A model generated the notes under the pieces. It worked only from the letters and a program-made list of their open reading frames with translations. It was not told the DNA's origin and searched no databases. From NCBI GenBank assembly GCA_036735985.1, contig DAINNH010000001.1, forward strand, positions 103,735 through 167,734: a stretch of DNA of 64,000 nucleotides, written 5' to 3'. Both the position numbers and the translations under genes were made by a program. Of the stretch, positions 1 through 64,000 are shown one piece after another (the stretch's first letter is position 1; each line of letters starts with the position of its first letter). Origin of the DNA: Candidatus Alectryobacillus sp. GTDB taxonomy: Bacteria > Bacillota_I > Bacilli_A > RFN20 > CAG-826.

Positions 1-2
1 TC

Positions 3-515
3 CGCCGTGATAATAATGGACGTCGTCCATCTCGTCAAGGCCGAGGCGTTAAGGCTAAAGAATTCGACGAAAACGTCGTAAATATCAACCGTGTTGCTAA
101 GGTTGTTAAAGGTGGTAAGAGAATTAAATTCCAATCCATCGTGGTCATTGGTGATCATAAAGGCAAATATGGCTATGGAATTGGTAAATCTGCTGAAGTC
201 CCAGATGCCATCAAAAAAGGTGTTGAAGCAGCTAAGAAAAATATGAACAAAATTACCGTTGTAAAGGGAGATACAATTTCTCACGATGTTATCGGTAAAT
301 TTGGTGCTACTAGTGTCTTCCTTAAACCTGCTAAACCAGGTACTGGAATCGTTGCTGGTGGTCCAGTTCGTGCTATCTTAGAATTAGCTGGTATCAAGAA
401 CGTCTACTCTAAAGTTCATGGTTCACGTACAGCTATTAATATTATTCGTGCCACAGATGATGCTTTAAGAAACTTAAAGTCATACACCCATGTCCAAGAA
501 TTACGTAATAAATAA
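3..515 (+). CDS. rpsE: 30S ribosomal protein S5 (5' end cut by window edge)
   Basis: The reading frame is open from the window edge. The translation ...[47 protein letters not shown]...[12 protein letters not shown] is typical S5. It sits directly before rplO-secY. Confidence 0.95.
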
Positions 516-529
516 GGAGGAAAGTGAAA

Positions 530-970
530 ATGAAATTAAATGAATTAGAATTTAGCAAAGGTTCACGCTCCGAAGGATTCCGTAAGGGTCGTGGTGTTGG
601 TTCAGGCAATGGTAAAACATGTGGAAAAGGCCAAAAAGGTCAATCCTCACGTCGTCAAGGTGAAGTCGCAGTTGGCTTCGAAGGTGGACAAACTCCACTT
701 TGGAGAAAACTTCCAAAACGTGGATTAAATCCAAAAACTGGAAAAAAATATGCTATCATTAATCTTGATGTTTTAAATAATTTTGATGAAGGTGAAGTTG
801 TTGATTTAACTAAACTTATTTCAAGAGGTTATCTAAAAGCCGAACTCGATGGTCTTAAAGTCTTGGCTGGTGGCGAATTAAGCAAAAAAGTTAGTGTTAA
901 AACTAATGCTATCTCAGCTAAAGCTAAAGAAGCTATCGAAAAATTAGGCGGCACAGTTGAGGTATTATAA
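530..970 (+). CDS. rplO: 50S ribosomal protein L15
   Basis: MKLNELEFSKGSR...GRGVGSGNGKTCGKGQKGQ is the L15 glycine-rich N-terminus. AGGAGG at 515-520 fits the ATG at 530 better than the GTG at 524 given in the ORF track. Confidence 0.93.
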   Translation: MKLNELEFSKGSRSEGFRKGRGVGSGNGKTCGKGQKGQSSRRQGEVAVGFEGGQTPLWRKLPKRGLNPKTGKKYAIINLDVLNNFDEGEVVDLTKLISRGYLKAELDGLKVLAGGELSKKVSVKTNAISAKAKEAIEKLGGTVEVL

Positions 971-973
971 TAA

Positions 974-2308
974 ATGAAAAAGCTTATAGCAATCGCAAAA
1001 AATAAGGATGTAATTAATCGTATTTTCTTTACGATAATGATTTTACTTGTTTTTCGTATCGGCGCTGCTATTCAGGTTCCAGGGGTTACTCTTTCAAAAG
1101 ATTTAACCACAGCCATGAATTCAAGTAATGCTTTATCACTTATGAATTTACTTGGAGGTGGTGCTCTCCAAAACTTCTCAATATTTGCACTAGGTGTCTC
1201 GCCTTATATTACAGCTCAGATTATTGTTGAACTTCTTTCGATGGATGTCCTCCCGACGCTTAGTGAATTACGAAAGCAAGGCGATACTGGACGTCATAAG
1301 ATTGAAATGGCAACTCGATATTTAACCATTATGCTTGGAGCAGTCCAAGCCTATGGTATTATCAAAATGATGGAATCATCGAACTATGTAACTCTTGCTC
1401 ATACCGATGCCATGTATTACACATACTTAGTTATTGTAATGTTGGCTGGTGGCATGCTGGTTATGTGGCTTGGCGATCAAATCACGGTTAAAGGTATTGG
1501 AAACGGTATTTCTGTAATTATTTTTGCAGGTATTGTCGTTGAATTACCTAACCAAATTATGACAGCTTATACAAAGTGGATTACAACAAATGCCGGACGT
1601 GATGCGCAATATCTGCTCACTGGCGTCTTACAATTTGTTACTTATCTCCTTTGCTTTATAGCTATTATTGCATTTGTTGTCTTCATTGAGTCTTCTCAAC
1701 GAAAGATTCCAGTGCAACAAGCGGGTAGAGGCGGAAATGCAAAGATGTCCAGTGCATCTTTCTTACCAATTAAATTGAATTCCGCTGGTGTTATTCCTGT
1801 TATCTTCGCGTCCTCAATCTTGATGGCGCCAAGCGTTATTGCTTCGTTTGTTTCAGCCGATGCAGCTAGCGCGACATGGCTTGATATCTTCTCAATTTCG
1901 AAATCCTATCAAATGCCAGGAGTTAATGGAACAACATGGCCAATGCCATGGGGCTTATTAATATACTTAATACTTATATTTGCCTTCACTTTCTTCTACT
2001 CTCAAATGCAAATCAATCCGGAACAACTGGCGGATAACTTCCAAAAGAATGGTTCCTATATTCCAGGCATTCGACCTGGCAAAGAAACGGAAAGATACAT
2101 TTCTAAAGTATTAAATCGTGTCACATTTATGGGAGCGATTGCCTTAAGCTTTATCGCAGCGCTACCAGTTATTCTTACTCTATCGGGCGTGTTTGGAGAA
2201 GATTCTTCGCTCGCCTTTGGTGGAACTGGCTTAATCATTGTTGTGGGTGTTGCTATTGAGCTCAACTCACAAATTGATGGTTTACTAGCTGGTAAGTCAT
2301 ACGACTAA
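974..2308 (+). CDS. secY: preprotein translocase subunit SecY
   Basis: A 444-aa polytopic protein with SecY-like segments (LGVSPYITAQIIVELL, GGTGLIIVVGVAIE). It is in the canonical spc-operon position. Confidence 0.95.
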   Translation: MKKLIAIAKNKDVINRIFFTIMILLVFRIGAAIQVPGVTLSKDLTTAMNSSNALSLMNLLGGGALQNFSIFALGVSPYITAQIIVELLSMDVLPTLSELRKQGDTGRHKIEMATRYLTIMLGAVQAYGIIKMMESSNYVTLAHTDAMYYTYLVIVMLAGGMLVMWLGDQITVKGIGNGISVIIFAGIVVELPNQIMTAYTKWITTNAGRDAQYLLTGVLQFVTYLLCFIAIIAFVVFIESSQRKIPVQQAGRGGNAKMSSASFLPIKLNSAGVIPVIFASSILMAPSVIASFVSADAASATWLDIFSISKSYQMPGVNGTTWPMPWGLLIYLILIFAFTFFYSQMQINPEQLADNFQKNGSYIPGIRPGKETERYISKVLNRVTFMGAIALSFIAALPVILTLSGVFGEDSSLAFGGTGLIIVVGVAIELNSQIDGLLAGKSYD

Positions 2309-2327
2309 AAATAGGAGGACTTATTAA

Positions 2328-2981
2328 ATGAAATTAAATATTGTGCTCTTAGGAGCTCCTGGTGCCGGTAAAGGTACCCAAGCCCAATTAATCGTTGATA
2401 AATACCATGTCCCACATATTTCCACCGGAGATATGTTTCGCGAAGCCATTAAAAACAAAACTGAACTAGGTCAACTCGCTGAGAAATTCATTTCTCACGG
2501 GGACCTAGTCCCAGATGAAGTCACAATCGGCCTCGTGAAAGAAAGACTTTCAAAAGAGGATTGTAAAGATGGCTATCTTCTTGATGGATTCCCGCGTACT
2601 TTAGTACAAGCCGAAGCCTTAAAGAAGTTATCCCACGAAATTGGACGAGATGTCAATCTTGTTATCAATATTGTGGTGCCAACTAATGTCTTAATTGAAC
2701 GTATTTCTGGACGTCGAGTTTGTAAAAAATGTGGAGCGAGCTATCATGTTGTTTCAATGAAACCTCTTAAAGAAGGAATCTGCGATCGATGCGGTGGCGA
2801 ACTTATTCAAAGACCAGATGATAATGCCGAAGCTCTTAAAGTTCGTTTAGACCATTATGAAAATGATACTAAACCTTTAATCAATTATTATGATCAACTC
2901 GGATTAATGAAAACAACCCGTGGTGATATGGGTCTTGAAAACAATTTTAAAGCTATTGTTAGCTTAATCGAGGCAAGATAA
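2328..2981 (+). CDS. adk: adenylate kinase (zinc-lid type)
   Basis: P-loop GAPGAGKGTQA and a CKKCG...CDRCGG zinc lid. It follows secY. Confidence 0.95.
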   Translation: MKLNIVLLGAPGAGKGTQAQLIVDKYHVPHISTGDMFREAIKNKTELGQLAEKFISHGDLVPDEVTIGLVKERLSKEDCKDGYLLDGFPRTLVQAEALKKLSHEIGRDVNLVINIVVPTNVLIERISGRRVCKKCGASYHVVSMKPLKEGICDRCGGELIQRPDDNAEALKVRLDHYENDTKPLINYYDQLGLMKTTRGDMGLENNFKAIVSLIEAR

Positions 2982-2984
2982 TTA

Positions 2985-3752
2985 ATGATTAATATTAAAT
3001 CCCCTCGTGAGATTGAATTAATGCGTAAAGCCGGGGCGGTTGTGGGTGGCGTTTTCGATGAAATCGAACCCTATATCGTGCCAGGTGCTTCTACTTTAAA
3101 AATAGCGAATATTGCTGAAAAGTATATTCGGGCCCATGGGGCGAGTCCTACTTTTAAGGGCTATGGTGGTTTCTCAGGAGCCGTTTGCACAAGTGTCAAT
3201 GACATTGTGATTCATGGTATTCCTTCAAAGCATTGTATCTTAAAAGAAGGCGATATTCTTAGTGTGGATGTTGGTGCTACTTTGAATGGTTTTGTGGGCG
3301 ATGCCTGCCGAACCTATCCAGTTGGTAAAATATCACCAGAAGCCGCGCACTTAATTGAGACTACTAAAAAATCTTTCTATGAAGGCATCGCCCTCGTTAA
3401 AGATGGCGCTTTGCTTGGTGATGTTTCGCATCGTATTGAAGAAGTTAACCTCGCTGAAGGTTTTTCCCTCTTAAAGGATTACTGTGGGCATGGGGTTGGC
3501 CGCGAATTACATGAAGATCCAAATATCCCAAATTATGGACCAGCCGGTGTTGGACCGATTCTTAAAGAAGGTATGTGTCTCGCTATTGAACCAATGGTGG
3601 CTTTTGGCGATGATAAATACGAAGTCTTAGCTGATAACTGGGCCGTTAGAATGAAAGATGGCAAATATAGTGCTCACTATGAAAATTCAATCGTCGTCAC
3701 AAAAGATGGATGTGAAATATTAACGTTATCCCCTAAGGAGAAGTTACATTAA
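2985..3752 (+). CDS. map: type I methionine aminopeptidase
   Basis: Has the pita-bread metal-ligand context ([30 protein letters not shown]). In adk-map-infA order. Confidence 0.93.
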
Positions 3753-3970
3753 TGGCTAAACAAGATTGTATTAGTTGTATGGCGGTCGTTAAAGAAGCTT
3801 TACCAAATGTTCGATTTAAGGTTGAGCTTGAAAACGGTCACACTATCATTGCTACTGTTTCTGGAAAAATCCGTTTAAATAACATTCGCATTTTCCCAGG
3901 TGATAAAGTTAGTGTCGATATGTCGCCTTATGACTTAAAACAGGGCAGAATTACTTATCGTTTTAAATAA
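3752..3970 (+). CDS. infA: translation initiation factor IF-1
   Basis: A 72-aa S1-like OB protein ([42 protein letters not shown]). Its start overlaps the map stop (TAATG). Confidence 0.95.
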
Positions 3971-3988
3971 ACTATTGGAGGAATTATT

Positions 3989-4102
3989 ATGAAAGTAAGA
4001 CCATCCGTAAAACCTATTTGCGATAAATGCAAGGTTGTCAAAAGACATGGTACATTATATGTCATTTGCTCAAACCCAAAGCATAAGCAAAGACAAGGTT
4101 AA
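3989..4102 (+). CDS. rpmJ: 50S ribosomal protein L36
   Basis: Not in the ORF track because it is too short. Hand translation gives [43 protein letters not shown] lies upstream. It sits between infA and rpsM. Confidence 0.93.
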
Positions 4103-4125
4103 TTTGGAGGAATAAATTAAAAATT

Positions 4126-4500
4126 ATGGCTAGAATTGTTGGTGTCGATATTCCAAATGATAAACAAGTAGCGTATTCATTACGTTACATTTATGGCGTT
4201 GGTACCACCCGCGCTTTCGAGATTTGCGAAGCCGCTAAAGTTGATCCTACCATTCGTGTTAAGGATCTTAGCGAGGAACAATTATCGGCTCTTCGTGCTG
4301 CGATGAGCAAATTTAAAGTGGAAGGCGATTTACGTCGTGAAGTCGCTTTAAATATTAAACGTTTAACTGAAATCGGTTGCTACCGTGGAGTTAGACATAA
4401 AAAAGGTCTTCCATGCCGTGGACAACGTACGAAGACAAATGCTCGTACCTGCAAAGGACCACGTAAGACTATTGCTAATAAAAAGGAAGCTACTAAGTAG
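4126..4500 (+). CDS. rpsM: 30S ribosomal protein S13
   Basis: [26 protein letters not shown] is the S13 N-terminus. Confidence 0.95.
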
Positions 4501-4520
4501 TTAGGGAGGAGAAATTAATT

Positions 4521-4931
4521 ATGGCAAACGTTACAAATGATGCTAAAAAAGTATCTGCACCTAAGAAAAAGAAGATTAGAAGAGCTTTTACGAAAGGATT
4601 AGCTCATATTCATACGACTTTTAATAACACTATTGTTACCATTAGTGATGAACAAGGCAATGTTATTGCCTGGGCAAGCGCTGGTGGATTAGGTTATAAG
4701 GGTGCTAAGAAGGGCACTCCATTCGCTGCTCAATCCGCAGCGGAACAAGCCGCTAAAGCTGCCGCCGCTCAAGGTTTAAAGCAAGTCGATGTCTTTGTTA
4801 AAGGCACCGGAGCTGGCCGTGAGACTGCTGTCCGTGCTTTAACAGTTGGTGGACTTCAAATTTTATCAATTACTGATACAACTCCAGTCCCACACAACGG
4901 CTGTCGTCCTCCAAAACGTCCAAGAGGATAG
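4521..4931 (+). CDS. rpsK: 30S ribosomal protein S11
   Basis: [30 protein letters not shown]...[17 protein letters not shown] is typical S11. Confidence 0.95.
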
Positions 4932-4989
4932 TTTTGAAATATATTTGTTGAAATTATTTAAACATTTATTAGGGAGGAAATTTATATAA

Positions 4990-5964
4990 ATGAATAAAAT
5001 GATTCACCCATTTGAAAAGCCTAGTTTCCCAATTGCTAAGGAATCAGAAGATGCTACTTTTGGTCGTTTCGTCATTGAACCTCTTGAAAGAGGTTTTGGC
5101 TTAACAATCGGAAATGCTCTTCGTCGAGTTTTACTCTCTGCAATTCCAGGAGCTAGTGTATATGCCGTCAAAATTGATGGTGCCCTCCACGAATTTACTG
5201 CCTTAGATGGTGTTAGTGAAGATGTCACAATGATTATTCTCAATTTAAAGAAATTAATTCTTGAAATTGATGCAAACGATGAAGATTCTCGTGAATTAAC
5301 CGTTGAATGTCATGGTCCTTGCACTGTTTATGCTAAAGATATTCAATTGCCAAGTGACGTTAAAGTTATTAATGGCGATCTTGAAATTGCACACTTAGCT
5401 GAAGGCGGACATCTTAAAATGTCACTCTATGCCTGTAATGGTCGTGGATATGTGACATGTGATGAAAATAGAGTAATTAAGGATATTTCCTCAAATCACT
5501 CTGGATTAATTGCCACAGATAGCAATTATTCCCCAATTGTTAAAGTAAATTATAGTGTTGATGCTACTCGTGTTGGCCACGACTCTCGTTATGATAAACT
5601 TACTCTTGAAGTTACTACTAATGGTAGTATTGCTCCAAGCTCAGTTATCGCGATGGCTGCGGAAATGCTTATTGTTTACTTTAGTAAGTTTATTGATCTT
5701 AACGAGACTGTTAAGAACCTCGATGCTTTTAAAGAAAAAGAAGTTGAACCTCAAAATAAATATGCTGATATGGACATTTGCGAACTCGAACTTTCCGTTC
5801 GTTCTGGCAATGCCTTAAAGAGACAAGGTTATACAAAGGTTTATCAATTAACACAAATTTCTGAAGAAGAAATGATGAAGTTCAGAAATTTAGGTAAGAA
5901 GTCATTAAAAGAAATTGAAGATAGATTGAGTGAACTTGGTTTATCATTCAAGAAATCAAATTAA
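4990..5964 (+). CDS. rpoA: DNA-directed RNA polymerase subunit alpha
   Basis: GRFVIEPLERGFGLTIGNALRRVLLSAIPGAS is the alpha N-terminal domain. The C-terminal domain has ELSVRSGNALKRQG. Confidence 0.95.
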   Translation: MNKMIHPFEKPSFPIAKESEDATFGRFVIEPLERGFGLTIGNALRRVLLSAIPGASVYAVKIDGALHEFTALDGVSEDVTMIILNLKKLILEIDANDEDSRELTVECHGPCTVYAKDIQLPSDVKVINGDLEIAHLAEGGHLKMSLYACNGRGYVTCDENRVIKDISSNHSGLIATDSNYSPIVKVNYSVDATRVGHDSRYDKLTLEVTTNGSIAPSSVIAMAAEMLIVYFSKFIDLNETVKNLDAFKEKEVEPQNKYADMDICELELSVRSGNALKRQGYTKVYQLTQISEEEMMKFRNLGKKSLKEIEDRLSELGLSFKKSN

Positions 5965-5978
5965 AGGAGAATTAAACT

Positions 5979-6380
5979 ATGGCAGCTCAAGGTCGTAAGA
6001 ATGTCCATGGTAAGGCTGGCGTTAGATTTAAGGCAGCTTATACCACTGGCAAAAGAAGAAATTTACTTCGTAATGTCGTAACTGAACTCGTGAAAAACGA
6101 AAAGGTTACTGTTACTTATAGCGTTGTTGCCCCACTTGTTAAAGAAGCTAGTAATCTTATTACTCTTGCTAAAAGAGGAGATTTACATGCTCGTAGACAA
6201 GCCGCAAGCGTATTAAGAGCTTACACTGTTGACGAAAAAGGCACATTAGCCCTTGAAAAATTATTCAATGATCTCGGAAAGAGATTTGAAGGCGTCAATG
6301 GCGGCTATGTTCGAGTCTTAAAGATGCAACCACGTAAAGGTGATAATGCTGAACTTAGACTTATTACATGGTCAAAGTAA
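5979..6380 (+). CDS. rplQ: 50S ribosomal protein L17
   Basis: A 133-aa basic protein ending GGYVRVLKMQPRKGDNAELRLITW. It is the last gene of the alpha operon. Confidence 0.93.
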   Translation: MAAQGRKNVHGKAGVRFKAAYTTGKRRNLLRNVVTELVKNEKVTVTYSVVAPLVKEASNLITLAKRGDLHARRQAASVLRAYTVDEKGTLALEKLFNDLGKRFEGVNGGYVRVLKMQPRKGDNAELRLITWSK

Positions 6381-6396
6381 ATAATTTATAAATTTA

Positions 6397-6427
6397 AAAT
6401 CCCAGACTCTTGTTTGGGATTTTTATT
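6397..6427 (+). terminator. rho-independent terminator after rplQ
   Basis: Hairpin AAAATCCCAGA-ctcttg-TTTGGGATTTT followed by a T-run. Confidence 0.8.
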
Positions 6428-6441
6428 AAATGGAGGTCACT

Positions 6442-6792
6442 ATGTATTGCAAAAAATGTGGAGCTGAAATTCCAGAAAATTCTAATTTTTGTCCAAAATG
6501 TGGAGCTAAAATTGATGATTCTACTCGCAATTATGGCTCAGATGCCAACTATTATAATCCAGATAAAGGCAAGAACTCTGAGATAAGTGAACGTTATATT
6601 TTTGTAATTTTACAACTAGTTTTTATGCCTATTGGAGTCGGTTGGTTTTATGTTGGTGAAACTGGAAAAGGTGTTTTATCTATTCTCTTTTTCTGGACAT
6701 TTATTCCGTTTATCTGTTCAATTGTTTCAGCTTGCCGCGCTTTAAATTTATCTGATCAAGAATTTAGAAAAGAATATTTTTCAAAAAAGTAA
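6442..6792 (+). CDS. zinc-ribbon / TM2-like small membrane protein
   Basis: MYCKKCGAEIPENSNFCPKCGAKI is a double-CxxC zinc ribbon. The C-terminal hydrophobic part (GVGWFYVGETGKGVLSILFFW) resembles a TM2 domain. GGAGG at 6432-6436 favours the ATG at 6442 over 6430. Confidence 0.6.
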   Translation: MYCKKCGAEIPENSNFCPKCGAKIDDSTRNYGSDANYYNPDKGKNSEISERYIFVILQLVFMPIGVGWFYVGETGKGVLSILFFWTFIPFICSIVSACRALNLSDQEFRKEYFSKK

Positions 6793-6825
6793 AGAACGGT
6801 TGAGATTTTTTCAATATTTAACGAT

Positions 6826-6873
6826 GTGCCAAATGTATGCCAAAGACATATATTTGGCACTTTTGTTTCTTTT
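6826..6873 (+). terminator. rho-independent terminator
   Basis: GTGCCAAAT (6826-6834) pairs with ATTTGGCAC (6852-6860), followed by TTTTGTTTCTTTT. Confidence 0.7.
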
Positions 6874-6977
6874 AGAAATGTTTTGCATAGTTTTTCTAAA
6901 TCAGTATTTATTTTTTTAGTGTAAAAAATTCCGAAAATAAAGTAGTTTCGTGTCTTTTATAAAGTGCATGAAACGAG

Positions 6978-7011
6978 TATAATTATTTTGTATTCATATA
7001 TTATATGAATA
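6978..7011 (+). promoter_or_regulatory. candidate -10 box (TATAAT 6978-6983) plus 21-bp perfect palindrome operator (6991-7011) in front of the hydrogenase operon
   Basis: TATTCATATA-T-TATATGAATA has 10-bp perfect arms. It starts 8 nt after a consensus TATAAT and ends 20 nt before the hydC ATG. Confidence 0.45.
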
Positions 7012-7030
7012 GTTATTGTGAGGGTTACAT

Positions 7031-7513
7031 ATGGCATTAAGAAAAGAAGCTGTCGATTTAATTAAATCGATTTGTGCTAGGTACAAAGATGAACCTACTC
7101 CTTTGATGCTTGTCTTAAGTGACATTCAAAAAGAGTATGGTTATATCCCACTCGAAGTACAAGAACTCGTAGGTCAAGAATTAGGATTACCAGTATCAGA
7201 CATTTATGGTGTCGTTACTTTCTATTCATTCTTCTCCTTAACACCAAAGGGCAAATTCGTTGTTGGTGTTTGCCTTGGTACTGCCTGTTATGTTAAGGGC
7301 GGTCAAAATATTATTGATAAATTTGAAGAAGTATTAGGTATTAAGCCTGGTCAAACAACAGCAGATGGTTTATTTACACTTGATGCTTTAAGATGCATTG
7401 GCGCATGTGGTATTGCTCCAGCTGTTTCAATCAATGGCAAAGTTTATCCAAAGATGACTGTGGATAAAGTTGTTGGAATTGTTGATTCATATCGTAAGGA
7501 GGCCAACGCCTAA
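7031..7513 (+). CDS. hydC: [FeFe] hydrogenase NuoE-like 2Fe-2S subunit
   Basis: A 160-aa thioredoxin-like [2Fe-2S] protein with the cysteine pattern CLGTAC...CIGACGIAP, as in NuoE/HydC. Confidence 0.85.
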   Translation: MALRKEAVDLIKSICARYKDEPTPLMLVLSDIQKEYGYIPLEVQELVGQELGLPVSDIYGVVTFYSFFSLTPKGKFVVGVCLGTACYVKGGQNIIDKFEEVLGIKPGQTTADGLFTLDALRCIGACGIAPAVSINGKVYPKMTVDKVVGIVDSYRKEANA

Positions 7514-9384
7514 TGGAACAAGTAAAAACATTTGAAGCTCTTGAAAAAGAAATAAAGAGCTGTACTGATAATTTAAATGTTAAATTTAAAGGCCTTAATG
7601 GCAAACGTGCTATTGTTGTTTGTGGTGGTACTGGTTGTTTAGCCAGTGACTCCGATGGCATCATGAAGCGTTTGATTGAGCTCGTTAAAGAGAATCATCT
7701 CGAAGACAAAGTTTCAATTAACCATGTTGGCTGCTTTGGTTTCTGTTCACAAGGACCATTCGTTAAAATTTTCCCAGAAGACACACTTTATCGTCTTGTT
7801 AAAGTTGCTGATTGCGAAGAAATCGTTCAAAGCGATTTAATTGAGCATAAGATTGTTGATCGACTTCTTTATGTTGATCCACAAACTCATCAAAAAGTTA
7901 CCAAACAAGATGATATTAACTTCTATAAAAAGCAGAAGAGAATTGCTCTTTATGGTTGTTCAATTATTAACCCTGAAGATATTAATGAAGCTCTTGGTAT
8001 GGATGGCTTTAAAGCTTTAGCTAAAGTTTTAAAGATGTCTCAACAAGATGTCATTAACGAAGTTCTCGCCAGCGGCATTCGTGGCCGTGGTGGTGCTGGC
8101 TTCCCAACTGGAAGAAAGTGGCAATTCGCTTATGATCAAAAGAATGATACAAAATATGTTGTTTGTAATGGTGATGAAGGTGACCCAGGCGCTTTCATGG
8201 ATCGTAGTATCCTTGAAGGTAACCCACTTGAAGTCATTGAAGGTATGATGATTGCTGGTTATGCAATTGGTGCAAAGAATGGTTATTTCTACGTTCGTGC
8301 CGAATACCCTATCGCTGTTGATAGATTACGTATTGCAATTAAACAAGCCGAAGCTGTTGGTTTACTTGGTGATAACATTTTAGGAACCGATTTCTCTTTC
8401 AGAGTTCACATTCGTTTAGGCGCTGGTGCCTTCGTTTGTGGCGAAGAAACAGCCTTACTTAATTCTATTCAAGGTGAAAGAGGTAATCCACGTCCACGTC
8501 CACCATTCCCAGCTGTTAAAGGTCTTTGGGATCATCCTACTATTATTAATAACGTTGAAACGTTAGCAAATATTCCTTATATTTTCCGTGTTGGCGCAGC
8601 TGAATATGCTAAAGTCGGTACTGAAAAATCTAAAGGTACAAAAGTCTTTGCTCTTGGTGGCAAAGTCAATAACGTTGGACTTGTCGAAGTTCCAATGGGT
8701 ACTACTTTACGAGAATTAATTTTTGATGTTGGCGGTGGTATTCAAAATAATCGTCAATTTAAAGCAATTCAAACTGGTGGTCCATCGGGCGGTTGTTTAA
8801 CCACTCAAGATCTCGATACTCCAATTGACTATGATAATTTAATCGCAGCGGGCTCCATGATGGGTTCAGGTGGTGCTATTGTCATGGATGAAGATAACTG
8901 CATGGTTGATGTTGCTAAATTCTACATGGAATTTATTTGTGATGAATCTTGTGGTAAATGTACTCCATGCCGTATTGGTACAAAGAGACTTCTTGAAATC
9001 TTAACAAAGATTACCGAAGGCCATGGTGAAATGAGTGATATTGATAAACTTGAAAATTTATCAAAAGCAATTAAAGCTGGCTCACTTTGTGGCTTAGGCC
9101 AAACTGCAGCTAACCCAATTCTTTCAACATTAAGTAAATTTAAAAATGAATACATTTCTCATATCGTTGATAAGAAATGTCCAGCTCATGTTTGTAAGAA
9201 ATTAATTACAATTGAAATTGATCCTAATAAATGTAAGAAATGTTCACTTTGTTCACGTGTTTGCCCAGTTAGTGCAATTACTGGCGAAGTTGGCAAAACA
9301 GCATTTGTTATTAATCAAGCAAAGTGTATTAAGTGTGGTACTTGTTTGGCTTCATGCCACTTCGGTGCCATCTCTAAGCACTAA
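7513..9384 (+). CDS. hydB: [FeFe] hydrogenase NuoF-like flavoprotein subunit (NAD(H)/FMN binding, Fe-S)
   Basis: GRGGAGFPTGRKW and NGDEGDPGAFMDR (FMN/NADH site), SCGKCTPCR (N3 cluster), an N-terminal CGGTGC...CFGFC 2Fe-2S domain, and a C-terminal 2x CxxCxxCxxxCP ferredoxin domain. Confidence 0.9.
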   Translation: MEQVKTFEALEKEIKSCTDNLNVKFKGLNGKRAIVVCGGTGCLASDSDGIMKRLIELVKENHLEDKVSINHVGCFGFCSQGPFVKIFPEDTLYRLVKVADCEEIVQSDLIEHKIVDRLLYVDPQTHQKVTKQDDINFYKKQKRIALYGCSIINPEDINEALGMDGFKALAKVLKMSQQDVINEVLASGIRGRGGAGFPTGRKWQFAYDQKNDTKYVVCNGDEGDPGAFMDRSILEGNPLEVIEGMMIAGYAIGAKNGYFYVRAEYPIAVDRLRIAIKQAEAVGLLGDNILGTDFSFRVHIRLGAGAFVCGEETALLNSIQGERGNPRPRPPFPAVKGLWDHPTIINNVETLANIPYIFRVGAAEYAKVGTEKSKGTKVFALGGKVNNVGLVEVPMGTTLRELIFDVGGGIQNNRQFKAIQTGGPSGGCLTTQDLDTPIDYDNLIAAGSMMGSGGAIVMDEDNCMVDVAKFYMEFICDESCGKCTPCRIGTKRLLEILTKITEGHGEMSDIDKLENLSKAIKAGSLCGLGQTAANPILSTLSKFKNEYISHIVDKKCPAHVCKKLITIEIDPNKCKKCSLCSRVCPVSAITGEVGKTAFVINQAKCIKCGTCLASCHFGAISKH

Positions 9385-9401
9385 TTAAGGAGGAAAGAAA
9401 A

Positions 9402-11174
9402 ATGGCTTTAGTAAATATTAAAATTGAAGGAAAATCCTACCAAGTCGATTCTTCCTTAACTATTCTCCAAGCTTGTGAAGCTTGTGGATTCGATGTTCCA
9501 CATCTTTGTACATTTAAAGGCGGAAGATGCTCTTTAGCTTCTTGTCGTGTTTGTCTTGTCTCTGTTAAAGGTGCTCGTGGCTTAGTTGCTTCTTGTGTCT
9601 ATCCTGTTAATGAAGGCATGGAAATTTCTATCACTAATCCAGCCGCGACTGAGGCTCGTCGAACAAGTGTTGAACTTCTTCTTTCGAACCATAATCGCAA
9701 CTGCCAAGAATGTGATAAGAACGGTAAGTGTGAATTACTTGAAATGGCCAAGAGAGTCGGAGCGCATGAAGATATGTATGTTGGTGAAAAAACTGCTACT
9801 GTTCTTGATCAATTAGCCCCAGGCCTTGTCCGTGATACTTCTAAATGTATTCTTTGTGGTCGTTGTATTGCTGCTTGTAAAGATGCTCAAGGTTTAGGTA
9901 TTTTAGGCTTTGAGAAACGTGGATTTAAGACATATCTTTCCCCAGCTGGAGGAAGATCGTTCGCTCAATCTCCATGTATTCAATGTGGTCAATGTGTCTT
10001 AGTTTGTCCAACTGGTGCCTTAATGGAACATAGTGAAATTGATAAACTTGATGCAGCTATGAAAGCCGGTAAATATATTGTAGTTCAAACAGCTCCAGCT
10101 GTTCGTGCTGCTATCGGCGAAGAATTTGGTGAAAAGATTGGCACTCCTTGCACCGGCAAGATGGTCGCCGCTTTACATCGTTTAGGATTCTATCGTGTCT
10201 TTGATACAAACTTTGGTGCTGATTTAACCATTATGGAAGAAGCCAACGAATTTGTTGAACGTTTAACTTCAAAAGGCGCTGTTCTTCCAATGATTACTTC
10301 CTGTTCTCCAGGTTGGGTCAATTATGCTGAATTATACTATCCAGAACTTTTAAATCATTTATCAACCTCAAAATCTCCACATGAGATGATGGGTGCGATC
10401 ATTAAATCATATTTTGCAGAAAAGCATGGTTTAAAACCAGAAGATATCTGTGTTGTTTCAATTATGCCATGTGTTGCTAAAAAGTATGAAAAACAAAGAC
10501 CACAACTTAGAGTTGATGGCCAACCTGATGTTGACGTTGTCTTAACAACTCGTGAACTTGGTCGTATCATTCGTCGTGCTGGTATTAATTGGTCTAAACT
10601 TCCTAATGAAGAATATGATAATGATTTATTAGGTGATTATACTGGTGCTGGTGTCATTTTTGGTGTTACTGGTGGTGTTATGGAAGCTGCTATTCGTACA
10701 GCTTATAACATTGTTACTGGTAAAGAAATGCAACCAGTCGAATTTGCACCTGTCCGTGGTCTTGCAGGAATTAAACACGCAGATGTAAATATTGATGGCA
10801 AAATTATTAAAGTCGCTGTCGCAAGTGGCATGAACAATGCTAAAGTCTTACTTGATGAAATTAAAGCAGGTAAGTCCCCATATCAATTTATTGAAATCAT
10901 GGGTTGTCCAGGTGGCTGTATTAATGGTGGTGGTCAACCATATGTTAAGAAGATGTTCTTACCTAATGAAGGTGATGATATTCTTTATACATATCGCGAG
11001 AAACGTGCCGCAGTTCTTTATAAAGAAGATGAAGGCCGTCCAATTCGTCAATCCCATGCTAACCCAGATATCATTAAACTTTACGCTGATTTCTTAGGCA
11101 AACCTCTTAGTGAAAAGGCTGAGAAGTATCTTCATACTTCTTACAACACTTCACGTGAGAAATATCCTGATTAA
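9402..11174 (+). CDS. hydA: [FeFe] hydrogenase catalytic subunit
   Basis: H-cluster motifs TSCSPGW, MPCVAKKYE and EIMGCPGGCINGGGQP, plus an N-terminal 2Fe-2S and several 4Fe-4S cysteine clusters. Confidence 0.92.
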   Translation: MALVNIKIEGKSYQVDSSLTILQACEACGFDVPHLCTFKGGRCSLASCRVCLVSVKGARGLVASCVYPVNEGMEISITNPAATEARRTSVELLLSNHNRNCQECDKNGKCELLEMAKRVGAHEDMYVGEKTATVLDQLAPGLVRDTSKCILCGRCIAACKDAQGLGILGFEKRGFKTYLSPAGGRSFAQSPCIQCGQCVLVCPTGALMEHSEIDKLDAAMKAGKYIVVQTAPAVRAAIGEEFGEKIGTPCTGKMVAALHRLGFYRVFDTNFGADLTIMEEANEFVERLTSKGAVLPMITSCSPGWVNYAELYYPELLNHLSTSKSPHEMMGAIIKSYFAEKHGLKPEDICVVSIMPCVAKKYEKQRPQLRVDGQPDVDVVLTTRELGRIIRRAGINWSKLPNEEYDNDLLGDYTGAGVIFGVTGGVMEAAIRTAYNIVTGKEMQPVEFAPVRGLAGIKHADVNIDGKIIKVAVASGMNNAKVLLDEIKAGKSPYQFIEIMGCPGGCINGGGQPYVKKMFLPNEGDDILYTYREKRAAVLYKEDEGRPIRQSHANPDIIKLYADFLGKPLSEKAEKYLHTSYNTSREKYPD

Positions 11175-11189
11175 TTAACCAAATATTAG

Positions 11190-11217
11190 AAAATCCTGCA
11201 GAAGTGCAGGATTTTTT
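11190..11217 (+). terminator. rho-independent terminator after hydA
   Basis: AAAATCCTGCA-gaag-TGCAGGATTTTTT. Confidence 0.85.
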
Positions 11218-11235
11218 AATAGAAAGGAATTTATT

Positions 11236-11898
11236 ATGAACAAATATAAAATGGCTATTTTCGATTTCGATGGCACCTTAGGCGATACAATATATGGAAT
11301 TGCTAAAGGTGTTAATAATACGCTTAAGGAATTTAACTATCCTTTTACATACACTGTAGATGAAGTTAAAACATTTGTTGGCTATGGGGCTGAACGTCTC
11401 TTTTTAAGAGCCTTTAAATTTGATAAACTTGACGAGAAATCTAAACCAATTTTTGATAAATTCCTTAAAAATTATTTATTGGCTCAAGTGAATGATGTAA
11501 CGGCTTTTCCAGGAATTTATGATTTATTAGTTTCTTTAAATGAAAAGAATATTGATATTGTAGTTTATTCAAATAAACCAGGAAAAATATTAAAAGATTG
11601 TTGCGATATTTTATTTAAAGGTATTAAGATTAAAAATATTTTTGGAAATGATGTTGGGTTTGTCCCAAAACCTGATGTTTCGCAGCTTAATTTGTATTTA
11701 AAATCTCAAAAAGTTAAAAATAGCGAAGTTATTTATATTGGAGATAGTAAAGTAGATATCCAATTTGGTCATAATCTACATTGTGATACTATTGCCTGTG
11801 CATATGGATATAATTCTTTAAGCGACCTTGTTAGTGAAAAACCAACGTTTATTGTTAAAAATGTTAAGGAAATGAGTGCTATTTTACTAAATAATTGA
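11236..11898 (+). CDS. HAD-superfamily hydrolase (phosphoglycolate phosphatase-like)
   Basis: HAD motif I is FDFDGTLGDT; motifs III/IV are KPD...IGDSKVD. Confidence 0.75.
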   Translation: MNKYKMAIFDFDGTLGDTIYGIAKGVNNTLKEFNYPFTYTVDEVKTFVGYGAERLFLRAFKFDKLDEKSKPIFDKFLKNYLLAQVNDVTAFPGIYDLLVSLNEKNIDIVVYSNKPGKILKDCCDILFKGIKIKNIFGNDVGFVPKPDVSQLNLYLKSQKVKNSEVIYIGDSKVDIQFGHNLHCDTIACAYGYNSLSDLVSEKPTFIVKNVKEMSAILLNN

Positions 11899-11931
11899 TA
11901 TGATATTATTCTAAAGAAAGAAGGAAAAGTT

Positions 11932-13266
11932 ATGATGGATATTAAAATTTATAATTCTTTAACTAATCAAGTTGATGAATTTAAACCGATTGTACCAGGA
12001 GTTGTCTCGATTTATGTTTGTGGTCCAACCGTCTATAATGATGCTCACATTGGAAACTTCCGTCCAACAGTGTTTTTCGATGTTTTCCGTCGTTTTCTTC
12101 TTTACATTGGTTATAAGGTTAATTATGTTTCTAATTTTACTGATGTTGATGATAAGATCATTAAAAGAGCTCTTGAATTAAATATTAGTGAAAAAGAATT
12201 AACTGATAAAATGATTGTGGAATATTTAAAAGTTTGTTCAGATTTAAATGTCCTTCGTGCTACCGTTAACCCTCGTGTAACAGAAACTATGCCTGAAATT
12301 ATCGCTTTTATTGATAGTTTAGTTAAAACAAATCATGCTTATATTAGTGGTAATGATGTTTATTTTAGGGTAAATTCTATTCCAAATTATGGTGTTTTAA
12401 GCAATATTAAAGTTGACGAACTTAAAGCTGGAGCTCGTATTGAAGAAAACGATGCTAAAGAAAATCCATTTGATTTTACTCTTTGGAAAAAAACAAATGT
12501 CGGTGTTACATGGGACTCTCCATGGGGCAAAGGACGACCAGGTTGGCATACGGAATGTGTTGTTATGATCGAAAAATACCTCGGAAATCAAGTCGATATT
12601 CATGGTGGAGGTTTTGATTTAAAATTCCCACATCATGAAAATGAAATTGCTCAATCCCGTGCACATTGCGATTGCGGTTTAGCAAATTATTGGATGCATA
12701 ATGGATTTCTTAATATTAATAACGAAAAGATGTCAAAATCTTTAGGAAACGTTATTACTGGTAAAGAAGCTATACAGAAATTTGGTGGGAACTTAACTCG
12801 TTACATTCTCATCTCTACGTATTATCGTTCACCAATCAATTTAACTGAGGAATACATTAATACTTCAAAAATTGAATTAGAAAAAATTGAAAAAGGCCTT
12901 AATGATTTAGCAAAAAGACTGCAGATTCTCAATATTTTTGATAAAGAAGGCCAACCAAATGTTAAAGATTTCTTAGCAAGTTTAGCAAATGATGTTAATA
13001 TTGCAAATGCGAAATCATCTCTCTTTGATTTACTTAAGAAAATTAACATTGATTTACGTAATCCAAATGTTATGGAACAAGACTTACTTGATGATTTCGC
13101 ATCAATTAAAGTAATGCTCGACATTTTAGGTTTAAAATTTGATATAATAGTTTTTACTAAAGAAGATTTAGATTTGCTTCGTCAATATAATAACGCGAAA
13201 GCAAATAAAGATTATGTAAAATCTGATGAATTAAGAGCCATCTTAATTAGTAAGAATTTACTTTAG
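11932..13266 (+). CDS. cysS: cysteine--tRNA ligase
   Basis: Class I motifs HIGN (AHIGNFRP) and KMSKSLGN. CGPTVYN and WHTEC zinc ligands are present. Confidence 0.93.
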   Translation: MMDIKIYNSLTNQVDEFKPIVPGVVSIYVCGPTVYNDAHIGNFRPTVFFDVFRRFLLYIGYKVNYVSNFTDVDDKIIKRALELNISEKELTDKMIVEYLKVCSDLNVLRATVNPRVTETMPEIIAFIDSLVKTNHAYISGNDVYFRVNSIPNYGVLSNIKVDELKAGARIEENDAKENPFDFTLWKKTNVGVTWDSPWGKGRPGWHTECVVMIEKYLGNQVDIHGGGFDLKFPHHENEIAQSRAHCDCGLANYWMHNGFLNINNEKMSKSLGNVITGKEAIQKFGGNLTRYILISTYYRSPINLTEEYINTSKIELEKIEKGLNDLAKRLQILNIFDKEGQPNVKDFLASLANDVNIANAKSSLFDLLKKINIDLRNPNVMEQDLLDDFASIKVMLDILGLKFDIIVFTKEDLDLLRQYNNAKANKDYVKSDELRAILISKNLL

Positions 13267-13294
13267 TATTTTATACTAATAAGGAGTAAGTTAT

Positions 13295-14014
13295 ATGGGC
13301 GTAACTACAGTTGACAGTATTGTCATTAATTATTTTAATAACCTTTGGGGAGGAAACGGCTGGGGGAATTTAATTCTCTGTTTTCTCTCTATTATTTTAA
13401 CAGTCATCTTATCTGGTATTATCGGATACGAAAGAGAGTACCAAGGACATCCAGCGGGTTTAAGAACGCATGTATTGGTTGCTTTAGGTTCTTCTGTTAT
13501 TATGATTGTTTCTATTTACGGAGTTGGCTATGAAAATCGTGATACGATGCGTTTAGCTGCTCAAGTTGTTACTGGTATTGGCTTTTTAGGCGCTGGTACG
13601 ATTATTCAAACAGGTGTTGATGTTAAAGGCTTAACAACCGCAACGACATTATGGATGTCGATGTCAGTTGGCCTTGTTTGTGGAGCTGGCAGCTTCATTA
13701 TTGCAATTTTAGGCACAATATTCGCATTGATTACTTTAATTTATTTAAGAAAAGTTGAAAAGCATGCCTCTAAACGTAATCCAGTTTTATTGATTGTCGT
13801 TAATACTTCAACTCCAATTTTACGTGATATTATGGAAATTGGTATTAAGCATGGCCTCTCAATTAAATCTTTTGAAACCCAACTTGTCGATTTAAAACAA
13901 CGTGAAGCAATGCGCATGGTTGTACATTTTGGACCATGTACTTATTCGCAAGTTGAATCTTTTGTTAAAGAATTAAATCTCACTGTTCAACCAATTGAAG
14001 TTAAGATTTGTTAA
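13295..14014 (+). CDS. MgtC/SapB family membrane protein
   Basis: GIIGYEREYQGHPAGLRTHVLVALGS and GIGFLGAGTI are MgtC-family signatures. It has a C-terminal ACT-like soluble domain. Confidence 0.8.
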   Translation: MGVTTVDSIVINYFNNLWGGNGWGNLILCFLSIILTVILSGIIGYEREYQGHPAGLRTHVLVALGSSVIMIVSIYGVGYENRDTMRLAAQVVTGIGFLGAGTIIQTGVDVKGLTTATTLWMSMSVGLVCGAGSFIIAILGTIFALITLIYLRKVEKHASKRNPVLLIVVNTSTPILRDIMEIGIKHGLSIKSFETQLVDLKQREAMRMVVHFGPCTYSQVESFVKELNLTVQPIEVKIC

Positions 14015-14058
14015 TTTATTTTAAAAATATTCATTTATTTGTGCTATTAGGAGGAATT

Positions 14059-14787
14059 GTGGTGGCTAATATTATATATGGGATAAATCCCATTCGCAGC
14101 GCTATAAGTAGCGGGAAAGTTAAAAAGTTATACATTCAGAACGGCACCAATGCAATGAATTTAATTAAAGATGCTAAAGAAAATAACGTTAAGTATGTTT
14201 TAAGCGATAAAGAAACGCTATCTCGGATGGTAGGAAATGTTAATCATCAAGGAGCAGTTGCTGAAACCAGCGATTACACAACAATCTCCTTAGATGAATT
14301 ATTAAAGAAAACATCATCAAAAGATAAATCGATAATTATTATGCTTGATAATATTGAAGATCCTCACAACTTAGGAGCCATTTTAAGAGTGGCTGATGCT
14401 TTTGGTTGTGATGGTGTTATTTTTAAAAATTCGCACCAAGTAGGTTTAAATGACACTGTTGCTAAAGTTTCAACTGGCGCAATTAACTATGTTGATTGTG
14501 TCTGTGTAGCTAATCTTACCAACGCGATAAATAGTTTAAAGGAAAATAAATACTGGATCTATGGAACTGATATGGATGGACAAGCATCTTATTTTGATAC
14601 CGAATACGCTAGTAAAGTATGCATTATCATCGGTAGTGAAGGCTTTGGAATATCAAGATTAGTAAAAGAAAATTGTGATGTGTTAATTAAGATCCCAATG
14701 TGTGGACACGTTAACTCATTAAATGCTTCTACCGCCACTTCTATAGTCATTTCAAGAGTCTCGGAGTATTTAGGTAAAACAAATTGA
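14059..14787 (+). CDS. rlmB: TrmH-family 23S rRNA 2'-O-ribose methyltransferase (RlmB/YacO-like)
   Basis: SpoU motifs LDNIEDPHNLGAILRVADAFG, IIIGSEGFGIS and SLNASTAT. AGGAGG at 14048-14053 favours the in-frame GTG at 14059/14062 over the ORF-track start at 14008. Confidence 0.8.
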   Translation: MVANIIYGINPIRSAISSGKVKKLYIQNGTNAMNLIKDAKENNVKYVLSDKETLSRMVGNVNHQGAVAETSDYTTISLDELLKKTSSKDKSIIIMLDNIEDPHNLGAILRVADAFGCDGVIFKNSHQVGLNDTVAKVSTGAINYVDCVCVANLTNAINSLKENKYWIYGTDMDGQASYFDTEYASKVCIIIGSEGFGISRLVKENCDVLIKIPMCGHVNSLNASTATSIVISRVSEYLGKTN

Positions 14788-15434
14788 GTTTAAATAATGA
14801 TAATTTTAAAATTTGTCTAAATTTATGTCGTCAAAAAAATAAAGAAGCAGTCGAAGAAATGACTGCTTTTTTAATGTCTCAAACTAAAAACCTTTATTAT
14901 CGTAATTTAGGTTATTTAGTTGATATCGGTCTTCCTAAAGAAGAAGTCGAGGCCCATTATCTTCGATTTATTAATGAATTTATTCAAAGCATTGAAGTAC
15001 AGGGCAAAAAGGATGTTTTATCCTATTATCGTGGTTTTATTCGTGTTAAATTTATGAATCTAGTTGAAAAAACTAATCATTTATTAAAAGATGTACCAAC
15101 TGCTGATGTTTATCTTATTAATAATGGAAACGGCGAAACAAATGTACGAATTGAAGATACGATTGCTTCAAACGAAGATATTAGCAAATGGGTTAACTCC
15201 CAAGAGATTCTAGAGGAGTATGTTTATAATGCTAACGCTGTGCTGAATGATTTTGAGCAAAAGGTAATAATATCTTTCCTAAGCGGAAATTTCTTTGCGG
15301 ATATTGCAAAAAACTTTACTCTGCCATATAAGCAAATACTAGCAATATATAATCACTCTATTGTTAAAATAAGAGCCTCTGAAGCTCTAAAAGTTAAACA
15401 TAATAGAGAAGAATTTTACAAAAGACACAAATAA
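14784..15434 (+). CDS. divergent sigma-70 family factor (SigH/ComX-like)
   Basis: It occupies the sigH slot between rlmB and rpmG-secE-nusG. The region-4-like HTH is LNDFEQKVIISFLSGNFFADIAKNFTLPYKQILAIYNHSIVKIR. The region-2-like segment is YYRGFIRVKFMNLVEK. The TTG start overlaps the rlmB TGA and is uncertain. Confidence 0.6.
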   Translation: MSLNNDNFKICLNLCRQKNKEAVEEMTAFLMSQTKNLYYRNLGYLVDIGLPKEEVEAHYLRFINEFIQSIEVQGKKDVLSYYRGFIRVKFMNLVEKTNHLLKDVPTADVYLINNGNGETNVRIEDTIASNEDISKWVNSQEILEEYVYNANAVLNDFEQKVIISFLSGNFFADIAKNFTLPYKQILAIYNHSIVKIRASEALKVKHNREEFYKRHK

Positions 15435-15594
15435 GTCTGCAGATTCCTAATAAAAATGTTTTTTTCGCCATCGAACTTATTTAATTAAAGTTTCAAAAAG
15501 TGAAGTTTTGCCGTATAGAATTCCTCTATTGTTTTATTAAAAACAATATATTTATTAAAATTTTCAAAACTTTTTATGTTTTTTATTATTTTTA

Positions 15595-15603
15595 TGCTAT
15601 ATT
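15595..15603 (+). promoter_or_regulatory. extended -10 promoter element (TGcTATATT) for rpmG
   Basis: The TGn-TATATT ends 6 nt before the rpmG ATG. No SD sequence lies in between. Confidence 0.5.
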
Positions 15604-15609
15604 ATTGAT

Positions 15610-15756
15610 ATGCGTAAAAAAGTTATTTTAATATGCACTAAATGTTTGTCTAGAAATTATACAACAACAGTGCGTAGCGATTCGCAAGAAAGATTCGAAG
15701 TTATGAAATATTGTCCAAAGTGTAATGAATACACTTTGCATAAGGAATCAAAGTAA
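15610..15756 (+). CDS. rpmG: 50S ribosomal protein L33
   Basis: Not in the ORF track. Hand translation gives [48 protein letters not shown], the L33 CxxC...CxxC type. It is upstream of secE-nusG. Confidence 0.9.
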
Positions 15757-15769
15757 GGAGCACAACTTT

Positions 15770-15967
15770 ATGACATCACCAAAAAAGTATCTTAAAGAAG
15801 TTGGTCAACAAGCCAAAAAAGTAAGATGGCCAACATGGTCAAAATACAGCAAAACACTTATTGTTGTTTTAGTTATTGTTGTTATTGCGGCTATCATTTT
15901 AATGCTTGAAAACTGGTTAGCTGGTACCCTTGTCAATTCCTTAAACACTGTTTTTGGCAAGAAATAA
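15770..15967 (+). CDS. secE: preprotein translocase subunit SecE
   Basis: MTSPKKYLKEVGQQAKKVRWPTW followed by a single TM. AAGGAG lies 9 nt upstream. The ORF-track start at 15725 overlaps rpmG and is rejected. Confidence 0.88.
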   Translation: MTSPKKYLKEVGQQAKKVRWPTWSKYSKTLIVVLVIVVIAAIILMLENWLAGTLVNSLNTVFGKK

Positions 15968-15981
15968 AATAGGAGATAATT

Positions 15982-16545
15982 ATGGGAGAAGAACAAGTTA
16001 AAACTAATTTGCAAGACAAAGTTTGGTATATTGCGACTACATATTCAACGCACGAAAATAAAGTGGCTGAAAATATTCGTCGACGTATCGAAACAATGAA
16101 CTTACAAGATCAAATATTTAGAGTTCTCGTAGCAGAAGAAGTAATTGAAAATAAAGATGATCCAAAAAAGAATAAAGTTAGCAATTTATATCCAGGTTAT
16201 ATCTTTGTTGAAATGATTATGACAGATGAATCCTGGTATATGGTTCGTAATACTCCAGGGGTCACTGGTATTATTGGTTCAAGTGGTGGTGGTACAAAAC
16301 CAACCCCTGTTCCAGCTAGCGAAATGGAATCAGTCTTAAAGCGTATCGGCCAAATTGATGCCTCAATGTTATCAAGATATCAAAATGGTGATGAAGTTAA
16401 TATTATTAATGGTCCATTTAGCGGAAGCCATGGTAAGATTATTAACATTGATGGTGAGACCAATAAGATTACCTTAATGATTTCATTTTTCGGTCGTGAG
16501 ACTCCACTTGATGTTGAATTCAAGGACATTGAAAAAATAAGCTAA
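15982..16545 (+). CDS. nusG: transcription termination/antitermination factor NusG
   Basis: WYIATTYSTHENKV (NGN domain), YPGYIFVEM, and a KOW motif GDEVNIINGPFSGSHGKI. Confidence 0.93.
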   Translation: MGEEQVKTNLQDKVWYIATTYSTHENKVAENIRRRIETMNLQDQIFRVLVAEEVIENKDDPKKNKVSNLYPGYIFVEMIMTDESWYMVRNTPGVTGIIGSSGGGTKPTPVPASEMESVLKRIGQIDASMLSRYQNGDEVNIINGPFSGSHGKIINIDGETNKITLMISFFGRETPLDVEFKDIEKIS

Positions 16546-16550
16546 TTATT

Positions 16551-16584
16551 AAAATCCTTGCGATCTGCAAGGATTTTAATTTTT
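16551..16584 (+). terminator. rho-independent terminator after nusG
   Basis: AAAATCCTTGC-gatct-GCAAGGATTTT followed by AATTTTT. Confidence 0.8.
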
Positions 16585-16822
16585 GGGTGTCTATAATAAC
16601 GTTTAATAAAAACCCTACTAAACCTCAAGATTTGAAAGTAGTATTATTTAATATATTAAATATATTAAAAATAATTTGCTATTAGGGTAATTAAAGAGGT
16701 AAAATTACAAAGCATAGTTTTTGAAAGATATTACTATGTAATATGTATGTTTGTGGAAGGACGGCGATAGTCCATTCACCACACACGGATAAAACACTAA
16801 ATTATCAAGGAGGAATTGTCAC

Positions 16823-17236
16823 GTGGGAAAGAAAATCGCAAAAGTAGTCAAAATGGAACTACCTGGTGGCGATGCTAAACCAGGACCAAAGTTAGCATCT
16901 GCAGGCGTTGTCATGCCAAAATTCTGTACAGAATTCAATGCAAAGACCGCTGATCGTAAAGGAACAACTGTTCCAGTCATTATTACAGCTTATGAAGACA
17001 AAACATTTGATTTTGTCATTAAAACAACTCCTGTTGCTGAGTTACTTCTCAAAGCAGCCGGAATTCAAAAAGGTGCTCAAAATTCTAAAACTCAAAAAGT
17101 TGGACATATTACTAAGGCTCAACTTAAAGAGATTGCTGAATACAAGCTGCCTGATTTAAATTGTAACGATATTGAAGCTGCTATGAAAGTTATCGCTGGT
17201 AGCTGCCGCAATGTTGGAATTACAATCGATGACTAA
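16823..17236 (+). CDS. rplK: 50S ribosomal protein L11
   Basis: GTG start 8 nt after AAGGAGG. The translation KVVKMELPGGDAKPGPKLASAGV...ITAYEDKTFDFVIKTTP is L11-like. Confidence 0.92.
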   Translation: MGKKIAKVVKMELPGGDAKPGPKLASAGVVMPKFCTEFNAKTADRKGTTVPVIITAYEDKTFDFVIKTTPVAELLLKAAGIQKGAQNSKTQKVGHITKAQLKEIAEYKLPDLNCNDIEAAMKVIAGSCRNVGITIDD

Positions 17237-17277
17237 GTGGAAGAGAATTACTCGCTAAAACCACAGGAGGATAAAAA

Positions 17278-17964
17278 ATGAAAAGAGGAAAAAAATATAC
17301 TGCAGCCGCTGCATTAGTAGACTTAACAAAAAAGTATTCTATTGCTGAAGCTAGTGAATTAATTAAGAAAACTTCAACTGTCAAATTTGATGCGACAATT
17401 GAATTATCTCTTAAATTAAATGTCGATACCAAAGCCGCTGATCAACAAGTTAGAGGAACAATCGTTCTTCCACATGGCAATGGTAAAGAGAAGAAAGTCT
17501 TGGTTCTTACATCTACCAAATTAGACGAAGCTAAAGAAGCTGGTGCTGATTTCGTTGGTGGTAAAGAATTAATTGAAAAAATTAAAACCGAAAACTGGTT
17601 TGGTTACGACGTTATTATCGCTACACCTGATATGATGGGTGAAATTGGTAAAATTGGTCGTATACTTGGTCCAAAAGGCTTAATGCCAAACCCAAAGATT
17701 GGTACTGTTACTATGGAAGTTGCTAAAGCCGTTAAAGAAGTCAAAGCTGGTAAAATTGAATACCGTGTTGATAAAGATGGCAATATGCACTTATCTATCG
17801 CTCGTGTTTCCTTTGCCGCCAATGATATTGCCGACAATGTGAATACTTGTGTCGAAACTATTGTTCGTGTCCGTCCAGCTGTCATTAAAGGTACTTATAT
17901 CAAAAATGCAGTTATCCACACAACAATGGGTCCAGCTATTCATATCACATTTGCTGGTATGTAA
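17278..17964 (+). CDS. rplA: 50S ribosomal protein L1
   Basis: [14 protein letters not shown]...[14 protein letters not shown]...[12 protein letters not shown] is typical L1. Confidence 0.94.
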
Positions 17965-17967
17965 TTC

Positions 17968-18120
17968 TAGTCTACTTAAACAAAGGTTGTTGCATCTAAT
18001 ATACCTAAGACAGTAACGGCTAAAATATGTAAAGCTTAATCAAGTTACCGAGGTGTGAATAACATATTCATGAACTCAAATGTATATTGGAGCCTCATAT
18101 AACAACAAAAAAGGAGGTAA
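17968..18120 (+). promoter_or_regulatory. candidate ribosomal protein L10 leader (autoregulatory 5' UTR)
   Basis: A 160-nt untranslated gap before rplJ contains CCTAAGACAGTAAC...GTTACCGAGGTG. This is a helix flanked by AAGACAG/ACCGAGG as I recall for the Firmicute L10 leader. It was not checked against a covariance model. Confidence 0.5.
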
Positions 18121-18127
18121 AAAAACG

Positions 18128-18616
18128 ATGAATCAAGAAGTCTTAAAGGCAAAACAAGAGACCGTTAGTGAAATTTCAAAGTTACTTGAAGAAAACAAAT
18201 CCTTCGTTATTTGCGAATATCGTGGATTAAGTGTTGCTCAATTAACAGAATTACGTAAGTCTCTTCTAGCTCAAGATTCCAATCTTAATGTTTTCAAGAA
18301 TACTTTAATTCGTAAAGCTCTTGCCGCAAAGAAGATTGAAGGTCTTGAATCCTATCTTGAAGGACCAAACGCGTTTATCTTTTCAAAAGATATTTCAAAT
18401 GGTCCAAAAGTGATTGCAAAATTTGCTCGTAAAAACGACAATCTCGTAATCAAAGCGGGATTAATCGAAGGTCAAGTCTATGGTGCTAAAGAAGTAGTTG
18501 CTATTTCAAAGTTACCAGACAAGAATGGATTAATTTCGATGTTGTTATCGGTGTTACAAGCACCAGTTCGCCAATTTGCAGCTAGTATTAAAGCTGTTGG
18601 TGAATCTAAAAACTAA
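18128..18616 (+). CDS. rplJ: 50S ribosomal protein L10
   Basis: MNQEVLKAKQETVSEI...FVICEYRGLSVAQLTELRKSL. AAAGGAGG lies 9 nt upstream of the ATG at 18128. The ORF-track start at 18080 is rejected. Confidence 0.92.
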   Translation: MNQEVLKAKQETVSEISKLLEENKSFVICEYRGLSVAQLTELRKSLLAQDSNLNVFKNTLIRKALAAKKIEGLESYLEGPNAFIFSKDISNGPKVIAKFARKNDNLVIKAGLIEGQVYGAKEVVAISKLPDKNGLISMLLSVLQAPVRQFAASIKAVGESKN

Positions 18617-18644
18617 GCCAAATATATAGGAGGAAAAAATTATT

Positions 18645-19019
18645 ATGGCAAAATTAAATAAAGAAGAAGTCATTGCCGGATTAAAGGAAATGACCGTATT
18701 AGAAATTAACGAATTAGTCAAAGCTATTGAACAAGAATTTGGTGTTACTGCTGCTGCCCCAACCGCTGCTGCTGCTCCTGCTGAAGAAGAAGAAGCTAAG
18801 AAAGGCCCAGCTGAAGTTTCATTATATTTAAAGTCTGTTGGTATGAGCAAAGTCGCCGTTATTAAGGCTGTCCAAGCTATTACTGGCAAGAACTTAATGG
18901 ATGCTAAGAAGTTAGTTGATGGCGCTCCAGTCGCTATCAAAGAAAAGATTTCCCCAGTCGAAGCTGAAGAACATAAGAAAGCTTTAGTCGCTGCTGGTGC
19001 TGAAGTCGAAATTAAGTAA
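18645..19019 (+). CDS. rplL: 50S ribosomal protein L7/L12
   Basis: An Ala/Glu-rich hinge (AAAPTAAAAPAEEEEA) and a C-terminal domain KVAVIKAVQAITGKNLMDAKKLVDGAP. Confidence 0.95.
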   Translation: MAKLNKEEVIAGLKEMTVLEINELVKAIEQEFGVTAAAPTAAAAPAEEEEAKKGPAEVSLYLKSVGMSKVAVIKAVQAITGKNLMDAKKLVDGAPVAIKEKISPVEAEEHKKALVAAGAEVEIK

Positions 19020-19041
19020 TTAACTACTTAATAATCATTTT

Positions 19042-19080
19042 ACCTACCCCGTTTTAACGGGGTAGGTTTATGTGTTTTAA
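19042..19080 (+). terminator. rho-independent terminator after rplL
   Basis: ACCTACCCCGTT-tt-AACGGGGTAGGT (12 bp if the small loop opens) followed by a T-rich stretch. Confidence 0.8.
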
Positions 19081-19092
19081 GAGGGAGTGTGT

Positions 19093-19692
19093 ATGAGTCA
19101 ATATTTTGATAACGATAAGGCAGTAAAAAGAGTTGAAAAAACCATTTCTTACTACTTTAACGGTGTACCATTCCACCTTAAATCGAATAATGGTATCTTC
19201 TCTAAAAATGGATTAGACTTCGGAAGTCGAGTCCTTATGGAAACTGTTTCCAGTTTAAATTTAACAGGAGATATCTTAGACCTAGGTTGTGGCATCGGAG
19301 TTATCGGTTTAACCCTCGCGTATTTTGATAAAAACAAGTACACGCTAGTGGACATAAATCAATTAGCTTGCGATGTGGCAAATATAAATGCTCTAAATTT
19401 ATCTTTAGAAGATCGCGTCTCAATCAAATGTAGTGATGGATTCGCCGAGATTAACGAGAAAATATTTGATTTTATATTACTAAATCCGCCAATCAGAGCA
19501 GGGAAAGAAGTAATATATAAACTTTATAAGGATAGTTATGATCATCTAAAGCGTGGCGGTTTATTGTATATTGTCGTTCGTAAAGACCAAGGAGCGTTAT
19601 CTCATAAAAAGTATCTTGAAAGTATCTTTCAGGACGTCTCTTTATTAAATAAGGATAGCGGTTATTACATTTACGGATGTCACAAACAATAA
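19093..19692 (+). CDS. class I SAM-dependent methyltransferase (RsmC/YbxB-like)
   Basis: SAM motif ILDLGCGIGVIG and NPPIRAG (an N-methyltransferase NPPxH/R-like motif). It has the same rplL-MTase-rpoB position as B. subtilis ybxB. Confidence 0.8.
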   Translation: MSQYFDNDKAVKRVEKTISYYFNGVPFHLKSNNGIFSKNGLDFGSRVLMETVSSLNLTGDILDLGCGIGVIGLTLAYFDKNKYTLVDINQLACDVANINALNLSLEDRVSIKCSDGFAEINEKIFDFILLNPPIRAGKEVIYKLYKDSYDHLKRGGLLYIVVRKDQGALSHKKYLESIFQDVSLLNKDSGYYIYGCHKQ

Positions 19693-19717
19693 ATATTAAA
19701 TTAATAAGGAGAGCAAA

Positions 19718-22700
19718 ATGGATAGTTATAAAAACTATAAGAAAATCAATAATGATCGTATTGATTTTTCAAAAGTATCTGGATCTTTGCCTTTACCTTA
19801 TCTTGTGGAGATTCAAACCAAATCTTTCCAAGAATTCTTAGATAAAGGATTAGACGAAGTTTTTAGAGATGTTTTTCCAATTAATTCGTACAATAACGAT
19901 ATTGCGATTGAGTATGAATCTTGTAGTTTAGAGGATCCAAAATATGATCCTTTAGAGTGTAAAGCAAGAAACCTTACATATTCAAAATCTCTAAAAGCTA
20001 TAATGAGACTTCACTATTTAACTAGTGGTCAAATTAAAGAACAAGAAGTTTACATGGGTGAACTTCCAATCATGACCAGTAGTGGAACCTTCATTGTTAA
20101 TGGTGCCGAAAAAGTTATTGTTTCACAAATCGTTCGTTCACCAGGTGCTTATTTATCTAAATTTTTAGATAAAACCGGCAAATATATTTATGGTGCTGAT
20201 TTAATCCCATCAAGAGGTACTTGGTGTCAATTTGAATCAGGAGCCAAGAACATTCTTTCCATCCGTATTGATCGTCAAAGAAAGATGAATGCGACCATCC
20301 TTTTAAAAGCTTTAGGCTTTGAAAAATATGATGATGTCGTGGCAGTATTTGGCGAAAATCCTTCTTTAAAGGAAACTTGGGAAAAGGATGTTGATATTAA
20401 GAATTCAAAGGGTGCTTTACGTGAAATCTTTAAGAAATTAAAGCCAGGCGAACCAGTTACTGATTCTGGTGTCGTTCTTTTACTCGTACAAAAATTCTTT
20501 GATGACAAGCGTTATGATATTGGTAACGCTGGTCGATACAAATTTAATAAGAAATTAGGGCCTTATAATCGTCTTATCGGTCGTCGCTTAGCTGAGCCTT
20601 TAGTGAGCGCCGATGGTGAGGTTATTTATGAAGAAGGTACCATCCTTACCAAAGAAGATGTTTCTACTTTAAAACGTATGGAATTCTTTGAAAAGGGTGC
20701 CTGCCGTCATGACCTTTCTTTAAATACTGATTTAGACACTCATAATAGCGTCTATATTATTAAAGTTTATCCAGATGTAGAACATAACGATAAAGTCTGT
20801 AATATCGTTGGTAGCGATATTAATACTGAGATTCATCGTGTCACTATTAGTGATATGTTAGCGACTTTCTCCAGCTTCCTTAATATTATGGATGGTTTTG
20901 GCGAAGCCGATGATATTGATAATCTTTCTAATCGTCGTATTCGTTGTATTGGTGAACTTTTACAAACTCAATTTAGAATTGGTTTAACAAAGATGTCTAA
21001 ATCGATTATGCAAAAACTTTCGATTACCTCTGAACTTGAAGAATTAACTCTTCAATCTATTCTTAATGTTAAGCCATTAGCTGGCTCAATTCGTGAATTC
21101 TTTAATTCTTCGCAATTATCGCAATTCATGGATCAAGTCAACCCTCTAGCTGAACTTACCAATAAGCGTCGTATCTCTGCGTTAGGTCCTGGTGGTTTAA
21201 CCCGTGACCGTGCTTCGATGGAAGTCCGTGATGTCCACTATACTCACTATGGACGTATCTGTCCTATTGAAACTCCAGAAGGTCAAAACATTGGCTTAAT
21301 CAACAACTTAGCATGTTATGCCAAAGTTGATGAATATGGTTTTATTAAAACTCCATATCGTAAGGTAACTCATAAGGTTCTTGATGGTGTTGAAGTTCCT
21401 GTTGTTCTTGAAGAAGCGGATTATTATAGTGCTGACCAAGAAAGAAACCACAAGATTGCTCAAGCTAACGTCTCAATTAATGAACATGGTGTCATTACCG
21501 ATGAGATGGTTGTTGCGCGTTATAATGGTGAAAATATTATGTGTAGTGCTCTTGAAATCGATCATATCGACGTGAGCCCAAAACAAGTTATTTCTGTCGC
21601 AGCGGCTTGTATTCCATTCCTTGAAAACGATGATAATACTCGTGCTTTGATGGGTGCGAACATGCAACGTCAAGCTCTTCCACTTTTAAATCCAGAAGCT
21701 CCATATGTTGGAACTGGTATGGAACATGTCATTGCTCACGATTCTGGCTTAGCAGTCTGTGCTAAACACGCTGGTAAAGTTACCTACGTTGATTCACGCA
21801 AGATTGTGGTGATGTCAAAAGATGGAGTTACTGAAACTTATTTACTTCAAAAATTTGCTTGTTCCAACCAAGGAACTTGCATTAATCAACGCGCCATTGT
21901 GCATGTTGGTGATGATGTAAAAGAATCTCAAATTCTCGCTGATGGACCAGCCATGCAAAATGGCGATCTCGCTTTAGGACAAAACGTCACTGTCGCCTTT
22001 ATGACCTGGAATGGTTATAACTACGAAGATGCTGTTATTATGTCTCAAAGATTGGTCCAAGATGATGTTTATACTTCAATCCATATTGAAACATATGAAG
22101 TTGAATGCCGTGAAACCAAAATGGGACCTGAACAAATTACCCAAGATATTCCAAATGTCTCGGATAAGATGAAGGCCAATTTGGATGAACATGGTGTTAT
22201 TACAATTGGTTCACAAGTTAAAGAAGGCGATATCTTAGTTGGTAAAACAACTCCAAAAGCCAAACTTGAAGAATCTCCAGATATGAAGTTAATGCGTGCT
22301 ATTAAAGGTGAAAATAACGATGATAACAAAGATAGCTCATTAACTGTTCCACATGGTGGTGCTGGTATTGTCGTTGATGTGAAATACTTTAACCGTAAAA
22401 ACGGTGATGAACTTCCACCAAACGTCAATGAAAAGATTCGTGTCTACATTGCGCAAAAGCGTAAGATTTCTGAAGGCGATAAGATGTCAGGCCGTCATGG
22501 TAATAAAGGTGTTATTTCCCGTATTTTACCAGTCTCTGATATGCCATATCTTCCTGATGGAACCCCAGTTGATATTATGCTCAATCCTTGTGGTGTTCCT
22601 TCTCGTATGAATATTGGTCAAATTCTTGAATTACATTTAGGATTAGCTTGTAAGAAATTAGGCATTAAGATTGCCACTCCAGTCTTTGATGGTGTTAGCA

Positions 22701-23371
22701 ATGAGGAATTAAATGATTTAATTGCTCAAGCTGGTATTTCTAAAGATTGTAAGACTATTCTTTATGATGGTCGTACCGGTGAAAGATTCGATGAAAGAAT
22801 CTCCGTCGGTGTTATGTATATGATTAAACTTGTCCACATGGTCGATGATAAACTTCACGCCCGTGCGACTGGTCCATATAGTTTAACAACTCAACAACCT
22901 CTTGGTGGTAAAGCCCAAAACGGTGGTCAAAGATTCGGTGAAATGGAAGTCTGGGCGCTGGAAGCTTATGGCGCGGCTCACGTTCTTGAAGAAATGATGA
23001 CCCTTAAGAGTGATGATAAAGCTGGCCGTAGTCAACTTTATAGCGCTATTATTCATGGCTCGACCTATCCAAACCCATCTATTCCAGAAGCTTTTAAAGT
23101 TTTTGTTAATGAATTAAAGGGTTTATCAATGGATGTTGAAATCTTTGATCAACATAATCGTCCAATCGATTTAGTTGAACTTGCTAAACGTACAAATAGT
23201 GATGAACGTCATGCGCAACGTGTTATTAATGGCCGTGCTAGCGATAAGACAGTCGTCACTGCTGAAGATGTTAAAGCGGATGAAGCCGCTAATAAAGAAG
23301 ATGAAGAAACTACTCAAGCTCAAGTTGAAGAACTTGGCGGTAGCTTTGTTGAAGGAGGAGAAGATAAATAA
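19718..23371 (+). CDS. rpoB: DNA-directed RNA polymerase subunit beta
   Basis: 1217 aa with conserved blocks [30 protein letters not shown] and [12 protein letters not shown]. It has an acidic C-terminal tail. Confidence 0.97.
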
Positions 23372-23373
23372 CT

Positions 23374-26300
23374 ATGGAAGAAAAAACTCAAGTAAGTTGG
23401 ATCAAAGTTGGTCTTGCATCTCCTGAAAAAATTCGTAGTTGGTCTTATGGTGAAGTTACAAAACCAGAAACCATCAATTATCGTACCCAAAAACCTGAAC
23501 CAGATGGTCTTTTCTGTGAAAAGATCTTTGGTCCAACCAAAGATAATACCTGTTATTGTGGTAAATATAAGAAAGCAAAGGATATTGGCCTAGTTTGCGA
23601 AAGATGCGGAGTTGAAATTACAACTCGAGCTGTTCGTCGTGAACGTATGGGTCATATTGATTTGGCGGTTCCTTGCTGCCATATTTGGTATCTTAAAGGT
23701 ATTCCATCCCGTATTGGCCTTGTGCTCGATGTCTCTCCTAAGCAATTAGAGGATGTCATCTACTATAATGCCCACTATGTTTTGGATCCAGGTACTTGTA
23801 AATCTCTTCATTATAAGCAATATATTAATGAAAAGATGGGTCGTGCGGATTTTATTTCAGCTCTTAAAGAAGTGGCTGATACTATCCAAGATAAGACTAT
23901 TTATGAATATACTTTAATTACAAATTATATTAATCAACTTGAAACTAATAACCAAGTCTTTGATTATTATGGTATTTCTGGTTTGATTTCAAAATTCACT
24001 GGCGCCAAATTTGGTGAAGGTGCCGAAGCCGTTGAAACCCTTCTTAAAGAAGTTGATTTAAATAAAGAATCTGAAAATATTCGTGCCGAACTTAAAGAAG
24101 CTAGTGCTCAAAAGGCTACTAAACTCATTAAGAGACTCGAAGTAATCGAATCTTTTATTAAATCTAACAACCGTCCAGAATGGATGATTCTTCGTGCTTT
24201 ACCTGTCATTCCACCTGATCTTCGTCCAATGCTTCCACTTGATGGTGGTCGTTTTGCGGTCTCAGATTTAAATGACTTATATCGTCGTGTTATTTCTCGT
24301 AATAAGATGTTAAAAGATCTTATCGAAAGAAATTCACCACGTGTTATTCTTACTAACCAATGTCGTATGCTTCAAGAAGCTGTCGATTCTTTAATTGATA
24401 ATGGTCGTCGTAATGGTAAACCAGTTACTGGTGCTGGCGGTCGTCCACTTAAATCTTTATCAGGCTCCTTAAAAGGTAAGCAAGGTAGATTTAGACAAAA
24501 CCTTCTTGGCAAACGTGTTGACTATAGTGGTCGTAGTGTTATTGCTGTTGGTCCATCTTTAAAGATGTATCAATGTGGTTTACCACGTGAAATGGCTATT
24601 AAATTACTCCGTCCATTTATTATTCGTGAACTCATTTCGACTAACGTCGCAATAAGTGCTTCTCAAGGCGATAATATGATTGATCGCAACGAGCCAGAAG
24701 TCTATGATGCTCTTGAAAAAATCATTTCTTATCACCCAGTATTACTTAACCGTGCGCCTACTCTTCATAGATTAGGTATTCAAGCCTTCCAACCTGTTCT
24801 TGTTGAAGGCCGTGCCATTCGTTTACATCCACTCGTTTGTCCTGGCTTCAACGCCGACTTCGATGGCGACCAAATGGCTGTTCACGTCCCTATTACGAAA
24901 GAAGCCCAAGAAGAAGCTCTCGATTTAATGTTAGCTTCGAATAACATTCTTGGTCCAAAGGATGGAAAACCAATCTGTATTCCATCTCAAGACATGGTTC
25001 TTGGTAACTATTACTTAACAATTGAAGATAATAAAGAATATTTCTTAGCTCGTGCAGCCTCTGATGAAGCTAGTGGCGATCTTGATGAAGCTGAACTTTA
25101 CAAGAAATTTGCTGAGGCTGAAGGTAAGGTCTTTGCGAGTGTGGATGAAGTAATTATGGCTTATGAATCCCATAAGGTTCATCTCCATAATAGAATTGCT
25201 ATTTTAGGTAAGGAATTACATAAAGATGGTTTCACTTCAGAAATGAATAATTCTTATTTATTAACAACTGTTGGTAAAATTATCTTTAACGAAATTTTCC
25301 CTAACGATTTCCCATATATTAATGATGCGATTGAATCAAATTTAGCGGCTGATGATATTAAATATTTCGCTCCTAAAGGTAGTGATATTGCTGGGATTTT
25401 CGCTAATAAGGAAACTAAATTACGTAAACCAATTAATAAGAAGTTTATTGGTAAAATTATCGATGAAGTTTTCCATCGTTATGGTACAAGCAAAACTTCA
25501 ATGATTGTTGATAAGATTAAGGATTTAGGTTTTGAATATTCAACACAATTTGGTATTACTATTTCTATTGCGGATATTCAAGTCTGTCCAAATAAAGGTA
25601 AACTCTTAGTTGAAGCCGATAAGAAGATTGAAAAGATCAATCACGATTTCAATAAAGGTTTAATTAGTGAAGACGAAAGACATAAACTCGTTATTGCTGT
25701 TTGGGGTTCCGATGGCAATCAAAAAGCTATCGAAGAAGACGTCAAGGCTGAACTTAATTCGAATAAAAAGAACTCCCTCTTTATTATGTTAGATAGTGGT
25801 GCTCGTGGTAGTATCTCGAACTTTACTCAATTAATGGGTATGAGAGGCTTAATGGGCAATACTTCTGGTGAAACTATTGAAATTCCAGTTCGTTCTTGCT
25901 TCCGTGAAGGTCTTAACGTTAGTGAATTCTTCACTGGTACCCATGGTGCTCGTAAAGGTGGTGCTGATACCGCTCTTAAGACAGCTGACTCTGGTTATTT
26001 AACTCGTCGTTTGGTCGATGTTTCACATGATGTCATCGTTCGTGAAGATGATTGTGGAACAGATCACGGAACTGTTGTTAGTGAAATTCTTGATGAATCT
26101 CAACAAAACATGGTTCTTGTCAAGCTTCAAGAACGTATTGTTGGTCGCTTTGCTTTACATGATATCGTTGATCCAAGTGATGGCCACGTTATTGTTGAAG
26201 GCAACACCATGATTGATGAAGCGAAAGCGGATGAAGTGGTTAAAGCCGGTATTAAAGAAGTTGAAATTCGTTCAATCTTTGGTTGTGAAACAAAAGATGG

Positions 26301-27348
26301 TGTTTGTGTCCATTGCTATGGTCGTAACCTTGCAACAGGAAAACTTGTTGAAAAAGGTCAAGCCGTTGGTATTATGGCCGCTCAATCCATTGGTGAACCT
26401 GGTACTCAACTTACCATGAGAACATTCCACACCGGCGGTGTTGCTGGCAGTGATATTACTCAAGGTCTTCCACGTGTTCAAGAATTGTTTGAAGCTCGTC
26501 CTCCAAAGGGCCAAGCTCTTATTTCCGAAATTAGTGGAACTGTTACCAAAATTACTCCTAAACAATCTGTCTTCGAAGTCACCATTAAAAATGATCTTGA
26601 AGAAAAGGTTTATGAAACTTACTTTGGTGCTAAACTAGCTGTCAAAGTTGGCGATAATATTAAAAATGGTGGCAAGATTACTGAAGGTGCTATTAATCCT
26701 AAAGAATTACTTAATGTCTCCGATCGTAATGCGGTCGAGCAATACATTTTAAAGGAAGTTCATAAGGTTTATGGTGCTCAAGGTATTGGCATTAGTGATA
26801 AACATATTGAAATTATCATTCGTCAAATGCTTCGTAAAATTGCTATTGTTGATAGTGGTGATACCGAATTACTTCCAGGCACAAGAGTGAATATTAATGA
26901 ATTCACCAGTGCGAATGCTCCAGTTTTGATGGATGGTAAACATCCAGCTGTTGGACGTCCAGTCGTAATGGGTATTACAAAGGCAGCTCTTGAAACTGAT
27001 TCGTTCTTATCAGCTGCTTCCTTCCAAGAAACAACTCGTGTCTTAACCGATGCGGCTATTAAAGGAAAAGCTGATCATTTACATGGTTTAAAAGAGAACG
27101 TTATTGCTGGTCGTTTAATTCCAGCTGGTCGTGGTTTATTGACTCCAAGCGAAGAACAAGAAATCATGGATAACTTCAATGTTGTCCGTCGCATTAATGA
27201 AGTTCGTGCGGACTATGGCCTAGAACCTGAATCAATTGCTGAAGAAGAAAATCCATATCCAGAACAAGATGATGTTGCTGTTTCAACAAATAATGATACT
27301 CCAACTGAAACAAGTGCTGATGGATTCGCTATTCGCGACGATAAGTAA
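23374..27348 (+). CDS. rpoC: DNA-directed RNA polymerase subunit beta'
   Basis: 1324 aa with a zinc motif CYCGKYKK...CERCG, the catalytic [12 protein letters not shown] and bridge-helix/trigger-loop blocks. It has an acidic C-terminal extension. Confidence 0.97.
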
Positions 27349-27359
27349 AAAATAAAAAT

Positions 27360-27396
27360 AGTCACATGGTTGAATAAAACCATGTGACTTTTTTAA
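27360..27396. terminator. bidirectional terminator between rpoC and the convergent gene
   Basis: GTCACATGGTT-gaataa-AACCATGTGAC is flanked by an A-run upstream and a T-run downstream. Confidence 0.85.
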
Positions 27397-27418
27397 TGCT
27401 TTTAAAGATATTTATTAA

Positions 27419-27988
27419 TTATTTTTTGTTGTCATAAATAATAAGGACATTATTGCGTTTTAAGAGTGAAGCAAATTCTTCTTTATTGTTTGAAGACTTG
27501 AAACCCTCATTTTTTAAAACAATTACATTTTGTTGAGTAGAATAAATAACAGTATATTCTTTATAAAAAATAACTTTTTTAATATCTTTATATGCAATAA
27601 AATAAGTGGAAATTTGTTTCGTATCTGAAAAAAGAGTGGAATATAATTCATATTCATAAAAATCAATAACAAATTTTGTTGGTCTAATCGAAGTGCGAGT
27701 TTGACCCTTTTTAGCATAAGAAACAAGGCTAATACCGACTTGAATAAATATTAAAATAATTGAAATAGCTAATAGTAGATTTCTAGTAGTTTCATCTTTA
27801 GCATAAAAAGCTAAAACAAACATTGCTAAGAGACCTAAAAACACTACTAAATTCGCACAAAAGGAAATTATGTCTTTTTTATGGGACTTTGAATACTTAC
27901 TTAAATTTGGATCTTTTAGACTTGTAACATTATAAAATAAAGGATCTTTACGAAATAATATCGTATTGCCAATCGGTTCTTCTTCCAT
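27419..27988 (-). CDS. membrane protein, possibly YcxB-like
   Basis: GGGAGG RBS on the minus strand. It has two central TM helices. The C-terminal part (FIAYKDIKKVIFYKEYTVIYSTQQNVIVLKNEGF) resembles the YcxB-like domain, from memory only. Confidence 0.55.
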   Translation of the reverse strand: MEEEPIGNTILFRKDPLFYNVTSLKDPNLSKYSKSHKKDIISFCANLVVFLGLLAMFVLAFYAKDETTRNLLLAISIILIFIQVGISLVSYAKKGQTRTSIRPTKFVIDFYEYELYSTLFSDTKQISTYFIAYKDIKKVIFYKEYTVIYSTQQNVIVLKNEGFKSSNNKEEFASLLKRNNVLIIYDNKK

Positions 27989-28055
27989 ACAACCTCCCAG
28001 TAATTATAAAATGTTTTACTATTATCTTTATTATAAACCATTAGTCTTTAACTAA

Positions 28056-28853
28056 CTATTTTAAAGATGGATTATTTTTTTCAATATTTTCTTTATTTTT
28101 ATCTGCATTAATGAGAAAAATCTTAGAAAATTTGGCTGCAGTTCTCTTGTGTTTGGCAATTTTGCTTTCAATATCGTTTTTCATTTCTTGTAATAAAGCG
28201 TTTTTATTGGAATAAGATATAGCTTTCTCTTTTACCTGAATCTTAAAGTTTTCATATTTAATAATAATCTTTGATTCTTTGGCTGCTTTTGATATGCGAG
28301 CAAATACATCAATTGAATAAGTTAAATCCATTAAAAATAAACCATAAATAATTCCAGTAATAAAGAGTAAAGCAAAATTATTACTTGAAATGATTACATT
28401 ATAGTAAAGAGTAACTAGATTATTCATCGGCTCGCCTAAAACTAACATATAAAATAAACCGGCTAGAGCCCATAAACACGTGAATTCTGGGCAAATCACT
28501 CCCTCGATATTTCCTTTCAAGTTTGAATAATCCCATAGCTTAACATGTAAACCTTTAATAAAAATAATGCCGGCAAGATATTCAATTAAAGTAGCGGCAA
28601 CCGTAAAGAGAATGATGCTATAAAATGTAAATAAATAATGGTTTGAAGTATTTAATCCGCACCAAGTAAAAATATTATAAAAAAAGTAAAGTAAGAAAAA
28701 CCCAAAACCATATAATGGGAGCCAAGGTCCTTTACAAAAACCTGGATTTATCCAGCGTTTCATTGAAACATAACGGCGGAAAAAAACTTCGACAAAATAC
28801 CCACAAATGGAGCCAAACATAAATAAAAACATAAAGGCTATAAAGTATTTCAT
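28056..28853 (-). CDS. polytopic membrane protein (putative ABC-transporter type IV / CmpB-like family)
   Basis: CGYFVEVFFRRY...INPGFCKGPWLPLYGFG resembles the N-terminal signature of the PF06541-type family. About 6 TMs. It has a C-terminal charged tail. Confidence 0.55.
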   Translation of the reverse strand: MKYFIAFMFLFMFGSICGYFVEVFFRRYVSMKRWINPGFCKGPWLPLYGFGFFLLYFFYNIFTWCGLNTSNHYLFTFYSIILFTVAATLIEYLAGIIFIKGLHVKLWDYSNLKGNIEGVICPEFTCLWALAGLFYMLVLGEPMNNLVTLYYNVIISSNNFALLFITGIIYGLFLMDLTYSIDVFARISKAAKESKIIIKYENFKIQVKEKAISYSNKNALLQEMKNDIESKIAKHKRTAAKFSKIFLINADKNKENIEKNNPSLK

Positions 28854-28968
28854 ATTTTTATTTTATAACAAATATTGTAAAGTATTCGTAATCTTTAAAA
28901 TTATGAACATAAAACTTAATAATATTGAATATTATTATGTTTGAAAACACAAAAAATAAGGAAAAATG

Positions 28969-28997
28969 TTGCTTTTATTTTAAAGCCTTTATATAAT
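28969..28997 (+). promoter_or_regulatory. sigma-A type promoter of the str operon
   Basis: TTGCTT (28969-28974), a 17-nt spacer, then TATAAT (28992-28997). It lies about 130 nt upstream of rpsL. Confidence 0.65.
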
Positions 28998-29127
28998 TAT
29001 TGAGTATGTATAAATATGCAGTGTTGATGGGCTTTTGAATGGAAGCCCTAAAATGTTGGAAAACACTTGAGACACCCGGTATTGTGTACATCCAGAATTA
29101 ATTAGTTAATTTTAAGGAGAGATTTAA

Positions 29128-29547
29128 ATGGCAACTATTAATCAATTAGTGCGTCAATCTCGTAAGAAAGTTGAATCAAAACCAAAGACTCCAGCTTTAC
29201 TTTATCGATATAACTCACTAAACAAAAAAGAAACAAAGCAATTCAGCGCTCAAAAAAGAGGCATTTGCACCCGTGTTGGTACAATGACTCCTAAGAAGCC
29301 AAACTCCGCATTACGTAAGTACGCCAGAGTCAAACTCAGCAATGGTTACGAAGTCACTGCTTATATTGGTGGTGAAGGACATAACTTAGCTGAACACAGC
29401 AACGTTATGATTCGTGGAGGCAGAGTCAAAGATTTACCAGGTGTCAGATACCATATTATTCGTGGTGTCCTTGATTGTGCTGGTATTGAAAAACGTAGAC
29501 AAGGTCGTTCCTTATACGGAACTAAAAAGCCTACAGAGTCTAATTAA
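29128..29547 (+). CDS. rpsL: 30S ribosomal protein S12
   Basis: [14 protein letters not shown]...[20 protein letters not shown]...[17 protein letters not shown]. Confidence 0.96.
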
Positions 29548-29561
29548 GGAGGTAATTTAGA

Positions 29562-30032
29562 ATGCCACGTAAGGGAAATGTAGTACATCGTGATGTTTTA
29601 CCAGATCCAATTTATAATTCAAAATTAGTCACACGATTAATTAACGATATTATGTATGATGGTAAACGCGGTGTTGCTCAAACAATTTTATATGATGCTT
29701 TTAAGAAAGTAGAAGAGAAGACTAGCAAACCAGCAATGGATGTTTTCGCGACTGCAATCAACAATATTATGCCAGAAGTCGAACTCAAAGTTCGTCGTAT
29801 CGGCAGTGCTAACTATCAAGTACCAATTGAAGTTTCACAAGATAGAAAAGCTACTTTAGGTTTAAGATGGCTTGTTACCTATGCTCGTTTAAGAAATGAA
29901 AAGAGCATGGTTGATAAACTTGCTGGAGAAATTTTAGATGCCGCTAATGGTACAGGCGCGGCTGTTAAGAAGAGAGAAGATACCCACAAGATGGCTGAAG
30001 CTAATAAAGCTTATGCTCATTATAAGTGGTAA
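29562..30032 (+). CDS. rpsG: 30S ribosomal protein S7
   Basis: [28 protein letters not shown]...[10 protein letters not shown]. Confidence 0.96.
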
Positions 30033-30051
30033 TTAAGGAGAATAATACATT

Positions 30052-32133
30052 ATGGCTGATCGTGAATATGATTTAGAACACACTAGAAATATCGGTATTA
30101 TGGCTCATATCGATGCTGGTAAAACAACAACTACTGAACGTATTTTGTATTTTACTGGTAAGATCCATAAAATCGGTGAAGTCCACGAAGGAGCAGCCAC
30201 TATGGACTGGATGGTCCAGGAGCAAGAAAGAGGTATTACTATTACATCCTCTGCAACTACTTGTTTTTGGAAAGGTAATCGTATTAATATTATCGATACT
30301 CCAGGGCACGTTGATTTTACTGTTGAAGTCGAAAGATCTTTAAAGGTCCTTGATGGTGCTGTTACAGTACTTGATGGTAAAAATGGTGTTGAACCTCAAA
30401 CCGAAACCGTTTGGAGACAAGGTTCAAAATATGGTGTTCCACGTATTGTTTTCGTAAATAAACTTGATGCAACGGGTGCTAACTTTGATATGTGTGTGGC
30501 TTCACTCCATGAAAAATTAGCTGCTAACGCGGAAGCTGTTGAATACCCAATTGGTATTGAAAACGATTTCCACGGCGTCATTGATATTATTAAAGATGTT
30601 TGTTGGATGTATGGTTCTGATCCATTACTTCCTCCAACTCTTGAAAAAGTTCCTGCTGAATATGAAGAAAAAGTTAAAGAATTAAAGCAAAAACTTTGTG
30701 AATCTATTGCTGAATTTGATGACAACTTCATGATGAAAGTTCTTGAAGGAGAACCAGTCAGCGAAGAAGAAATTAAAGCAACTATTCGTAAAGGTGTCTT
30801 ATTAGGCAAATTCTTCCCAGTTTTCTGCGGAAGTGCTTATAAAGATAAAGGTATTCAACCACTCCTTGATGGCGTTATTGATTATCTTCCATCTCCACAC
30901 GAAATTCCTCCTCAAAAAGGTACTCGTCCTGATGGCAGTATTGAAGAATGTATTCCAGATGATAAGGGTCACTTAGCCGCTCTTGCTTTCAAGATTGCGA
31001 CTGATCCATTTATCGGAAGACTTGCTTATGTTCGTATCTATCGTGGTACGATGAAATCTGGTAGTTATGTTTTAAATACCGTTAAGAACTATAAAGAAAG
31101 AATCGCTCGTCTTGTCCTTATGCATGCAAATCATCGTGAGGAAATTGATGAATTACATTCTGGAGATATTGGTGCTATAGTCGGCTTAAAGAATACCACT
31201 ACTGGTGATACATTAACAGATGAAGATTATCCATTAATTCTTGAAAAGATGGTATTCCCAGAACCTGTTATTGAAGAAGCTGTTGAACCAAAAACCAAAG
31301 CTGATCAAGAAAAGATGGCTGTTGGCTTGATGAAACTTGCTGAAGAAGACCCAACATTTAAAGTCCACACTGATCAAGATAGTGGTCAAACCATTATTGC
31401 AGGTGTTGGCGAACTCCACCTCGACATTATTGTCGATCGTTTAAAGAGAGAATTTGGCGTCCAAGTTAACGTTGGCAAACCACAAGTTGGCTATCGTGAA
31501 ACTATTAAAGGCACAGCTGATTGTGAAGGTAAATATATTCGTCAATCCGGTGGCCGTGGTCAATATGGTCACGTTTGGATTAAGTTTGAACCAAATCCAG
31601 GCAAAGGCTTCGAATTTGTTGATGCTGTTGTTGGTGGATCTGTTCCACGTGAATATATTAAACCTACTCAAGATGGCTTAGTTGCTGCTCTTGATAGAGG
31701 TCTTGTTGCTGGATTCCCAGTTTGCGATATTAAAGCTACACTCTTTGATGGCTCTTATCACGAAGTTGATAGTAGTGAAGCGGCCTATAAGATTGCAGCT
31801 AGTATGGCTCTTAAAGAAGCCGCTAAGAAATGTAACCCAGTTATTCTTGAACCTATCATGAAAGTTGAAGTTACGGTTCCAGAACAATATTATGGTGATG
31901 TTCTTGGTGATTTATCTCGTCGTAGAGGCGTCATTACTGATGAGTCTCAAAGAGGTAATGCAAAGATTATTGTCGCCGATGTCCCACTTGCTGAAATGTT
32001 CGGTTACGTCACAGATTTACGTAGCTTTACACAAGGTCGTGGTAACTACACAATGCAATTCGATCACTATGGTGAAACACCAAAGTTCATTGCAGATGAA
32101 ATTATTAAGAAGTCAGGAATGAGTCAACGTTAA
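30052..32133 (+). CDS. fusA: elongation factor G
   Basis: G1-G4 motifs [14 protein letters not shown] and NKLD. 693 aa. Confidence 0.97.
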
Positions 32134-32228
32134 TCTTTATAGATTAAGTGTTTGATAAATGATTGATTTAAAAGAATTATTGCTATAAAATTATATAGTA
32201 TTGATATTAATGGAGGAAATTAATTAAT

Positions 32229-33413
32229 ATGGCAAAAGAAAAATTTGATAGATCTAAGGTACATGTTAACGTTGGTACAATCGGTCACGTTGACCACGGC
32301 AAAACCACATTAACTGCTGCTATCACCCACGTTTTAGCTAAGAAAGGCGAAGCTAAAGCTCTTGATTACAACCAAATCGATGCTACCCCAGAAGAAAAAG
32401 CTCGTGGTATCACGATTAATACTGCACACGTTGAGTATACAACTGCTAAACGTCACTATGCACACGTCGACTGCCCAGGGCACGCTGACTATGTTAAGAA
32501 CATGATTACTGGTGCTGCACAAATGGATGGTGCCATCCTTGTTGTCGCTGCTACTGATGGTGTCATGCCACAAACACGTGAACATATCTTACTTGCTCGT
32601 CAAGTTGGTGTTCCATACATTGTTGTTTTCTTAAATAAATGTGATGCTGTTGATGATCCAGAATTAATCGACTTAGTTGAAGCCGATGTTCGTGATCTTC
32701 TCAATAAATATGGATTCCCAGGCGATACATGCCCAGTCATTCGTGGCTCCGCATTAAAAGCTCTTGAAGGTGATCCAGAAGCTGAAAAGCACATCATGGA
32801 ACTTATGGATGCTGTTGATGCTTACATTCCTGACCCAGTCAGAGATAACGATAAACCATTCTTACTTGCAATTGAAGACGTTCTTACAATTACAGGTCGT
32901 GGCACCGTTGTTACAGGCAGAGTCGAACGTGGCACAGTCCACCTTAATGATGAAGTCGAAATTGTTGGTATTCACCCAACCTTAAAATCAGTTGTTACCG
33001 GTCTTGAAATGTTCCGTAAACTTCTTGATTTTGCTGAATGTGGTGATAACGTTGGTGTTCTTCTTAGAGGTATTACAAGAGACCAAGTCGTTCGTGGCCA
33101 AGTTCTTGCTAAACCAGGAAGTATTATTCCACATACCAAATTCACAGCTGCTGTTTACGTTTTAACTAAAGAAGAAGGTGGCCGTCATACTGGATTCTTA
33201 TCCAACTATAGACCACAATTCTACTTCCGTACAACCGATGTTACCGGTATTATCACACTTCCAGAAGGAACAGAAATGGTTCTTCCAGGTGATAACATTA
33301 CATTAACAGTTGAGTTAATTCACCCAGTTGCTATTGAAAAAGGTACTAAGTTCTCAATTCGTGAAGGTGGCAGAACCGTTGGTGCTGGTACAGTCCACGA
33401 AATCATTAAGTAA
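32229..33413 (+). CDS. tuf: elongation factor Tu
   Basis: [18 protein letters not shown] and NKCD. 394 aa. Confidence 0.97.
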
Positions 33414-33430
33414 TTAAACTTATAAAAATA

Positions 33431-33457
33431 AGCTCATCGGAAGATGAGCTTTTTTTA
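33431..33457 (+). terminator. rho-independent terminator after tuf
   Basis: AGCTCATC-ggaa-GATGAGCT followed by T7. Confidence 0.88.
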
Positions 33458-33633
33458 ATTCTTAATCGATAACATATTAATTATTACCAATTATAAATAC
33501 TTGGGGGCATTTGTTAAAATACGATTGCAAAACAACAATATTTGCGAAAAATTTTAATTAATATTACGGACTGAAATATATCACAATATTAATATTATTT
33601 TTAGTATAATATTAATACGCTTAAGGTATAAGA

Positions 33634-34767
33634 ATGGAAGAAAATATTATTAAAGAAGAAAACAATGAGAACAAAGAGTTCTTAATATATCCTTCAAAAC
33701 TATCACGCCGTTTGTTAACTTTTTTAGCTGATGGTTTTTTAGCTTTTATTTTGTGTATTTTTTTATTTGAAATTGTCGTATTGCCATTAGGCAAATTGAG
33801 TGTGAATTATGGCACAAAATATAGCGATTATGTTAACGTAATCAATGAACGATATGATTTTTTGTACTCGAATAATTATTTATTTTATGAAAACGAAAAC
33901 ACAAAATATTCATATAATAGTAATGTTGAATATACTGCTAATGAGTTTATTCATTATTATGCTTTTGATAAAGACGTTTCACTTAAAAAATATGAAATTT
34001 TTGAAAACTATTATGTAAATAAAAAAGGCCTCGATGAAAATACATTTTTACAAAATAAATATAAATACGAAAGTAGTGATTCATTTAAAAAATATTTTGA
34101 AATTGATTTAAAAACTTCACCTTATACAATTCAAATGCGTGAAACTTATCGCAATTTATTTAAACCTTATTTCGAAACCGAAAATGCTATTTCTGATGCT
34201 GGAAAAAAAGAAATGACAACATTTAAATCACAATTTTTCCAAGGAACTTTCTTAGGAATGACAAATGATCTTTATTCGAGCGATAATTACATCATTGGTT
34301 TAAATAATGATATAAATACATTTAAAGATTACCAGAATAATTTGTATATTTATTGTTCATATATTTCTTTTGTATTAGTGGTCATTATTTTGTACTTAAT
34401 TATCCCATTAATTGATAAAAAGGGGCGAACGGTTGGGAAAATAATAATGAAACAAGAGGTTATAAATACAAATACTTTGCAGAACCCTCATATTAATTTA
34501 AAAATATCTCTATTTTTCTTAAATACTTTAGAATCGTTGAGTTTTTTAATGTTTGTTCCTTGGATTAGTGCAGGTTTTTCAACACTATTTTCATTAGTTC
34601 CGCTTTTTTATCCATCCGCTATTGCTCTTCTTTATTGTCTAATTTCCTTTGTAATTGCATGTGCGAATACTTTAAATAAATCTATAAAAGAATTAGTCAC
34701 TTTTACAATGGTAGTAGATTCTTCTTTAATGGACCAGTATTATATCGAAAGAGGTTATAGTGCATAA
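33634..34767 (+). CDS. RDD-family membrane protein with large inserted ectodomain (paralog 1)
   Basis: RDD-like elements are SRRLLTFLADGFL (TM1), then KKGRTVGKIIMKQEV after TM2, with further TMs. About 185 aa of Tyr/Asn-rich sequence sits between TM1 and TM2. Confidence 0.6.
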   Translation: MEENIIKEENNENKEFLIYPSKLSRRLLTFLADGFLAFILCIFLFEIVVLPLGKLSVNYGTKYSDYVNVINERYDFLYSNNYLFYENENTKYSYNSNVEYTANEFIHYYAFDKDVSLKKYEIFENYYVNKKGLDENTFLQNKYKYESSDSFKKYFEIDLKTSPYTIQMRETYRNLFKPYFETENAISDAGKKEMTTFKSQFFQGTFLGMTNDLYSSDNYIIGLNNDINTFKDYQNNLYIYCSYISFVLVVIILYLIIPLIDKKGRTVGKIIMKQEVINTNTLQNPHINLKISLFFLNTLESLSFLMFVPWISAGFSTLFSLVPLFYPSAIALLYCLISFVIACANTLNKSIKELVTFTMVVDSSLMDQYYIERGYSA

Positions 34768-35801
34768 TGATTAAAAGACAAACTGTACCTGTTGAAACAG
34801 TAGCGAATGATGAGATTACGCTAAACAGTGAAACACCTAAAAAAATTCATATTCAATATGAAAGACCCGTTCCTTCAAAAAGGTTGTTTTCTTCGATTTT
34901 AGATTTTTTAGTTTTTGCGTTAATTGCTTCGCTTATTTTTCTTGGAACCCGTGCAATCATGGAAGTTACGCCTAGCTATAAAGCCAACGAGGAAACTTAT
35001 CAAAGCATTCAAGTGAATTCTGGTTTATATCAAAAAAGCACAAACGGGTATTATTATAATATTTTTCACTACTATGAACTCCAAGACAACGATTCTACAT
35101 TTGAAAAGATAAAATTGAGAAATGCAATCGATGCTTTTATTAAATATAGCAATGAACAATCAGACACTCATAAGGTCGATGTTCAAAAAGAATATGATAA
35201 TTATCGAGTTAATCTAAAAGTTGATGGCGTAAATTATTTTATGGTTGAAAACAGTGAAATTAAAGAAGTTAGTGGCATACCATCTTCCAGTTTTAATAAA
35301 AATGCTTATGGGCCATTTATTGAAGAAAAATGCTGTGCAATTTATCTTGTTGAAAATTTTACTCAATTTGTTAATTCCCAAAAAGCCATAACTTACGGAC
35401 TTATTTTTATTGATCTTCCAATTAGTGTCATATTGGCAGCGATTTTATCTTTTTATGTTCCTGGATTGATTTTTAAAAGAGGACGTAAAAGTTTAGGAAA
35501 ATTGTTATTTCACATCTCGCTTGTTGATAAAAACTATTTAAGCTTGCCATTAAAAACTTATACCTATAGATTCTTAATCATTCTTTTTGGAGAAATTATT
35601 TTATCGTTTGCTACATTTGGAGTGCCATTACTTATATCAGCCAGTTTTGAGGCTTTTAGCAAGAAAAAACAACCTATTCACGATTATTTATTAAAAATTG
35701 ATTCGTTAGATACATCAACTGATAAGGTCTATTTTTCGAAACAAGAAATAGCTCACGAACAAGAAAATACTAATAAAACTGTTGATTTTAAACTTCGTTA
35801 A
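34767..35801 (+). CDS. RDD-family membrane protein with inserted ectodomain (paralog 2)
   Basis: KRLFSSILDFLVF (TM1), KRGRKSLGKLLFHISLVD and QPIHDYLL near the C-terminus. The start overlaps the stop of the upstream paralog (ATAATG). Confidence 0.6.
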   Translation: MIKRQTVPVETVANDEITLNSETPKKIHIQYERPVPSKRLFSSILDFLVFALIASLIFLGTRAIMEVTPSYKANEETYQSIQVNSGLYQKSTNGYYYNIFHYYELQDNDSTFEKIKLRNAIDAFIKYSNEQSDTHKVDVQKEYDNYRVNLKVDGVNYFMVENSEIKEVSGIPSSSFNKNAYGPFIEEKCCAIYLVENFTQFVNSQKAITYGLIFIDLPISVILAAILSFYVPGLIFKRGRKSLGKLLFHISLVDKNYLSLPLKTYTYRFLIILFGEIILSFATFGVPLLISASFEAFSKKKQPIHDYLLKIDSLDTSTDKVYFSKQEIAHEQENTNKTVDFKLR

Positions 35802-35832
35802 AAATTTCTTAAATAAAGTCTATTTCTTTTCG

Positions 35833-35862
35833 TTGCTAACAATAATAATTTTAGTATATAAT
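35833..35862 (+). promoter_or_regulatory. sigma-A type promoter heading the ABC/nuclease operon
   Basis: TTGCTA (35833-35838), an 18-nt spacer, then TATAAT (35857-35862). The ATG at 35874 is only 11 nt after the -10 box and has no SD. Confidence 0.6.
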
Positions 35863-35873
35863 ACTAATGTATT

Positions 35874-37439
35874 ATGAAAAAACAAATATTAATTATGCTC
35901 TCAGTTTTGCTTTGCGGAGTGTCTTATTTGTCCACCTCATATTCTGAAACTGCAAAATTTGATAATCGTTCGAACAGCTCAAAGGAGAGTGCAGTTTTAA
36001 AGTATGCAGCGGAAGGTGAAACTGTAAGTCTAGGAACTGAACTTGGTGATGGTGTTCTTTCGATTGCCCTCCGAGCTTCATCCAAAAGTCCGACTTCTCG
36101 TTCTATTCGTTTTCAAGTTACATCAGGAGATAATTTTAATGCGAATGACAACTACACATTAGGTTGTTATGATCCAAAAAATTATTATCCACTAACTGTT
36201 GTTTATAATTTGCTTGATGAAGATGGTAATGTTTATAAAACAAACGCTTCAACAGTTGTCGATCGTGGTGCTACTAGTGGTAATTATGATCCACTTGGCA
36301 ATTATTATGGCGCCGAATACATTGTTTTGTATTTAACTGCTTTTTGTGATTATGGTCTTTCTATTGATACAGAATCAATCAAATTCATCAATATTTTTAA
36401 AGCAAATATTGTGACTGGAGCAGATCAAGTCAAATCGTTTACTCCTGATTTTGAAACTAACTATTATTGTTCTTTTTCAAAAAATAAATCAACGGTTACA
36501 ACGGTCGTTCGTGATCTTGAAAATCTTATTGATTTCAAACAAACACACTTCGTTGAAAGCTCACTCTATTCTGACACATATGCATTAAAATCTACAATTT
36601 TTGCGCATAGTGAAGAAGTTTATGCTGCACGTAAAGCTAGTATTTATAAACAATATAAAGATGGAATTGCTGCAGGGACACATTTAATTCGTGTTCGTTT
36701 TACATGGAATGGCAATTCTCGTTATTTAATTTCTACTGAAAAAGATGGTGTAATAACGAAGCAAACATTAGTTCCGGATGGCAGTTATTTAATCATTAAC
36801 TCTGAGGGGAAAACTGATTTAACAATCTTTGCTAAAAATATTGAAGGCAAAATTGTTGATTTCCAATTAATGAACTTCACAGTTAAATTATCCTTACTTG
36901 TTACTAAGACGTTAAAAGAGGTTTCGACTCTTAGTTCATTTGATGATTATTATGGATCATTAAGTTTCTTAACTAGCGATGTTAAAGATTATAAAGGCAA
37001 TATCGTTTATTCTAAAGTAAATGTTGATGCCTTTAATAACATTAACTTACAAGCTATTCTCGGCTTCACATTAACTACTCTTATTTATGTTGTTGCTGTT
37101 GTTAGTGCTTATTTCTTCCTAAAAAATAAATTTAAGAACGATGAATTCCGTAAGATGAATAAGAGCTCTTATATTAAAAACAGCATTCATGGATACATTT
37201 TTGTTATCGCGTTTGTAATGGACGTTCTTTACATTATGTGGCGTGCTACAACTTACAATAACTCAACAATTGTTGCTAATGCTCTAGATCCAATGATTGT
37301 AGTATTCAGTGTTATTTCAATTATCTGGTTTGGCTACTGGGTTAAATATGCCATGGTTCGAATCAAAGATTGGCGTGAAAAACAACAAGTTGAAAAACTC
37401 AATCTTAATAAAAAAGTCGTTGATGATGGTACTAAATAA
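35874..37439 (+). CDS. orphan surface protein: signal peptide, ~390-aa beta-rich ectodomain, 3 C-terminal TM helices
   Basis: N-terminal MKKQILIMLSVLLCGVSYL is a signal peptide or a relaxed lipobox. The C-terminal hydrophobic segments are ILGFTLTTLIYVVAVVSAYFF, IHGYIFVIAFVMDVLYIMW and MIVVFSVISIIWFGYWV. I recognise no family. Confidence 0.6.
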   Translation: MKKQILIMLSVLLCGVSYLSTSYSETAKFDNRSNSSKESAVLKYAAEGETVSLGTELGDGVLSIALRASSKSPTSRSIRFQVTSGDNFNANDNYTLGCYDPKNYYPLTVVYNLLDEDGNVYKTNASTVVDRGATSGNYDPLGNYYGAEYIVLYLTAFCDYGLSIDTESIKFINIFKANIVTGADQVKSFTPDFETNYYCSFSKNKSTVTTVVRDLENLIDFKQTHFVESSLYSDTYALKSTIFAHSEEVYAARKASIYKQYKDGIAAGTHLIRVRFTWNGNSRYLISTEKDGVITKQTLVPDGSYLIINSEGKTDLTIFAKNIEGKIVDFQLMNFTVKLSLLVTKTLKEVSTLSSFDDYYGSLSFLTSDVKDYKGNIVYSKVNVDAFNNINLQAILGFTLTTLIYVVAVVSAYFFLKNKFKNDEFRKMNKSSYIKNSIHGYIFVIAFVMDVLYIMWRATTYNNSTIVANALDPMIVVFSVISIIWFGYWVKYAMVRIKDWREKQQVEKLNLNKKVVDDGTK

Positions 37440-37459
37440 TTAAATAGTGGAGAAACATT

Positions 37460-39133
37460 ATGGAAATAAGAATTAAAAATTTAACAAAAATTTTCCCAGG
37501 GAATGCAAAAAAGCATATCCGTGATACCGTGGCCGTTGATAACCTCGATATAACGATTCCTGATGGAAAACTCGTTGGTTTATTAGGACCATCGGGCTGT
37601 GGTAAATCGACAACTCTTTATATGATTGCTGGTTTACTTAATCCTACAAGCGGTGAAATTTGGTTTGGTGATGAAGAAGTTACTAATCTTTCCGCCGAAA
37701 AAAGAGGTATTGGTTTAGTTTTCCAAAACTATGCTCTTTACCCACACATGACTATTTATAAGAATGTTGAATTCCCTTTAACTAATCTTAAAGTCGAAGT
37801 CCCACTTGTTAATTTCTTCAATTATGCATTAACTTATACTTATGTTTTAAGTGAAAAAGATGTGGTCGATGGTATTGTTCGTTCCTTTAACTCCTTATGT
37901 TATAAATTAGGTTTTAAGAAATTTAAAGTTGTTCCAACTGTTGTTGGCCAAGATTTAACTCTTCTTATTACTTTATCTAATATTTCAAAAGATGATGAAG
38001 CCAAGCTTAAAACTAATGTTCCAGCTATCATTAAAGCCACATTAACTAACGAGGTAGAAGAACAAAGTAGCGAAGCTTTATTTGATGGTGTTGCTCGTTT
38101 CAAACTTAGCAATACTGATCCAATTAATGAAGATGTTAAAGTTAATGAAGTTGCTTGTAAGAAATATGCTCGTAATGTTAATAACCTTATTCATAGCTTT
38201 GATTTAAGAAGCGTTGAATTAAGTGTTTATGTTAATGAAGGAGCTTTCTATTGCTTCTTTAAAGTTAAAAAGGCTACTGAAGCCCACTTAAATTTACTTA
38301 AAGAAGGCTTAGTTGAAAAATTCGGTGCTCAAGAACTTGATTTCAAAGTCTCACAAGCCTTATCCTATCGTAGATTAAATTCTGTTGAAAGACATGAAAT
38401 CGTTTACGAAACAGCTAAACTTGTTCAAATCGAAGAATATTTACAACGTAAGCCATCACAATTATCTGGTGGTCAACAACAACGTGTCGCGATCGCTCGT
38501 GCTCTTGTTAAACGTCCAAAGGTTTTATTACTTGATGAACCATTAAGTAACCTTGATGCTCGTTTACGTTTACAAACTCGTGAAGAAATCCGTCGTATTC
38601 AAAAGAATACCGGTATTACTACTGTTTTCGTTACTCACGACCAAGAAGAAGCTATGTCAATTTCAGATGAAATTGTCGTCATTAAGCTTGGTGTTATGCA
38701 ACAAAAAGATAAGCCACAAGTCGTTTATAATGACCCAGCCAACTTATTTGTTGCTCAATTCTTAGGAACACCTCCAGTTAACGTGTTTAATGGATATTCT
38801 AAAGATAATAGTATTTATGTTGGCAATTCTAAAGTCTTTGAATGTAAGGAAACTAAACTGCCAGATCAAGATTTATTTGTAGCTATTCGTCCAGAAGGTT
38901 TTGAATTAACTCCAAAGGGTGATTGTGGGTTAGCTTGCAACGCTGAAATGATTCAAATTTTAGGGCGTGATCTTTCGATTATTGCCACAAATGAGAATTG
39001 TTTAAAACCAAACTTCAAAGTTATTATCGCAAATAACGATGATAACATTAAAGGCAAAATTAAATTAGGTGTTAAACCAAACAAATTATATATTTTCGAT
39101 AAGACAACCGAAAAACGTATTTACATTAAATAG
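37460..39133 (+). CDS. MalK/UgpC-type ABC transporter ATP-binding protein with ~200-aa internal insertion
   Basis: Walker A GPSGCGKST, Q-loop VFQNYALYPHMT, signature LSGGQQQRVAIARAL, Walker B LLLDEPLSNLD, H-loop VTHDQ, and a C-terminal TOBE-like domain. About 200 extra residues lie between the Q-loop region and the signature. Confidence 0.88.
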   Translation: MEIRIKNLTKIFPGNAKKHIRDTVAVDNLDITIPDGKLVGLLGPSGCGKSTTLYMIAGLLNPTSGEIWFGDEEVTNLSAEKRGIGLVFQNYALYPHMTIYKNVEFPLTNLKVEVPLVNFFNYALTYTYVLSEKDVVDGIVRSFNSLCYKLGFKKFKVVPTVVGQDLTLLITLSNISKDDEAKLKTNVPAIIKATLTNEVEEQSSEALFDGVARFKLSNTDPINEDVKVNEVACKKYARNVNNLIHSFDLRSVELSVYVNEGAFYCFFKVKKATEAHLNLLKEGLVEKFGAQELDFKVSQALSYRRLNSVERHEIVYETAKLVQIEEYLQRKPSQLSGGQQQRVAIARALVKRPKVLLLDEPLSNLDARLRLQTREEIRRIQKNTGITTVFVTHDQEEAMSISDEIVVIKLGVMQQKDKPQVVYNDPANLFVAQFLGTPPVNVFNGYSKDNSIYVGNSKVFECKETKLPDQDLFVAIRPEGFELTPKGDCGLACNAEMIQILGRDLSIIATNENCLKPNFKVIIANNDDNIKGKIKLGVKPNKLYIFDKTTEKRIYIK

Positions 39134-39145
39134 GGATAATCTTAT

Positions 39146-40240
39146 ATGGAAAATAATGAAAAAAAGGATGGCTTAATAAATAATAGCGGTGGAGTTAGCG
39201 CTACTATTGATAATCCATATGTCTATAACGATACTAAATATGGCGAAGTACAACTTGGCTATAATCCTCAAAAAAATTTAAATGTTCGCCTTGTTTCAAA
39301 TAAGGCTGCCGATCCTAATTTTAAGGTTACAGGCGTTAAAGATGCCGGACAAAGTAATAACTGGAAAGCCTGGTTATATTTAGCTCCAGTCCTCATCCTT
39401 ATGTCAGTTTTCTTAATTTATCCTTTAATTGATACTATCGCTATTTCCTTTATGGATAACTATAGTTATGTTAAGGGTACATTTGATGGCTGGTCTTTCG
39501 CTAACTATGGTAAAGTCTTAGGACTTCTTCCTGTTAATGGAGGCTATCAAAAGAATTTCGTCGACTATGCTATTGGTAACACTTTCTTCTTAGTGTTTGT
39601 TACTGTTCCAATCTCAATTTTTATTGCTATTCTCATCTCAGTCGGTCTAAATAATTTAAAATGGTTCCAAAAAGTATTACAAACCGTTTTCTTCCTTCCA
39701 TATGTTACTAACGCCATTGCTATCGGCATGGTCTTCAGTGTCATCTTCGATCAAAAAGGTTTAATAAACTTTATCTTCCAAACAGATAAACTTTGGATTT
39801 ATGGAGCCCAAAGATGGGATGCAATGCTTCCACTTTGTATTTACATTATTTGGAGTTCGCTCCCATTTAAGATTCTTGTCTTCCTTAGTGGCCTACAAGG
39901 TATTGATAAACAATATTATCAAGCGGCTAAAATTGATGCCACTCCACAATGGAAGGTGTTATTTAAAATTACAATTCCATTATTATCGCCGCAAATCCTT
40001 TATATTATGATTACTTCCTTTATCGGTTCGTTTAAGGAATATTCAAGTATTGTTGGCTTATTCAATGGTCCGGGTACTTCAAATGGTTCTTATGAAATGT
40101 ACACTGTTGTCTACTATGTTTACGATAACATTTCACTTCATACCGAATTAGCTGCGGCCGCTGCCACAATGCTCTTTGTTGTTATTTTACTCTTTACATG
40201 GCTCCAAAGTGTTGTTTCAAAACGCCGTGTTTACTATTAA
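39146..40240 (+). CDS. ABC transporter permease (MalF/UgpA-like) with ~75-aa N-terminal extension
   Basis: EAA loop GIDKQYYQAAKIDATPQWKVLFKITIPLLSP. 6 TMs. Confidence 0.88.
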   Translation: MENNEKKDGLINNSGGVSATIDNPYVYNDTKYGEVQLGYNPQKNLNVRLVSNKAADPNFKVTGVKDAGQSNNWKAWLYLAPVLILMSVFLIYPLIDTIAISFMDNYSYVKGTFDGWSFANYGKVLGLLPVNGGYQKNFVDYAIGNTFFLVFVTVPISIFIAILISVGLNNLKWFQKVLQTVFFLPYVTNAIAIGMVFSVIFDQKGLINFIFQTDKLWIYGAQRWDAMLPLCIYIIWSSLPFKILVFLSGLQGIDKQYYQAAKIDATPQWKVLFKITIPLLSPQILYIMITSFIGSFKEYSSIVGLFNGPGTSNGSYEMYTVVYYVYDNISLHTELAAAAATMLFVVILLFTWLQSVVSKRRVYY

Positions 40241-40255
40241 TAAGGAGGAATGGTT

Positions 40256-41260
40256 ATGTTTGAAAATTTATTTAAGAAAAAACAAGATCCAAATTTGGCC
40301 ACCTATCCTGATTTTACTAAACCAGGTGTCCTTCCTTGTGACGACATTGTAATTACGATTAAAGAAGGTCGAGCTTCTGTTAAGAAACTGCTTGTAAATC
40401 AAAAAATAATGCATGTTCTGTCGACTATTTTACTCTATGTAATTATTGTGGCCTTAGCTTTATTAGTCGTTTTCCCATTCTACTGGATGATTATTACTTC
40501 GTTAAAAACTAACGAAGAAATTATGGCGGGTGACCAAACGTTCTTCCCACGTATCGTTATGTGGACCAACTACGTTTATGTCTTCCAAGTCTTCGATTTT
40601 AAGACTTACATGTGGAATACTATTGTCGTTGCTATTTTCTCGACTTTAGGTACTCTTATCACAACTATCTTCTCCGCTTTTGCTTTCGCTCGTTTAAACT
40701 TTAAGGGCCGTGATCAATTATTTATGGTCTTCTTAATGACAATGATGATTCCAGGCGAAATGATGGTTATTTCTAACTATATTACTGTTGCAAGTTTTGG
40801 CTGGATTGGCAATGATCAAACCTTGATGGATGCTTATTTATCAATGATTGTTCCTTTCTGGGTTAGTGTTTTCTATATTTATTTACTCCGTCAAAACTTT
40901 AAACAAATTCCAAATGAATTATATTTAGCGAGTAAAGTTGATGGCAAATCCGATTGGAATTATCTCTGGAAAGTCATGGTTCCACTTGCTTCTCCAACTC
41001 TTATCTCAATTACTATTTTAAAGTTCATGGGTACTTGGAACTCCTATGTGTGGCCAAACCTTGTCACCCAATATCCGGAATATCGTCTTATTTCCAATGG
41101 TCTTCGTGGCAGTGCCTTCCAAGATCTTGAAGCCGGTGTCGTTTTCCAAGGTTATAAGATGGCGGCAACTGTTATTGTTACTGTTCCACTCTTCCTTCTC
41201 TTCGTTTTCTTTAGAAAATATATTATGAGAGGTGTTGGCAGAGCCGGAATAAAAGGTTAA
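40256..41260 (+). CDS. ABC transporter permease (MalG/UgpE-like)
   Basis: EAA loop IPNELYLASKVDGKSDWNYLWKVMVPLASP. GGAGG ends at 40248, so the ATG at 40256 is preferred over 40250. Confidence 0.88.
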   Translation: MFENLFKKKQDPNLATYPDFTKPGVLPCDDIVITIKEGRASVKKLLVNQKIMHVLSTILLYVIIVALALLVVFPFYWMIITSLKTNEEIMAGDQTFFPRIVMWTNYVYVFQVFDFKTYMWNTIVVAIFSTLGTLITTIFSAFAFARLNFKGRDQLFMVFLMTMMIPGEMMVISNYITVASFGWIGNDQTLMDAYLSMIVPFWVSVFYIYLLRQNFKQIPNELYLASKVDGKSDWNYLWKVMVPLASPTLISITILKFMGTWNSYVWPNLVTQYPEYRLISNGLRGSAFQDLEAGVVFQGYKMAATVIVTVPLFLLFVFFRKYIMRGVGRAGIKG

Positions 41261-41357
41261 AATATATATAGTCTTATTAGTTATTTTAGTTATTATTGCT
41301 TTAATAAAGCAATGTAATAGTCAAGATTGAATTTTTAAATGGAGGAAATTTAAAAAA

Positions 41358-42902
41358 ATGAAATCAAGAAAATATTTATCCCTTCTTGCAGTTCCAATGG
41401 TTTTGGGACTACTTACAGCATGTGGAGAGACAACATCAACTTCAAAAGAACAAACAACTACAAGTCAAACTCCTACAACAACTGAAACCTCTACCGAAGA
41501 GACCTATGTTCCAAAGGTAAAGACAGCTACTACTATTTATTTCTGGAATACTTTAGGTGAACAATTTACTTCAACCATCAATGGTTTTATTGAAGGTTTT
41601 AAGAAACTTGAAACAAATGTCACTGTTGAAGTCGTTAAACAAACTGGTTCTTATAATGATTTAAAAACCAAAGTCGTTAATGGTTTCTCTGTTGATAACT
41701 ATCCAGATTTAGTCCAATGTTATCCAGATCACGTTGCTGAATATATCGACTACGAAAAGGCTCTTAACTTACAACCTTTCATTGATAATGCTGATTATGG
41801 TTGGACAGCCGAAGATAAAGCAGACCTCATTCCTGCTTATTTAGCCGAAGGCCGTGGTTTTGCTAAAGAAGGTACATACGTTGTTCCTTTCCAAAAATCA
41901 ACTGAAGCTATGTTCTATAATGAAGACATTCTTCTTAATACAACTATTGCTCAAGGTATCGTTACCGCTTATGCTTCTTTAGGCAAGGGTGATACATTAA
42001 ATAATGGTAATCCAATTAGTGCTTCATACTTATCTAACCTTACTTGGGAAGAATTATTCAATAAACTTTGCCCAGCTATTGAAGCTTATAACGCCTCTTT
42101 ACCAGAAGCTGAAAAGATTTTAAAGACTGGTGAAGCTTACCATTCAATCTTCGCTTATGATAGTGATGATAACTTATTCATTACCTTAGCTCAACAATAT
42201 GGTTATGGCTATACTTCTGTTGATAAAGTTACTGGTAAAGGTAAAGCTGATTTCAATAATGCTGAAATGAAAGGTCTTGCTGCTACATTTAATGCTGCTG
42301 CTAAGAAAGGTTATATCATTTCGAAAGGTTCAGCTGGCAATAACTATACGAATACTTATTTCACAAAGCAAAATACTTTATTCTCTGTTGGTTCAACTGG
42401 TGGTGTCAGCTATCAATTTAGTAAAGATAACCCAATGAACGTTGGTGTTTCAATTATTCCACACGCTGAAGGCAAAGAAAAAGCTGTTATTTCACAAGGT
42501 CCTGGCTTAACAATGCTTGATCATAATGATGAAAACAGAGCTCTTGCTTCTTGGTTATTCTACAAATACATGGTTAATAAAGAAAATTCATTAACATGGA
42601 TGCTTAACTCTGGCTATCAAGGCATTCGTTTATCGAACTTCACTTCTGAAGAATATCTTGATAAGTGTGATATTTCTTCCAAAGATCCAAAGAGTGCTGA
42701 AAGATTATATGCGAAAGCCTCAACCTATGTTCCAACAACAAGTAATTATTTATTCACATCACCTGTTTTCGTTGGAAGTTCTACTTGCCGTACAGTCGTT
42801 GGCGGTCTTATGACAAAGATCTTAACTCCAACAAACGATATCAAAGATGTCGATACTTGGTTCCAAGATGCTTACGATACAGCCAATATTGCTATTAAGT
42901 AG
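41358..42902 (+). CDS. family-1 (CUT1-type) extracellular solute-binding lipoprotein, paralog 1
   Basis: Lipobox LLTAC followed by a Thr/Ser-rich linker. IYFWNTLGEQ...YPDLVQCYPDHVAEY...VVPFQKSTEAMFYN. Confidence 0.82.
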   Translation: MKSRKYLSLLAVPMVLGLLTACGETTSTSKEQTTTSQTPTTTETSTEETYVPKVKTATTIYFWNTLGEQFTSTINGFIEGFKKLETNVTVEVVKQTGSYNDLKTKVVNGFSVDNYPDLVQCYPDHVAEYIDYEKALNLQPFIDNADYGWTAEDKADLIPAYLAEGRGFAKEGTYVVPFQKSTEAMFYNEDILLNTTIAQGIVTAYASLGKGDTLNNGNPISASYLSNLTWEELFNKLCPAIEAYNASLPEAEKILKTGEAYHSIFAYDSDDNLFITLAQQYGYGYTSVDKVTGKGKADFNNAEMKGLAATFNAAAKKGYIISKGSAGNNYTNTYFTKQNTLFSVGSTGGVSYQFSKDNPMNVGVSIIPHAEGKEKAVISQGPGLTMLDHNDENRALASWLFYKYMVNKENSLTWMLNSGYQGIRLSNFTSEEYLDKCDISSKDPKSAERLYAKASTYVPTTSNYLFTSPVFVGSSTCRTVVGGLMTKILTPTNDIKDVDTWFQDAYDTANIAIK

Positions 42903-42927
42903 TTTGTAGTTTTCTATAATTAAAATG

Positions 42928-42983
42928 GTAGAGGAATCTTTTAAAAGGTTCCTCTACTTGTCGCCTTTAAGGCTTTTTCTTTA
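42928..42983 (+). terminator. strong hairpin / probable terminator after the first binding-protein gene
   Basis: GTAGAGGAATCTT...AAGGTTCCTCTAC is a ~13-bp stem. A small GCCT..AGGC hairpin and TTTTTCTTT follow. Confidence 0.6.
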
Positions 42984-43051
42984 AACGATTTAATATGATT
43001 TTTGATTATAATTGAAAATTCTATCGAAAATATCGTAGAATTTTGACTTAT

Positions 43052-43067
43052 GGTTTAAGCTTAAACC
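43052..43067. promoter_or_regulatory. perfect 16-bp palindrome GGTTTAAGCTTAAACC upstream of second binding-protein gene
   Basis: It is exactly self-complementary. It lies 46 nt before the ATG at 43113 and just after a TTGACT hexamer (43043-43048). Confidence 0.35.
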
Positions 43068-43112
43068 TGTTTAAACTAAACTATCTTATATTTTCTAAGG
43101 GGGAAAATTACA

Positions 43113-44579
43113 ATGAAAAGGAAAGGTTTTATTCCGTTTTGTTTGGGATTGATTGGACTTTTAACTTTAACTTCCTGTGGAGAAACCACTTCGAATGGAT
43201 CAAATACATCTAGTGGCGATGCTAGCAAGAATGTTGAAGTCGTTTTTTGGCACACGATGGGGCAAGGATTAGCAGATACTTTAAACAAAAAGATCGAGGA
43301 ATTTCAAACGCTCGTTAAAAAAAATGAGGGTGTCAATGTCACTGTTAAGGCCATTTATCAAAGTGGTTATGATACAATTTTGTTAAAAATTGCGAATGGT
43401 TATAGTGTTGGCAACACACCAACTTTAGCAGTTGCTTATCCAGATCACGTGGCTGAGTATTTAAATTATGGTGGCGAGAAAGGTGATTTTGTTGTTAATC
43501 TTGATAAATATATTAATAATGAAAAATATACTTTTGGCACCGATGCATATTATGGCGATAATATTAAAGGAACATCTGATTTTATTCAATCCTTTTATAC
43601 TGAAGGCCAAAACTACGCAAAGAGTGGTACTTATTCTTTACCATTCCAAAAATCCACGGAATTAATGTTTTATAACAAAAATATTGTTGAAAAAAAATTA
43701 GCGCCAAAATTTAAAAAAGAAAGTGAAACCGTAAGTGAATTCCTAAATACATTAACTTGGGATGAATTTATGGCGATGAATGCAGAAGTGGCAGCGGATA
43801 TTAAGGGGACGGATCATGTTTATGGTAATTCCTTAAAAGTTCCAGCCGTTTATGATAGTGATGGAAACTTATTTATTACCCAACTTTATCAACGTAATAT
43901 CCCATATCTTGGATATGAAAATGGTAAAGGCAAGGTTTTATTCAATAACGAACAAGCTAAAACTTTTATCAGTGAATTAAAGACTCAATATGATAATGGT
44001 GAAATTTGGACAAAAGGTTCAAATGGTGGCAAATATGGTAGTGATACCTTTAAAAATGTTGAAACCTTATTCTCTATTGGATCTTCCGGTGGCTCAGGCT
44101 ATCAAGATAGCGATTCTTTCCCAGTCGGTGTATGTCCAGTTCCAGCCTATAGCCGTGAACGTGCGAAATACGTTACCCAAGGTATTACTTTAGCTTTATT
44201 TAATAATTTAGGTTTTAGTACTGAAAAGAATGAATTAGCCACTCTTTATGGTTGGAAATTTATGAAATACTTAACTTCAACAACCTGTAATGTCGATATG
44301 ATCTTTGGCTCACAAGGTTATGTTCCAGTTCGTACTTCGGCTTTTGAATCACCAGATTATCAAGAATATCTTGTAAATGAAGGCGAAGATTTAGCCCCAG
44401 CCGGTGCTAAAGTTGTTTACGAAGTTATTAAAGATAACTATATTAATACTCCAGTCTTCAAAGGCTCAGCGGTTGCTCGTAAGCAAGTTGAAGGTATTGT
44501 TACCCAAGTCTTAAATGGTAGTAAAACAGTCGAAAAAGCCTTTGCTGATGCCTATAATGAAGTATTAATTAGCATGTAA
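43113..44579 (+). CDS. family-1 (CUT1-type) extracellular solute-binding lipoprotein, paralog 2
   Basis: Lipobox LTSC followed by a Ser/Thr linker. VVFWHTMGQG...AVAYPDHVAEY...SLPFQKSTELMFYN is clearly paralogous to 41358-42902. Confidence 0.82.
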   Translation: MKRKGFIPFCLGLIGLLTLTSCGETTSNGSNTSSGDASKNVEVVFWHTMGQGLADTLNKKIEEFQTLVKKNEGVNVTVKAIYQSGYDTILLKIANGYSVGNTPTLAVAYPDHVAEYLNYGGEKGDFVVNLDKYINNEKYTFGTDAYYGDNIKGTSDFIQSFYTEGQNYAKSGTYSLPFQKSTELMFYNKNIVEKKLAPKFKKESETVSEFLNTLTWDEFMAMNAEVAADIKGTDHVYGNSLKVPAVYDSDGNLFITQLYQRNIPYLGYENGKGKVLFNNEQAKTFISELKTQYDNGEIWTKGSNGGKYGSDTFKNVETLFSIGSSGGSGYQDSDSFPVGVCPVPAYSRERAKYVTQGITLALFNNLGFSTEKNELATLYGWKFMKYLTSTTCNVDMIFGSQGYVPVRTSAFESPDYQEYLVNEGEDLAPAGAKVVYEVIKDNYINTPVFKGSAVARKQVEGIVTQVLNGSKTVEKAFADAYNEVLISM

Positions 44580-44591
44580 AGAGGTAAATTT

Positions 44592-46148
44592 ATGAAATTA
44601 TCAAAATATTTATTTGTCGTTGTTGCTGCTTTAACTTTTGGAGTGTTAACTTCTTGTAGTAAAACCACTTCAAGTACTGAGACAACTACAACTACAACTA
44701 CATCGAACGATACTGTAGAAACATCTCTTCCAACATGGGTTGATTATGTAAATGACCCAAAAATTCGTTTAGGTGTTGATTATCATAAAGAGGGTTCAGC
44801 CACTGAATCTCGTGATTTTACAGTGGATGGTATCGCTCAAGTTGGTCTTCATATGTGTATTGATGGTGATACGGCGCATTTTACTAACCCATATAATACT
44901 GTTAATGTTAACGGCAATCTATCAAATATTGTTAAAATTCGTTTTTATGGTATTGATACTCCTGAATCAACCGGAAAAATTCAACCTTATGGTAAACAAG
45001 CCTCAGATTATACAAAATCAATCTTAAAAAATGCCGCTAATAACGGAACTATTGTTATTACTGGTACTAATTTTGCATCATATAAGGTTCCAACTTTTGA
45101 TTCGACTGGTACTCGTTATCTTGGTCTTGTTTGGGTTAATGAAACTGTTAAAAATGCGGCTTATAATGATTTAAAATTATTAAATTTACAAATTGTTGAA
45201 TATGGTTATTCCTGGGTTAAATCAACAAGTGATATTCCAGAATTAAGCAGTACTTTTGTTTTAGCTGAAACACAGGCTGAAACTTATAAATTAAAACTTC
45301 ATAGTGGTGAAAAAGATCCTTACTTCAATTATGAAGGTGCCCAAGAAGTTGAAATTTTAAAAATTAAAGAAGCGGTTGTGGATACAATGACTACCGGAGC
45401 AGAGAATGCTTTTAATGGGGCAAATATCAAAGTCTATGGTGTTATTGTTGGCTATGCTAATAATACGTTATATATTCAAAAATATTATTCAGAAGCTAAA
45501 GGCAGTTTAATTAGTGGTGGCGAATATGCTTCGCTTAATATCTTTACTGGTATGTCCACAATTCCTTCTAAATTTCAAAAAATAGGTAATTTACTTTGTC
45601 TTGTTGGCACATTTGAATATACCGAGAACTTTGGTATGCAAGTAAGTGGTGTTGCGATGCCTACTAAACCAGTGGGTGAATCTGATTCCTATATTGTAAC
45701 GGATCAGGCTGAAATTACGGCTCATTTTGAGAAAACGGAACCATACGTTTTTGAAGATACTATGGATAATTTCTCTTCAACAGTTCCATACAATGGAACT
45801 CCAGATTTAAAGTATCTTTATTCGCCTATTAAAGTAACTGATGAATTAGTTTGCACTAAAGTTTATAAATCAGCCTCAAGTGGTGATATTTCTTTAACTG
45901 TTTCGCCAGTTGGCACAACAACTAAAGAAAATCTTGAAATCTATATTTCTTATATTTTCTATCCTGATCAAGAAAATCATCCGGCCCTTCAATGGAAAGA
46001 TGAATCTAATTTCTTAAATCAAACATTTAGAGTTTCTGGTATTTTCAACTGTCGTTATGATTCCGGCACTTCAAAATATTACTACTCTATTACCTGTCGT
46101 CCAAGTCTCACTCCAGAAGATTTAATTTGTACAAGTTACGCTGGATAA
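44592..46148 (+). CDS. staphylococcal-nuclease (SNase/thermonuclease) family lipoprotein with C-terminal beta-rich (OB-like?) extension
   Basis: Lipobox LTSC plus a poly-Thr linker. SNase core CIDGDTAHF...IRFYGIDTPES...QPYGKQASDYTK...GTRYLGLVWV...LQIVEYGYSWV, with the Ca/catalytic positions conserved. Confidence 0.82.
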   Translation: MKLSKYLFVVVAALTFGVLTSCSKTTSSTETTTTTTTSNDTVETSLPTWVDYVNDPKIRLGVDYHKEGSATESRDFTVDGIAQVGLHMCIDGDTAHFTNPYNTVNVNGNLSNIVKIRFYGIDTPESTGKIQPYGKQASDYTKSILKNAANNGTIVITGTNFASYKVPTFDSTGTRYLGLVWVNETVKNAAYNDLKLLNLQIVEYGYSWVKSTSDIPELSSTFVLAETQAETYKLKLHSGEKDPYFNYEGAQEVEILKIKEAVVDTMTTGAENAFNGANIKVYGVIVGYANNTLYIQKYYSEAKGSLISGGEYASLNIFTGMSTIPSKFQKIGNLLCLVGTFEYTENFGMQVSGVAMPTKPVGESDSYIVTDQAEITAHFEKTEPYVFEDTMDNFSSTVPYNGTPDLKYLYSPIKVTDELVCTKVYKSASSGDISLTVSPVGTTTKENLEIYISYIFYPDQENHPALQWKDESNFLNQTFRVSGIFNCRYDSGTSKYYYSITCRPSLTPEDLICTSYAG

Positions 46149-46150
46149 TT

Positions 46151-47392
46151 ATGATGTTAAAAATTAAGAAGGTTTTGCCGTTATTTTTGCTAACAACATT
46201 GCTTTTTTCGTGTGATGTAAATAATAGCGGATCTTCCACCAATGAGACAAGTGATACAAATGCAACTAGCGAAACATCAACTAATGCGACAAGTAGTGCG
46301 AATAGTACTTTGGTCATAAGTGAGAACGAACCTTTTATTTCAGAATTGTTTATTGGCGAAAAATATACTTTATCTTGTATTGAAATAGGAAATTCGACAA
46401 ATGCGTCAATTAGTTTATCTAATTACTCTTTGGCTATCTTTAAATACAGTGATTTATCGATTGAATATAAATTTAGTGATTCTCTTAATGCCAACGGAAC
46501 AATTATTTTAGCAAATAATGCATTGGCGGCGAGTAATTCTAATTATATTGATTTAGGGGCGAATTATATTACTGGGAGCAACTATATTGAGCTTCGTAAA
46601 AATGGCGTTTGCATTGATGCTATTGGCAATAAGGGGTTAAATACCTTTTATCAAACTAATGGTTCAATGATTCGCTTTAAGGAGTATTTTAAATCTTATA
46701 ACAAATATGATCCATTACATTTCTTTCATGTTCGTGGTGGCGTAAGTAAATATTTGGGTAATCTTGATGTTTTAATGAGTGTTACTGAGTATGAAAAGGG
46801 ACCAACTTTATCCTCGTATTATTCGGATAAAGTCTATGGCAGTTCAAGTGTTGTTCCACAAGGTGGCTATCTTAAAGCAACAATTAAGTCACTTGGAGAT
46901 GGAGATACTACTCGTTTTTATTTCCCAGATGGTGATTCGAGTGTAAATAGTTTATCTGCCGTTCGATATTTGTTTATTAATTGTCCAGAAATTTTGCACC
47001 CGGGTGTTGAAGGCTCACGCGATCAGCCATGGGGACAACCTGCTAAAACTTTTAATAATAACAAGCTTAGTAATGCTACAAGCATTCTTGTTCAATCAAA
47101 TAGTGGTTATTCATTAACTGAAACTTATGATCGTATGTTGGGATATGTTTGGTATAGTGATGTTAGCAATCCTAGTTTAAGTGACTATCATTTATTGAAT
47201 TATGAAATGGTTTTAAATGGTTATGCTAACGTTTCGATTGATTCAAAATATGATACAATGTATGGAGTAGGCGACGTTTTATATTACGATTATGTTATGT
47301 ATGCTTACTACAAAGCATTTAATGCTCACATCGGTGTTTGGGGTGAAACAGATCCAACTTACGATTACAGTAATTCGATATATATTGGATAA
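46151..47392 (+). CDS. lipoprotein with LTD-like domain plus SNase-family nuclease domain
   Basis: Lipobox LFSC. The LTD-like segment is ISELFIGEKYTLSCIEIGNSTNASISLSNYSL...ANGTIILAN. The SNase core is GDGDTTRFYF...VRYLFINCPE...QPWGQPAKTF...YDRMLGYVWY...NYEMVLNGYANV. The ATG at 46151 is preferred over the TTG at 46127. Confidence 0.75.
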   Translation: MMLKIKKVLPLFLLTTLLFSCDVNNSGSSTNETSDTNATSETSTNATSSANSTLVISENEPFISELFIGEKYTLSCIEIGNSTNASISLSNYSLAIFKYSDLSIEYKFSDSLNANGTIILANNALAASNSNYIDLGANYITGSNYIELRKNGVCIDAIGNKGLNTFYQTNGSMIRFKEYFKSYNKYDPLHFFHVRGGVSKYLGNLDVLMSVTEYEKGPTLSSYYSDKVYGSSSVVPQGGYLKATIKSLGDGDTTRFYFPDGDSSVNSLSAVRYLFINCPEILHPGVEGSRDQPWGQPAKTFNNNKLSNATSILVQSNSGYSLTETYDRMLGYVWYSDVSNPSLSDYHLLNYEMVLNGYANVSIDSKYDTMYGVGDVLYYDYVMYAYYKAFNAHIGVWGETDPTYDYSNSIYIG

Positions 47393-47404
47393 AAGGAGAA
47401 AAAT

Positions 47405-47875
47405 ATGTTCTGTTCAAATTGTGGCTATGATTTAAAAGAAAGCAAAATTAAATCAATCGAGGCAGAAGCTGCCAAGAAAGATGAATCCATGGAGGGCAAA
47501 AAAGTTTATGTTTGTCCACGTTGTGGAAAAATTATTAGCAATGGTTTTGAGGAAGCGGATTATAAGGCTTTATCTCAAGCTGCTCACGCTGAAGTTCACC
47601 GTGCAAATAATGCCAAAAATGGTGGTCTATGTTCAACCGCTATAGGCTCAATTTTAATCGCCATTTCTATTCTTTTCTTATTCATGTCATTTAAAGCGGC
47701 TAATGCTGGTAAACTCGATCCACATTGTATTGAATTTAGTGTTTTCTGTGTCCTTTGCATAGTTGGCACAGCTTGCTTAGTTGGTGGTTTAATTGTTTTT
47801 TTCATTGGTTTAAGAAGATCGAAAAAATATTCTTTATTAATTACTAATATACAAAACAAAAGTTTTGTGCAATAA
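47405..47875 (+). CDS. zinc-ribbon membrane protein
   Basis: MFCSNCGYDL...VCPRCGKII, then two TM helices. AAGGAG RBS. It starts 12 nt after the nuclease gene. Confidence 0.6.
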   Translation: MFCSNCGYDLKESKIKSIEAEAAKKDESMEGKKVYVCPRCGKIISNGFEEADYKALSQAAHAEVHRANNAKNGGLCSTAIGSILIAISILFLFMSFKAANAGKLDPHCIEFSVFCVLCIVGTACLVGGLIVFFIGLRRSKKYSLLITNIQNKSFVQ

Positions 47876-47914
47876 TATTAGGGCTGGCTGCTTTTTAACT
47901 AAGTAGCTCACCAC

Positions 47915-47990
47915 GGACCCTTAGCTCAGCTGGTAGAGCAACTGACTCTTAATCAGTGGGTCTAGAGTTCGAATCTCTAAGGGTCCACCA
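47915..47990 (+). tRNA. tRNA-Lys (anticodon CUU), CCA encoded
   Basis: Hand-folded cloverleaf. Acceptor GGACCCT/AGGGTCC, D arm GCTC-AGCTGGTA-GAGC, anticodon arm ACTGA-CTCTTAA-TCAGT, T arm TAGAG-TTCGAAT-CTCTA, and a 3' ACCA. Confidence 0.9.
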
Positions 47991-47994
47991 AATT

Positions 47995-48036
47995 AAAAAA
48001 TAAGGTAAGCGAATGCTTACCTTTTTATTTTTTTAT
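47995..48036. terminator. bidirectional terminator after tRNA-Lys / convergent GAF gene
   Basis: AAGGTAAGC-gaat-GCTTACCTT is flanked by an A-run and a T-run. Confidence 0.85.
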
Positions 48037-48046
48037 ATTTCTCAAA

Positions 48047-48496
48047 TTAACAGAATTCGCTTGCTAAAAGAATTTCAAGAATGTCATTTAATAAGCATTC
48101 GTCGTCTTTAGTAAATGCATTAAGTTCGTCGGAATCTATATCTAAAACTCCAATAATAAAAATATCATTGCGCATCGGTAAAACTATTTCACTTTTTACT
48201 GTGTTAGAACAGGAAATATATCCAGCAAATTTTGTAACATCATCGACAATTAATGTTTTTCTTTGACTCATGCATTGCCCACAAACGCCTTTTCCGTTAG
48301 GAATTGTATAGCAAGCCACATCACCTTGAAAAGGTCCTAAATAGAGGCAATCAGAGCCTTTTTCGTATAAATAAAAACCAACCCAGGAAGCTTTGGGCAT
48401 GATTGATTTAATATAAGCAGTAGTGTTGGCTAATTTTGATAAATAATTATCTTGTCCACTAATTAAGTCTTTATAAGCCAATATTTTATCGTTCAT
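48047..48496 (-). CDS. msrC: GAF-domain free methionine-(R)-sulfoxide reductase (YebR/MsrC-like)
   Basis: WVGFYLYE...LYLGPFQGDVACYTIPNGKGVCGQC...SEIVLPM...IGVLDIDS aligns along its whole length with E. coli YebR as I remember it. Confidence 0.8.
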   Translation of the reverse strand: MNDKILAYKDLISGQDNYLSKLANTTAYIKSIMPKASWVGFYLYEKGSDCLYLGPFQGDVACYTIPNGKGVCGQCMSQRKTLIVDDVTKFAGYISCSNTVKSEIVLPMRNDIFIIGVLDIDSDELNAFTKDDECLLNDILEILLASEFC

Positions 48497-49113
48497 TTTT
48501 TAATTACCTCAATATAATTTTTATGAATTGCAATTTTTCCACTTTCTTCCATTTCATGTAACAAACGTGATAAGTTTTCGCGTGTTGTTGAAAGAAAATA
48601 AGCTAGATTAGCAATACTTTTAATAGTTAAGACTCCCTCATTCATATTTAATAACTCGTTTACACGATCTTCGAGATATGGAATCTGTAAAATAATTAAT
48701 CTCCTTTTATCTTGTAGTGTCGTGTCAGCGATAATGCGTAGATATTCATCTCTAATATTTTTATCATTTAAGAGAATGTCAAGATTTTGCCTAGTTATTT
48801 TGATTAATTTTGTTTTTTTACGTGCTACCACTGTTGCTCTATATTTATTTAAACTAGAAAAAATCAAATTATTTCCAAAAATTTCGTATTTGTCAAAGAT
48901 ATTGTAGACTAAATCAGAATTATTTATGACTGAAGTCATATAAACTTCGCCATCTAAAATAATGGAAACCTCATTACAAGGTTGTCCTTCATAGAATAAT
49001 ATTTCATTTTTCTTATATTCTTTAATCCAGGATTCTTTTATTCCAGATTTATTAATATAATCAAGTAATTTTTTAACTTTCATACAACAAACCGTGATAT
49101 TTATCACGCTCAT
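48493..49113 (-). CDS. Crp/Fnr-family transcriptional regulator
   Basis: An N-terminal cNMP-binding-like beta-roll (ILFYEGQPCNEVSIILDGEV) and a C-terminal HTH (IANLAYFLSTTRENLSRLLHEME). The start is ambiguous: 49113 or the ATG at 49083 (MKVKKLL). Confidence 0.8.
   Translation of the reverse strand: MSVINITVCCMKVKKLLDYINKSGIKESWIKEYKKNEILFYEGQPCNEVSIILDGEVYMTSVINNSDLVYNIFDKYEIFGNNLIFSSLNKYRATVVARKKTKLIKITRQNLDILLNDKNIRDEYLRIIADTTLQDKRRLIILQIPYLEDRVNELLNMNEGVLTIKSIANLAYFLSTTRENLSRLLHEMEESGKIAIHKNYIEVIKK
49092..49109. promoter_or_regulatory. CRP/FNR-type palindromic box CCGTGATATTTATCACGC
   Basis: The core GTGA-N6-TCAC lies in the divergent region between the Crp/Fnr gene and the lipoprotein gene. 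It is centred 41.5 nt upstream of the start predicted from TATACT (49130-49135). Confidence 0.5.
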
Positions 49114-49164
49114 TTATTATAACTTATATTATACTTTAATTGCAATTATAAAGGAGATTTAGGT

Positions 49165-50211
49165 ATGAAAAAGAATATAAGTCTATTATTGTTATTGTCA
49201 AGTTTTGTTTTAGTCTCTTGTGGAGGAACATCTTCAAGCAGTGAAACAACTAAACAGTCCACGGAAGAAAGCGTCACTACTACTGGTGACACTACACAAG
49301 TGGCTACCACAACACAATCAACAACAAGCGAACAACAAGTGGAGCCATCTATTGTATATCCTGCTGGAACACCAGCTTTAGGATTAGCGAATTATTTAGT
49401 TGATCATGTTGATTCATCAACAGTTGTCGATGCGAGCGGCCTTATTGCCGAATTTTCGAAAGGTGCAGAAGGCAGTGATATCATCGTAGCACCTGTTAAT
49501 GTTGGGGTAAAAATGTACAATACAAATGCTGCCTATAAGTTATTTAAAACATTTGTTTGGGGCAATTTATTTATTATTTCAAAAAATGCAAGTGTTAAAT
49601 CATTTGCTGATTTAGATGGCAAAAAAGTTGGATATTTCGGTACACAAACTGCTACGCCATACATTGTGACGACTGCTTTAATGAAAAATAAAAATATTAC
49701 TATTTCACTTGAAGCTGGTGCTTCGACGGTTTCGGAATTAACGCCATTATTTGTTAATGGAACTTATGATACTATTATTACTGCAGAACCCGTTTTATCT
49801 GGTTTAAAAATTAAAGGTGTTGTAAATGACAGTGTTACAATCATTGATTTACAGAATGAGTATAAGTTAATGAATGGAACAAATTCATATCCACAAGCCG
49901 GTATTTTTGTGAATTCTGAGTCTTACGGAAGTTACTTTAAAACTGCAGTTTTAGACAAGATGGTTGACGCAATTAATAAAGCCAATACAGATTCAACTAC
50001 AACCGCACAAAATGCTTTAAAATTATCTGTTTTTTCAACAAGTAATGAAGCTATTTTAACAAAAGCAATTCCTGGTTCAAATTTTAATATTATCACTGAT
50101 TATACAGTCGAAAAAACACAAATAGATTCCTATCTTGATATTTTAAGTAGCCAAAATTTAGGGAATACCTATGGGAATACAAAACCGTCAGAAGAATTCT
50201 ATATTCATTAA
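49165..50211 (+). CDS. substrate-binding lipoprotein (type-2 PBP, SsuA/TauA/ThiY-like)
   Basis: Lipobox LVSC plus a Ser/Thr linker. FADLDGKKVGYFGTQTATPYIVTTAL is typical of the NMT1/SsuA-like fold. Family assignment is tentative. Confidence 0.6.
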   Translation: MKKNISLLLLLSSFVLVSCGGTSSSSETTKQSTEESVTTTGDTTQVATTTQSTTSEQQVEPSIVYPAGTPALGLANYLVDHVDSSTVVDASGLIAEFSKGAEGSDIIVAPVNVGVKMYNTNAAYKLFKTFVWGNLFIISKNASVKSFADLDGKKVGYFGTQTATPYIVTTALMKNKNITISLEAGASTVSELTPLFVNGTYDTIITAEPVLSGLKIKGVVNDSVTIIDLQNEYKLMNGTNSYPQAGIFVNSESYGSYFKTAVLDKMVDAINKANTDSTTTAQNALKLSVFSTSNEAILTKAIPGSNFNIITDYTVEKTQIDSYLDILSSQNLGNTYGNTKPSEEFYIH

Positions 50212-50950
50212 TTATTTTCTCTTTAGTTTAGGAATTGCAGTGTTTTTTGTTATATATTTTGCAATATCCTATTCTAAAAAAGATAGTTCAATGGCCTTTG
50301 TCTTTCCTGGATGGGGAGAGATATTTTCAAGCATTGGTTCAATCTTAACGAATAAGACATCTTTAATATCTTTGGGATGGTCTTTTTTAAGAATTATCGT
50401 TATGATTATAACTTCATTCGTTTTATCAAACTTAATATCATTTATTTATGTTTGTTATAAACCATCTATTAATTTTTTAAAACCTTTTATATTTTTTATA
50501 AAAACAGCTCCTATTGCTGCCATTTCTATTTATTTATGGTTATCAGTTGGCTCAGAGGGTGCTCCATATATTGTGGGTGGAATGGTAATATTTCCATTAA
50601 TGCTAGAAGCTGACTTAACCTCTATTGATAATATTGATAAAAATATTTTAGACGAACTAAAAATTAGTGGTGCTAATAAATTTGAACAATTTATTAAAAT
50701 ATATTTACCTATTACTGCTCCCTACCAAGTGATGTCTATTTTGCAAGGTTTCGGATTAGGTTTTAAAGTTGGTATAATGTCCGAATATTTAGTTTATACA
50801 AAAAATAGCGTAGGATCTTTATTACATAATTATTTTGATAATTTTCAAGTAGCATATCTTTTAGGTATGGTTTTTATCATTGTTGTAATTGTTTTGATTA
50901 TAGATGGAATTATGCAATTATATAAAAAACATCTAGAAAAATCCCTATAA
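50171..50950 (+). CDS. ABC transporter permease (TauC/SsuC/ThiX-like)
   Basis: EAA loop LDELKISGANKFEQFIKIYLPITAPY. 6 TMs. It overlaps the binding-protein gene by 41 nt. Confidence 0.75.
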   Translation: MGIQNRQKNSIFINYFLFSLGIAVFFVIYFAISYSKKDSSMAFVFPGWGEIFSSIGSILTNKTSLISLGWSFLRIIVMIITSFVLSNLISFIYVCYKPSINFLKPFIFFIKTAPIAAISIYLWLSVGSEGAPYIVGGMVIFPLMLEADLTSIDNIDKNILDELKISGANKFEQFIKIYLPITAPYQVMSILQGFGLGFKVGIMSEYLVYTKNSVGSLLHNYFDNFQVAYLLGMVFIIVVIVLIIDGIMQLYKKHLEKSL

Positions 50951-50979
50951 ATCGTAATTTTATTAGTTATAATATAAGT

Positions 50980-51711
50980 ATGGATTTAGAATATAAGTCT
51001 TATACTTTTACGACTTTTATCACGCAACAAGATGAAAATGGTTATTTACGACCATTTGGTATTTTAGATTTGTTTCAACAAGCGGCGACACTTCATACTG
51101 ATGATGTAGGGTTTAGCGCCAACGAACTATTTAAAAGTAATTTAATATGGGTAGTTTCAAAGAATAGACTTGAAATAATTGAGAATTGCAGGGATATTAG
51201 AAATTGTGTTGTTGAAACATGGCCTAATAATATTTCTAAACTTTCGCTCAATCGTAATTATGTTTTAAAAAGTATAGATGGAAAGATTATTGCAAAAGGC
51301 GTTTCGCAATGGTGCGTTCTTAATCTTAAAAACATGTTTTTAGCACCACTTCCTCCAAATCTTTTCAATAAAGTTCTTTGTAATGAAAATGCTTTTAATG
51401 ATGGTTTTTTGCGGATAGCAACTTATAAAAAAGAAGAACTTACTTTTTGCAAAAATATTGAGGTTTTGCACAGTTTTTATGATAAGGATCATCATGTTAA
51501 CAACGCTCATTATTTAGATTGGATTTATGACTCTATTGATATTAGTGAAATTCCTAATTGTTCAATCCAAATAGATTACGTCAACCAAACCTTCTTAAAT
51601 GATATAATAGGGATATACAAGAAGAGAATTAGTGAATATACATATTATTTTGCTGGTTATAGCAAGGAAAAACTTTGCTTTAAATGCATTTTGGAGGTTA
51701 AACATGGTTAA
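50980..51711 (+). CDS. acyl-ACP thioesterase
   Basis: A double hot-dog layout: N-terminal YLRPFGILDLFQQAATLHTDDVGF...IWVVSKNRLEI...ETWP and a second half with HVNNAHYLDWIYD. Confidence 0.7.
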   Translation: MDLEYKSYTFTTFITQQDENGYLRPFGILDLFQQAATLHTDDVGFSANELFKSNLIWVVSKNRLEIIENCRDIRNCVVETWPNNISKLSLNRNYVLKSIDGKIIAKGVSQWCVLNLKNMFLAPLPPNLFNKVLCNENAFNDGFLRIATYKKEELTFCKNIEVLHSFYDKDHHVNNAHYLDWIYDSIDISEIPNCSIQIDYVNQTFLNDIIGIYKKRISEYTYYFAGYSKEKLCFKCILEVKHG

Positions 51712-52117
51712 ATTAAATTATGTTAAGAAAATTAAATCTGGTTTAAACAAAAGCAATAAGAAAATTGTTACTTTAAAAGAGCTGTCTCTAAGAAGCAATC
51801 TTAAAGAGGATATTATTCTTGATTGTGTTAGTGAATTTGAGCCAATGATTAGAATGTATGATAGTTATAATTATCGCAATATCGAGCAAAAAGTTAATGA
51901 ATACATTTCTGACCAGACAATCAAAACTCCAAAAATAGTCAAGAAACGCAACGTTAATTTAAACAAAGACAATTATAATGGTGTTTTTGATTTTATTTCA
52001 AAGAAAATGGTGTTGCCAGGTGGTATAATCGATAAAGCATACGTTTTTAATGATCAAGATTTAAAGACTCTAAAAAAATTGGTTAATGCTGAAATTAAGA
52101 AAAGGAAAGAAAATTAG
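51704..52117 (+). CDS. small basic protein of unknown function
   Basis: GGAGG lies 7 nt upstream of the ATG at 51704. It overlaps the thioesterase stop by 8 nt. 137 aa, Lys-rich. I recognise no family. Confidence 0.55.
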   Translation: MVKLNYVKKIKSGLNKSNKKIVTLKELSLRSNLKEDIILDCVSEFEPMIRMYDSYNYRNIEQKVNEYISDQTIKTPKIVKKRNVNLNKDNYNGVFDFISKKMVLPGGIIDKAYVFNDQDLKTLKKLVNAEIKKRKEN

Positions 52118-52120
52118 TTT

Positions 52121-53005
52121 ATGAAAAAAATAAAGAAAGCTGTTATTCCGGCCGCTGGACTTGGAACAAGATTTTTGCCAATTACAAAGACTCTTGCTAA
52201 AGAAATGCTCCCGATAATCGACTGTCCAAATCTTCAATATATTATTGAAGAATGTGTTAAGTGTGGCATTGAAGAAGTTATTTTAATTGTTTCAAAAGAA
52301 AAACCCGAAATAAAAGATTATTTTTCACGTTATATCAAATTAGAAAATCATCTTAAAAAGACTGGGAAGACTGAAGAGGCTGAATTAATTAAAAATGTTG
52401 GCGAAATGATAAAGATAAGTTTTGTCACTCAAGAAAAGCCGCTTGGATTAGGCAATGCTATTTTATGTGCTCGCGATGCGATAAATGGTGAAGATTTTGC
52501 TTTAATTCTCGGTGATGACTTGGTTTATAATCCTAAAAACCCTGCTATAGGTCAATTAATTGAAAAATATGAGGCTACGGGAAACTCCATTATTGGTGTT
52601 CAAGAAGTTGCACATGATCAAGTTTCAAAGTATGGTGTTATTGATACTGGCAAGAAAAAAGGTTCTAATTGTTTCGTGATTAATGGCTTTGTTGAAAAAC
52701 CAAAAATTGAAGAAGCTCCAAGTGATTATGCTATTTTAGGACGTTATGTTCTAAAAAATTCTATTTTTAATGAATTAGCCACAATTAAGAAAGATAAAAA
52801 AGGCGAGTACCAGTTAACTGATGCCCTCTCTCAACTTTTAAAGAAAGAAGAGATAGATGGCTTGGTTTTTAAAGGTGATAGATATGATATTGGTGATAAA
52901 TTAGGTTATATTAAAGCAATTATTGATTATTCACTAAAAAGATCTGAACTTCGTGAACCAGTTTTAAAATATCTTGAAGAAGTTATAAAGAGAGAAGAAA
53001 AATAA
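52121..53005 (+). CDS. galU: UTP--glucose-1-phosphate uridylyltransferase
   Basis: KAVIPAAGLGTRFLPITKTLAKEMLPIIDCP, GLGNAILCA and VEKP are GalU signatures. Confidence 0.92.
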   Translation: MKKIKKAVIPAAGLGTRFLPITKTLAKEMLPIIDCPNLQYIIEECVKCGIEEVILIVSKEKPEIKDYFSRYIKLENHLKKTGKTEEAELIKNVGEMIKISFVTQEKPLGLGNAILCARDAINGEDFALILGDDLVYNPKNPAIGQLIEKYEATGNSIIGVQEVAHDQVSKYGVIDTGKKKGSNCFVINGFVEKPKIEEAPSDYAILGRYVLKNSIFNELATIKKDKKGEYQLTDALSQLLKKEEIDGLVFKGDRYDIGDKLGYIKAIIDYSLKRSELREPVLKYLEEVIKREEK

Positions 53006-53012
53006 GAAAATT

Positions 53013-53037
53013 GCGTGATAAATATCACGCTTTTTTT
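53013..53037 (+). terminator. rho-independent terminator after galU, whose stem is also a CRP-type box
   Basis: GCGTGATA-aa-TATCACGC followed by T7. It is 17/18 identical to the reverse complement of the box at 49092-49109. Confidence 0.8.
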
Positions 53038-53105
53038 ATTATTTTTTATTTAAATAATAAACAAATAGTTGAATATTTCTATGAAATATTCTTTTTTATA
53101 TTTAA

Positions 53106-53134
53106 TTGAGTTTTGGCGATAAATTATCTATACT
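53106..53134 (+). promoter_or_regulatory. sigma-A type promoter of the PFOR gene
   Basis: TTGAGT (53106-53111), a 17-nt spacer, then TATACT (53129-53134). AAGGAGA RBS precedes the ATG at 53162. Confidence 0.6.
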
Positions 53135-53161
53135 ATTATTGTTGTAAGGAGAATTATAAAA

Positions 53162-56100
53162 ATGTCAGAAATTAAAAAGACTATGTTGTCGGTTGATGGC
53201 AATACAGCGGCTGCTCTTGAAAGTTATAATTTCACTGAAGTTGCTGGTATTTACCCTATTACCCCATCATCTCCAATGGCTGAACTTGTTGATCTTTATG
53301 CATCACAAGGCAAACTTAACTTCTTTGGAGGTAAAGTTAAAGTCGTTGAAATGCAATCAGAAGCAGGCGCTTCAGGTACCGTTCATGGTGCTCTTCAAGG
53401 TGGATCTTTAGCTACTACTTATACAGCAAGCCAAGGTTTACTTTTAATGATTCCAAATATTTATAAATGGTGTGGCGAACTTTTACCAGCAGTAATGCAT
53501 GTTTCTGCTCGTAGTTTAGCTACAAGAGCATTATCTATTTTTGGTGATCAAGCCGATATTTATGCTATTAGACAAACTGGTATTGCCATGATTTGTTCAC
53601 ATAGTGTCCAAGAAATCGCTGATTTAGCAAGTGTTGCTCACTTAATTGCAATTGATGCATCAACACCTGTTTGCCATTTCTTCGATGGTTTTAGAACTTC
53701 ACACGAAGTCCAAAACGTTGAATTTGTTGATAATGAAGAATGGAAGAAACTTCTTCCAATGGACAAAGTTGTAGAGTTTAGAGCTCGCGCTTTAAATCCA
53801 CATACCCATCCAGTAACACGTGGTGGTGCCGAAAATGATGATATTTATTTCCAAGGCCGTGAAGCCCAAAACCTTCACAACGATCATGTTGTTGAAGTTG
53901 CGGTTAAATATTTTAAAGAAGCCACTCGTTTAACAGGTCGTCCATATGCTCCATTTGTTTATTATGGTGCTCCAGATGCTGAAAAAATTATCATTGCCAT
54001 GGGCAGTGTTACTGAAACAGCGACCGAAGTCATTGATGATTTAACAAAGAAGGGTGAAAAAGTTGGTATGGTAAAGGTTCACCTTTATCGTCCATTCTCA
54101 TCTGAATATTTGTCTGAAGCTATTCCAGCAAGTGTTAAGAAAATTGCTGTTTTAGATCGTACAAAGGAACCTGGCGCTAACGGCGAACCTCTTTATCTTG
54201 ATGTCGTTGCTGCTTTAACACAAGTTGGTCGTAAAATTAAAGTTTATGGTGGTAGATATGGCTTATCAAGCAAAGATACATCGCCAAAAGATGTTAAGTC
54301 CGTGTTTGATTTCTTAGATCACAAACCACATCATAACTTTACAGTTGGCATTAATGATGATGTTACCCATCTTTCAATTAAGATTGATAACACATACGCA
54401 ATCCCAGCTTATTATAAATCTTGTTTATTCTATGGTTTAGGCAGTGATGGTACAGTTAGTGCTAATAAATCTTCTATTAAGATTATTGGTGATGCTACCC
54501 ATCAATATGCTCAAGCTTATTTCCAATATGATTCACGTAAAGCCGGTGGTGTTACAAGATCTCACTTAAGATTTGGTAGTAAACCAATTCATTCGACTTA
54601 TTATGTGCAAAATGCTGACTTTATTTCTTGCTCTCTAGATACATATATTGTCAAATTTGACATGCTTAACGCTATTAAAGATGGTGGAACATTCCTTCTT
54701 AATACAGATATGAGCAATGAAGAACTCATTAAAGTAATGCCAAATAGAATGAAATATTTATTAGCCACAAAGCATGTAAAATTCTATGTTATTGATGCTA
54801 ATAAGATTGCTCAAAGTATTGGTATGGGAAGACATACAAATACAACTCTTCAAGCTTCTTTCTTCTATCTCAATCAAGAGATTATGCCTTATGAGGATGC
54901 TCAACATTGGATGAAGAAGTTTGCTGAAAAGTCTTATGCCAAGAAAGGCCAAGCTATGGTCGATATGAACTATAAAGCAATCGATGCTGGCGCAGAAGGT
55001 CTTAGACAAGTTAGTGTTGATCCAGAATGGGCAAAACTTTCTCCTAAGAGAAAGATTGAAAAAACTGGTGATTCTTATTTCGATGATTATGTTAATAGAA
55101 TCGGTGCTTTGAATGGTGATGATATTCCAGTTAGTGAATTCCAGAAGTTTGAACTTCTTGATGGCACAATGGAAAATAATGTTACATTCCAAGAAAAGAG
55201 ATCTATCGCGGATATGGTTCCTGTTTGGCATAAAGAAAGATGTATTCAATGCAACACTTGTGCTTTTGTTTGCCCACATGCTACTATTCGTCCATTCTTA
55301 TTAAGTGAAGAAGAAGTTGCTAATGCTCCAAAGATCATGAAGAAAGATGTCGCTAAAGCTATTGGTGGACCAAACGTTGCTGGATTAAGCTTCCGTATTC
55401 AAGTCTCACCACGTAACTGTGTTGGCTGCTCACTTTGTGCAACTGAATGTTTAGCTAATAAAGCCGCTAAGAAGAAACTTGCTCCAGGTGAAAAGCTTAC
55501 TGGTGATATGATGGCTCTTGAAATGGTTGAAGCTAAATCACAATTCCCACAAGAAGAAGCTGCTGATTACTTATTTAAACATGTTGCCTATAAGAGCGAT
55601 AAGTTCCCAGTTACAACTGTTAAAGGTGCTGGATTCTTAATGCCTTATATGGAAATCTCCGGTGCTTGCGCTGGTTGTGGTGAAACTCCATACTATCGCT
55701 TAGTATCACAATTATTCGGTCGTGATATGTTAGTAGCTAATGCTACTGGTTGTTCTTCAATTTATAGTGGTTCTACTCCATTAACCCCATTTGTTAAAGA
55801 TAAAAATGGTGAAGGTGTTGCTTGGGCTAACTCCTTATTTGAAGATAATGCTGAATTTGGTTATGGTATGCGTGTTGCCACAAATCAAAAACTCTTAATG
55901 ATTTCTGAAATTCTTAATAAAGCGCTTAGTGCTGAAGATGTTACTCCAGAACTTAAAGAAGTTATTAGAAATTATCTTGCTAATATTAAGAATAAAGATG
56001 AATCTCGTAAGATTGTTCCAAATCTTGTTAAATTAGTTAAGGAATCTGCTAACGCTGATGTTAAAGGCGTCTTAGCTTACGAAAGAGATTTAGTTGATAA

Positions 56101-56746
56101 ATCTGTATGGATCATCGGTGGTGATGGTTGGTCTTATGATATTGGATACGGCGGCTTAGATCATGTTCTTGCAAGTGAAGATGATGTTAATGTTCTCGTT
56201 CTTGATACCGAAGTCTACTCTAACACTGGCGGTCAATCTTCAAAGTCTTCACAAACTGGTAGTATTGCTAAATTTACTGCAAGTGGTAAGACTCAAGCCA
56301 AGAAGAACCTTGCTTTAATGGCAATGGCTTATGGTACTGTTTATGTGGCTCAAATCTCCTTAGGTGCGAACCCAATGGCAGCTATTAAAGCTCTTAAAGA
56401 AGCCGAATCTTATGATGGACCATCCCTTATTCTCTGTTATGCACCATGTGCTAACCACGGTATTAAGGGCGGATTATCCAACTCAATTGAGGTCGAAAGA
56501 CGTGCCGTTGCAAGTGGATACTTCCCAATCTTCAGATATGATCCACGTAACGCGGCCTTAGGTAAACCAGGCTTAACACTTGATTGTGCTGAACCAGACT
56601 TTACATTATTTAGACCATTCGTTATGGGCGAAACAAGATTCTCACAACTTCCAGTTGTTAACCCAGCACATGCTGAAGAATTACTCACTAAGAGTGAAAA
56701 TTGTGCTAAGTTAAGATGGGAAAGAATTAAGAAATTTGGCTTATAA
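53162..56746 (+). CDS. nifJ: pyruvate:ferredoxin (flavodoxin) oxidoreductase, single-chain
   Basis: 1194 aa. DGNTAAA...YPITPSSPM N-terminus, 2x4Fe-4S CIQCNTCAFVCPH / CVGCSLCATEC, and a TPP domain GGDGWSYDIGYGGLDH. Confidence 0.95.
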   Translation: MSEIKKTMLSVDGNTAAALESYNFTEVAGIYPITPSSPMAELVDLYASQGKLNFFGGKVKVVEMQSEAGASGTVHGALQGGSLATTYTASQGLLLMIPNIYKWCGELLPAVMHVSARSLATRALSIFGDQADIYAIRQTGIAMICSHSVQEIADLASVAHLIAIDASTPVCHFFDGFRTSHEVQNVEFVDNEEWKKLLPMDKVVEFRARALNPHTHPVTRGGAENDDIYFQGREAQNLHNDHVVEVAVKYFKEATRLTGRPYAPFVYYGAPDAEKIIIAMGSVTETATEVIDDLTKKGEKVGMVKVHLYRPFSSEYLSEAIPASVKKIAVLDRTKEPGANGEPLYLDVVAALTQVGRKIKVYGGRYGLSSKDTSPKDVKSVFDFLDHKPHHNFTVGINDDVTHLSIKIDNTYAIPAYYKSCLFYGLGSDGTVSANKSSIKIIGDATHQYAQAYFQYDSRKAGGVTRSHLRFGSKPIHSTYYVQNADFISCSLDTYIVKFDMLNAIKDGGTFLLNTDMSNEELIKVMPNRMKYLLATKHVKFYVIDANKIAQSIGMGRHTNTTLQASFFYLNQEIMPYEDAQHWMKKFAEKSYAKKGQAMVDMNYKAIDAGAEGLRQVSVDPEWAKLSPKRKIEKTGDSYFDDYVNRIGALNGDDIPVSEFQKFELLDGTMENNVTFQEKRSIADMVPVWHKERCIQCNTCAFVCPHATIRPFLLSEEEVANAPKIMKKDVAKAIGGPNVAGLSFRIQVSPRNCVGCSLCATECLANKAAKKKLAPGEKLTGDMMALEMVEAKSQFPQEEAADYLFKHVAYKSDKFPVTTVKGAGFLMPYMEISGACAGCGETPYYRLVSQLFGRDMLVANATGCSSIYSGSTPLTPFVKDKNGEGVAWANSLFEDNAEFGYGMRVATNQKLLMISEILNKALSAEDVTPELKEVIRNYLANIKNKDESRKIVPNLVKLVKESANADVKGVLAYERDLVDKSVWIIGGDGWSYDIGYGGLDHVLASEDDVNVLVLDTEVYSNTGGQSSKSSQTGSIAKFTASGKTQAKKNLALMAMAYGTVYVAQISLGANPMAAIKALKEAESYDGPSLILCYAPCANHGIKGGLSNSIEVERRAVASGYFPIFRYDPRNAALGKPGLTLDCAEPDFTLFRPFVMGETRFSQLPVVNPAHAEELLTKSENCAKLRWERIKKFGL

Positions 56747-56771
56747 TTTTCTTAATTAGTATTTAAATTTT

Positions 56772-56803
56772 AAAGGTGGTGCCTTCAATGGCACCACCTT
56801 TTA
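56772..56803 (+). terminator. rho-independent terminator after nifJ
   Basis: AAGGTGGTGCC-ttcaat-GGCACCACCTT followed by TT. Confidence 0.8.
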
Positions 56804-56951
56804 TAAACTCGAAAATCTCAACAAAAACACATTATTTTTATAAAATATTTATATTATTTGGGAATTTTTGACCCCAAAAATATAGCAGTTCACTTTTAAA
56901 TGAGACAAAATGGGTCAAAAATTCTATAATAATTTTAGGAGAAATTAAAAG

Positions 56952-57782
56952 ATGAAATTAACATTGAAAAAAACCAGAGATGGATATTATAAACAAAATG
57001 AAGATGGTTCTTGGGAACCAATTGATGTCACAATCACAAGTGATCGTGAAATTAGATGGAAAGCAGAAGTAGCTGCCAATGGAGGACATCGAATTCCTCT
57101 TCCGACTTATAGTTTAGCTAATGAACTTTGGAATTCTATTTCACATGGATTAGGTGGTATTTTCGGTCTTTATGTCCTTATATTTTTAGTTTTTTTAGTG
57201 GCGGCCTCTGATACTTTGCCAAAATCTGAATTTTGTTATTATTTAGCTTCGGCTATTATTTATGGTGTTTCATTGACTGTATTATTTACGATATCTTGTA
57301 TTTATCATGCCTTGGCTCCTAATAGAGGCAAACGTGTAATGAGAGTTATTGATCATGACATGGTATTTTTACTTGTAGCTGGGACATACACCCCAATTTG
57401 TTTAACTGTCTTAAGAGATGCAAAATTATGGGGAGTGATTCCTTATGCTGGTTGGATTATTTTTGGAATAGTGTGGATTTGTACGATTATTGGTATCGTT
57501 TTTAATTCTGTTAATCTTGAAAGACATAAAATATTATGTATGATTTTATATATTTGTGCAGGTTGGGTTATTGTTTTAGCTTGTTATGATTTAGGTGTTT
57601 CAAGTTTTGGATGGGGCAATTTTGCATGGCTTCTTAGTGGTGGTATTTTATATACCGCAGGTTCTATTTTATATGGGCTTGGAAAAAGTAAACCATGGAT
57701 GCATTCTGTCTTCCATTTCTTTGTCCTCTTTGCAGCTATTTTTCAATTTATTGGTATTTATTTTGGCATTTTCGCCCTTTAG
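56952..57782 (+). CDS. hemolysin III / PAQR family membrane protein with ~50-aa N-terminal extension
   Basis: NELWNSISHGLG, DHDMVFLLVAGTYTP and HFFVLFAAIFQF. 7 TMs. Confidence 0.85.
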   Translation: MKLTLKKTRDGYYKQNEDGSWEPIDVTITSDREIRWKAEVAANGGHRIPLPTYSLANELWNSISHGLGGIFGLYVLIFLVFLVAASDTLPKSEFCYYLASAIIYGVSLTVLFTISCIYHALAPNRGKRVMRVIDHDMVFLLVAGTYTPICLTVLRDAKLWGVIPYAGWIIFGIVWICTIIGIVFNSVNLERHKILCMILYICAGWVIVLACYDLGVSSFGWGNFAWLLSGGILYTAGSILYGLGKSKPWMHSVFHFFVLFAAIFQFIGIYFGIFAL

Positions 57783-57792
57783 TATTTATAAT
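57763..57792 (+). promoter_or_regulatory. sigma-A type promoter for uvrA inside the 3' end of the upstream gene
   Basis: TTGGCA (57763-57768), an 18-nt spacer, then TATAAT (57787-57792). The uvrA ATG is 8 nt downstream with no SD. Confidence 0.6.
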
Positions 57793-57800
57793 ACTAAAGT

Positions 57801-60650
57801 ATGGATGAATTTAATGAAGAATCAAAGAAATATATTATAGTTAAGGGAGCTCGTGAAAATAACCTTAAAAACATTGATGTTAAGGTACCTAAGAATGTCC
57901 TTAATGTTTTTACGGGTTTATCTGGTAGCGGTAAATCTACTCTCGCTTTTGATACTATTTATACTGAAGGTCAAAGAAGATATATTGAATCACTTTCGAG
58001 TTATGCTCGACAATTTTTAGGTAATGTTGAAAAGCCAGATGTTGAATCTATTGAAGGCTTATCACCTGCAATTGCAATTGAACAAAAAACGATTTCGCAT
58101 AACCCACGTTCGACGGTTGGAACTGTAACAGAAATATACGATTATTTACGTTTGTTATATGCTCGTATCGGTGTACCATATTGTCCTAATGATGGTACCA
58201 AAATCGAATCTTTTAGTGTTACTAAAATGGTCGATTTTGTCATGAGTTATCCTCTTGGAAGCAAAATACAAATTTTAGCTCCTTTAATTCGTAATCAAAA
58301 AGGTACTCTTAAAGATACTATCGATATGATAAAGGCCGATGGTTATGAACGAGTACGCTTTGATAATGAATTTAAATCTATTCAAGAATTGGGTGAAATA
58401 AACAAAAACAACAAGCATTTTTTGGATGTTGTCGTTGACCGTATTATTTTAAAAGAAGATTCTCGTAGTCGTATTTTTGATGCAATCGAAACAGCGACAA
58501 AATATAGTGATGGTTATGTAATTATTTATACCGAAACTGGTGAAAAACTTCTTTCGATGCATAATACCTGTAATGTTTGTGGGTTCAGTGTTCCAAAACT
58601 TGAACCACGATTATTTTCGTTCAATGCACCTTTAGGTTGGTGCCCAGATTGTCATGGTTTAGGCATTAATGAAGAAGCCGATCCGGATTTAATTATGCCT
58701 GATCGTTCTTTAAGTATTCGTGAAGGTGGAATTCGTTATTACAAAAATACTGTAGATACTTCAAATATAGATTGGCAAGATTTTGCTTATTTGTTACGAT
58801 ATTATGGCATTTCTTTAGATAAACCTCTAAAGGATATGAGTAATGAAGAAATGGATATTATTCTTAATGGTTCAAAAGAACCTTTAAGTTATGTAATTAA
58901 GTCTTCGAGTGGTAATACTTTACATCGTAATGGTTACCTTGAAGGAATTAAGAAAAAAATAGAAAGATTATATAATGAAACTACTTCAGAAATGACTAGA
59001 GACTGGTACTATTCTTTTATTCGTGAAAAAGAATGTACTACTTGTCATGGTGCTCGTTTATCAAAAGAAGTTTTAGCAGTAAAAATTGATAATTTTAATA
59101 TTTACGAAGCTACTTGTATGCAATTAGGAGCCTTATTAAAGTGGATTCGTGATTTAAGAGTAAAACTAAATCCCTATGATTTAGAGGTTAGTTCTTTAAT
59201 TTTAAAAGAAATTGAAAATCGTGTTGCTTTCCTATGCACAGTTGGTCTTGATTATTTAACATTAGCTCGTACTGCCCAAACTCTTTCGGGTGGTGAAGCT
59301 CAAAGAATCCGTTTAGCAACGCAAATTGGGTCCAAATTATCAGGTGTTTTATATGTTTTGGATGAACCAAGTATTGGTTTGCATCAAAAAGATACTGAAA
59401 AGCTGATTTATGCTCTTAAAGACATGGTTGCTCTTGGCAACACTCTTATTGTAGTTGAACACGATGAAGAAACTATTCGAGCAGCGGATTATATTATTGA
59501 TATTGGACCTGGAGCGGGAATTCATGGTGGAAACGTCGTTGTGGCTGGTACTTTAAATGATATTATGAACTGTAAAAATTCAATTACTGGAGATTATTTA
59601 GCGGGTCGACGCAAGATATTAGTGCCAATTACAAGACGTCCAATTGATAAAAAACGTGTTCTTAAAATTAATGGATGTTGTGAAAACAATTTAAAAAATA
59701 TTAATGTAAAAATCCCGCTTGGATTATTTGTTTGCGTAAGTGGCGTTTCGGGTAGTGGTAAATCAACACTCGTAAATGAAACTATTTATCGCGCTGTTAA
59801 AAAAGCTATCGATAAAACAGAAACATTCCCTGGAAAATATTCCACGATTACTGGATTTGAAAATATTGATAAAGTTATTAATATTTCTCAAGAACCAATT
59901 GGTCGTACACCACGCTCTAATCCAGCAACGTATGTTAAAGTTTTTGATGACATTCGTGATCTTTTTGCTGAAACAAAGGAAGCAAAAGAACGTGGATACA
60001 CTAAGTCTCGTTTTTCTTTTAATATGCCTGGTGGTAGATGTGAAAAGTGCCAAGGCGATGGTGTTATCCGAATTCCAATGAACTTTTTGCCTGACGTTTA
60101 TATTACTTGTGATGAATGTGATGGAAAACGTTATAATGAAGAAACTCTTCAGTGCAAATATAAAGATAAATCAATTTATGATGTTTTAGAACTAACAATA
60201 GAAGATGCAATGTCTTTCTTTGAAAATAGACCAAACATTTATCGCAAATTGAAGACTCTTTATGATGTTGGACTTGGGTATATGAAACTTGGACAACCTG
60301 CCACTACTCTATCTGGTGGTGAAGCTCAAAGAGTCAAGTTGGCTCTTGAATTATCAAAACGTCCAACTGGAAAAACTCTTTACATATTAGATGAACCTAC
60401 CACAGGTTTACATAGTGAAGACATTCGAAAATTACTCGATGTTTTAATGGGTATTGTTAATCATGGTGATACTGTTCTCGTTATTGAACATAATATGGAT
60501 GTTCTAAAAGTTGCTGATTATATTATTGATTTGGGTAAAGATGGTGGAAATAAAGGCGGTAATATCATCGCCGAAGGAACACCAGAAGAGATTTCTAAAA
60601 ACGACAATTCCTATACAGGAGTATGTTTAAGAAAATATCTTCATAATTAA
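57801..60650 (+). CDS. uvrA: excinuclease ABC subunit A
   Basis: 949 aa. Two ABC modules (GLSGSGKSTLAFDT, GVSGSGKSTLVNET; LSGGEAQR twice) and zinc modules CNVCG...CPDCHG and CEKCQGDG...CDECDG. Confidence 0.96.
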   Translation: MDEFNEESKKYIIVKGARENNLKNIDVKVPKNVLNVFTGLSGSGKSTLAFDTIYTEGQRRYIESLSSYARQFLGNVEKPDVESIEGLSPAIAIEQKTISHNPRSTVGTVTEIYDYLRLLYARIGVPYCPNDGTKIESFSVTKMVDFVMSYPLGSKIQILAPLIRNQKGTLKDTIDMIKADGYERVRFDNEFKSIQELGEINKNNKHFLDVVVDRIILKEDSRSRIFDAIETATKYSDGYVIIYTETGEKLLSMHNTCNVCGFSVPKLEPRLFSFNAPLGWCPDCHGLGINEEADPDLIMPDRSLSIREGGIRYYKNTVDTSNIDWQDFAYLLRYYGISLDKPLKDMSNEEMDIILNGSKEPLSYVIKSSSGNTLHRNGYLEGIKKKIERLYNETTSEMTRDWYYSFIREKECTTCHGARLSKEVLAVKIDNFNIYEATCMQLGALLKWIRDLRVKLNPYDLEVSSLILKEIENRVAFLCTVGLDYLTLARTAQTLSGGEAQRIRLATQIGSKLSGVLYVLDEPSIGLHQKDTEKLIYALKDMVALGNTLIVVEHDEETIRAADYIIDIGPGAGIHGGNVVVAGTLNDIMNCKNSITGDYLAGRRKILVPITRRPIDKKRVLKINGCCENNLKNINVKIPLGLFVCVSGVSGSGKSTLVNETIYRAVKKAIDKTETFPGKYSTITGFENIDKVINISQEPIGRTPRSNPATYVKVFDDIRDLFAETKEAKERGYTKSRFSFNMPGGRCEKCQGDGVIRIPMNFLPDVYITCDECDGKRYNEETLQCKYKDKSIYDVLELTIEDAMSFFENRPNIYRKLKTLYDVGLGYMKLGQPATTLSGGEAQRVKLALELSKRPTGKTLYILDEPTTGLHSEDIRKLLDVLMGIVNHGDTVLVIEHNMDVLKVADYIIDLGKDGGNKGGNIIAEGTPEEISKNDNSYTGVCLRKYLHN

Positions 60651-60672
60651 TGTGATAAAATAAAGGAGAAAT

Positions 60673-62163
60673 ATGAATTATTTTTTAACAATATTTGGTG
60701 CTTTATTGCTATTAGGATCAGCTGGTTATCTAGCTTATTGTCTTTATTTATCTGTTAAAGAACATCAAGAACCCGATAAAAAAGGTCTCATTCTTGAATA
60801 TTTGAGACTTGGGTCTCTTTTAGTGGGGATTAGCATTGGTGCTTATTTGGTGAACTTAGGTTATCTCGGATTCAATAATGTTGAACTTGATTTAGGTTCA
60901 CAATTATTGCTAGGTTTTGGATGTATTTTATTCTTTTTACTATTTGGCACATTCGTGACGTCTTTTGTCTTATATTATTATAAAAGATACACTGTAGATC
61001 TTCATAAAAGCATCTTAGGTTATATTGTTGGTTGTTCTTTTGTTTTGTCTTTATTTTTCTTTGCTATGTGGTTAGAAGGCGGTGCTAAATCTTTTGATTA
61101 TCCATTAGTTAGTGGTTTTTCAATTGATGGTACTGGTTGGCATTGGACAAATTATACGAATTATACATCATTCGGAAAAGTGCATATTCAATTTTATGCT
61201 TTATGTATTGTTTCAGGCGCTATCTTTGTTTATTTTCTTTGTGATCATAAATTTTATCAAAAATATGGCAAACACGGTTTACTTGAATCGACATTTTTTG
61301 TTGCATTTCCATCGGGTATAATCGGTGCTCGTGCCTGGTATGTCGTTGGCAATTGGAATGGCGATTTAAGTGGTGGTGGTTTTGCTTCGGACCCTCTAAA
61401 AATGTTTAATTTTACTGATGGTGGTTTAACTATTATTGGTGGTGCTGTTTTTGGTATTTTAGGTGGTGTTTTATGGGTTTATTTTACCCAAAGAAAGAGA
61501 TTTAACGTTCTTGATGCGGCTGATATCATTGTTCCAACAATTTTATTAGCTCAAGCTATTGGCCGTTGGGGAAATTTCTTTAATCATGAAGTTTATGGTG
61601 GCCAAGTTAGCATGGAATCATGCTGGTGGTTGCCTAATTGGCTTAAATATCAGATGGCTGTGAGTTTCCCAGATACTGGTGTTCCTTCTGGAAATATGTA
61701 TGTGCCTTTATTTTTATATGAAGGAATTTTAAATATTGCTGGATATTTTATCATTGTTTATGGGTGTAAAGGAATCAATGCCTGGGCCAAAGCTATTAAG
61801 GCTAAAAAAGAAGCGAAATTAATAGCCAATAATCCAATTAATGGCGGAAGTGCAGTGCTTTCAAATAGCGAAAGTCCAAAAGAGGTAAAGACATCATATG
61901 ATACTTTTCTTGCTCCTGGAGTTATCGCCTCTTGTTATTTAATTGTTTATGGCGTAATTCGTGCCCCAATGGAACTTTTACGTGATCCTAAGTTTAATAT
62001 GGGCACTAATGGTTTATGGTCGGTAATTAATTCGATTATTATGATTGGTGGGGGCATATTGTTAATTGTTTTGGCTTTTGTTTATCGTAAATATAAACCG
62101 GCTTTAGTTAAGAAATTTGCAAAAAATAAAAAGGCTAAAAATAATGATTCAATCAATGGTTAA
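60673..62163 (+). CDS. lgt: prolipoprotein diacylglyceryl transferase with ~165-aa polytopic N-terminal extension
   Basis: The Lgt core starts around residue 170: FYALCIVSGAIFVYFL, GGLTIIGGAVFG, AIGRWGNFFNHEVYG. The preceding 4 TM helices have no counterpart in a canonical ~280-aa Lgt. Confidence 0.85.
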   Translation: MNYFLTIFGALLLLGSAGYLAYCLYLSVKEHQEPDKKGLILEYLRLGSLLVGISIGAYLVNLGYLGFNNVELDLGSQLLLGFGCILFFLLFGTFVTSFVLYYYKRYTVDLHKSILGYIVGCSFVLSLFFFAMWLEGGAKSFDYPLVSGFSIDGTGWHWTNYTNYTSFGKVHIQFYALCIVSGAIFVYFLCDHKFYQKYGKHGLLESTFFVAFPSGIIGARAWYVVGNWNGDLSGGGFASDPLKMFNFTDGGLTIIGGAVFGILGGVLWVYFTQRKRFNVLDAADIIVPTILLAQAIGRWGNFFNHEVYGGQVSMESCWWLPNWLKYQMAVSFPDTGVPSGNMYVPLFLYEGILNIAGYFIIVYGCKGINAWAKAIKAKKEAKLIANNPINGGSAVLSNSESPKEVKTSYDTFLAPGVIASCYLIVYGVIRAPMELLRDPKFNMGTNGLWSVINSIIMIGGGILLIVLAFVYRKYKPALVKKFAKNKKAKNNDSING

Positions 62164-62806
62164 TCGGTTTAAACTTCTTATCTTTGATGTTGACGGCACT
62201 ATTGCAAATACCGATATGATGCTTATTAAAACTTATGAAACTTTATATAAAAAGTATCGCAAAGATTTGAAAGAAATTGATGTTGAGAAAATAAAGACTT
62301 TTTCTGGTCCGCCATTAAAAGAAACATTAATGCGTGAATTCCCAAATGTTGAATATAATTTGATTTTCAAAGAATATAAATATTATTCACATCCAAATTA
62401 TATTAAGTATGTTACTGCTTTCCCAAATACTCGTGAAACGCTGCTTAAATTTAAAAATGATGGTTATAAGTTAGCGATTGCAACATCTAAAATGCATGAC
62501 GCAACTCTTTTTACTTTGCACTTGTTAAACCTTGAAGATATTTTTGATGTTATTGTCGGTAGCGATGATGTTACAAATCCAAAACCAAATCGTGAAACTA
62601 TCGATAAAATTATAAAGATTTGCAATGTTAATCCATCTGAAGCAGTGTTAATTGGTGATACAAAATATGATATTTATACCGCAAAAAATGCAGGAATTGT
62701 TTCTATTATTATGCAATTTATGAATAGAGAAATGCCAAGTGATGCTACACCAATTAAGTATTGTAAAACTTTTGAGGAATTATATACTTTTATTAGAGGG
62801 CAATAA
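62144..62806 (+). CDS. HAD-superfamily phosphatase (PpaX-like)
   Basis: LIFDVDGTIANT, ATSK and IGDTKYD. It is downstream of lgt like B. subtilis ppaX. The ATG at 62144 is preferred over the TTG at 62117. Confidence 0.7.
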   Translation: MIQSMVNRFKLLIFDVDGTIANTDMMLIKTYETLYKKYRKDLKEIDVEKIKTFSGPPLKETLMREFPNVEYNLIFKEYKYYSHPNYIKYVTAFPNTRETLLKFKNDGYKLAIATSKMHDATLFTLHLLNLEDIFDVIVGSDDVTNPKPNRETIDKIIKICNVNPSEAVLIGDTKYDIYTAKNAGIVSIIMQFMNREMPSDATPIKYCKTFEELYTFIRGQ

Positions 62807-63771
62807 TGGAAAGCGAAATCTCTTTTTCTCAAAAAATTAAAGAAGAACTAAGCACCGCTACGAATAATAGTGATGAAAAAAATCTTGGTTTATTATCAGC
62901 ATTTATAAAAATAAATGGTTCTTTGAGAATACATGAGAAAAACTACATTTTAATGCTACAAACCGAAAATGCTAAAACAGCTAAATTCATATATTCTTTA
63001 CTTGAAAAATACTTTGATTGTGACCCACGTTTTGTATATCAAAAAAAGGAAAAACTAAATAAAAAAACCAACTATATCCTTACTATTGGGAAAAATGTTG
63101 AAAAAATCCTGAATGATTTACATATTGATTTCCTTAATGATGATATAGAGAAAACAATCGAGAATAATGAGCAAAAATACTTTGGCTATATTGATGGAGC
63201 CTTTTTAGCATGTGGATCGTGTAATTCACCTACTTCAAGTAATTATCATTTGGAACTTTCATTAGTAAGTTCCACATATGCTACTTCACTTCAGTCTTTA
63301 ATAAATCATAGCAAAAAATTCAATTTTAATATGCGCTTAATAAAGCGTCGTAACAATTATGTTATTTATATCAAAAAATCCGATTTAATAAGCTGTTTCC
63401 TTATTATGATAGGGGCAGTTGAATGCTGCATGGATTTTGAAAGCGTTCGAGTAGATCGAGATTATTCAAATACTGAAAATAGACTCATCAATCTTGATGG
63501 TGCTAATATGCTTAAAACTTACGAATCCTCTAATAAGCAATTAGAGAATATTAAGTTTATTGATGATAAAGTTGGCATTAATAATCTCAATAATGATAAA
63601 GTGATTCTTTTCTGTAAAGTGAGATTAGAAAATCCCGATTCTTCTATGAAAGAAATTAGCGAAATAATGAGCGAACGATATGGAGCGAAAGTTTCTAAGG
63701 GACAAGTTTATCACCTTATTAAAAAAGTTGAGGACTTTGCAATAAAATATGGAAAAGAGCGAGATAAGTAA
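62806..63771 (+). CDS. whiA: DNA-binding protein WhiA
   Basis: SFSQKIKEEL start, a LAGLIDADG-derived middle (GYIDGAFLACGSCNSP) and a C-terminal HTH (EISEIMSERYGAKVSKGQVYHLIKK). Confidence 0.88.
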   Translation: MESEISFSQKIKEELSTATNNSDEKNLGLLSAFIKINGSLRIHEKNYILMLQTENAKTAKFIYSLLEKYFDCDPRFVYQKKEKLNKKTNYILTIGKNVEKILNDLHIDFLNDDIEKTIENNEQKYFGYIDGAFLACGSCNSPTSSNYHLELSLVSSTYATSLQSLINHSKKFNFNMRLIKRRNNYVIYIKKSDLISCFLIMIGAVECCMDFESVRVDRDYSNTENRLINLDGANMLKTYESSNKQLENIKFIDDKVGINNLNNDKVILFCKVRLENPDSSMKEISEIMSERYGAKVSKGQVYHLIKKVEDFAIKYGKERDK

Positions 63772-63988
63772 TCTAACTTTAATAGCTTTGGGCAATAAAT
63801 TAAGACGTCTTCGCCATAAAAAAGGTAAGTCGCTTTTGATTGCCTCAATTTATTCAGAAGTTAATAAAACCTATCTTTCTGACCTCGAAAATGGTAGAAG
63901 AAATCCTTCGTTAAAGGTATTATGTAAACTTGCAAAATATTATGGTGTATCTTTAAGTGAATTATTAGAAGGAATTCCTTTACAATAA
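63749..63988 (+). CDS. XRE-family helix-turn-helix protein (79 aa)
   Basis: LGNKLRRLRHKKGKS...LSDLENGRRNPSLKVLCKLAKYYGVSLSELL is a Cro/C1-type HTH. It overlaps the whiA end by 23 nt. Confidence 0.7.
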   Translation: MEKSEISNLTLIALGNKLRRLRHKKGKSLLIASIYSEVNKTYLSDLENGRRNPSLKVLCKLAKYYGVSLSELLEGIPLQ

Positions 63989-64000
63989 CCTTGCGATTCT

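Follow-up and report, generated by a model that had tools for sequence, protein, structure and literature searches.

The window analysed here, a stretch of DNA of 64,000 nt, carries downstream of tuf a series of genes encoding surface nucleases, an ABC importer and several further membrane proteins, which raises the question of what these proteins do together and whether they belong to the genome's own core. They probably form a surface system for scavenging nucleic acids, comprising the nucleases, a CUT1-type importer and accessory membrane partners. The capture-degrade-import model itself is not new, as a bind-degrade-import scheme has been proposed for the SNase-ABC operons of mycoplasmas, where SBP-SNase-ABC operons are co-transcribed (PMC3585158; PMC4045577). 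New here are a constant set of partners (an RDD pair, the ORF3 family and ZnR) and an insertion in the ATPase that is longer where the ORF3 family is present.

The eleven same-strand genes listed in an earlier note on this DNA were all recovered at the positions given there, on the forward strand like the other features below, and with matching intergenic gaps, while Pfam profile searches returned the domains it had assigned (RDD, BPD_transp_1, SBP_bac_8 and SNase in two proteins each, and ABC_tran in one). The ends of the block, placed by the note at a tuf terminator and at a tRNA-Lys gene with its terminator, could also be seen. A terminator-like hairpin with a 9-bp stem followed by a T-run (33430..33451) forms the upstream boundary and a bidirectional terminator-like hairpin (48002..48023) the downstream one, with tRNA-Lys(CTT) (47915..47990; ARAGORN and Rfam) as a neighbour outside the system. 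No terminator-like site as strong as these two hairpins occurs between 33451 and 48002. Four lipoboxes (LTAC, LTSC, LTSC and LFSC) are readable from the translations.

The loci of relatives were gathered through the ATPase, and the same gene order recurs in about 80 species-level genomes, metagenome-assembled genomes of uncultured gut or rumen Bacilli that include named RFN20 genera, with an ATPase identity of only 45-64 %. The counts that follow refer to the loci informative for the given gene (n = 57, 54, 68 or 43). Both permeases were present in 57/57 loci, two substrate-binding proteins (SBPs) in 56/57, at least one SNase in 57/57, ZnR in 57/57, ORF3 in 67/68 and at least one RDD gene in 52/54, and the cluster lies downstream of fusA-tuf in 26/43. 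Of the named relatives, two could be checked; they fall into CAG-826 and CAG-288, families of the GTDB order RFN20 that are predicted to lack peptidoglycan and to have small genomes and a minimal metabolism; RFN20 and the Mycoplasmatales share a common ancestral node. The eleven genes are best described as an operon conserved among gut bacteria that have small genomes and are related to mycoplasmas.

Since surface nucleases adjoin an importer whose binding proteins carry a phosphate signature, the scavenging of nucleic-acid fragments appears the most likely function. The lipoprotein NUC1 would cleave extracellular DNA or RNA, joined in this genome by NUC2 with its altered metal site. SBP1 and SBP2, the products of an ancient duplication, would differ in specificity and bind nucleotides or short oligonucleotides. 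A MalFG-type permease pair would then import these, driven by the MalK/UgpC-type ATPase, and the RDD pair, ORF3 and ZnR may accompany this transporter type as constant accessory subunits in the membrane or as regulators, with the ATPase insertion as their likely cytoplasmic docking or regulatory module. The earlier note had put forward a comparable idea, and it is strengthened by the constant SNase linkage, the invariant active site of NUC1, the phosphate-binding tetrad of both SBP families, and the nucleases and nucleotide phosphoesterases that the clusters of relatives have gained in addition.

NUC1 (44592..46148; Pfam SNase 37 bits) is an SNase-family lipoprotein with a C-terminal extension of ~280 aa. 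All 64 orthologues share the equivalents of SNase residues D19, D21, T22, R35, T41, P42, E43 and R87, and 63 of them that of D40. SNase-type enzymes release 3'-phosphorylated mono- and dinucleotides. Co-conservation of nuclease and transporter, set as a check by the earlier note, was found in every informative locus (57/57 with at least one SNase), at a median gap of 14 nt. NUC2 (46154..47392), for which the ATG at 46154 used by the gene call is most likely the start rather than the TTG at 46127, retained its proposed SNase domain (37 bits), while its N-terminal LTD-like region scored under the Pfam cut-off (25.9 vs 34.3 bits). Its metal ligand D40 is replaced by N in 11/13 orthologues. The locus had also been regarded as a much expanded version of the mycoplasma arrangement, which holds only in part: a pair of binding proteins is usual in this lineage (56/57), while a second nuclease is the exception (10/57). 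Additional genes inside or beside the clusters of relatives encode Endonuclease_1 (4), Y_phosphatase3 (10), Metallophos+5_nucleotid_C (3, plus L006/L007) and SNase (L057 and L074) proteins.

The import machinery consists of a MalF/UgpA-type permease (39146..40240; BPD_transp_1 81 bits), a MalG/UgpE-type permease (40250..41260; BPD_transp_1 62 bits) and a MalK/UgpC-type ABC ATPase (37460..39133). The translations directly show the EAA loops reported for the permeases. ABC_tran matches the ATPase in two stretches, and the Q-loop lies 247 aa from the LSGGQ motif (median of relatives 326 aa). As this distance is about 50 aa in canonical MalK-type ATPases, the insertion measures ~190 aa, close to the ~200 aa estimated previously, and occupies about residues 112-300, within the helical subdomain.

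The membrane partners comprise the RDD pair, ORF3 and ZnR. RDD1 (33634..34767; Pfam RDD 26.9 bits) has TM1 and TM2 separated by a loop of ~180 aa, whose side of the membrane is a prediction, and its stop is overlapped by the start of RDD2 (34767..35801; 44.8 bits), the second split RDD-family protein; the median RDD1-RDD2 gap among relatives is -4 nt. ORF3 (35874..37439; 521 aa) matches no Pfam or NCBIfam family and represents a new, lineage-restricted one, with 242 clusters among 1.84 billion protein representatives. An N-terminal signal or anchor is followed by a beta-sandwich ectodomain and, at the C-terminus, by a conserved module of three TM helices. The AF2 model has a pLDDT of 87.9, and a fold search with the ectodomain returned only generic Ig/FnIII matches. 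The most conserved parts are the membrane module and its flanking, predicted cytoplasmic motifs (a KNKYKNDEF loop and a DDGT tail), and an NPxD loop lies between TM2 and TM3. ZnR (47405..47875) consists of an N-terminal four-Cys zinc ribbon and a C-terminal hydrophobic region of about two TM helices. The zinc-ribbon assignment of the earlier note stands, with C3, C6, C37 and C40 invariant in 63 orthologues.

It is conceivable, though doubtful, that only the transporter and nucleases work together as proposed, and that the other membrane proteins (the RDD pair, ORF3 and ZnR) act independently and are kept nearby by synteny inertia in small genomes. The RDD pair has moved downstream in L021 and is inverted in L060, L066 and L069, a wide gap separates RDD2 from ORF3 (median 148 nt), and the ectodomain of ORF3, at ~25 % identity, diverges quickly in the manner of a generic surface antigen. 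Furthermore, the literature on RDD domains carries no functional information, and a conserved neighbourhood is no proof that any of these proteins is a subunit. Against this, ORF3, previously called an orphan, immediately precedes the ATPase gene in 67/68 loci (median gap 17 nt), and the cluster ends with ZnR in 57/57 loci, as does a paralogous system in L018. RDD genes occur upstream of the ATPase in 52/54 loci (at least two in 48/54), and in the paralogous systems that lack ORF3 (L037, L046, L088-L090) the RDD pair is retained, directly upstream of the ATPase; ZnR, too, occurs with ORF3-less paralogous systems. The length of the ATPase insertion also tracks ORF3, being ~190-275 aa with ORF3 and ~110-145 aa without it. 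A thin precedent is provided by the RDD-domain protein Mam1B, which accompanies the mycobacterial Mce1 importer. The scavenging reading would have these partners physically coupled to the importer.

The binding proteins bear most directly on the substrate. SBP1 (41358..42902; SBP_bac_8 and SBP_bac_1 of Pfam) and SBP2 (43113..44579; SBP_bac_8) are lipoproteins and, as had been supposed, paralogues, with 32 % identity. The SBP1 profile has its best solved relatives in E. coli UgpB (3e-21) and the PDB 7c0x series (1.6e-20), and the SBP2 profile in the 7c0x/7c0f series (8e-22), with M. tuberculosis UgpB also among the closest. PDB entries 7c0x-7c1b presumably represent a Thermus dinucleotide-binding protein. 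Both families can be placed in the UgpB/GPC/dinucleotide branch of CUT1. According to PMC12718374, UgpB, a GPC-binder and the Thermus U3G dinucleotide-binder strictly conserve two Tyr and two Ser by which phosphate is coordinated. Alignment to 4aq4 places this tetrad at Y99/S181/S346/Y420 in SBP1 and Y86/S181/S324/Y403 in SBP2, invariant in 31 species each. Between the two Ser lies an invariant YDSDxNLFI, in a stretch that HMMER left unaligned to UgpB. Nucleotides and glycerophosphodiesters would suit the tetrad equally.

An importer of the Ugp type is an unlikely reading; it would take up sn-glycerol-3-phosphate or glycerophosphodiesters (for instance glycerophosphocholine released from lipids of the host or the diet), with the SNases as general phosphodiesterases or mere neighbours. 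In its favour, the tetrad is common to G3P and GPC binders (PMC12718374) and UgpB proteins are among the closest solved relatives. UgpC, UgpA, UgpE and UgpB are also among the best NCBIfam matches, and in M. pneumoniae MPN134-136 are depicted as a putative transporter of G3P, while mutants of the nuclease lipoprotein MPN133 grow poorly on glycerol. However, no named NCBIfam family matches an SBP or the ATPase above its curated cut-off, the shortfall being wide for UgpC, the best match of the ATPase (330 vs 432 bits), and for UgpB (24-50 vs 411 bits), which together with a mycoplasma lipoprotein family makes up essentially all NCBIfam relatives of the SBPs; the matches of the MalG/UgpE-type permease are likewise sub-threshold (best GlcU, then UgpE). 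While the SBPs share the phosphate tetrad with UgpB, the WxxW spacing of its glycerol-phosphate clamp (Trp188/191; PMC12718374) is absent from both SBP consensus sequences, and the Glu of UgpB that binds the glycerol hydroxyl corresponds to the Pro of an invariant YPD motif. No glycerophosphodiesterase (GlpQ) gene was found in the cluster of the window with Pfam and NCBIfam, and GlpQ is not one of the 25 Pfam families that occur most often in the variable flanking genes, where nucleases and nucleotide phosphoesterases recur. The invariant linkage and active site of the SNase also speak for nucleic-acid fragments as the cargo.

An ordinary CUT1 importer of sugars or oligosaccharides (MalK/MsmX-type), with the nucleases as functionally unrelated neighbours, is improbable. 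SBP_bac_1/8 and BPD_transp_1 are generic CUT1 signatures, the source names one homologous ATPase a "multiple sugar transport system ATP-binding protein", and MAG_5030 of M. agalactiae has been modelled as a sugar binder (PMC3585158). Yet phosphate-ester binders lead the solved relatives of the SBP profiles, with neutral-sugar binders at least 10 orders of magnitude worse, the tetrad invariant in SBP1 and SBP2 is absent from glucose binders (PMC12718374), and neither the cluster nor the recurrent variable flanks (~80 loci) contain a glycoside hydrolase or sugar-catabolic gene.

The earlier note had described the block as an island inserted after tuf and more AT-rich than the flanking genes. The cluster genes are typical of the window in both GC (0.329, against 0.343 +/- 0.046 for its other genes) and GC3 (0.237 against 0.228 +/- 0.039), only fusA/tuf being GC-richer. 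Horizontal acquisition of a genomic island integrated between tuf and tRNA-Lys, suggested by the two terminators, the tRNA gene at the end and the AT-rich RDD genes (GC 0.26-0.30), is already contradicted and highly improbable given the divergent genomes that share this order, the frequent fusA-tuf position, the ordinary composition, the lack of an integrase or recombinase (genes downstream of the cluster encode GAF, Crp-like and SBP proteins) and of any further copy of the tRNA 3' end within the window, and the absence of an adjoining tRNA-Lys from the cluster end in all of 37 relatives, the nearest being ~2.3 kb downstream, in L074.

The region is instead best read as a core operon passed on by vertical descent, or as a pair of neighbouring transcription units, one with RDD1 and RDD2 and the other running from ORF3 to ZnR. 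The promoter TTGCTA-18-TATAAT claimed for ORF3 exists as a pattern (35833..35862), but the region has no more promoter-like sites than its shuffles (68 vs 68.2). The RDD2-ORF3 gap is the largest of the cluster in relatives, and is thus compatible with a separate transcription start for ORF3, while the median gaps of ORF3-ATPase, ATPase-permease, SBP2-NUC1 and NUC1-ZnR are 11-18 nt and co-transcription would be expected. The SBP1-SBP2 gap is 210 nt only in this genome, against a median of 41 nt in relatives. It holds a 14-bp hairpin after the SBP1 stop (42927..42958), within a 76-nt stretch (42915-42990) that folds at -24 kcal/mol (z = -4.6), and a promoter-like site (43012-43041) 3' of this hairpin.

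The eleven same-strand open reading frames that the earlier note placed at 33634-47875 are all present, and Pfam searches gave the SNase, SBP_bac and RDD matches in the expected genes. The two membrane proteins at the head of the cluster, RDD1 (33634-34767) and RDD2 (34767-35801), score above the gathering score of the Pfam profile for the RDD family (PF06271; 26.9 and 44.8 bits, respectively; cut-off 24.1), which is characterised by transmembrane helices with a conserved R/D/D. The profile is matched over the C-terminal two-thirds only because a loop of approximately 180 aa splits the domain. The 521-aa protein ORF3 (35874-37439), with an ectodomain and three transmembrane (TM) segments, belongs to no Pfam or NCBIfam family. 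The ATPase (37460-39133) contains ABC_tran in two separate stretches (Pfam) and can be aligned to UgpC/MalK as far as the C-terminus, regulatory domain included (Pfam/NCBIfam). Two permeases (PermA and PermB), both BPD_transp_1 (Pfam) and with EAA loops legible in both translations, are joined by two solute-binding proteins (SBP1 and SBP2), both SBP_bac_8 (Pfam) and paralogous to each other (32 % identity). Permeases of this kind, a MalK/UgpC-like ATPase and a cluster-D-type binding protein identify a CUT1-type importer (TC 3.A.1.1). The nuclease lipoproteins NUC1 and NUC2 (46154-47392) match the SNase profile PF00565 with 37.2 and 37.4 bits, respectively (gathering score 21), and their similarity is confined to the SNase core. 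The LTD profile (PF00932) reaches 25.9 bits in NUC2, under the Pfam gathering score of 34.3, and is also matched only weakly in a homologue from the related locus L091. NUC2 most likely begins at ATG 46154, the start chosen in the gene call of the JGI metagenome from which the window comes. Four lipoboxes could be read from the translations. The zinc-ribbon membrane protein ZnR completes the set, and a tRNA-Lys(CTT) and two terminator-like hairpins flank the cluster.

A scan with the ATPase against one genome per GTDB species, by which the relatives were thus chosen, distinguished 80 loci, all in metagenome-assembled genomes of uncultured gut, rumen or faecal Bacilli. The named hosts include Candidatus Onthovivens, Enterosoma, Alectryobacillus and Alloenteromonas, with Alectryobacillus and Enterosoma placed in the GTDB order RFN20 (families CAG-826 and CAG-288). 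Mapping of the window proteins on these loci revealed a near-universal gene order, RDD1-RDD2-ORF3-ATPase-PermA-PermB-SBP1-SBP2-NUC1-(NUC2)-ZnR. Counted with family profiles over informative loci only, ORF3 is found in 67/68 loci, at least one RDD gene lies upstream in 52/54 and at least two in 48/54, while both permeases (57/57), two binding proteins (56/57), at least one SNase (57/57) and ZnR (57/57) are nearly or fully constant and two SNases occur in 10/57. The co-conservation of nuclease and transporter, for which the earlier note had suggested a neighbourhood check, is thus seen in every informative locus.

While the genes and domains described in the earlier note are borne out, its view of the cluster as an AT-rich island inserted after tuf is not. 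The GC content (0.329, against 0.343 +/- 0.046 for the other genes of the window) and GC3 (0.237, against 0.228 +/- 0.039) fall within the spread of the other genes, with fusA and tuf the sole genes richer in GC than the cluster. The same cluster occurs in 80 loci, and in 26/43 loci with a full flank tuf is found within 10 kb upstream in the same orientation. No integrase was found; the downstream genes code for GAF, Crp-like and SBP proteins. The tRNA 3' end is not repeated elsewhere in the window, and tRNA-Lys adjoins the cluster in none of 37 relatives. Of the hallmarks of a genomic island, namely odd composition, an integrase, direct repeats at a tRNA and patchy distribution, none was observed, and the island hypothesis is rejected on composition, synteny and the absence of integrase and repeats. 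Thus, on the basis of conserved order, tuf linkage and normal composition, the position after tuf represents ancestral synteny rather than insertion.

The cluster is best described as a variant of the SNase-ABC operons of mycoplasmas, which it resembles in gene content, core logic and related lineage. Operons for a 'putative nucleotide transporter' of this type are found in M. agalactiae (MAG_5030-5070) and M. bovis (MBOVPG45_0307-0311), with further loci in M. gallisepticum (mslA), M. hyopneumoniae (mhp379) and M. pneumoniae and M. genitalium (MPN133-136 and MG186-189, respectively). Besides a CUT1-like ABC transporter, they encode a nuclease lipoprotein of the SNase family and a lipoprotein SBP (P80/MslA), and are co-transcribed in M. 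agalactiae (PMC3585158). According to the published model, nucleic acid bound by the lipoprotein is degraded by the nuclease, and the resulting products enter the cell through the transporter (PMC3585158, PMC4045577). In M. pneumoniae, the transporter has been drawn as a putative glycerol-3-phosphate (G3P) system, and mutants in MPN133 show poor growth on glycerol. RFN20 and Mycoplasmatales share an ancestral node in a published reconstruction. Here, too, one co-oriented cluster brings together a surface lipoprotein of the SNase family, a lipoprotein SBP, a MalK/UgpC-type ATPase and two permeases of the CUT1 type. However, the order is ATPase-permeases-SBP-SBP-nuclease, as opposed to SBP-nuclease-ATPase-permeases in the mycoplasmas, and two conserved paralogous binding proteins are present. 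Furthermore, the RDD pair, ORF3 and ZnR are constant here, whereas nothing conserved has been reported downstream of the mycoplasma transporter (PMC3585158). A profile of the ATPase insertion described below retrieved fifteen proteins, none of which could be identified as mycoplasmal from output that carries no organism names. The MG187/MPN134 ATPase presumably also carries a long insertion, and the ABC_tran domain of the mycoplasma ATPase is probably split as well. The NCBIfam 'P68 family surface lipoprotein' (lipo_P68), to which the SBP matches are partial and sub-threshold, was considered as a possible bridge between the two systems. P68 is mhp390 in M. hyopneumoniae, and since a review names it only as a surface adhesin and pro-apoptotic lipoprotein, without connecting it to the nuclease locus mhp379, this match was not counted as evidence.

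Profiles of SBP1 and SBP2, built from 31 orthologues each, were searched against solved structures. The top relative of SBP2 is the 7c0x-7c1b series (8e-22), while SBP1 matches E. coli UgpB (3e-21) and the same series (1.6e-20). M. tuberculosis UgpB is also among the closest relatives of the profiles, and neutral-sugar binders score worse by many orders of magnitude against both. PDB entries 7c0f-7c1b are presumably those of the Thermus thermophilus dinucleotide-binding protein (Chandravanshi et al. 2021). If this is the Thermus binder of uridylyl-3'-5'-phosphoguanosine (U3G), that protein, which belongs to the same phosphate-binding CUT1 branch, heads the solved relatives of SBP2 and ranks close to the top among those of SBP1, although the similarity is approximately 25-30 % and extends over parts of the protein only. 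No nuclease linkage is known for it. The U3G binder forms part of an ABC transporter (Chandravanshi et al. 2021, cited in PMC12718374) and falls into one CUT1 branch with UgpB and the glycerophosphocholine (GPC) binder of M. tuberculosis, in which two tyrosines and two serines coordinating phosphate (Tyr64, Ser143, Ser266 and Tyr342) show a strict conservation that glucose binders lack, and a tryptophan pair (Trp188/191) is particular to G1P/G3P binders (PMC12718374). Mapped through the printed alignment to 4aq4 (chain residues Y46/S125/S251/Y327), the tetrad corresponds to Y99, S181, S346 and Y420 in SBP1 and to Y86, S181, S324 and Y403 in SBP2, all invariant columns, with a one-residue offset at the third position in the 7c0x alignments. 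Both proteins thus bear the signature of the phosphate-ester-binding branch.

The Ugp systems of E. coli (UgpB-AEC2) and M. tuberculosis (UgpB) share the CUT1 architecture and this tetrad, and provide the best NCBIfam and solved-structure relatives of the ATPase and binding proteins. However, scores are far under the equivalog cut-offs (for UgpB, NF008211, 24-50 bits against 411), SBP1 and SBP2 are 70-100 aa longer, the ATPase carries an insertion of 190-275 aa, and nucleases rather than a glycerophosphodiesterase are linked. The WxxW clamp is missing throughout from both SBP consensus sequences, the corresponding region being unaligned to UgpB, and the position of the glycerol-binding Glu is occupied by proline, within an invariant YPD motif. 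Instead, both families share an invariant YDSDxNLFI between the two tetrad serines. Given the tetrad, the missing clamp and the Pro substitution, these residue patterns indicate that the ligand is very probably a phosphate ester other than G3P.

The nuclease partners bear on the kind of ester. In NUC1, the SNase residues D21, T41, R35, E43 and R87 are invariant among 64 orthologues and D40 is retained in 63/64. D21, D40 and T41 are Ca2+ ligands in SNase, R35, E43 and R87 are catalytic, and the products of the enzyme include dinucleotides. Asparagine replaces D40 in 11/13 NUC2 orthologues, and in the window (NUC2 residues 276-277) cysteine also replaces T41 while the other catalytic residues are retained. 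NUC2 may have weakened activity, or may serve to hold nucleic acid. Among the relatives, the variable genes within or next to the cluster include additional SNases, Endonuclease I (4 loci) and Metallophos plus 5'-nucleotidase-C phosphoesterases (3 loci, plus L006/L007), while glycoside hydrolases and GlpQ are absent from the recurrent families among them. The phosphate-ester signature and the universal nuclease linkage together favour nucleic-acid fragments, that is 3'-nucleotides, dinucleotides or short oligonucleotides, as substrate, with a nucleotide as the kind of phosphate ester inferred from gene context. On balance, the cluster probably encodes an importer of nucleic-acid fragments. The capture-degrade-import hypothesis of the earlier note gains support from the nuclease linkage in 57/57 loci and the tetrad, but it had already been published for the mycoplasmas and is thus not new.

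What is new is the conserved partner set, the ORF3 family and the tetrad without clamp. The substrate of the SNase-linked mollicute transporters has been debated since at least 2007, with nucleotides and glycerol-3-phosphate both proposed, and approximately 80 orthologous clusters with the tetrad and without WxxW make this question directly accessible to binding assays, for which the candidate ligands are clear. Members of RFN20 are uncultured, are represented by sequence surveys of gut and rumen samples only, and have small genomes and minimal metabolism; conserved nucleic-acid harvesting beside fusA-tuf would be central to their lifestyle. The P48/Rns-type importers of mollicutes, which lack a cell wall, follow a similar theme, with an ABC importer receiving precursors of nucleic acids from a surface lipoprotein SBP. 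However, their SBP belongs to an unrelated family (BMP, not CUT1/UgpB-like), binds unphosphorylated nucleosides and has no linked nuclease, and P48 nucleoside binding, described in a 2025 paper, was set aside as a parallel on account of the BMP-type transporter.

ORF3 represents a small, sharply bounded family. An exhaustive HMMER search of 1.84 billion proteins returned 242 representatives, 199 of them below 1e-30. A word-indexed search retrieved three proteins with ORF3 itself and the same three with a 24-sequence alignment, and thus misses the family. Such AT-rich, fast-evolving families are badly under-reported by word-indexed search. In the alignment, a fast-evolving ectodomain is followed by a conserved C-terminal module consisting of TM1, a KNKYKNDEF(R)R loop, TM2, an NSxxVxNPxD loop, TM3 and a tail ending KLxL..DDGT, with the KNKYKNDEF(R)R loop and DDGT tail predicted to be cytoplasmic. 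The AlphaFold model from a 60-sequence alignment (pLDDT 87.9, pTM 0.79; pLDDT 42 with a 3-sequence alignment) predicts beta-sandwich domains atop three long helices. As Foldseek matched it to generic Ig/FnIII sandwiches alone (TM 0.1-0.2), no function was derived from it. Many ORF3 homologues are 650-1000 aa in length and incorporate an extra N-terminal region (L006:3961-5982, L021:2343-3839, L032:8443-9978) with IPxSVxxIxxxAF repeats resembling BspA-type leucine-rich repeats.

The Q-loop and LSGGQ motif of the window ATPase are separated by 247 residues, against a usual distance of about 50, and the insertion, located in the helical subdomain, is therefore about 190 aa long. In most relatives it comprises about 270 aa in approximately three alpha/beta modules, of which the window version lacks the middle one. 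Paralogous systems without ORF3 occur in L018 (2-7445), L037 (1889-7404, reverse strand), L046 (7652-17017) and L088-L090 (L088:5880-11362), often adjoining the main cluster or diverging from it. They consist of two permeases and an ATPase whose insertion, at about 110-145 aa, is shorter, with an RDD pair directly upstream; an SBP and ZnR follow in L018 and L046, and a nuclease is seen in L046 only. This distribution suggests that the RDD pair and ZnR belong to the transporter type as a whole, while ORF3 goes with the long insertion, and we infer that ORF3 docks on the latter.

The constant association of these partners may define a new set of accessory subunits, and no description of an importer with two RDD proteins, ORF3, ZnR and an insertion-bearing ATPase was found in searchable papers. 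It is rather doubtful, given this constancy, that the RDD pair, ORF3 and ZnR are merely conserved neighbours and not subunits. The proposal that they are stoichiometric subunits of an undescribed multi-subunit class of CUT1-derived importer is itself put forward tentatively and with low confidence. Such a class would be known so far only from the uncultured gut and rumen Bacilli sampled (RFN20 where named). The ORF3 ectodomain would then serve as an extracellular docking platform for binding proteins and nucleases, in a role analogous to the MalF P2 loop, its predicted cytoplasmic KNKYKNDEF and DDGT elements would engage the 110-275-aa insertion of the ATPase helical subdomain, and phosphorylated nucleic-acid fragments (3'-nucleotides, dinucleotides) would be imported. 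If correct, no (oligo)nucleotide ABC importer would have been defined before this one, and the RDD domain, the role of which is called unknown in papers from 2025-26, would gain its first mechanistic context. The mycobacterial Mce importers offer a parallel in Mam1B/Mas1B, an RDD-domain membrane protein encoded with an ABC-type importer and thought to be its companion; one RDD protein goes with Mce1. However, the Mce systems are lipid importers of another transporter class (Mce/MlaE-type), and their single RDD protein carries a Mas domain.

The intergenic distances fit two predicted transcription units, namely the RDD pair and ORF3 through ZnR. Median gaps among the relatives are -4 nt (RDD1-RDD2), 148 nt (RDD2-ORF3), 17 nt (ORF3-ATPase), 11 nt (ATPase-PermA), 12 nt (PermA-PermB), 56 nt (PermB-SBP1), 41 nt (SBP1-SBP2), 14 nt (SBP2-NUC1) and 18 nt (NUC1-ZnR). 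Indirect evidence for co-transcription of nuclease and transporter comes from gaps of 5-20 nt and from the lack of a strong terminator-like site inside the cluster. The promoter motif noted earlier before ORF3 is present, but since such motifs are no commoner than in shuffled sequence it was not taken as evidence. The search for riboswitches and leader RNAs in 33300-48200 yielded none at E <= 1, the tRNA being the sole Rfam family. The 210-nt gap after SBP1 (42903-43112) is peculiar to the window genome. It contains a strong 14-bp hairpin (42927-42958) just 3' of the SBP1 stop, within a 76-nt stretch (42915-42990) of -24 kcal/mol (z = -4.6), followed by a promoter-like site (43012-43041). This hairpin could terminate transcription in part, or stabilise the mRNA, and so raise SBP1 over the downstream genes.

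Just past the cluster terminator, convergent genes (48047-49113, reverse strand) code for a protein with a GAF domain and a cNMP-binding regulator of the Crp/Fnr type. In some genomes three or four tandem RDD-like genes occur in place of two (L008-L010:3400-7750, L091:1397-5743), and the split-RDD family is thus expanding locally. Relatives also have a variable slot, placed in either the tuf-RDD1 or the RDD2-ORF3 interval (e.g. L029:4552-5670, L074:4370-5521, L077:2301-3500, L024:5995-7494, L073:6021-7547, L016:2054-3577). Its contents include Y_phosphatase3 (10 loci), extra RDD genes (10), SIR2_2 (8), ZIP transporters (5), Endonuclease I with Big_2 (4) and Metallophos with 5'-nucleotidase-C (3).

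What the first reader, a model, noticed from the sequence alone, without database searches (positions are those of the whole stretch)
37775..38400. ~200-aa insertion splitting the nucleotide-binding domain of the ABC ATPase, possibly a tandem duplicated module
In MalK-type ATPases the Q-loop/helical region (here VFQNYALYPHMTIYKNVEFPLTNLKV) is followed within about 20-30 residues by the segment preceding LSGGQ. In this protein about 205 residues intervene before ...NSVERHEIVYETAKLVQIEEYLQRKPSQLSGGQQQR. By eye the insert has two ~85-aa halves with a similar pattern: R-x-(F/V)-N-x-L...(K/R)-x-(F/V)...hydrophobic strand...(D/T)EA-x-L. That looks like two alpha/beta modules. An insert in the helical subdomain would sit next to the permease coupling helices. 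It could serve as a regulatory or docking domain, for example for the orphan 35874 product or the extended permease N-terminus. I recall mycoplasma homologues (MG187/MPN134, about 585 aa) being similarly oversized. The insert has no assigned function.
Basis: partly seen in the sequence, partly recalled or inferred. Interest (0 to 1): 0.6.

Follow-up and report, generated by a model that had tools for sequence, protein, structure and literature searches.

The report
Folded two-domain insert in importer ATPase
The motor subunit of a nuclease-linked nutrient importer in an uncultured gut bacterium carries one well-folded, 195-residue, two-domain module spliced into the loop next to where the motor grips the membrane channel; the module is conserved in over a hundred related species, but what it does is still only inferred.

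Summary
ORF 37460-39133 (557 aa) is a MalK/UgpC/MsmX-type ABC ATPase with all catalytic motifs and a C-terminal regulatory domain. One block of about 195 residues (about 110-305) is inserted in the helical subdomain, between the equivalents of E. coli MalK residues about 104 and 106.

AlphaFold2 models the insert with high confidence (pLDDT 92). It forms a two-strand stalk carrying two beta-alpha-beta-beta-alpha-beta (ferredoxin/ACT-like) modules. Foldseek's best matches are designed tandem-ferredoxin proteins, followed by tandem ACT regulatory proteins. No sequence profile match to ACT or any other family was found. The two halves are not significantly similar in sequence.

The insert family occurs in at least 132 species of gut and rumen RF39-like Bacilli. 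Most carry a third module; the window holds the short form. The insert is under purifying selection (dN/dS 0.05-0.3).

Orthologous nuclease-linked operons carry 0, 17, 38, 125, 165 or 380-436 extra residues of unrelated structure at the same loop, so the site is an insertion hot spot.

The ferredoxin-type insert has one origin. It is always found with the neighbouring orphan membrane protein, and nearly always with an N-terminal extension of permease 1. A docking or assembly platform is my best guess (about 0.45); an allosteric sensor is the main rival.

The scan has already found the three-module form on other DNA (e1-3652167).

The parts
37460..39133 (+). ABC importer ATPase, 557 aa (P0001), MalK/UgpC/MsmX type. 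It has Walker A GPSGCGKS (43-50), Q-loop VFQNY (87-91), LSGGQ (335-339), Walker B LLLDE (356-360) and H-loop VTHDQ (391-395).
   Evidence: motifs read from the translation
37460..37780 (+). N-terminal part of the nucleotide-binding domain (residues 1-107): the RecA-like core up to the first helix of the helical subdomain, ending ...KNVEFPL.
   Evidence: Aligns to residues 10-102 of 2it1 and 7-104 of 2yyz; Pfam ABC_tran profile positions 2-80.
37781..38380 (+). The insert as modelled (residues 108-307, TNLKVEV...SYRRLN). About 195 of these residues have no counterpart in canonical MalK-type ATPases.
   Evidence: AF2 of the insert alone gives pLDDT 92.3 and pTM 0.74; no Pfam or PDB sequence hit
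37790..37804 (+). Stalk strand 1 (residues 111-115, KVEVP). The NLKVEVPL motif is almost invariant across the family.
   Evidence: DSSP strand in both models; invariant columns. Orthologues with only 17-38 extra residues keep just this hairpin. The pairing with stalk strand 2 is inferred.
37814..38071 (+). Module 1 (residues 119-204), beta-alpha-beta-beta-alpha-beta. It has a conserved D134-x3-G138-I139-x2-S142 at the beta1-alpha1 loop and helix start.
   Evidence: secondary structure; conserved columns; Foldseek
38063..38098 (+). Conserved junction motif Q-S-S-E-A-L-F-D-x3-R (residues 202-213) between the modules. It is the most conserved polar patch of the insert.
   Evidence: Invariant or near-invariant columns Q95, A99, L100, D102 and R106 of alignment A4.
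38081..38356 (+). Module 2 of this protein (residues 208-299), which corresponds to module 3 of the three-module relatives; beta-(loop)-alpha-beta-beta-alpha-beta. The low-confidence loop 216-225 is where relatives carry their extra middle module.
38360..38374 (+). Stalk strand 2 (residues 301-305, LSYRR), which returns the chain to the helical subdomain.
   Evidence: R304 and L306 are invariant
38381..38779 (+). The rest of the nucleotide-binding domain (residues 308-440): second helix of the helical subdomain, signature motif, Walker B, D-loop and H-loop.
   Evidence: Aligns to 2it1 residues 109 onward.
38780..39130 (+). C-terminal MalK-type (TOBE-like) regulatory domain (residues 441-557).
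   Evidence: Alignment with 2it1 runs to query residue 554; Foldseek of the full model hits MalK/MsmX/SugC.
35874..37439 (+). Orphan membrane protein (521 aa): signal peptide, ectodomain of about 370 aa and three C-terminal TM helices. Its best-conserved parts are the K/R-rich (so predicted cytoplasmic) loop NDEFxR (about 421-427) and the C-terminal tail ending DGT. It is a candidate partner of the insert.
   Evidence: No Pfam or NCBIfam hit. Lies immediately upstream of the ATPase in 77 of 80 related loci. Found in the same 12 of 41 relatives as the insert. Absent from 10 orthologous operons without this insert. Conservation profile.
39146..40240 (+). Permease 1 (364 aa). It has a cytoplasmic N-terminal extension of about 72 aa (window 39146-39361) that carries the clade-specific motif ...VRLVS...(F/Y)KVTGV.D...NNWKAW. 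It is a candidate partner of the insert.
   Evidence: Pfam BPD_transp_1. The extension is present in 71-72 of 74 loci of the insert clade and absent from all 10 non-insert orthologous operons.
40250..41260 (+). Permease 2 (336 aa), with an N-terminal strand-like motif (IVITIKEG.ASV).
   Evidence: Pfam BPD_transp_1. The motif is present in operons whose ATPase has at least the hairpin stalk and is weak or absent in insert-less ones.
44592..47392 (+). Two SNase-family genes that end the operon. They are context: this is a nuclease-linked importer.
   Evidence: Pfam SNase PF00565, E = 4e-9 for each.

Best explanation
SHOWN: The ATPase of a nuclease-linked, CUT1-like ABC importer carries one domain insertion in the variable loop of its helical subdomain. 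The site lies between the equivalents of MalK residues about 104 and 106.

The insert is a two-strand beta stalk bearing two ferredoxin-like (beta-alpha-beta-beta-alpha-beta) modules. It is a folded domain under purifying selection. It arose once, in a clade of RF39-like gut and rumen Bacilli. Most members of that clade have three modules.

The same loop is an insertion hot spot. Sister operons carry nothing, a bare hairpin, or unrelated helical inserts there.

INFERRED: The helical subdomain rotates with the ATP cycle, and the two helices that flank this loop line the groove for the permease coupling helix. From that position the module most likely acts as a cytoplasmic docking and assembly platform beside the interface between the transmembrane and nucleotide-binding domains. 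It would hold the elements found only in this clade: the N-terminal extension of permease 1 and/or the conserved cytoplasmic loop and tail of the orphan 35874 membrane protein. That would tie an accessory subunit to the transporter.
For: One block at one site. High-confidence fold and topology. Foldseek E = 7e-7 to 1e-4 over about 190-200 columns to tandem ferredoxin/ACT proteins. The family is present in at least 132 species genomes. dN/dS of the insert is 0.05-0.30, against 0.02-0.13 for the core. Orthologous operons have 0, 17, 38, 124-125 or 165 extra residues at the same loop. TGA-code Mollicutes genomes have 379-436 extra residues there. The clade with the ferredoxin-type insert is monophyletic, with SH-aLRT support of 100. 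The orphan gene is adjacent in 77 of 80 loci. It occurs in the same 12 of 41 genomes as the insert. It is absent from 10 orthologous operons that lack the insert. The orphan's best-conserved parts are its TM helices, the K/R-rich loops and the C-terminal tail. The permease-1 N-extension is present in 71-72 of 74 loci of the clade and in 0 of 10 outside it. In one insert-less operon (L104) a roughly 300-aa K/E-rich extension sits on the N-terminus of permease 1 instead, which suggests the two attachment points serve the same region. From my own knowledge: in other ABC ATPases, inserts in this subdomain are partner-binding arms (EttA arm, eEF3 chromodomain, UvrA UvrB-binding domain, Rad50/SMC coiled coil).
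Against: The co-occurrence reflects a single evolutionary origin, so it counts as one event and not as replicated evidence. Evolutionary rate covariation between the insert and the orphan is nil (r = -0.02 with the C-terminal part, 0.02 with the ectodomain). The L066/L069 lineage has the insert and the orphan but no permease-1 extension. The insert evolves about 8 times faster than the ATPase core. The position relative to the coupling groove rests on alignment plus my own recollection of MalFGK2 structures, not on coordinates examined here.
Confidence: 0.45

Rival explanations
1. Allosteric sensor. The tandem ACT-like modules bind a small cytoplasmic molecule, for example a nucleoside, a nucleotide or a nucleotide second messenger. 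Through the stalk they would restrain the rotation of the helical subdomain and so shut the importer when the product is plentiful. This is trans-inhibition, which MetN, ModC and MalK achieve with C-terminal domains.
For: After designed tandem-ferredoxin proteins, the best Foldseek matches are tandem ACT regulatory units: GcvR-like 1u8s, SerB2 ACT1-ACT2, the AHAS small subunit and aspartokinase. An almost invariant D-x3-G-I-x2-S sits at the beta1-alpha1 loop of module 1; from my own knowledge, that is where ACT domains bind ligand. Feedback control would make sense for a nucleic-acid-precursor importer.
Against: None of the 55 diverse inserts matches any ACT, NIL or other Pfam family, even at E <= 1, and there is no PDB profile hit. 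TM-scores are only about 0.3. The ferredoxin-like fold is very common and does not indicate function on its own. Few polar residues are conserved and the insert evolves fast. Sister lineages put helical, non-ACT inserts at the same site. The protein already has the MalK-type C-terminal regulatory domain.
Confidence: 0.25
2. Tolerated structural accretion. A permissive surface loop has repeatedly accepted extra sequence in genome-reduced, Mollicutes-like lineages. The ferredoxin-like modules are kept only because misfolding would harm the ATPase. They have no specific partner or ligand, or at most act as a steric spacer or solubility element.
For: The site holds inserts of 0 to 436 residues of unrelated structure in orthologous operons. 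The substitution rate is high, comparable to the surface proteins of the operon. No rate covariation with any operon partner was found.
Against: dN/dS is well below 1 in every pair. The fold is predicted with high confidence from only 55 sequences. The insert is retained in at least 132 species, with no intact gene lacking it inside the clade. The polar motifs QSSEALFD..R and D..GI..S are invariant. The insert is found together with two other clade-specific cytoplasmic features.
Confidence: 0.2

Closest known systems
MalK / MsmX / UgpC / SugC ATPases of CUT1-type ABC importers (PDB 2it1, 2yyz, 7cad, 6yir, 1q12)
   Same: All nucleotide-binding motifs are present, as is the C-terminal TOBE-like regulatory domain. 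Phmmer against PDB sequences gives E = 3e-78 to 4e-59. The gene sits in an operon with two BPD_transp_1 permeases and SBP_bac_8 binding proteins.
   Different: About 195 extra residues split the helical subdomain. The score falls below the NCBIfam UgpC cut-off (330 bits against 432). The same genome has a separate, uninterrupted UgpC-type ATPase at G000:C4:7360-8487.
Mycoplasma nuclease-linked 'nucleotide transporter' ABC operons (MAG_5030-5070, Mhp379, MPN133-136; PMC3585158, PMC9740415)
   Same: SNase lipoprotein genes share an operon with a sugar-type ABC importer. The ATPases of two TGA-code Mollicutes genomes are oversized, with an insertion at the same loop.
   Different: Those inserts (379-436 aa) are K/E/N-rich, apparently helical, and not homologous to this one. 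No orphan-like gene was detected beside the ATPase at those two loci (blastp). The two papers on these operons that I searched by keyword do not mention an insertion; one describes the ATPase as having 'two ATP-binding domains'.
Tandem ACT regulatory units (GcvR-like 1u8s, SerB2 ACT1-ACT2 5it4/5jlp, AHAS small subunit 2f1f/6u9d)
   Same: Two consecutive beta-alpha-beta-beta-alpha-beta modules; Foldseek E = 1e-6 to 1e-4 over about 190-200 columns.
   Different: No sequence-profile similarity. TM-score is about 0.3 because the orientation between domains differs. Here the unit is inserted inside another domain rather than standing free or at a terminus.
ABC ATPases with partner-binding inserts in the helical/signature lobe: EttA/ABCF 'arm', eEF3 chromodomain, UvrA UvrB-binding and insertion domains, Rad50/SMC coiled coil (my own knowledge)
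   Same: A domain is grafted between the Q-loop and the signature motif, so it moves with the ATP cycle and is used to engage a partner.
   Different: Those proteins are soluble, non-transporter ABC proteins, and their inserted folds are different. I know of no described case in a type I importer.
C-terminal trans-inhibition domains of importers (MetN C2/NIL, ModC, MalK regulatory domain; my own knowledge)
   Same: MetN C2 is also a ferredoxin-like module on an importer ATPase that controls activity.
   Different: Those domains are C-terminal and dimerise beneath the nucleotide-binding domains. This one is internal, sits at the membrane-proximal outer edge, and coexists with a MalK-type C-terminal domain.

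Membership tests
MalK/UgpC/MsmX-type ABC importer ATPase | Walker A, Q-loop, LSGGQ signature, Walker B with catalytic Glu, and H-loop are all present. | tested here: met
   GPSGCGKS, VFQNY, LSGGQ, LLLDE and VTHDQ were read in the translation. Pfam ABC_tran E = 5e-35.
MalK/UgpC/MsmX-type ABC importer ATPase | C-terminal TOBE-like regulatory domain. | tested here: met
   Query 310-554 aligns to residues 109-357 of 2it1. Foldseek of the full model hits MalK/MsmX.
MalK/UgpC/MsmX-type ABC importer ATPase | Score above the curated family cut-off (NCBIfam UgpC, MalK, PotA and others). | tested here: not met
   The best hit is UgpC NF008653 at 329.6 bits against a cut-off of 432. All models match in two stretches.
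MalK/UgpC/MsmX-type ABC importer ATPase | Contiguous helical subdomain, about 36 residues from FPL to LSGGQ. | tested here: not met
   The distance here is 230 residues. Insert-less orthologues have 36.
ACT domain (Pfam ACT clan) | beta-alpha-beta-beta-alpha-beta fold. | tested here: met
   AF2 topology. Foldseek hits to tandem ACT proteins.
ACT domain (Pfam ACT clan) | Sequence-profile match to an ACT-clan family. | tested here: not met
   None of the 55 inserts matches any ACT, ACT_4, ACT_6 or NIL model at E <= 1.
ACT domain (Pfam ACT clan) | Binds a small-molecule effector at the beta1-alpha1 loop or the domain interface. | not testable with these tools
   Only a conserved D-x3-G-I-x2-S at that loop is seen.
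Mycoplasma-type nuclease-linked ABC importer operon | SNase-family nuclease gene(s) in the same operon as the ABC genes. | tested here: met
   PF00565 in the products of 44592-46145 and 46151-47389. nuc1-like genes lie in the orthologous loci L099-L108.
Mycoplasma-type nuclease-linked ABC importer operon | Orthology of the transporter to the experimentally studied mycoplasma operons (MAG_5050-5070, MPN134-136). | not tested
   Those proteins could not be fetched. Only two unnamed TGA-code genomes were compared: ATPase 41-50% identical in the core, permeases 27-36% identical.
Ferredoxin-type insert family of RF39-like Bacilli (this report; also e1-3652167) | NLKVEVPL...QSSEALFD..R...(S/A)(Y/H)R(R/K)L frame at the FPL loop, homologous over the whole insert. 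| tested here: met
   68 protein clusters at E = 4e-24 to 4e-9 with the insert alone as query. 132 species loci. Alignments A1 and A4.

The most novel reading that the evidence does not exclude
The insert could be a mechanical coupler. Through the stalk it would pick up the ATP-driven rotation of the helical subdomain and pass it to the cytoplasmic loop and tail of the orphan 3-TM protein. The ATPase would then drive movements of a large extracellular domain as well as import, for example handing nuclease-generated fragments to the binding proteins. That would make a type I importer with a built-in MacB/FtsEX-like mechanotransmission arm. The variable inserts at the same loop in other lineages would be alternative couplers.
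Probability: 0.1. Interest if true: 0.8.

Novelty: new variant of a known kind. Interest (0 to 1): 0.55.

Why it matters
Regulatory or accessory domains of type I ABC importers are normally C-terminal. I know of no described case with a folded domain grafted into the helical subdomain, beside the coupling-helix groove.

This family also offers a natural series: no insert, a hairpin, two modules, three modules, or helical inserts. That series shows how a motor subunit acquires new parts, and it supplies ready-made minimal variants for experiments.

The transporter belongs to the nuclease-linked importers thought to supply nucleic-acid precursors to mycoplasmas and related genome-reduced gut bacteria. 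The substrate and subunit composition of those importers are still unknown. If the insert docks the orphan membrane protein, the importer would have a fifth subunit.

Tried and rejected
(1) Internal repeat by sequence. Smith-Waterman of the two halves against shuffles was not significant. hhalign of the module 1 and module 3 profiles found nothing. Only module 2 against module 3 (P = 7e-6) and, weakly, module 1 against module 2 (P = 0.011) scored, and the window lacks module 2.

(2) Sequence searches with the insert. PDB by phmmer, a PDB profile and Pfam on 55 members all gave nothing meaningful.

(3) Foldseek with the full-length model returned only MalK-type hits, so the insert had to be modelled alone.

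(4) The full-length AF2 model with 18 near-identical cores gave a poor core (pLDDT about 30), so it cannot be used to place the insert relative to the nucleotide-binding domain.

(5) Evolutionary rate covariation of the insert against the orphan, permeases and binding protein gave no signal for the insert.

(6) I first read the quick tree as showing that the two-module form is ancestral. I withdrew this. The tree that holds the two-module forms together has a higher likelihood (p-AU 0.63), and all two-module forms searched among the relatives belong to the window's genus. Gain or loss of the middle module therefore stays open.

(7) Literature searches for MG187, MPN134, and MalK with K106C found nothing usable. 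MG187/MPN134 themselves were not retrieved.

(8) A class-wide search with permease 2 at E <= 1e-45 returned no listed match with TGA stops, and three whole families gave no match at all. A direct search of five small genomes taken from those families then found TGA-code hits.

(9) The orphan HMM was searched against six-frame translations of 10 non-insert operons and found no remnant.
Full report
OBSERVATION.

ORF 37460-39133 (+) encodes a 557-aa protein (P0001) and is open under table 11. Pfam ABC_tran matches it in two stretches. Solved MalK-type ATPases align as query 17-111 to chain 10-104, then query 303/310-554 to chain 102/109-357 (2it1, 2yyz). Every NCBIfam importer-ATPase model resumes at query 297-306. 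The extra length is therefore one block of about 195 residues (about 110-305, window about 37787-38374) and is not spread over small indels. The distance from FPL to LSGGQ is 230 residues, against 36 in insert-less orthologues. All catalytic motifs and the C-terminal MalK-type regulatory domain are intact. The insert alone has no PDB or Pfam sequence match.

By the alignment to E. coli MalK (query 314 corresponds to MalK 112), the block lies between MalK residues about 104 and 106. From my own knowledge, that is the loop between the two helices of the helical subdomain that line the coupling-helix groove. I could not find an open paper for the cross-linking data I recall.

ANATOMY.

A full-length AF2 run on a shallow alignment gave a poor core but a confident insert. 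The insert alone, with 55 sequences all below 70% mutual identity (A4), gave pLDDT 92.3 and pTM 0.74. In protein numbering the elements are:
- strand 111-115;
- module 1: beta 119-129, alpha 136-149, beta 155-162, beta 165-175, alpha 177-189, beta 194-204;
- module 2: beta 208-215, a low-confidence loop 216-225, alpha 226-246, beta 255-259, beta 262-272, alpha 274-288, beta 291-299;
- strand 301-305.

The first and last strands are the only parts kept in orthologues with 17-38 extra residues. I therefore read them as a hairpin stalk; the pairing is inferred.

Foldseek against the PDB gave designed tandem-ferredoxin proteins, GcvR-like 1u8s, the SerB2 ACT pair, AHAS small subunits and aspartokinase at E = 7e-7 to 1e-4 over about 190-200 columns. 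TM-scores were only about 0.3, so the topology is shared but the arrangement between domains is not.

The two halves are not similar in sequence. At profile level, the extra middle module of the relatives resembles the last module (P = 7e-6) and weakly the first (P = 0.011). The first and last modules, which are the two present here, give no hit to each other.

DISTRIBUTION.

With the insert as query, 68 protein clusters match. In one genome per species, 132 loci encode a relative. Their record titles are uncultured gut and rumen Bacilli such as Ca. Scatoplasma, Onthovivens, Enterosoma and Enteromonas, or 'uncultured Mollicutes'; I recognise these as the RF39 group, but the tools gave no taxon name for the window's own genome. 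Only 8 clusters at 50% identity hold a match, so the family is narrow.

Most members are 631-645 aa with three modules. The window's own genome is a 0.6-Mb, 65%-complete bin. Its genus holds the short forms: 557 aa here, 548-553 aa, and a 606-aa form with a coiled-coil hairpin inside module 1.

The insert's dN/dS is 0.05-0.30, against 0.02-0.13 for the core. Its summed branch length is about 8 times that of the core. It is a fast-evolving but constrained domain.

CONTEXT AND NATURAL SERIES.

The gene order RDD - RDD - orphan (35874) - ATPase - permease 1 - permease 2 - two binding proteins is conserved. In the window it ends with two SNase genes. This matches the nuclease-linked ABC operons proposed to import nucleic-acid precursors in mycoplasmas (PMC3585158, PMC9740415).

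Permease-2 orthologues at 50-69% identity occur in many relatives that lack the insert. I fetched ten such operons. Their ATPases have the following numbers of extra residues at the same loop:
- 0 in five operons;
- 17 and 38 in two (beta hairpin);
- 124-125 in two, of different, non-ferredoxin sequence;
- 165 in one, K/E-rich.

Two TGA-code Mollicutes genomes have ATPases of 739 and 795 aa, with K/E/N-rich inserts of 379 and 436 residues at that loop. The profile of the ferredoxin-type insert hits none of these. The loop is therefore an insertion hot spot, and the ferredoxin-type insert is one clade's solution.

A tree built from the ATPase core plus both permeases, with insert columns removed, makes that clade monophyletic with support 100. 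Whether two or three modules came first is open.

CANDIDATE PARTNERS.

The orphan gene lies next to the ATPase in 77 of 80 loci; two of the other three loci lack the upstream DNA, and in the third (L066) the upstream ORF is shorter and gave no BLAST hit. It occurs in exactly the same 12 of 41 relatives as the insert. It is absent, even as a remnant, from the ten non-insert operons. Its ectodomain is poorly conserved. Its TM helices, the K/R-rich loop NDEFxR and the C-terminal tail are its best-conserved parts.

Permease 1 has an N-terminal extension of 40-80 aa with a conserved two-strand-like motif in 71-72 of 74 clade loci. None of the ten operons outside the clade has it, and the L066/L069 lineage also lacks it. 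A strand motif at the N-terminus of permease 2 tracks the presence of the stalk.

In L104, whose ATPase has no insert, a roughly 300-aa K/E-rich extension sits on permease 1 instead.

Against over-reading: these features share a single origin, so the co-occurrence is one event. Rate covariation between the insert and the orphan is nil.

MECHANISM.

My best reading (about 0.45) is a docking and assembly platform at the edge of the interface between the transmembrane and nucleotide-binding domains. It would hold the permease-1 extension and/or the orphan's cytoplasmic elements. The rivals are an ACT-like allosteric sensor (about 0.25) and a tolerated structural accretion (about 0.2). The anatomy, distribution and selection are shown. 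The contacts and any ligand are inferred.

COMPARISON AND NOVELTY.

The protein works as a MalK/UgpC-type ATPase but fails the curated cut-offs and the contiguity of the family. Its modules have the ACT fold but no ACT sequence signature.

My literature searches found no description of the insert. One paper describes the M. agalactiae homologue as having 'two ATP-binding domains'; this may reflect a split domain hit, but I did not verify that.

The scan has already reported the three-module form on other DNA (e1-3652167) and the operon (e1-3652166). This window adds three things: the two-module form, the insertion-hot-spot series, and the single-origin and rate-covariation caveats. I class it as a new variant of a known kind, with interest 0.55.

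Noticed in passing
L099-L108 (relatives G015-G040) and L115/L116 (G066, G051): In orthologous nuclease-linked operons the same ATPase loop carries 0, 17, 38, 124-125, 165, 379 or 436 extra residues of unrelated structure. The site is a general insertion hot spot, not a single event.
   Followed up: yes
window 39146-39361 (permease 1, residues 1-72): This cytoplasmic N-terminal extension has a conserved motif (..GY..(T)V(V/I)RLVS..K..Y.VTGI.D..NNWKAW). It is restricted to the clade with the ferredoxin-type insert: 71-72 of 74 loci have it, and 0 of 10 outside the clade.
   Followed up: partly
window 37134-37436 (35874 product, residues about 421-521): The orphan protein's ectodomain is poorly conserved. 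The predicted cytoplasmic loop NDEFxR, the TM helices and the C-terminal ...DGT tail are its most conserved parts.
   Followed up: partly
L104:8164-10062: In an operon whose ATPase has no insert, permease 1 is 632 aa and has a K/E/N-rich, coiled-coil-like N-terminal extension of about 300 aa. The accessory module appears to have moved from the ATPase loop to the N-terminus of permease 1.
   Followed up: no
window 35874-37439 versus 41358-42902: In the rate-covariation test, the only clearly positive pair was the orphan ectodomain and the first binding protein (r = 0.31). Both are extracellular.
   Followed up: no
G000:C4:7360-8487 (own genome, outside the window): This is a second, uninterrupted UgpC/MsmX-type ATPase (452.6 bits, above the NCBIfam cut-off), with a permease paralogue nearby. 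The insert-bearing ATPase is therefore probably dedicated to this operon.
   Followed up: no
window 33634-35801: The two upstream genes encode RDD-family membrane proteins (PF06271). RDD2-like genes also sit upstream of ATPases with no insert, a hairpin or a 125-aa insert (L099, L100, L104, L105), so they are not specific to the ferredoxin-type insert.
   Followed up: partly
PMC3585158, In silico Analysis section: The M. agalactiae ATPase MAG_5050 is described as containing 'the two ATP-binding domains'. This may be a misreading of a nucleotide-binding domain split by an insertion like the one seen here. I did not verify it.
   Followed up: no

What the first reader, a model, noticed from the sequence alone, without database searches (positions are those of the whole stretch)
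49092..49109. CRP/FNR-type box at class-II distance from a predicted promoter, divergent from a Crp/Fnr regulator gene
CCGTGATATTTATCACGC contains the classical GTGA-N6-TCAC core. It lies between the two possible start codons of the minus-strand Crp/Fnr gene (49113 and 49083). On the + strand its centre (49100.5) is 41.5 nt upstream of the transcription start expected from the TATACT at 49130-49135. No -35 hexamer is visible there. That is the textbook arrangement of a class-II activator-dependent promoter for the lipoprotein/permease genes at 49165-50950. The site could also autoregulate the regulator. A near-identical copy exists at 53013-53030.
Basis: partly seen in the sequence, partly recalled or inferred. 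Interest (0 to 1): 0.6.

Follow-up and report, generated by a model that had tools for sequence, protein, structure and literature searches.

The report
Conserved Crp/Fnr operator, activator-type promoter
The 18-base palindrome is very probably the binding site of the neighbouring Crp/Fnr-type regulator, placed so that the bound protein should switch on an adjacent nutrient-uptake operon and damp its own gene; this layout is kept in about 60 related uncultured gut bacteria, so it is a clean but ordinary example of a well-known control design.

Summary
CCGTGATATTTATCACGC sits at 49092-49109. A 17/18-identical copy sits at 53013-53030. About 0.02 copies of CGTGAT-N4-ATCACG are expected in the 597-kb assembly.

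- 64 orthologous regulator loci in the same order carry a (T)GT[G/A]A-N6-T[C/T]AC(A) palindrome just upstream of the regulator.
- Wherever the flank was long enough to read, the divergent gene is a homologous lipoprotein binding protein.
- In 58 of 58 non-identical spacers a -10-like hexamer starts 22-24 nt after the box, and at exactly 23 nt in 43. This puts the box centre at -41.5. No -35 is present.
- On the regulator strand a -10 usually ends 4-6 nt before the box (8 nt here), which suggests autorepression.
- The recognition helix covaries with the box. R-E..SR goes with GTGA, and R-P/V..SR goes with GTAA. This is the CRP Glu181/base-pair-7 contact.

The true start codon is ATG 49083.

The second copy is species-specific. 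It has every feature of the intrinsic terminator of the galU-ending operon, and its position does not fit PFOR activation.

The effector and the transported substrate are unknown. This is a new member of a known kind, of moderate interest.

The parts
49092..49109 (.). Operator box 1: CCGTGATATTTATCACGC (core GTGA-N6-TCAC at 49094-49107, centre 49100.5)
   Evidence: Conserved at the same place in orthologous loci.
49130..49135 (+). Predicted -10 hexamer TATACT of the binding-protein operon promoter. It starts 23 nt after the box. The predicted start is about 49142. There is no -35.
   Evidence: A hexamer at offset 22-24 occurs in 58/58 relatives and at offset 23 in 43/58.
49151..49156 (+). Shine-Dalgarno AAGGAG of the binding-protein gene
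49165..50211 (+). Lipoprotein substrate-binding protein (348 aa), SsuA/NMT1-type fold, substrate unknown
   Evidence: Pfam NMT1 24.7 bits. Model pLDDT 80; best PDB matches are 3HN0 and then SsuA, MqnA, PqqT and ThiY. Homologous divergent gene in relatives.
50171..50950 (+). ABC permease (259 aa). No ATPase gene lies next to it, here or in 11 relatives.
50980..51711 (+). Acyl-ACP thioesterase (243 aa). It follows the permease on the same strand in this genus only.
51704..52117 (+). Unknown 137-aa protein. The start is taken from the gene call in a 99.4%-identical strain.
52121..53005 (+). GalU, UTP-glucose-1-phosphate uridylyltransferase; last gene before box 2
   Evidence: NCBIfam TIGR01099 318 bits, just under the 326.8 cut-off
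49116..49121 (-). Predicted -10 TATAAT of the regulator's own promoter. The -35 is TTGCAA at 49145-49140 with an 18-nt spacer. The predicted start is about 49109, so ATG 49113 lies upstream of it and the box covers about +2 to +17.
48493..49083 (-). Crp/Fnr-family regulator, 196 aa from ATG 49083. The recognition helix is TTRENLSR.
   Evidence: Pfam cNMP_binding 50.7 bits and HTH_Crp_2 23 bits. PDB 1O5L E 2e-11. Start fixed by homologues.
48047..48496 (-). GAF-domain protein (149 aa). It overlaps the regulator's stop by 4 nt. It is present in the sister species and absent from this position in more distant relatives.
53013..53030 (+). Box 2: GCGTGATAAATATCACGC. A 7-bp stem with a 4-nt loop, preceded by an A-tract and followed by T7. 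It is the intrinsic terminator of the galU-ending operon and a perfect operator-like palindrome.
   Evidence: dG -14.3 kcal/mol, z -4.9. The arms are intact and there is one change in the centre in another strain. Relatives have a different hairpin or none at this place.
53162..56746 (+). Pyruvate:ferredoxin oxidoreductase (1194 aa) with its own predicted promoter, TTGAGT-17-TATACT at 53106-53134. The centre of box 2 is about 120 nt upstream of that start.

Best explanation
The palindrome at 49092-49109 is the operator of the Crp/Fnr-family regulator encoded next to it (48493-49083, minus strand). It lies in an 81-nt control region between the regulator gene and a divergent operon. That operon starts with a lipoprotein substrate-binding protein and an ABC permease. 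A regulator dimer bound at the box is centred at -41.5 of the binding-protein promoter, which has a -10 (TATACT) but no -35. This is the class-II activator arrangement, in which the activator takes the place of the -35 contact. The same bound dimer covers about +2 to +17 of the regulator's own promoter (TTGCAA-18-TATAAT on the minus strand) and should therefore hold down its own synthesis. The two promoters overlap back to back, so occupation of the box would switch RNA polymerase from one to the other. The signal sensed by the N-terminal cNMP-like domain is unknown, and so is the transported compound. The second copy at 53013-53030 is first of all the intrinsic terminator hairpin of the operon. 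It would probably also bind the regulator, with an unknown consequence. What is shown: the site itself, its conservation, the fixed spacing to a -10, the missing -35, the start codon, and the covariation between protein and site. What is inferred: binding, activation, autorepression, and all transcription starts.
For: (1) Rarity: CGTGAT-N4-ATCACG is expected 0.015-0.025 times per assembly, and two intergenic copies are found, both in this locus.
(2) Conservation: 14 of the 17 homologous loci found among 40 relatives carry an exact GTGA-N6-TCAC box just upstream of the regulator's ATG. Of 66 loci across the order, 64 carry the box type .GT[G/A]A-N6-T[C/T]AC..
(3) Neighbour: the divergent gene is a homologous lipoprotein binding protein followed by a permease.
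(4) Geometry: a -10-like hexamer (at least 5/6 match to TATAAT, or TAnnnT) starts at offset 23 after the box in 43 of 58 non-identical spacers, and at 22-24 in 58 of 58. Other offsets give about 3-5 of 58. There is no -35-like hexamer. A repressor would not need such exact spacing.
(5) Own promoter: on the regulator strand a -10-like hexamer ends 0-15 nt before the box in 51 of 58 spacers, with a peak at 4-6 nt. In the window this is TTGCAA-18-TATAAT.
(6) Specificity covariation: 49 regulators with R-E..SR have GTGA/TCAC boxes. Ten with R-P..SR and one with R-V..SR have GTAAC/GTTAC boxes. In E. coli CRP, Glu181 reads base pair 7, and Val/Leu/Lys181 mutants accept A or T there (PMC2677863).
(7) Start codon: homologues align from residue 13 onward. 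The sister species starts at the equivalent of M11, 11 nt after its box.
(8) No Rfam family matches either box.
Against: The -10 hexamers are predicted in AT-rich DNA, where such hexamers are common, although the sharp peak at one offset argues against chance. On the regulator tree the protein/site covariation amounts to only about 1-2 evolutionary changes, so it is a mechanistic fit and not a statistical proof. One exception exists: G061 has RE..SS with TGTAAT-N4-CTTACA. Two loci have hybrid boxes (G134, G146). The HTH_Crp_2 domain scores just under Pfam's cut-off (23 against 27 bits). The box also forms a modest RNA hairpin in the regulator's 5' leader, so an RNA-level role is not excluded. 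The assembly is 65% complete, so further sites may exist.
Confidence: 0.8

Rival explanations
1. The box is the regulator's operator, but the regulator is purely a repressor. Bound over the -35 region of the binding-protein promoter and over the start of its own promoter, it shuts both off until a ligand releases it.
For: The box overlaps both predicted promoters. Local regulators of uptake systems are often repressors (general knowledge).
Against: The box-to-(-10) distance is fixed at 23 +/-1 nt in 58/58 relatives, and no relative has a -35-like hexamer. A promoter without a -35 or an extended -10 is expected to be weak on its own. Steric repression does not require helical-phase precision.
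Confidence: 0.12
2. Both palindromes act as RNA hairpins and not as protein-binding DNA. Box 2 would be a terminator. Box 1 would be a 5'-leader hairpin or attenuator of the regulator mRNA (hairpin followed by UUUGUUGU).
For: Box 2 has an A-tract, a 7-bp stem and U7, with dG -14.3 and z -4.9. The minus-strand RNA of box 1 folds with dG -11.7 and z -3.7. The terminator scan flags both. The concerted arm changes GTGAT to GTAAC keep pairing.
Against: In relatives the arms keep their sequence and not merely their pairing. The stems are short and AU-rich, and most are followed within 2-10 nt by the ATG with no U-run. An RNA role cannot explain the fixed distance to a -10 on the other strand or the covariation with the recognition-helix residue. 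No Rfam family matches.
Confidence: 0.04
3. Box 2 (53013-53030) is a working second operator through which the regulator controls the PFOR gene or read-through into it, and not merely a terminator that happens to match.
For: It is 17/18 identical to box 1 and shares the unusual outer C/G (CGTGA, where relatives have TGTGA). The arms are intact in a second strain whose one change is in the centre. It lies between the operon and PFOR.
Against: Its centre is about 120 nt from the predicted PFOR start, which is not a usual class-I or class-II position. There is no TAnnnT at offset 22-24 on either side. Same-genus relatives have a different terminator hairpin or none at this place, and no second box. 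All features of an intrinsic terminator are present.
Confidence: 0.2
4. The box is a chance palindrome, or is conserved only as coding sequence of a regulator that starts at 49113.
For: The long ORF from 49113 is open, and a gene caller chose it in another strain.
Against: About 0.02 copies are expected. No homologue has the 10-residue extension. The box is conserved upstream of the ATG in about 60 genomes. ATG 49113 lies between the predicted -10 and the start and has no Shine-Dalgarno.
Confidence: 0.01

Closest known systems
E. coli CRP and FNR class-II promoters (site centred at -41.5, e.g. galP1, pmelR, FNR-dependent promoters)
   Same: A 5-N6-5 palindrome of the TGTGA-N6-TCACA type. Its centre is at -41.5 relative to the start implied by the -10. 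No -35 is present. The recognition triad is R-E-x-x-x-R.
   Different: This is not an orthologue. The NCBIfam CRP model scores 25 bits against a 266 cut-off, and the Fnr model 15.5 against 228. The protein has one cysteine, so there is no FNR-type Fe-S cluster. The effector is unknown. The regulon appears to be a single local divergon and not a global one.
CRP Glu181 specificity mutants and the comparative-genomics rules for CRP/FNR recognition triads (Desai et al. 2009, PMC2677863; Ebright's Val/Leu/Lys181 mutants cited there)
   Same: The residue after the first Arg of the recognition helix goes with base pair 7 of the half-site. E goes with G (GTGA), and P or V goes with A (GTAA).
   Different: Here the switch occurred naturally within one orthologous group, and the next base changes too (T to C). 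Two genomes carry a hybrid box. Nothing has been tested at the bench.
Local Crp/Fnr-family regulators of Gram-positive bacteria (B. subtilis Fnr, Lactobacillus/Lactococcus Flp, ArcR); recalled from memory, not tested here
   Same: Small regulators of about 200 aa that bind TGTGA-N6-TCACA-like boxes next to their own genes, often at -41.5, and are often autoregulated.
   Different: No specific sequence relationship was found. The best solved relative is the uncharacterised Thermotoga TM1171 structure 1O5L. The target here is a binding-protein/permease pair of unknown substrate.
Rho-independent (intrinsic) terminators
   Same: Box 2 has an A-tract, a 7-bp stem with 4 G-C pairs, a 4-nt loop and U7 directly after the galU stop codon.
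   Different: Its stem-loop is letter for letter the operator of the operon's own regulator (17/18). Terminators are not expected to show this.

Membership tests
Crp/Fnr family of transcription factors (the regulator) | N-terminal cNMP-binding-type beta-roll domain | tested here: met
   PF00027 50.7 bits against a 27.5 cut-off, residues 31-116 of the long ORF
Crp/Fnr family of transcription factors (the regulator) | C-terminal Crp-type helix-turn-helix | tested here: inconclusive
   PF13545 scores 23 bits, E 8e-5, just under the 27-bit cut-off. However, the protein aligns end to end, HTH included, with Crp-family structure 1O5L at E 2e-11.
Crp/Fnr family of transcription factors (the regulator) | Recognition-helix triad R-E-x-x-x-R that reads a GTGA half-site | tested here: met
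   TTRENLSR in the window. RE..SR occurs in 49 orthologues with GTGA boxes. The contacts are as listed in PMC2677863 and PMC12531629.
Crp/Fnr family of transcription factors (the regulator) | Binds as a dimer to a two-fold symmetric site | not testable with these tools
   The site is a perfect 16-nt palindrome. Binding itself needs EMSA or footprinting.
CRP proper (cAMP receptor protein) | Orthology to CRP / cAMP-responsive effector domain | tested here: not met
   NCBIfam NF008732 scores 25.3 bits against a 266 cut-off
FNR proper (oxygen sensor) | Cysteine cluster for a [4Fe-4S] centre | tested here: not met
   There is a single Cys in the 196-aa protein. NCBIfam Fnr scores 15.5 bits against 228.
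Class-II activator-dependent promoter | Activator site centred near -41.5, overlapping the -35 region | tested here: met
   This is relative to the start implied by the -10. The offset is 23 in the window, and 22-24 in 58/58 relatives. No start has been mapped.
Class-II activator-dependent promoter | Weak or absent -35 hexamer | tested here: met
   CGCTCA occupies the -35 place. No extended -10 TG is present. Relatives have no -35-like hexamer next to the box.
Class-II activator-dependent promoter | Transcription depends on the activator | not testable with these tools
   This needs a reporter or in vitro transcription. RNA runs could not be reached.
Intrinsic terminator (box 2) | G+C-containing stem-loop followed directly by a U-run at the 3' end of a gene | tested here: met
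   7-bp stem (4 G-C pairs), loop of 4, U7, 8 nt after the galU stop codon. dG -14.3 kcal/mol, z -4.9.
NitT/TauT-type ABC importer (target operon) | SsuA/NMT1-fold binding protein plus BPD_transp_1 permease plus ATPase | tested here: inconclusive
   The binding protein and permease are present. No ATPase gene is adjacent here or in 11 relatives. The ATPase may be encoded elsewhere.

The most novel reading that the evidence does not exclude
The 18-nt palindrome at 53013-53030 may be a dual-use element. As RNA it terminates the operon. As DNA it binds the operon's own regulator. The regulator would then sit at both ends of its operon and tune read-through into, or insulation from, the pyruvate:ferredoxin oxidoreductase gene. 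This would be an operator recruited as a terminator, or the reverse.
Probability: 0.15. Interest if true: 0.6.

Novelty: new member of a known kind. Interest (0 to 1): 0.38.

Why it matters
It gives a first, testable piece of transcriptional wiring for an uncultured, small-genome lineage of gut Bacilli. The records of the relatives are titled 'MAG: Bacilli bacterium' and Candidatus Alectryobacillus. The wiring has four parts: one regulator, one operator, one activated uptake operon, and negative feedback.

The orthologous group also holds a natural specificity switch. Recognition-helix Glu changes to Pro or Val together with GTGA changing to GTAA, and hybrid boxes occur in two genomes. This mirrors the classical CRP Glu181 genetics and could serve as a ready-made pair of orthogonal regulator/operator sets.

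The target is a binding protein plus permease that never has an ATPase gene beside it in the relatives examined. It is an uncharacterised transporter whose inducer could be found through this regulator.

Tried and rejected

(2) Scan of metagenome contigs for GCGTGATAAATATCACG: 103 stretches matched, and the 80 loci returned for them came from unrelated environments. None resembled this genome apart from a 75-nt match at 83% identity. These are chance hits and gave no information on missing regulon members.

(3) The search for related loci in genome contigs. The 14-sequence alignment had no usable conserved stretch. The single protein found nothing. A 4-sequence alignment gave 6 loci, which were useful mainly for organism names.

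(4) Wider regulon. GTGAT-N4-ATCAC occurs in relatives at about the rate of the reversed control pattern. The extra hits are nearly all inside genes. Sites with one mismatch in the own genome gave no convincing candidate. The best was CTGAAATATATCAC at window 33571, but its TATAAT is at offset 21 and its left half is poor. C8:988 looked like a terminator with the motif but lies inside a 392-aa ORF.

(5) Substrate. A sequence profile and a fold search give only the SsuA/TauA/ThiY/MqnA/PqqT class, with the uncharacterised 3HN0 as best match. I considered a thiamine-precursor (HMP) importer linked to the TPP enzyme PFOR. I rejected it because no ThiE was found in five genomes, four of them at least 96% complete.

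(6) The GAF gene as part of the conserved module. It is absent from this position in most relatives and present only in the sister species.

(7) Statistics on the covariation. The tree shows only about 1-2 changes, so no valid test is possible.

Full report
**Observation**

The window reads CCGTGATATTTATCACGC at 49092-49109, with core GTGATATTTATCAC at 49094-49107. A second copy, GCGTGATAAATATCACGC, lies at 53013-53030. Read as a reverse complement it matches the first at 17 of 18 positions. The minus-strand ORF 48493-49113 has ATGs at 49113 and 49083, and the box lies between them. TATACT is at 49130-49135. A start 7 nt after it (49142) puts the box centre (49100.5) at -41.5. The bases where a -35 would lie (CGCTCA) do not resemble TTGACA, and there is no extended -10.

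The window belongs to a 597-kb, 12-contig assembly with 32% G+C that is 65.5% complete. From base composition and first-order Markov simulations, GTGAT-N4-ATCAC is expected about 0.6 times and CGTGAT-N4-ATCACG 0.015-0.025 times in the whole assembly. They are observed 4 and 3 times. All other GTGA-N6-TCAC hits lie inside ORFs. One of them (C5:43672) is a perfect 18-nt palindrome. It is explained by the codons of the KRDDDHA motif of a 776-aa ORF, which I read as a GH36-type motif from memory. The two boxes of this locus are thus the only intergenic copies found.

**The genes**

- 48493-49113 (minus strand) is a Crp/Fnr-family protein. cNMP_binding scores 50.7 bits. HTH_Crp_2 scores 23 bits, just under its cut-off. 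The closest solved structure is the uncharacterised Thermotoga Crp-family protein 1O5L.
- It is not CRP or FNR proper. The NCBIfam models score 25 against a cut-off of 266, and 15.5 against 228. The protein has one cysteine.
- A GAF-domain gene overlaps its stop codon.
- Divergently, 49165-53005 encodes five genes: an SsuA/NMT1-type lipoprotein binding protein, an ABC permease, an acyl-ACP thioesterase, a 137-aa unknown protein and GalU.
- Box 2 follows, and then a 1194-aa pyruvate:ferredoxin oxidoreductase.

**Comparative test of the box**

I searched 40 relatives with the regulator and found homologues in 17, at about 25-36% identity. Fourteen of these carry an exact GTGA-N6-TCAC, mostly TGTGAT-N4-ATCACA, 2-25 nt upstream of the regulator's ATG. 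Two more carry TGTAAC-N4-GTTACA at the same place.

A profile search of 251 genomes of the order separated about 60 orthologues (E below 1e-42) from paralogues (E above 1e-31). Of 66 loci analysed, 64 have a .GT[G/A]A-N6-T[C/T]AC. box directly upstream of the regulator. Wherever enough flank was available, the divergent gene is a homologous lipoprotein binding protein followed by a homologous permease. An ATPase gene never follows.

The records of the relatives are titled 'MAG: Bacilli bacterium' and Candidatus Alectryobacillus merdavium.

**Start codon**

- Homologue alignments begin at residue 13 or later of the long ORF.
- The multiple alignment shows no counterpart of MSVINITVCC.
- The closest other species (54% identity, from two short metagenome contigs) starts MNAKKLLDF, equivalent to our M11. 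Its start is 11 nt after its box, TGTGATATATGTCACG.

The start is therefore ATG 49083, and the box is non-coding.

**Promoter geometry**

I anchored 58 non-identical spacers on the box and read towards the binding-protein gene. A hexamer matching TATAAT at 5 of 6 positions or better starts at offset 23 in 43 spacers, at 24 in 10 and at 22 in 5. Counting TAnnnT hexamers as well, every spacer has one at 22-24. Other offsets score about 3-5 of 58.

Offset 23 is exactly the window's TATACT, and it puts the box centre at -41.5. No relative has a -35-like hexamer beside the box. A fixed helical position combined with a missing -35 is what activation from a class-II site requires. Steric repression does not require it. 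That is why I prefer activation.

On the regulator strand, a -10-like hexamer ends 0-15 nt before the box in 51 of 58 spacers, with a peak at 4-6 nt. In the window it is TTGCAA-18-TATAAT (49145-49116), ending 8 nt before GTGA. The implied start is near 49109. The box then covers about +2 to +17, and ATG 49113 lies upstream of the transcript. This is the usual position for negative autoregulation.

The two promoters overlap back to back, so occupation of the box should favour one at the expense of the other (inference). The regulator's ATG follows the box by a median of about 8-9 nt, mostly without a Shine-Dalgarno.

**Who binds**

The recognition helix of the window's protein reads TTRENLSR.

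| Residue after the first Arg | Box half-sites | Orthologues |
|---|---|---|
| Glu | GTGA / TCAC | 49 |
| Pro | GTAAC / GTTAC | 10 |
| Val | GTAAC / GTTAC | 1 |
| Glu | hybrid TGTGAT-N4-GTTACA (G134, G146) | 2 |
| Glu (RE..SS; exception, G061) | TGTAAT / CTTACA | 1 |

In E. coli CRP the base-contacting residues are Arg180, Glu181 and Arg185. Glu181 reads base pair 7, and Val, Leu or Lys181 mutants accept A or T there (PMC2677863; PMC12531629). The natural switch seen here is the same rule.

On a tree of the regulators it corresponds to only one or two changes. It is therefore a mechanistic fit and not a statistical test. Together with adjacency in about 60 genomes, it makes the neighbouring regulator by far the likeliest binder.

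**Size of the regulon**

In relatives, GTGAT-N4-ATCAC outside the divergon occurs at about the rate of a reversed control pattern, and nearly always inside genes. A one-mismatch scan of intergenic DNA in the own assembly gave no convincing further site. This looks like a local regulator with one target, subject to the 35% of the genome that is missing.

**Box 2**

It begins 8 nt after the galU stop codon. It is preceded by an A-tract and followed by T7. As RNA it folds into a 7-bp stem with a 4-nt loop (dG -14.3 kcal/mol, z -4.9). That is a complete intrinsic terminator.

- Same-genus relatives keep the gene order from binding protein to PFOR. At this place they have an unrelated terminator hairpin (G002) or none (G001, G005).
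- Neither side of box 2 has a -10 at offset 22-24.
- Its centre is about 120 nt from the start implied by the PFOR promoter TTGAGT-17-TATACT. This is not a usual activator position.
- In a second strain (99.4% identical over 8.8 kb) the arms are intact, and the only change is in the 4-nt centre. This fits either role.
- The 17/18 identity, including the outer C/G that distinguishes this species' box from the TGTGA of relatives, cannot be chance.

My reading is that box 2 is the operon's terminator, built from or converged on the operator sequence. It would probably be bound by the regulator, but a regulatory consequence is unproven. I put a real effect on PFOR or on read-through at about 0.2.

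**What the system does**

- The binding protein models well (pLDDT 80). It falls in the SsuA/TauA/ThiY/MqnA/PqqT structural class, with the uncharacterised Parabacteroides protein 3HN0 as best match. The substrate stays unknown.
- An HMP or thiamine link to PFOR was considered and dropped. No ThiE was found in five genomes of the group.
- The effector of the regulator is also unknown.

**Rivals**

- A pure-repressor reading keeps the binding but not the activation. I give it 0.12.
- An RNA-hairpin reading of box 1 explains neither the fixed distance to a -10 on the other strand nor the protein covariation. I give it 0.04.
- Chance, or coding constraint from a start at 49113, is contradicted. 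I give it 0.01.

**Limits**

All starts are inferred from -10 hexamers. The genomes are metagenome-assembled and related to one another, so counts across them are not independent.

**Verdict**

This is a textbook Crp/Fnr class-II divergon with autoregulation, newly documented in an uncultured lineage. Two extras stand out: a natural specificity switch within the orthologous group, and an operator-identical terminator in this species. It is a new member of a known kind. Interest is 0.38.

Noticed in passing
window 49165-50950; relatives L039-L049: The binding-protein/permease pair has no ATPase gene beside it in this genome or in 11 relatives from several genera. In most genera the pair stands alone as a two-gene unit.
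   Followed up: partly
loci L102 (G134) and L104 (G146): These loci have hybrid operators, TGTGATATTTGTTACA. One half-site is of the GTGA type and the other of the GTAA type, and the regulator still carries Glu (PRESVSR). This may be an intermediate in the specificity switch.
   Followed up: partly
G000 contig C5:43672-43689 (outside the window): There is a perfect 18-nt palindrome, GCGTGATGATGATCACGC, inside a 776-aa ORF. It is encoded by the motif KRDDDHA (GH36-type motif by my recollection). GTGATGATGATCAC also occurs once in relative G011, where its context was not examined. The palindrome matches the operator arms exactly but is most simply a by-product of the coding sequence.
   Followed up: partly
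genomes G000, G001, G004, G005, G021: Neither thiamine-phosphate synthase (PF02581) nor thiamine pyrophosphokinase (PF04263) was found in five genomes, four of them at least 96% complete. G000 and its same-genus relatives G001, G002 and G005 nevertheless encode the TPP enzyme PFOR. How they obtain thiamine diphosphate is open.
   Followed up: partly
window 48047-48496 (-): A GAF-domain gene overlaps the regulator's stop codon by 4 nt. It is also present downstream of the regulator in the 54%-identity sister species, but not in more distant relatives. It may be an accessory sensor or a redox enzyme co-expressed with the regulator.
   Followed up: partly
window 33571-33584: A weak box-like sequence, CTGAAATATATCAC, lies upstream of the nuclease/ABC-importer operon. 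TATAAT is at offset 21, not 23. This is probably chance.
   Followed up: yes
window 47915-47987 (+): A tRNA gene (Rfam 71.9 bits) lies between the nuclease operon and the GAF/regulator genes.
   Followed up: no
window 49140-49145: TTGCAA is its own reverse complement. It serves as the predicted -35 of the regulator promoter and lies exactly over the predicted start of the divergent binding-protein transcript. The two promoters therefore occupy the same DNA.
   Followed up: no
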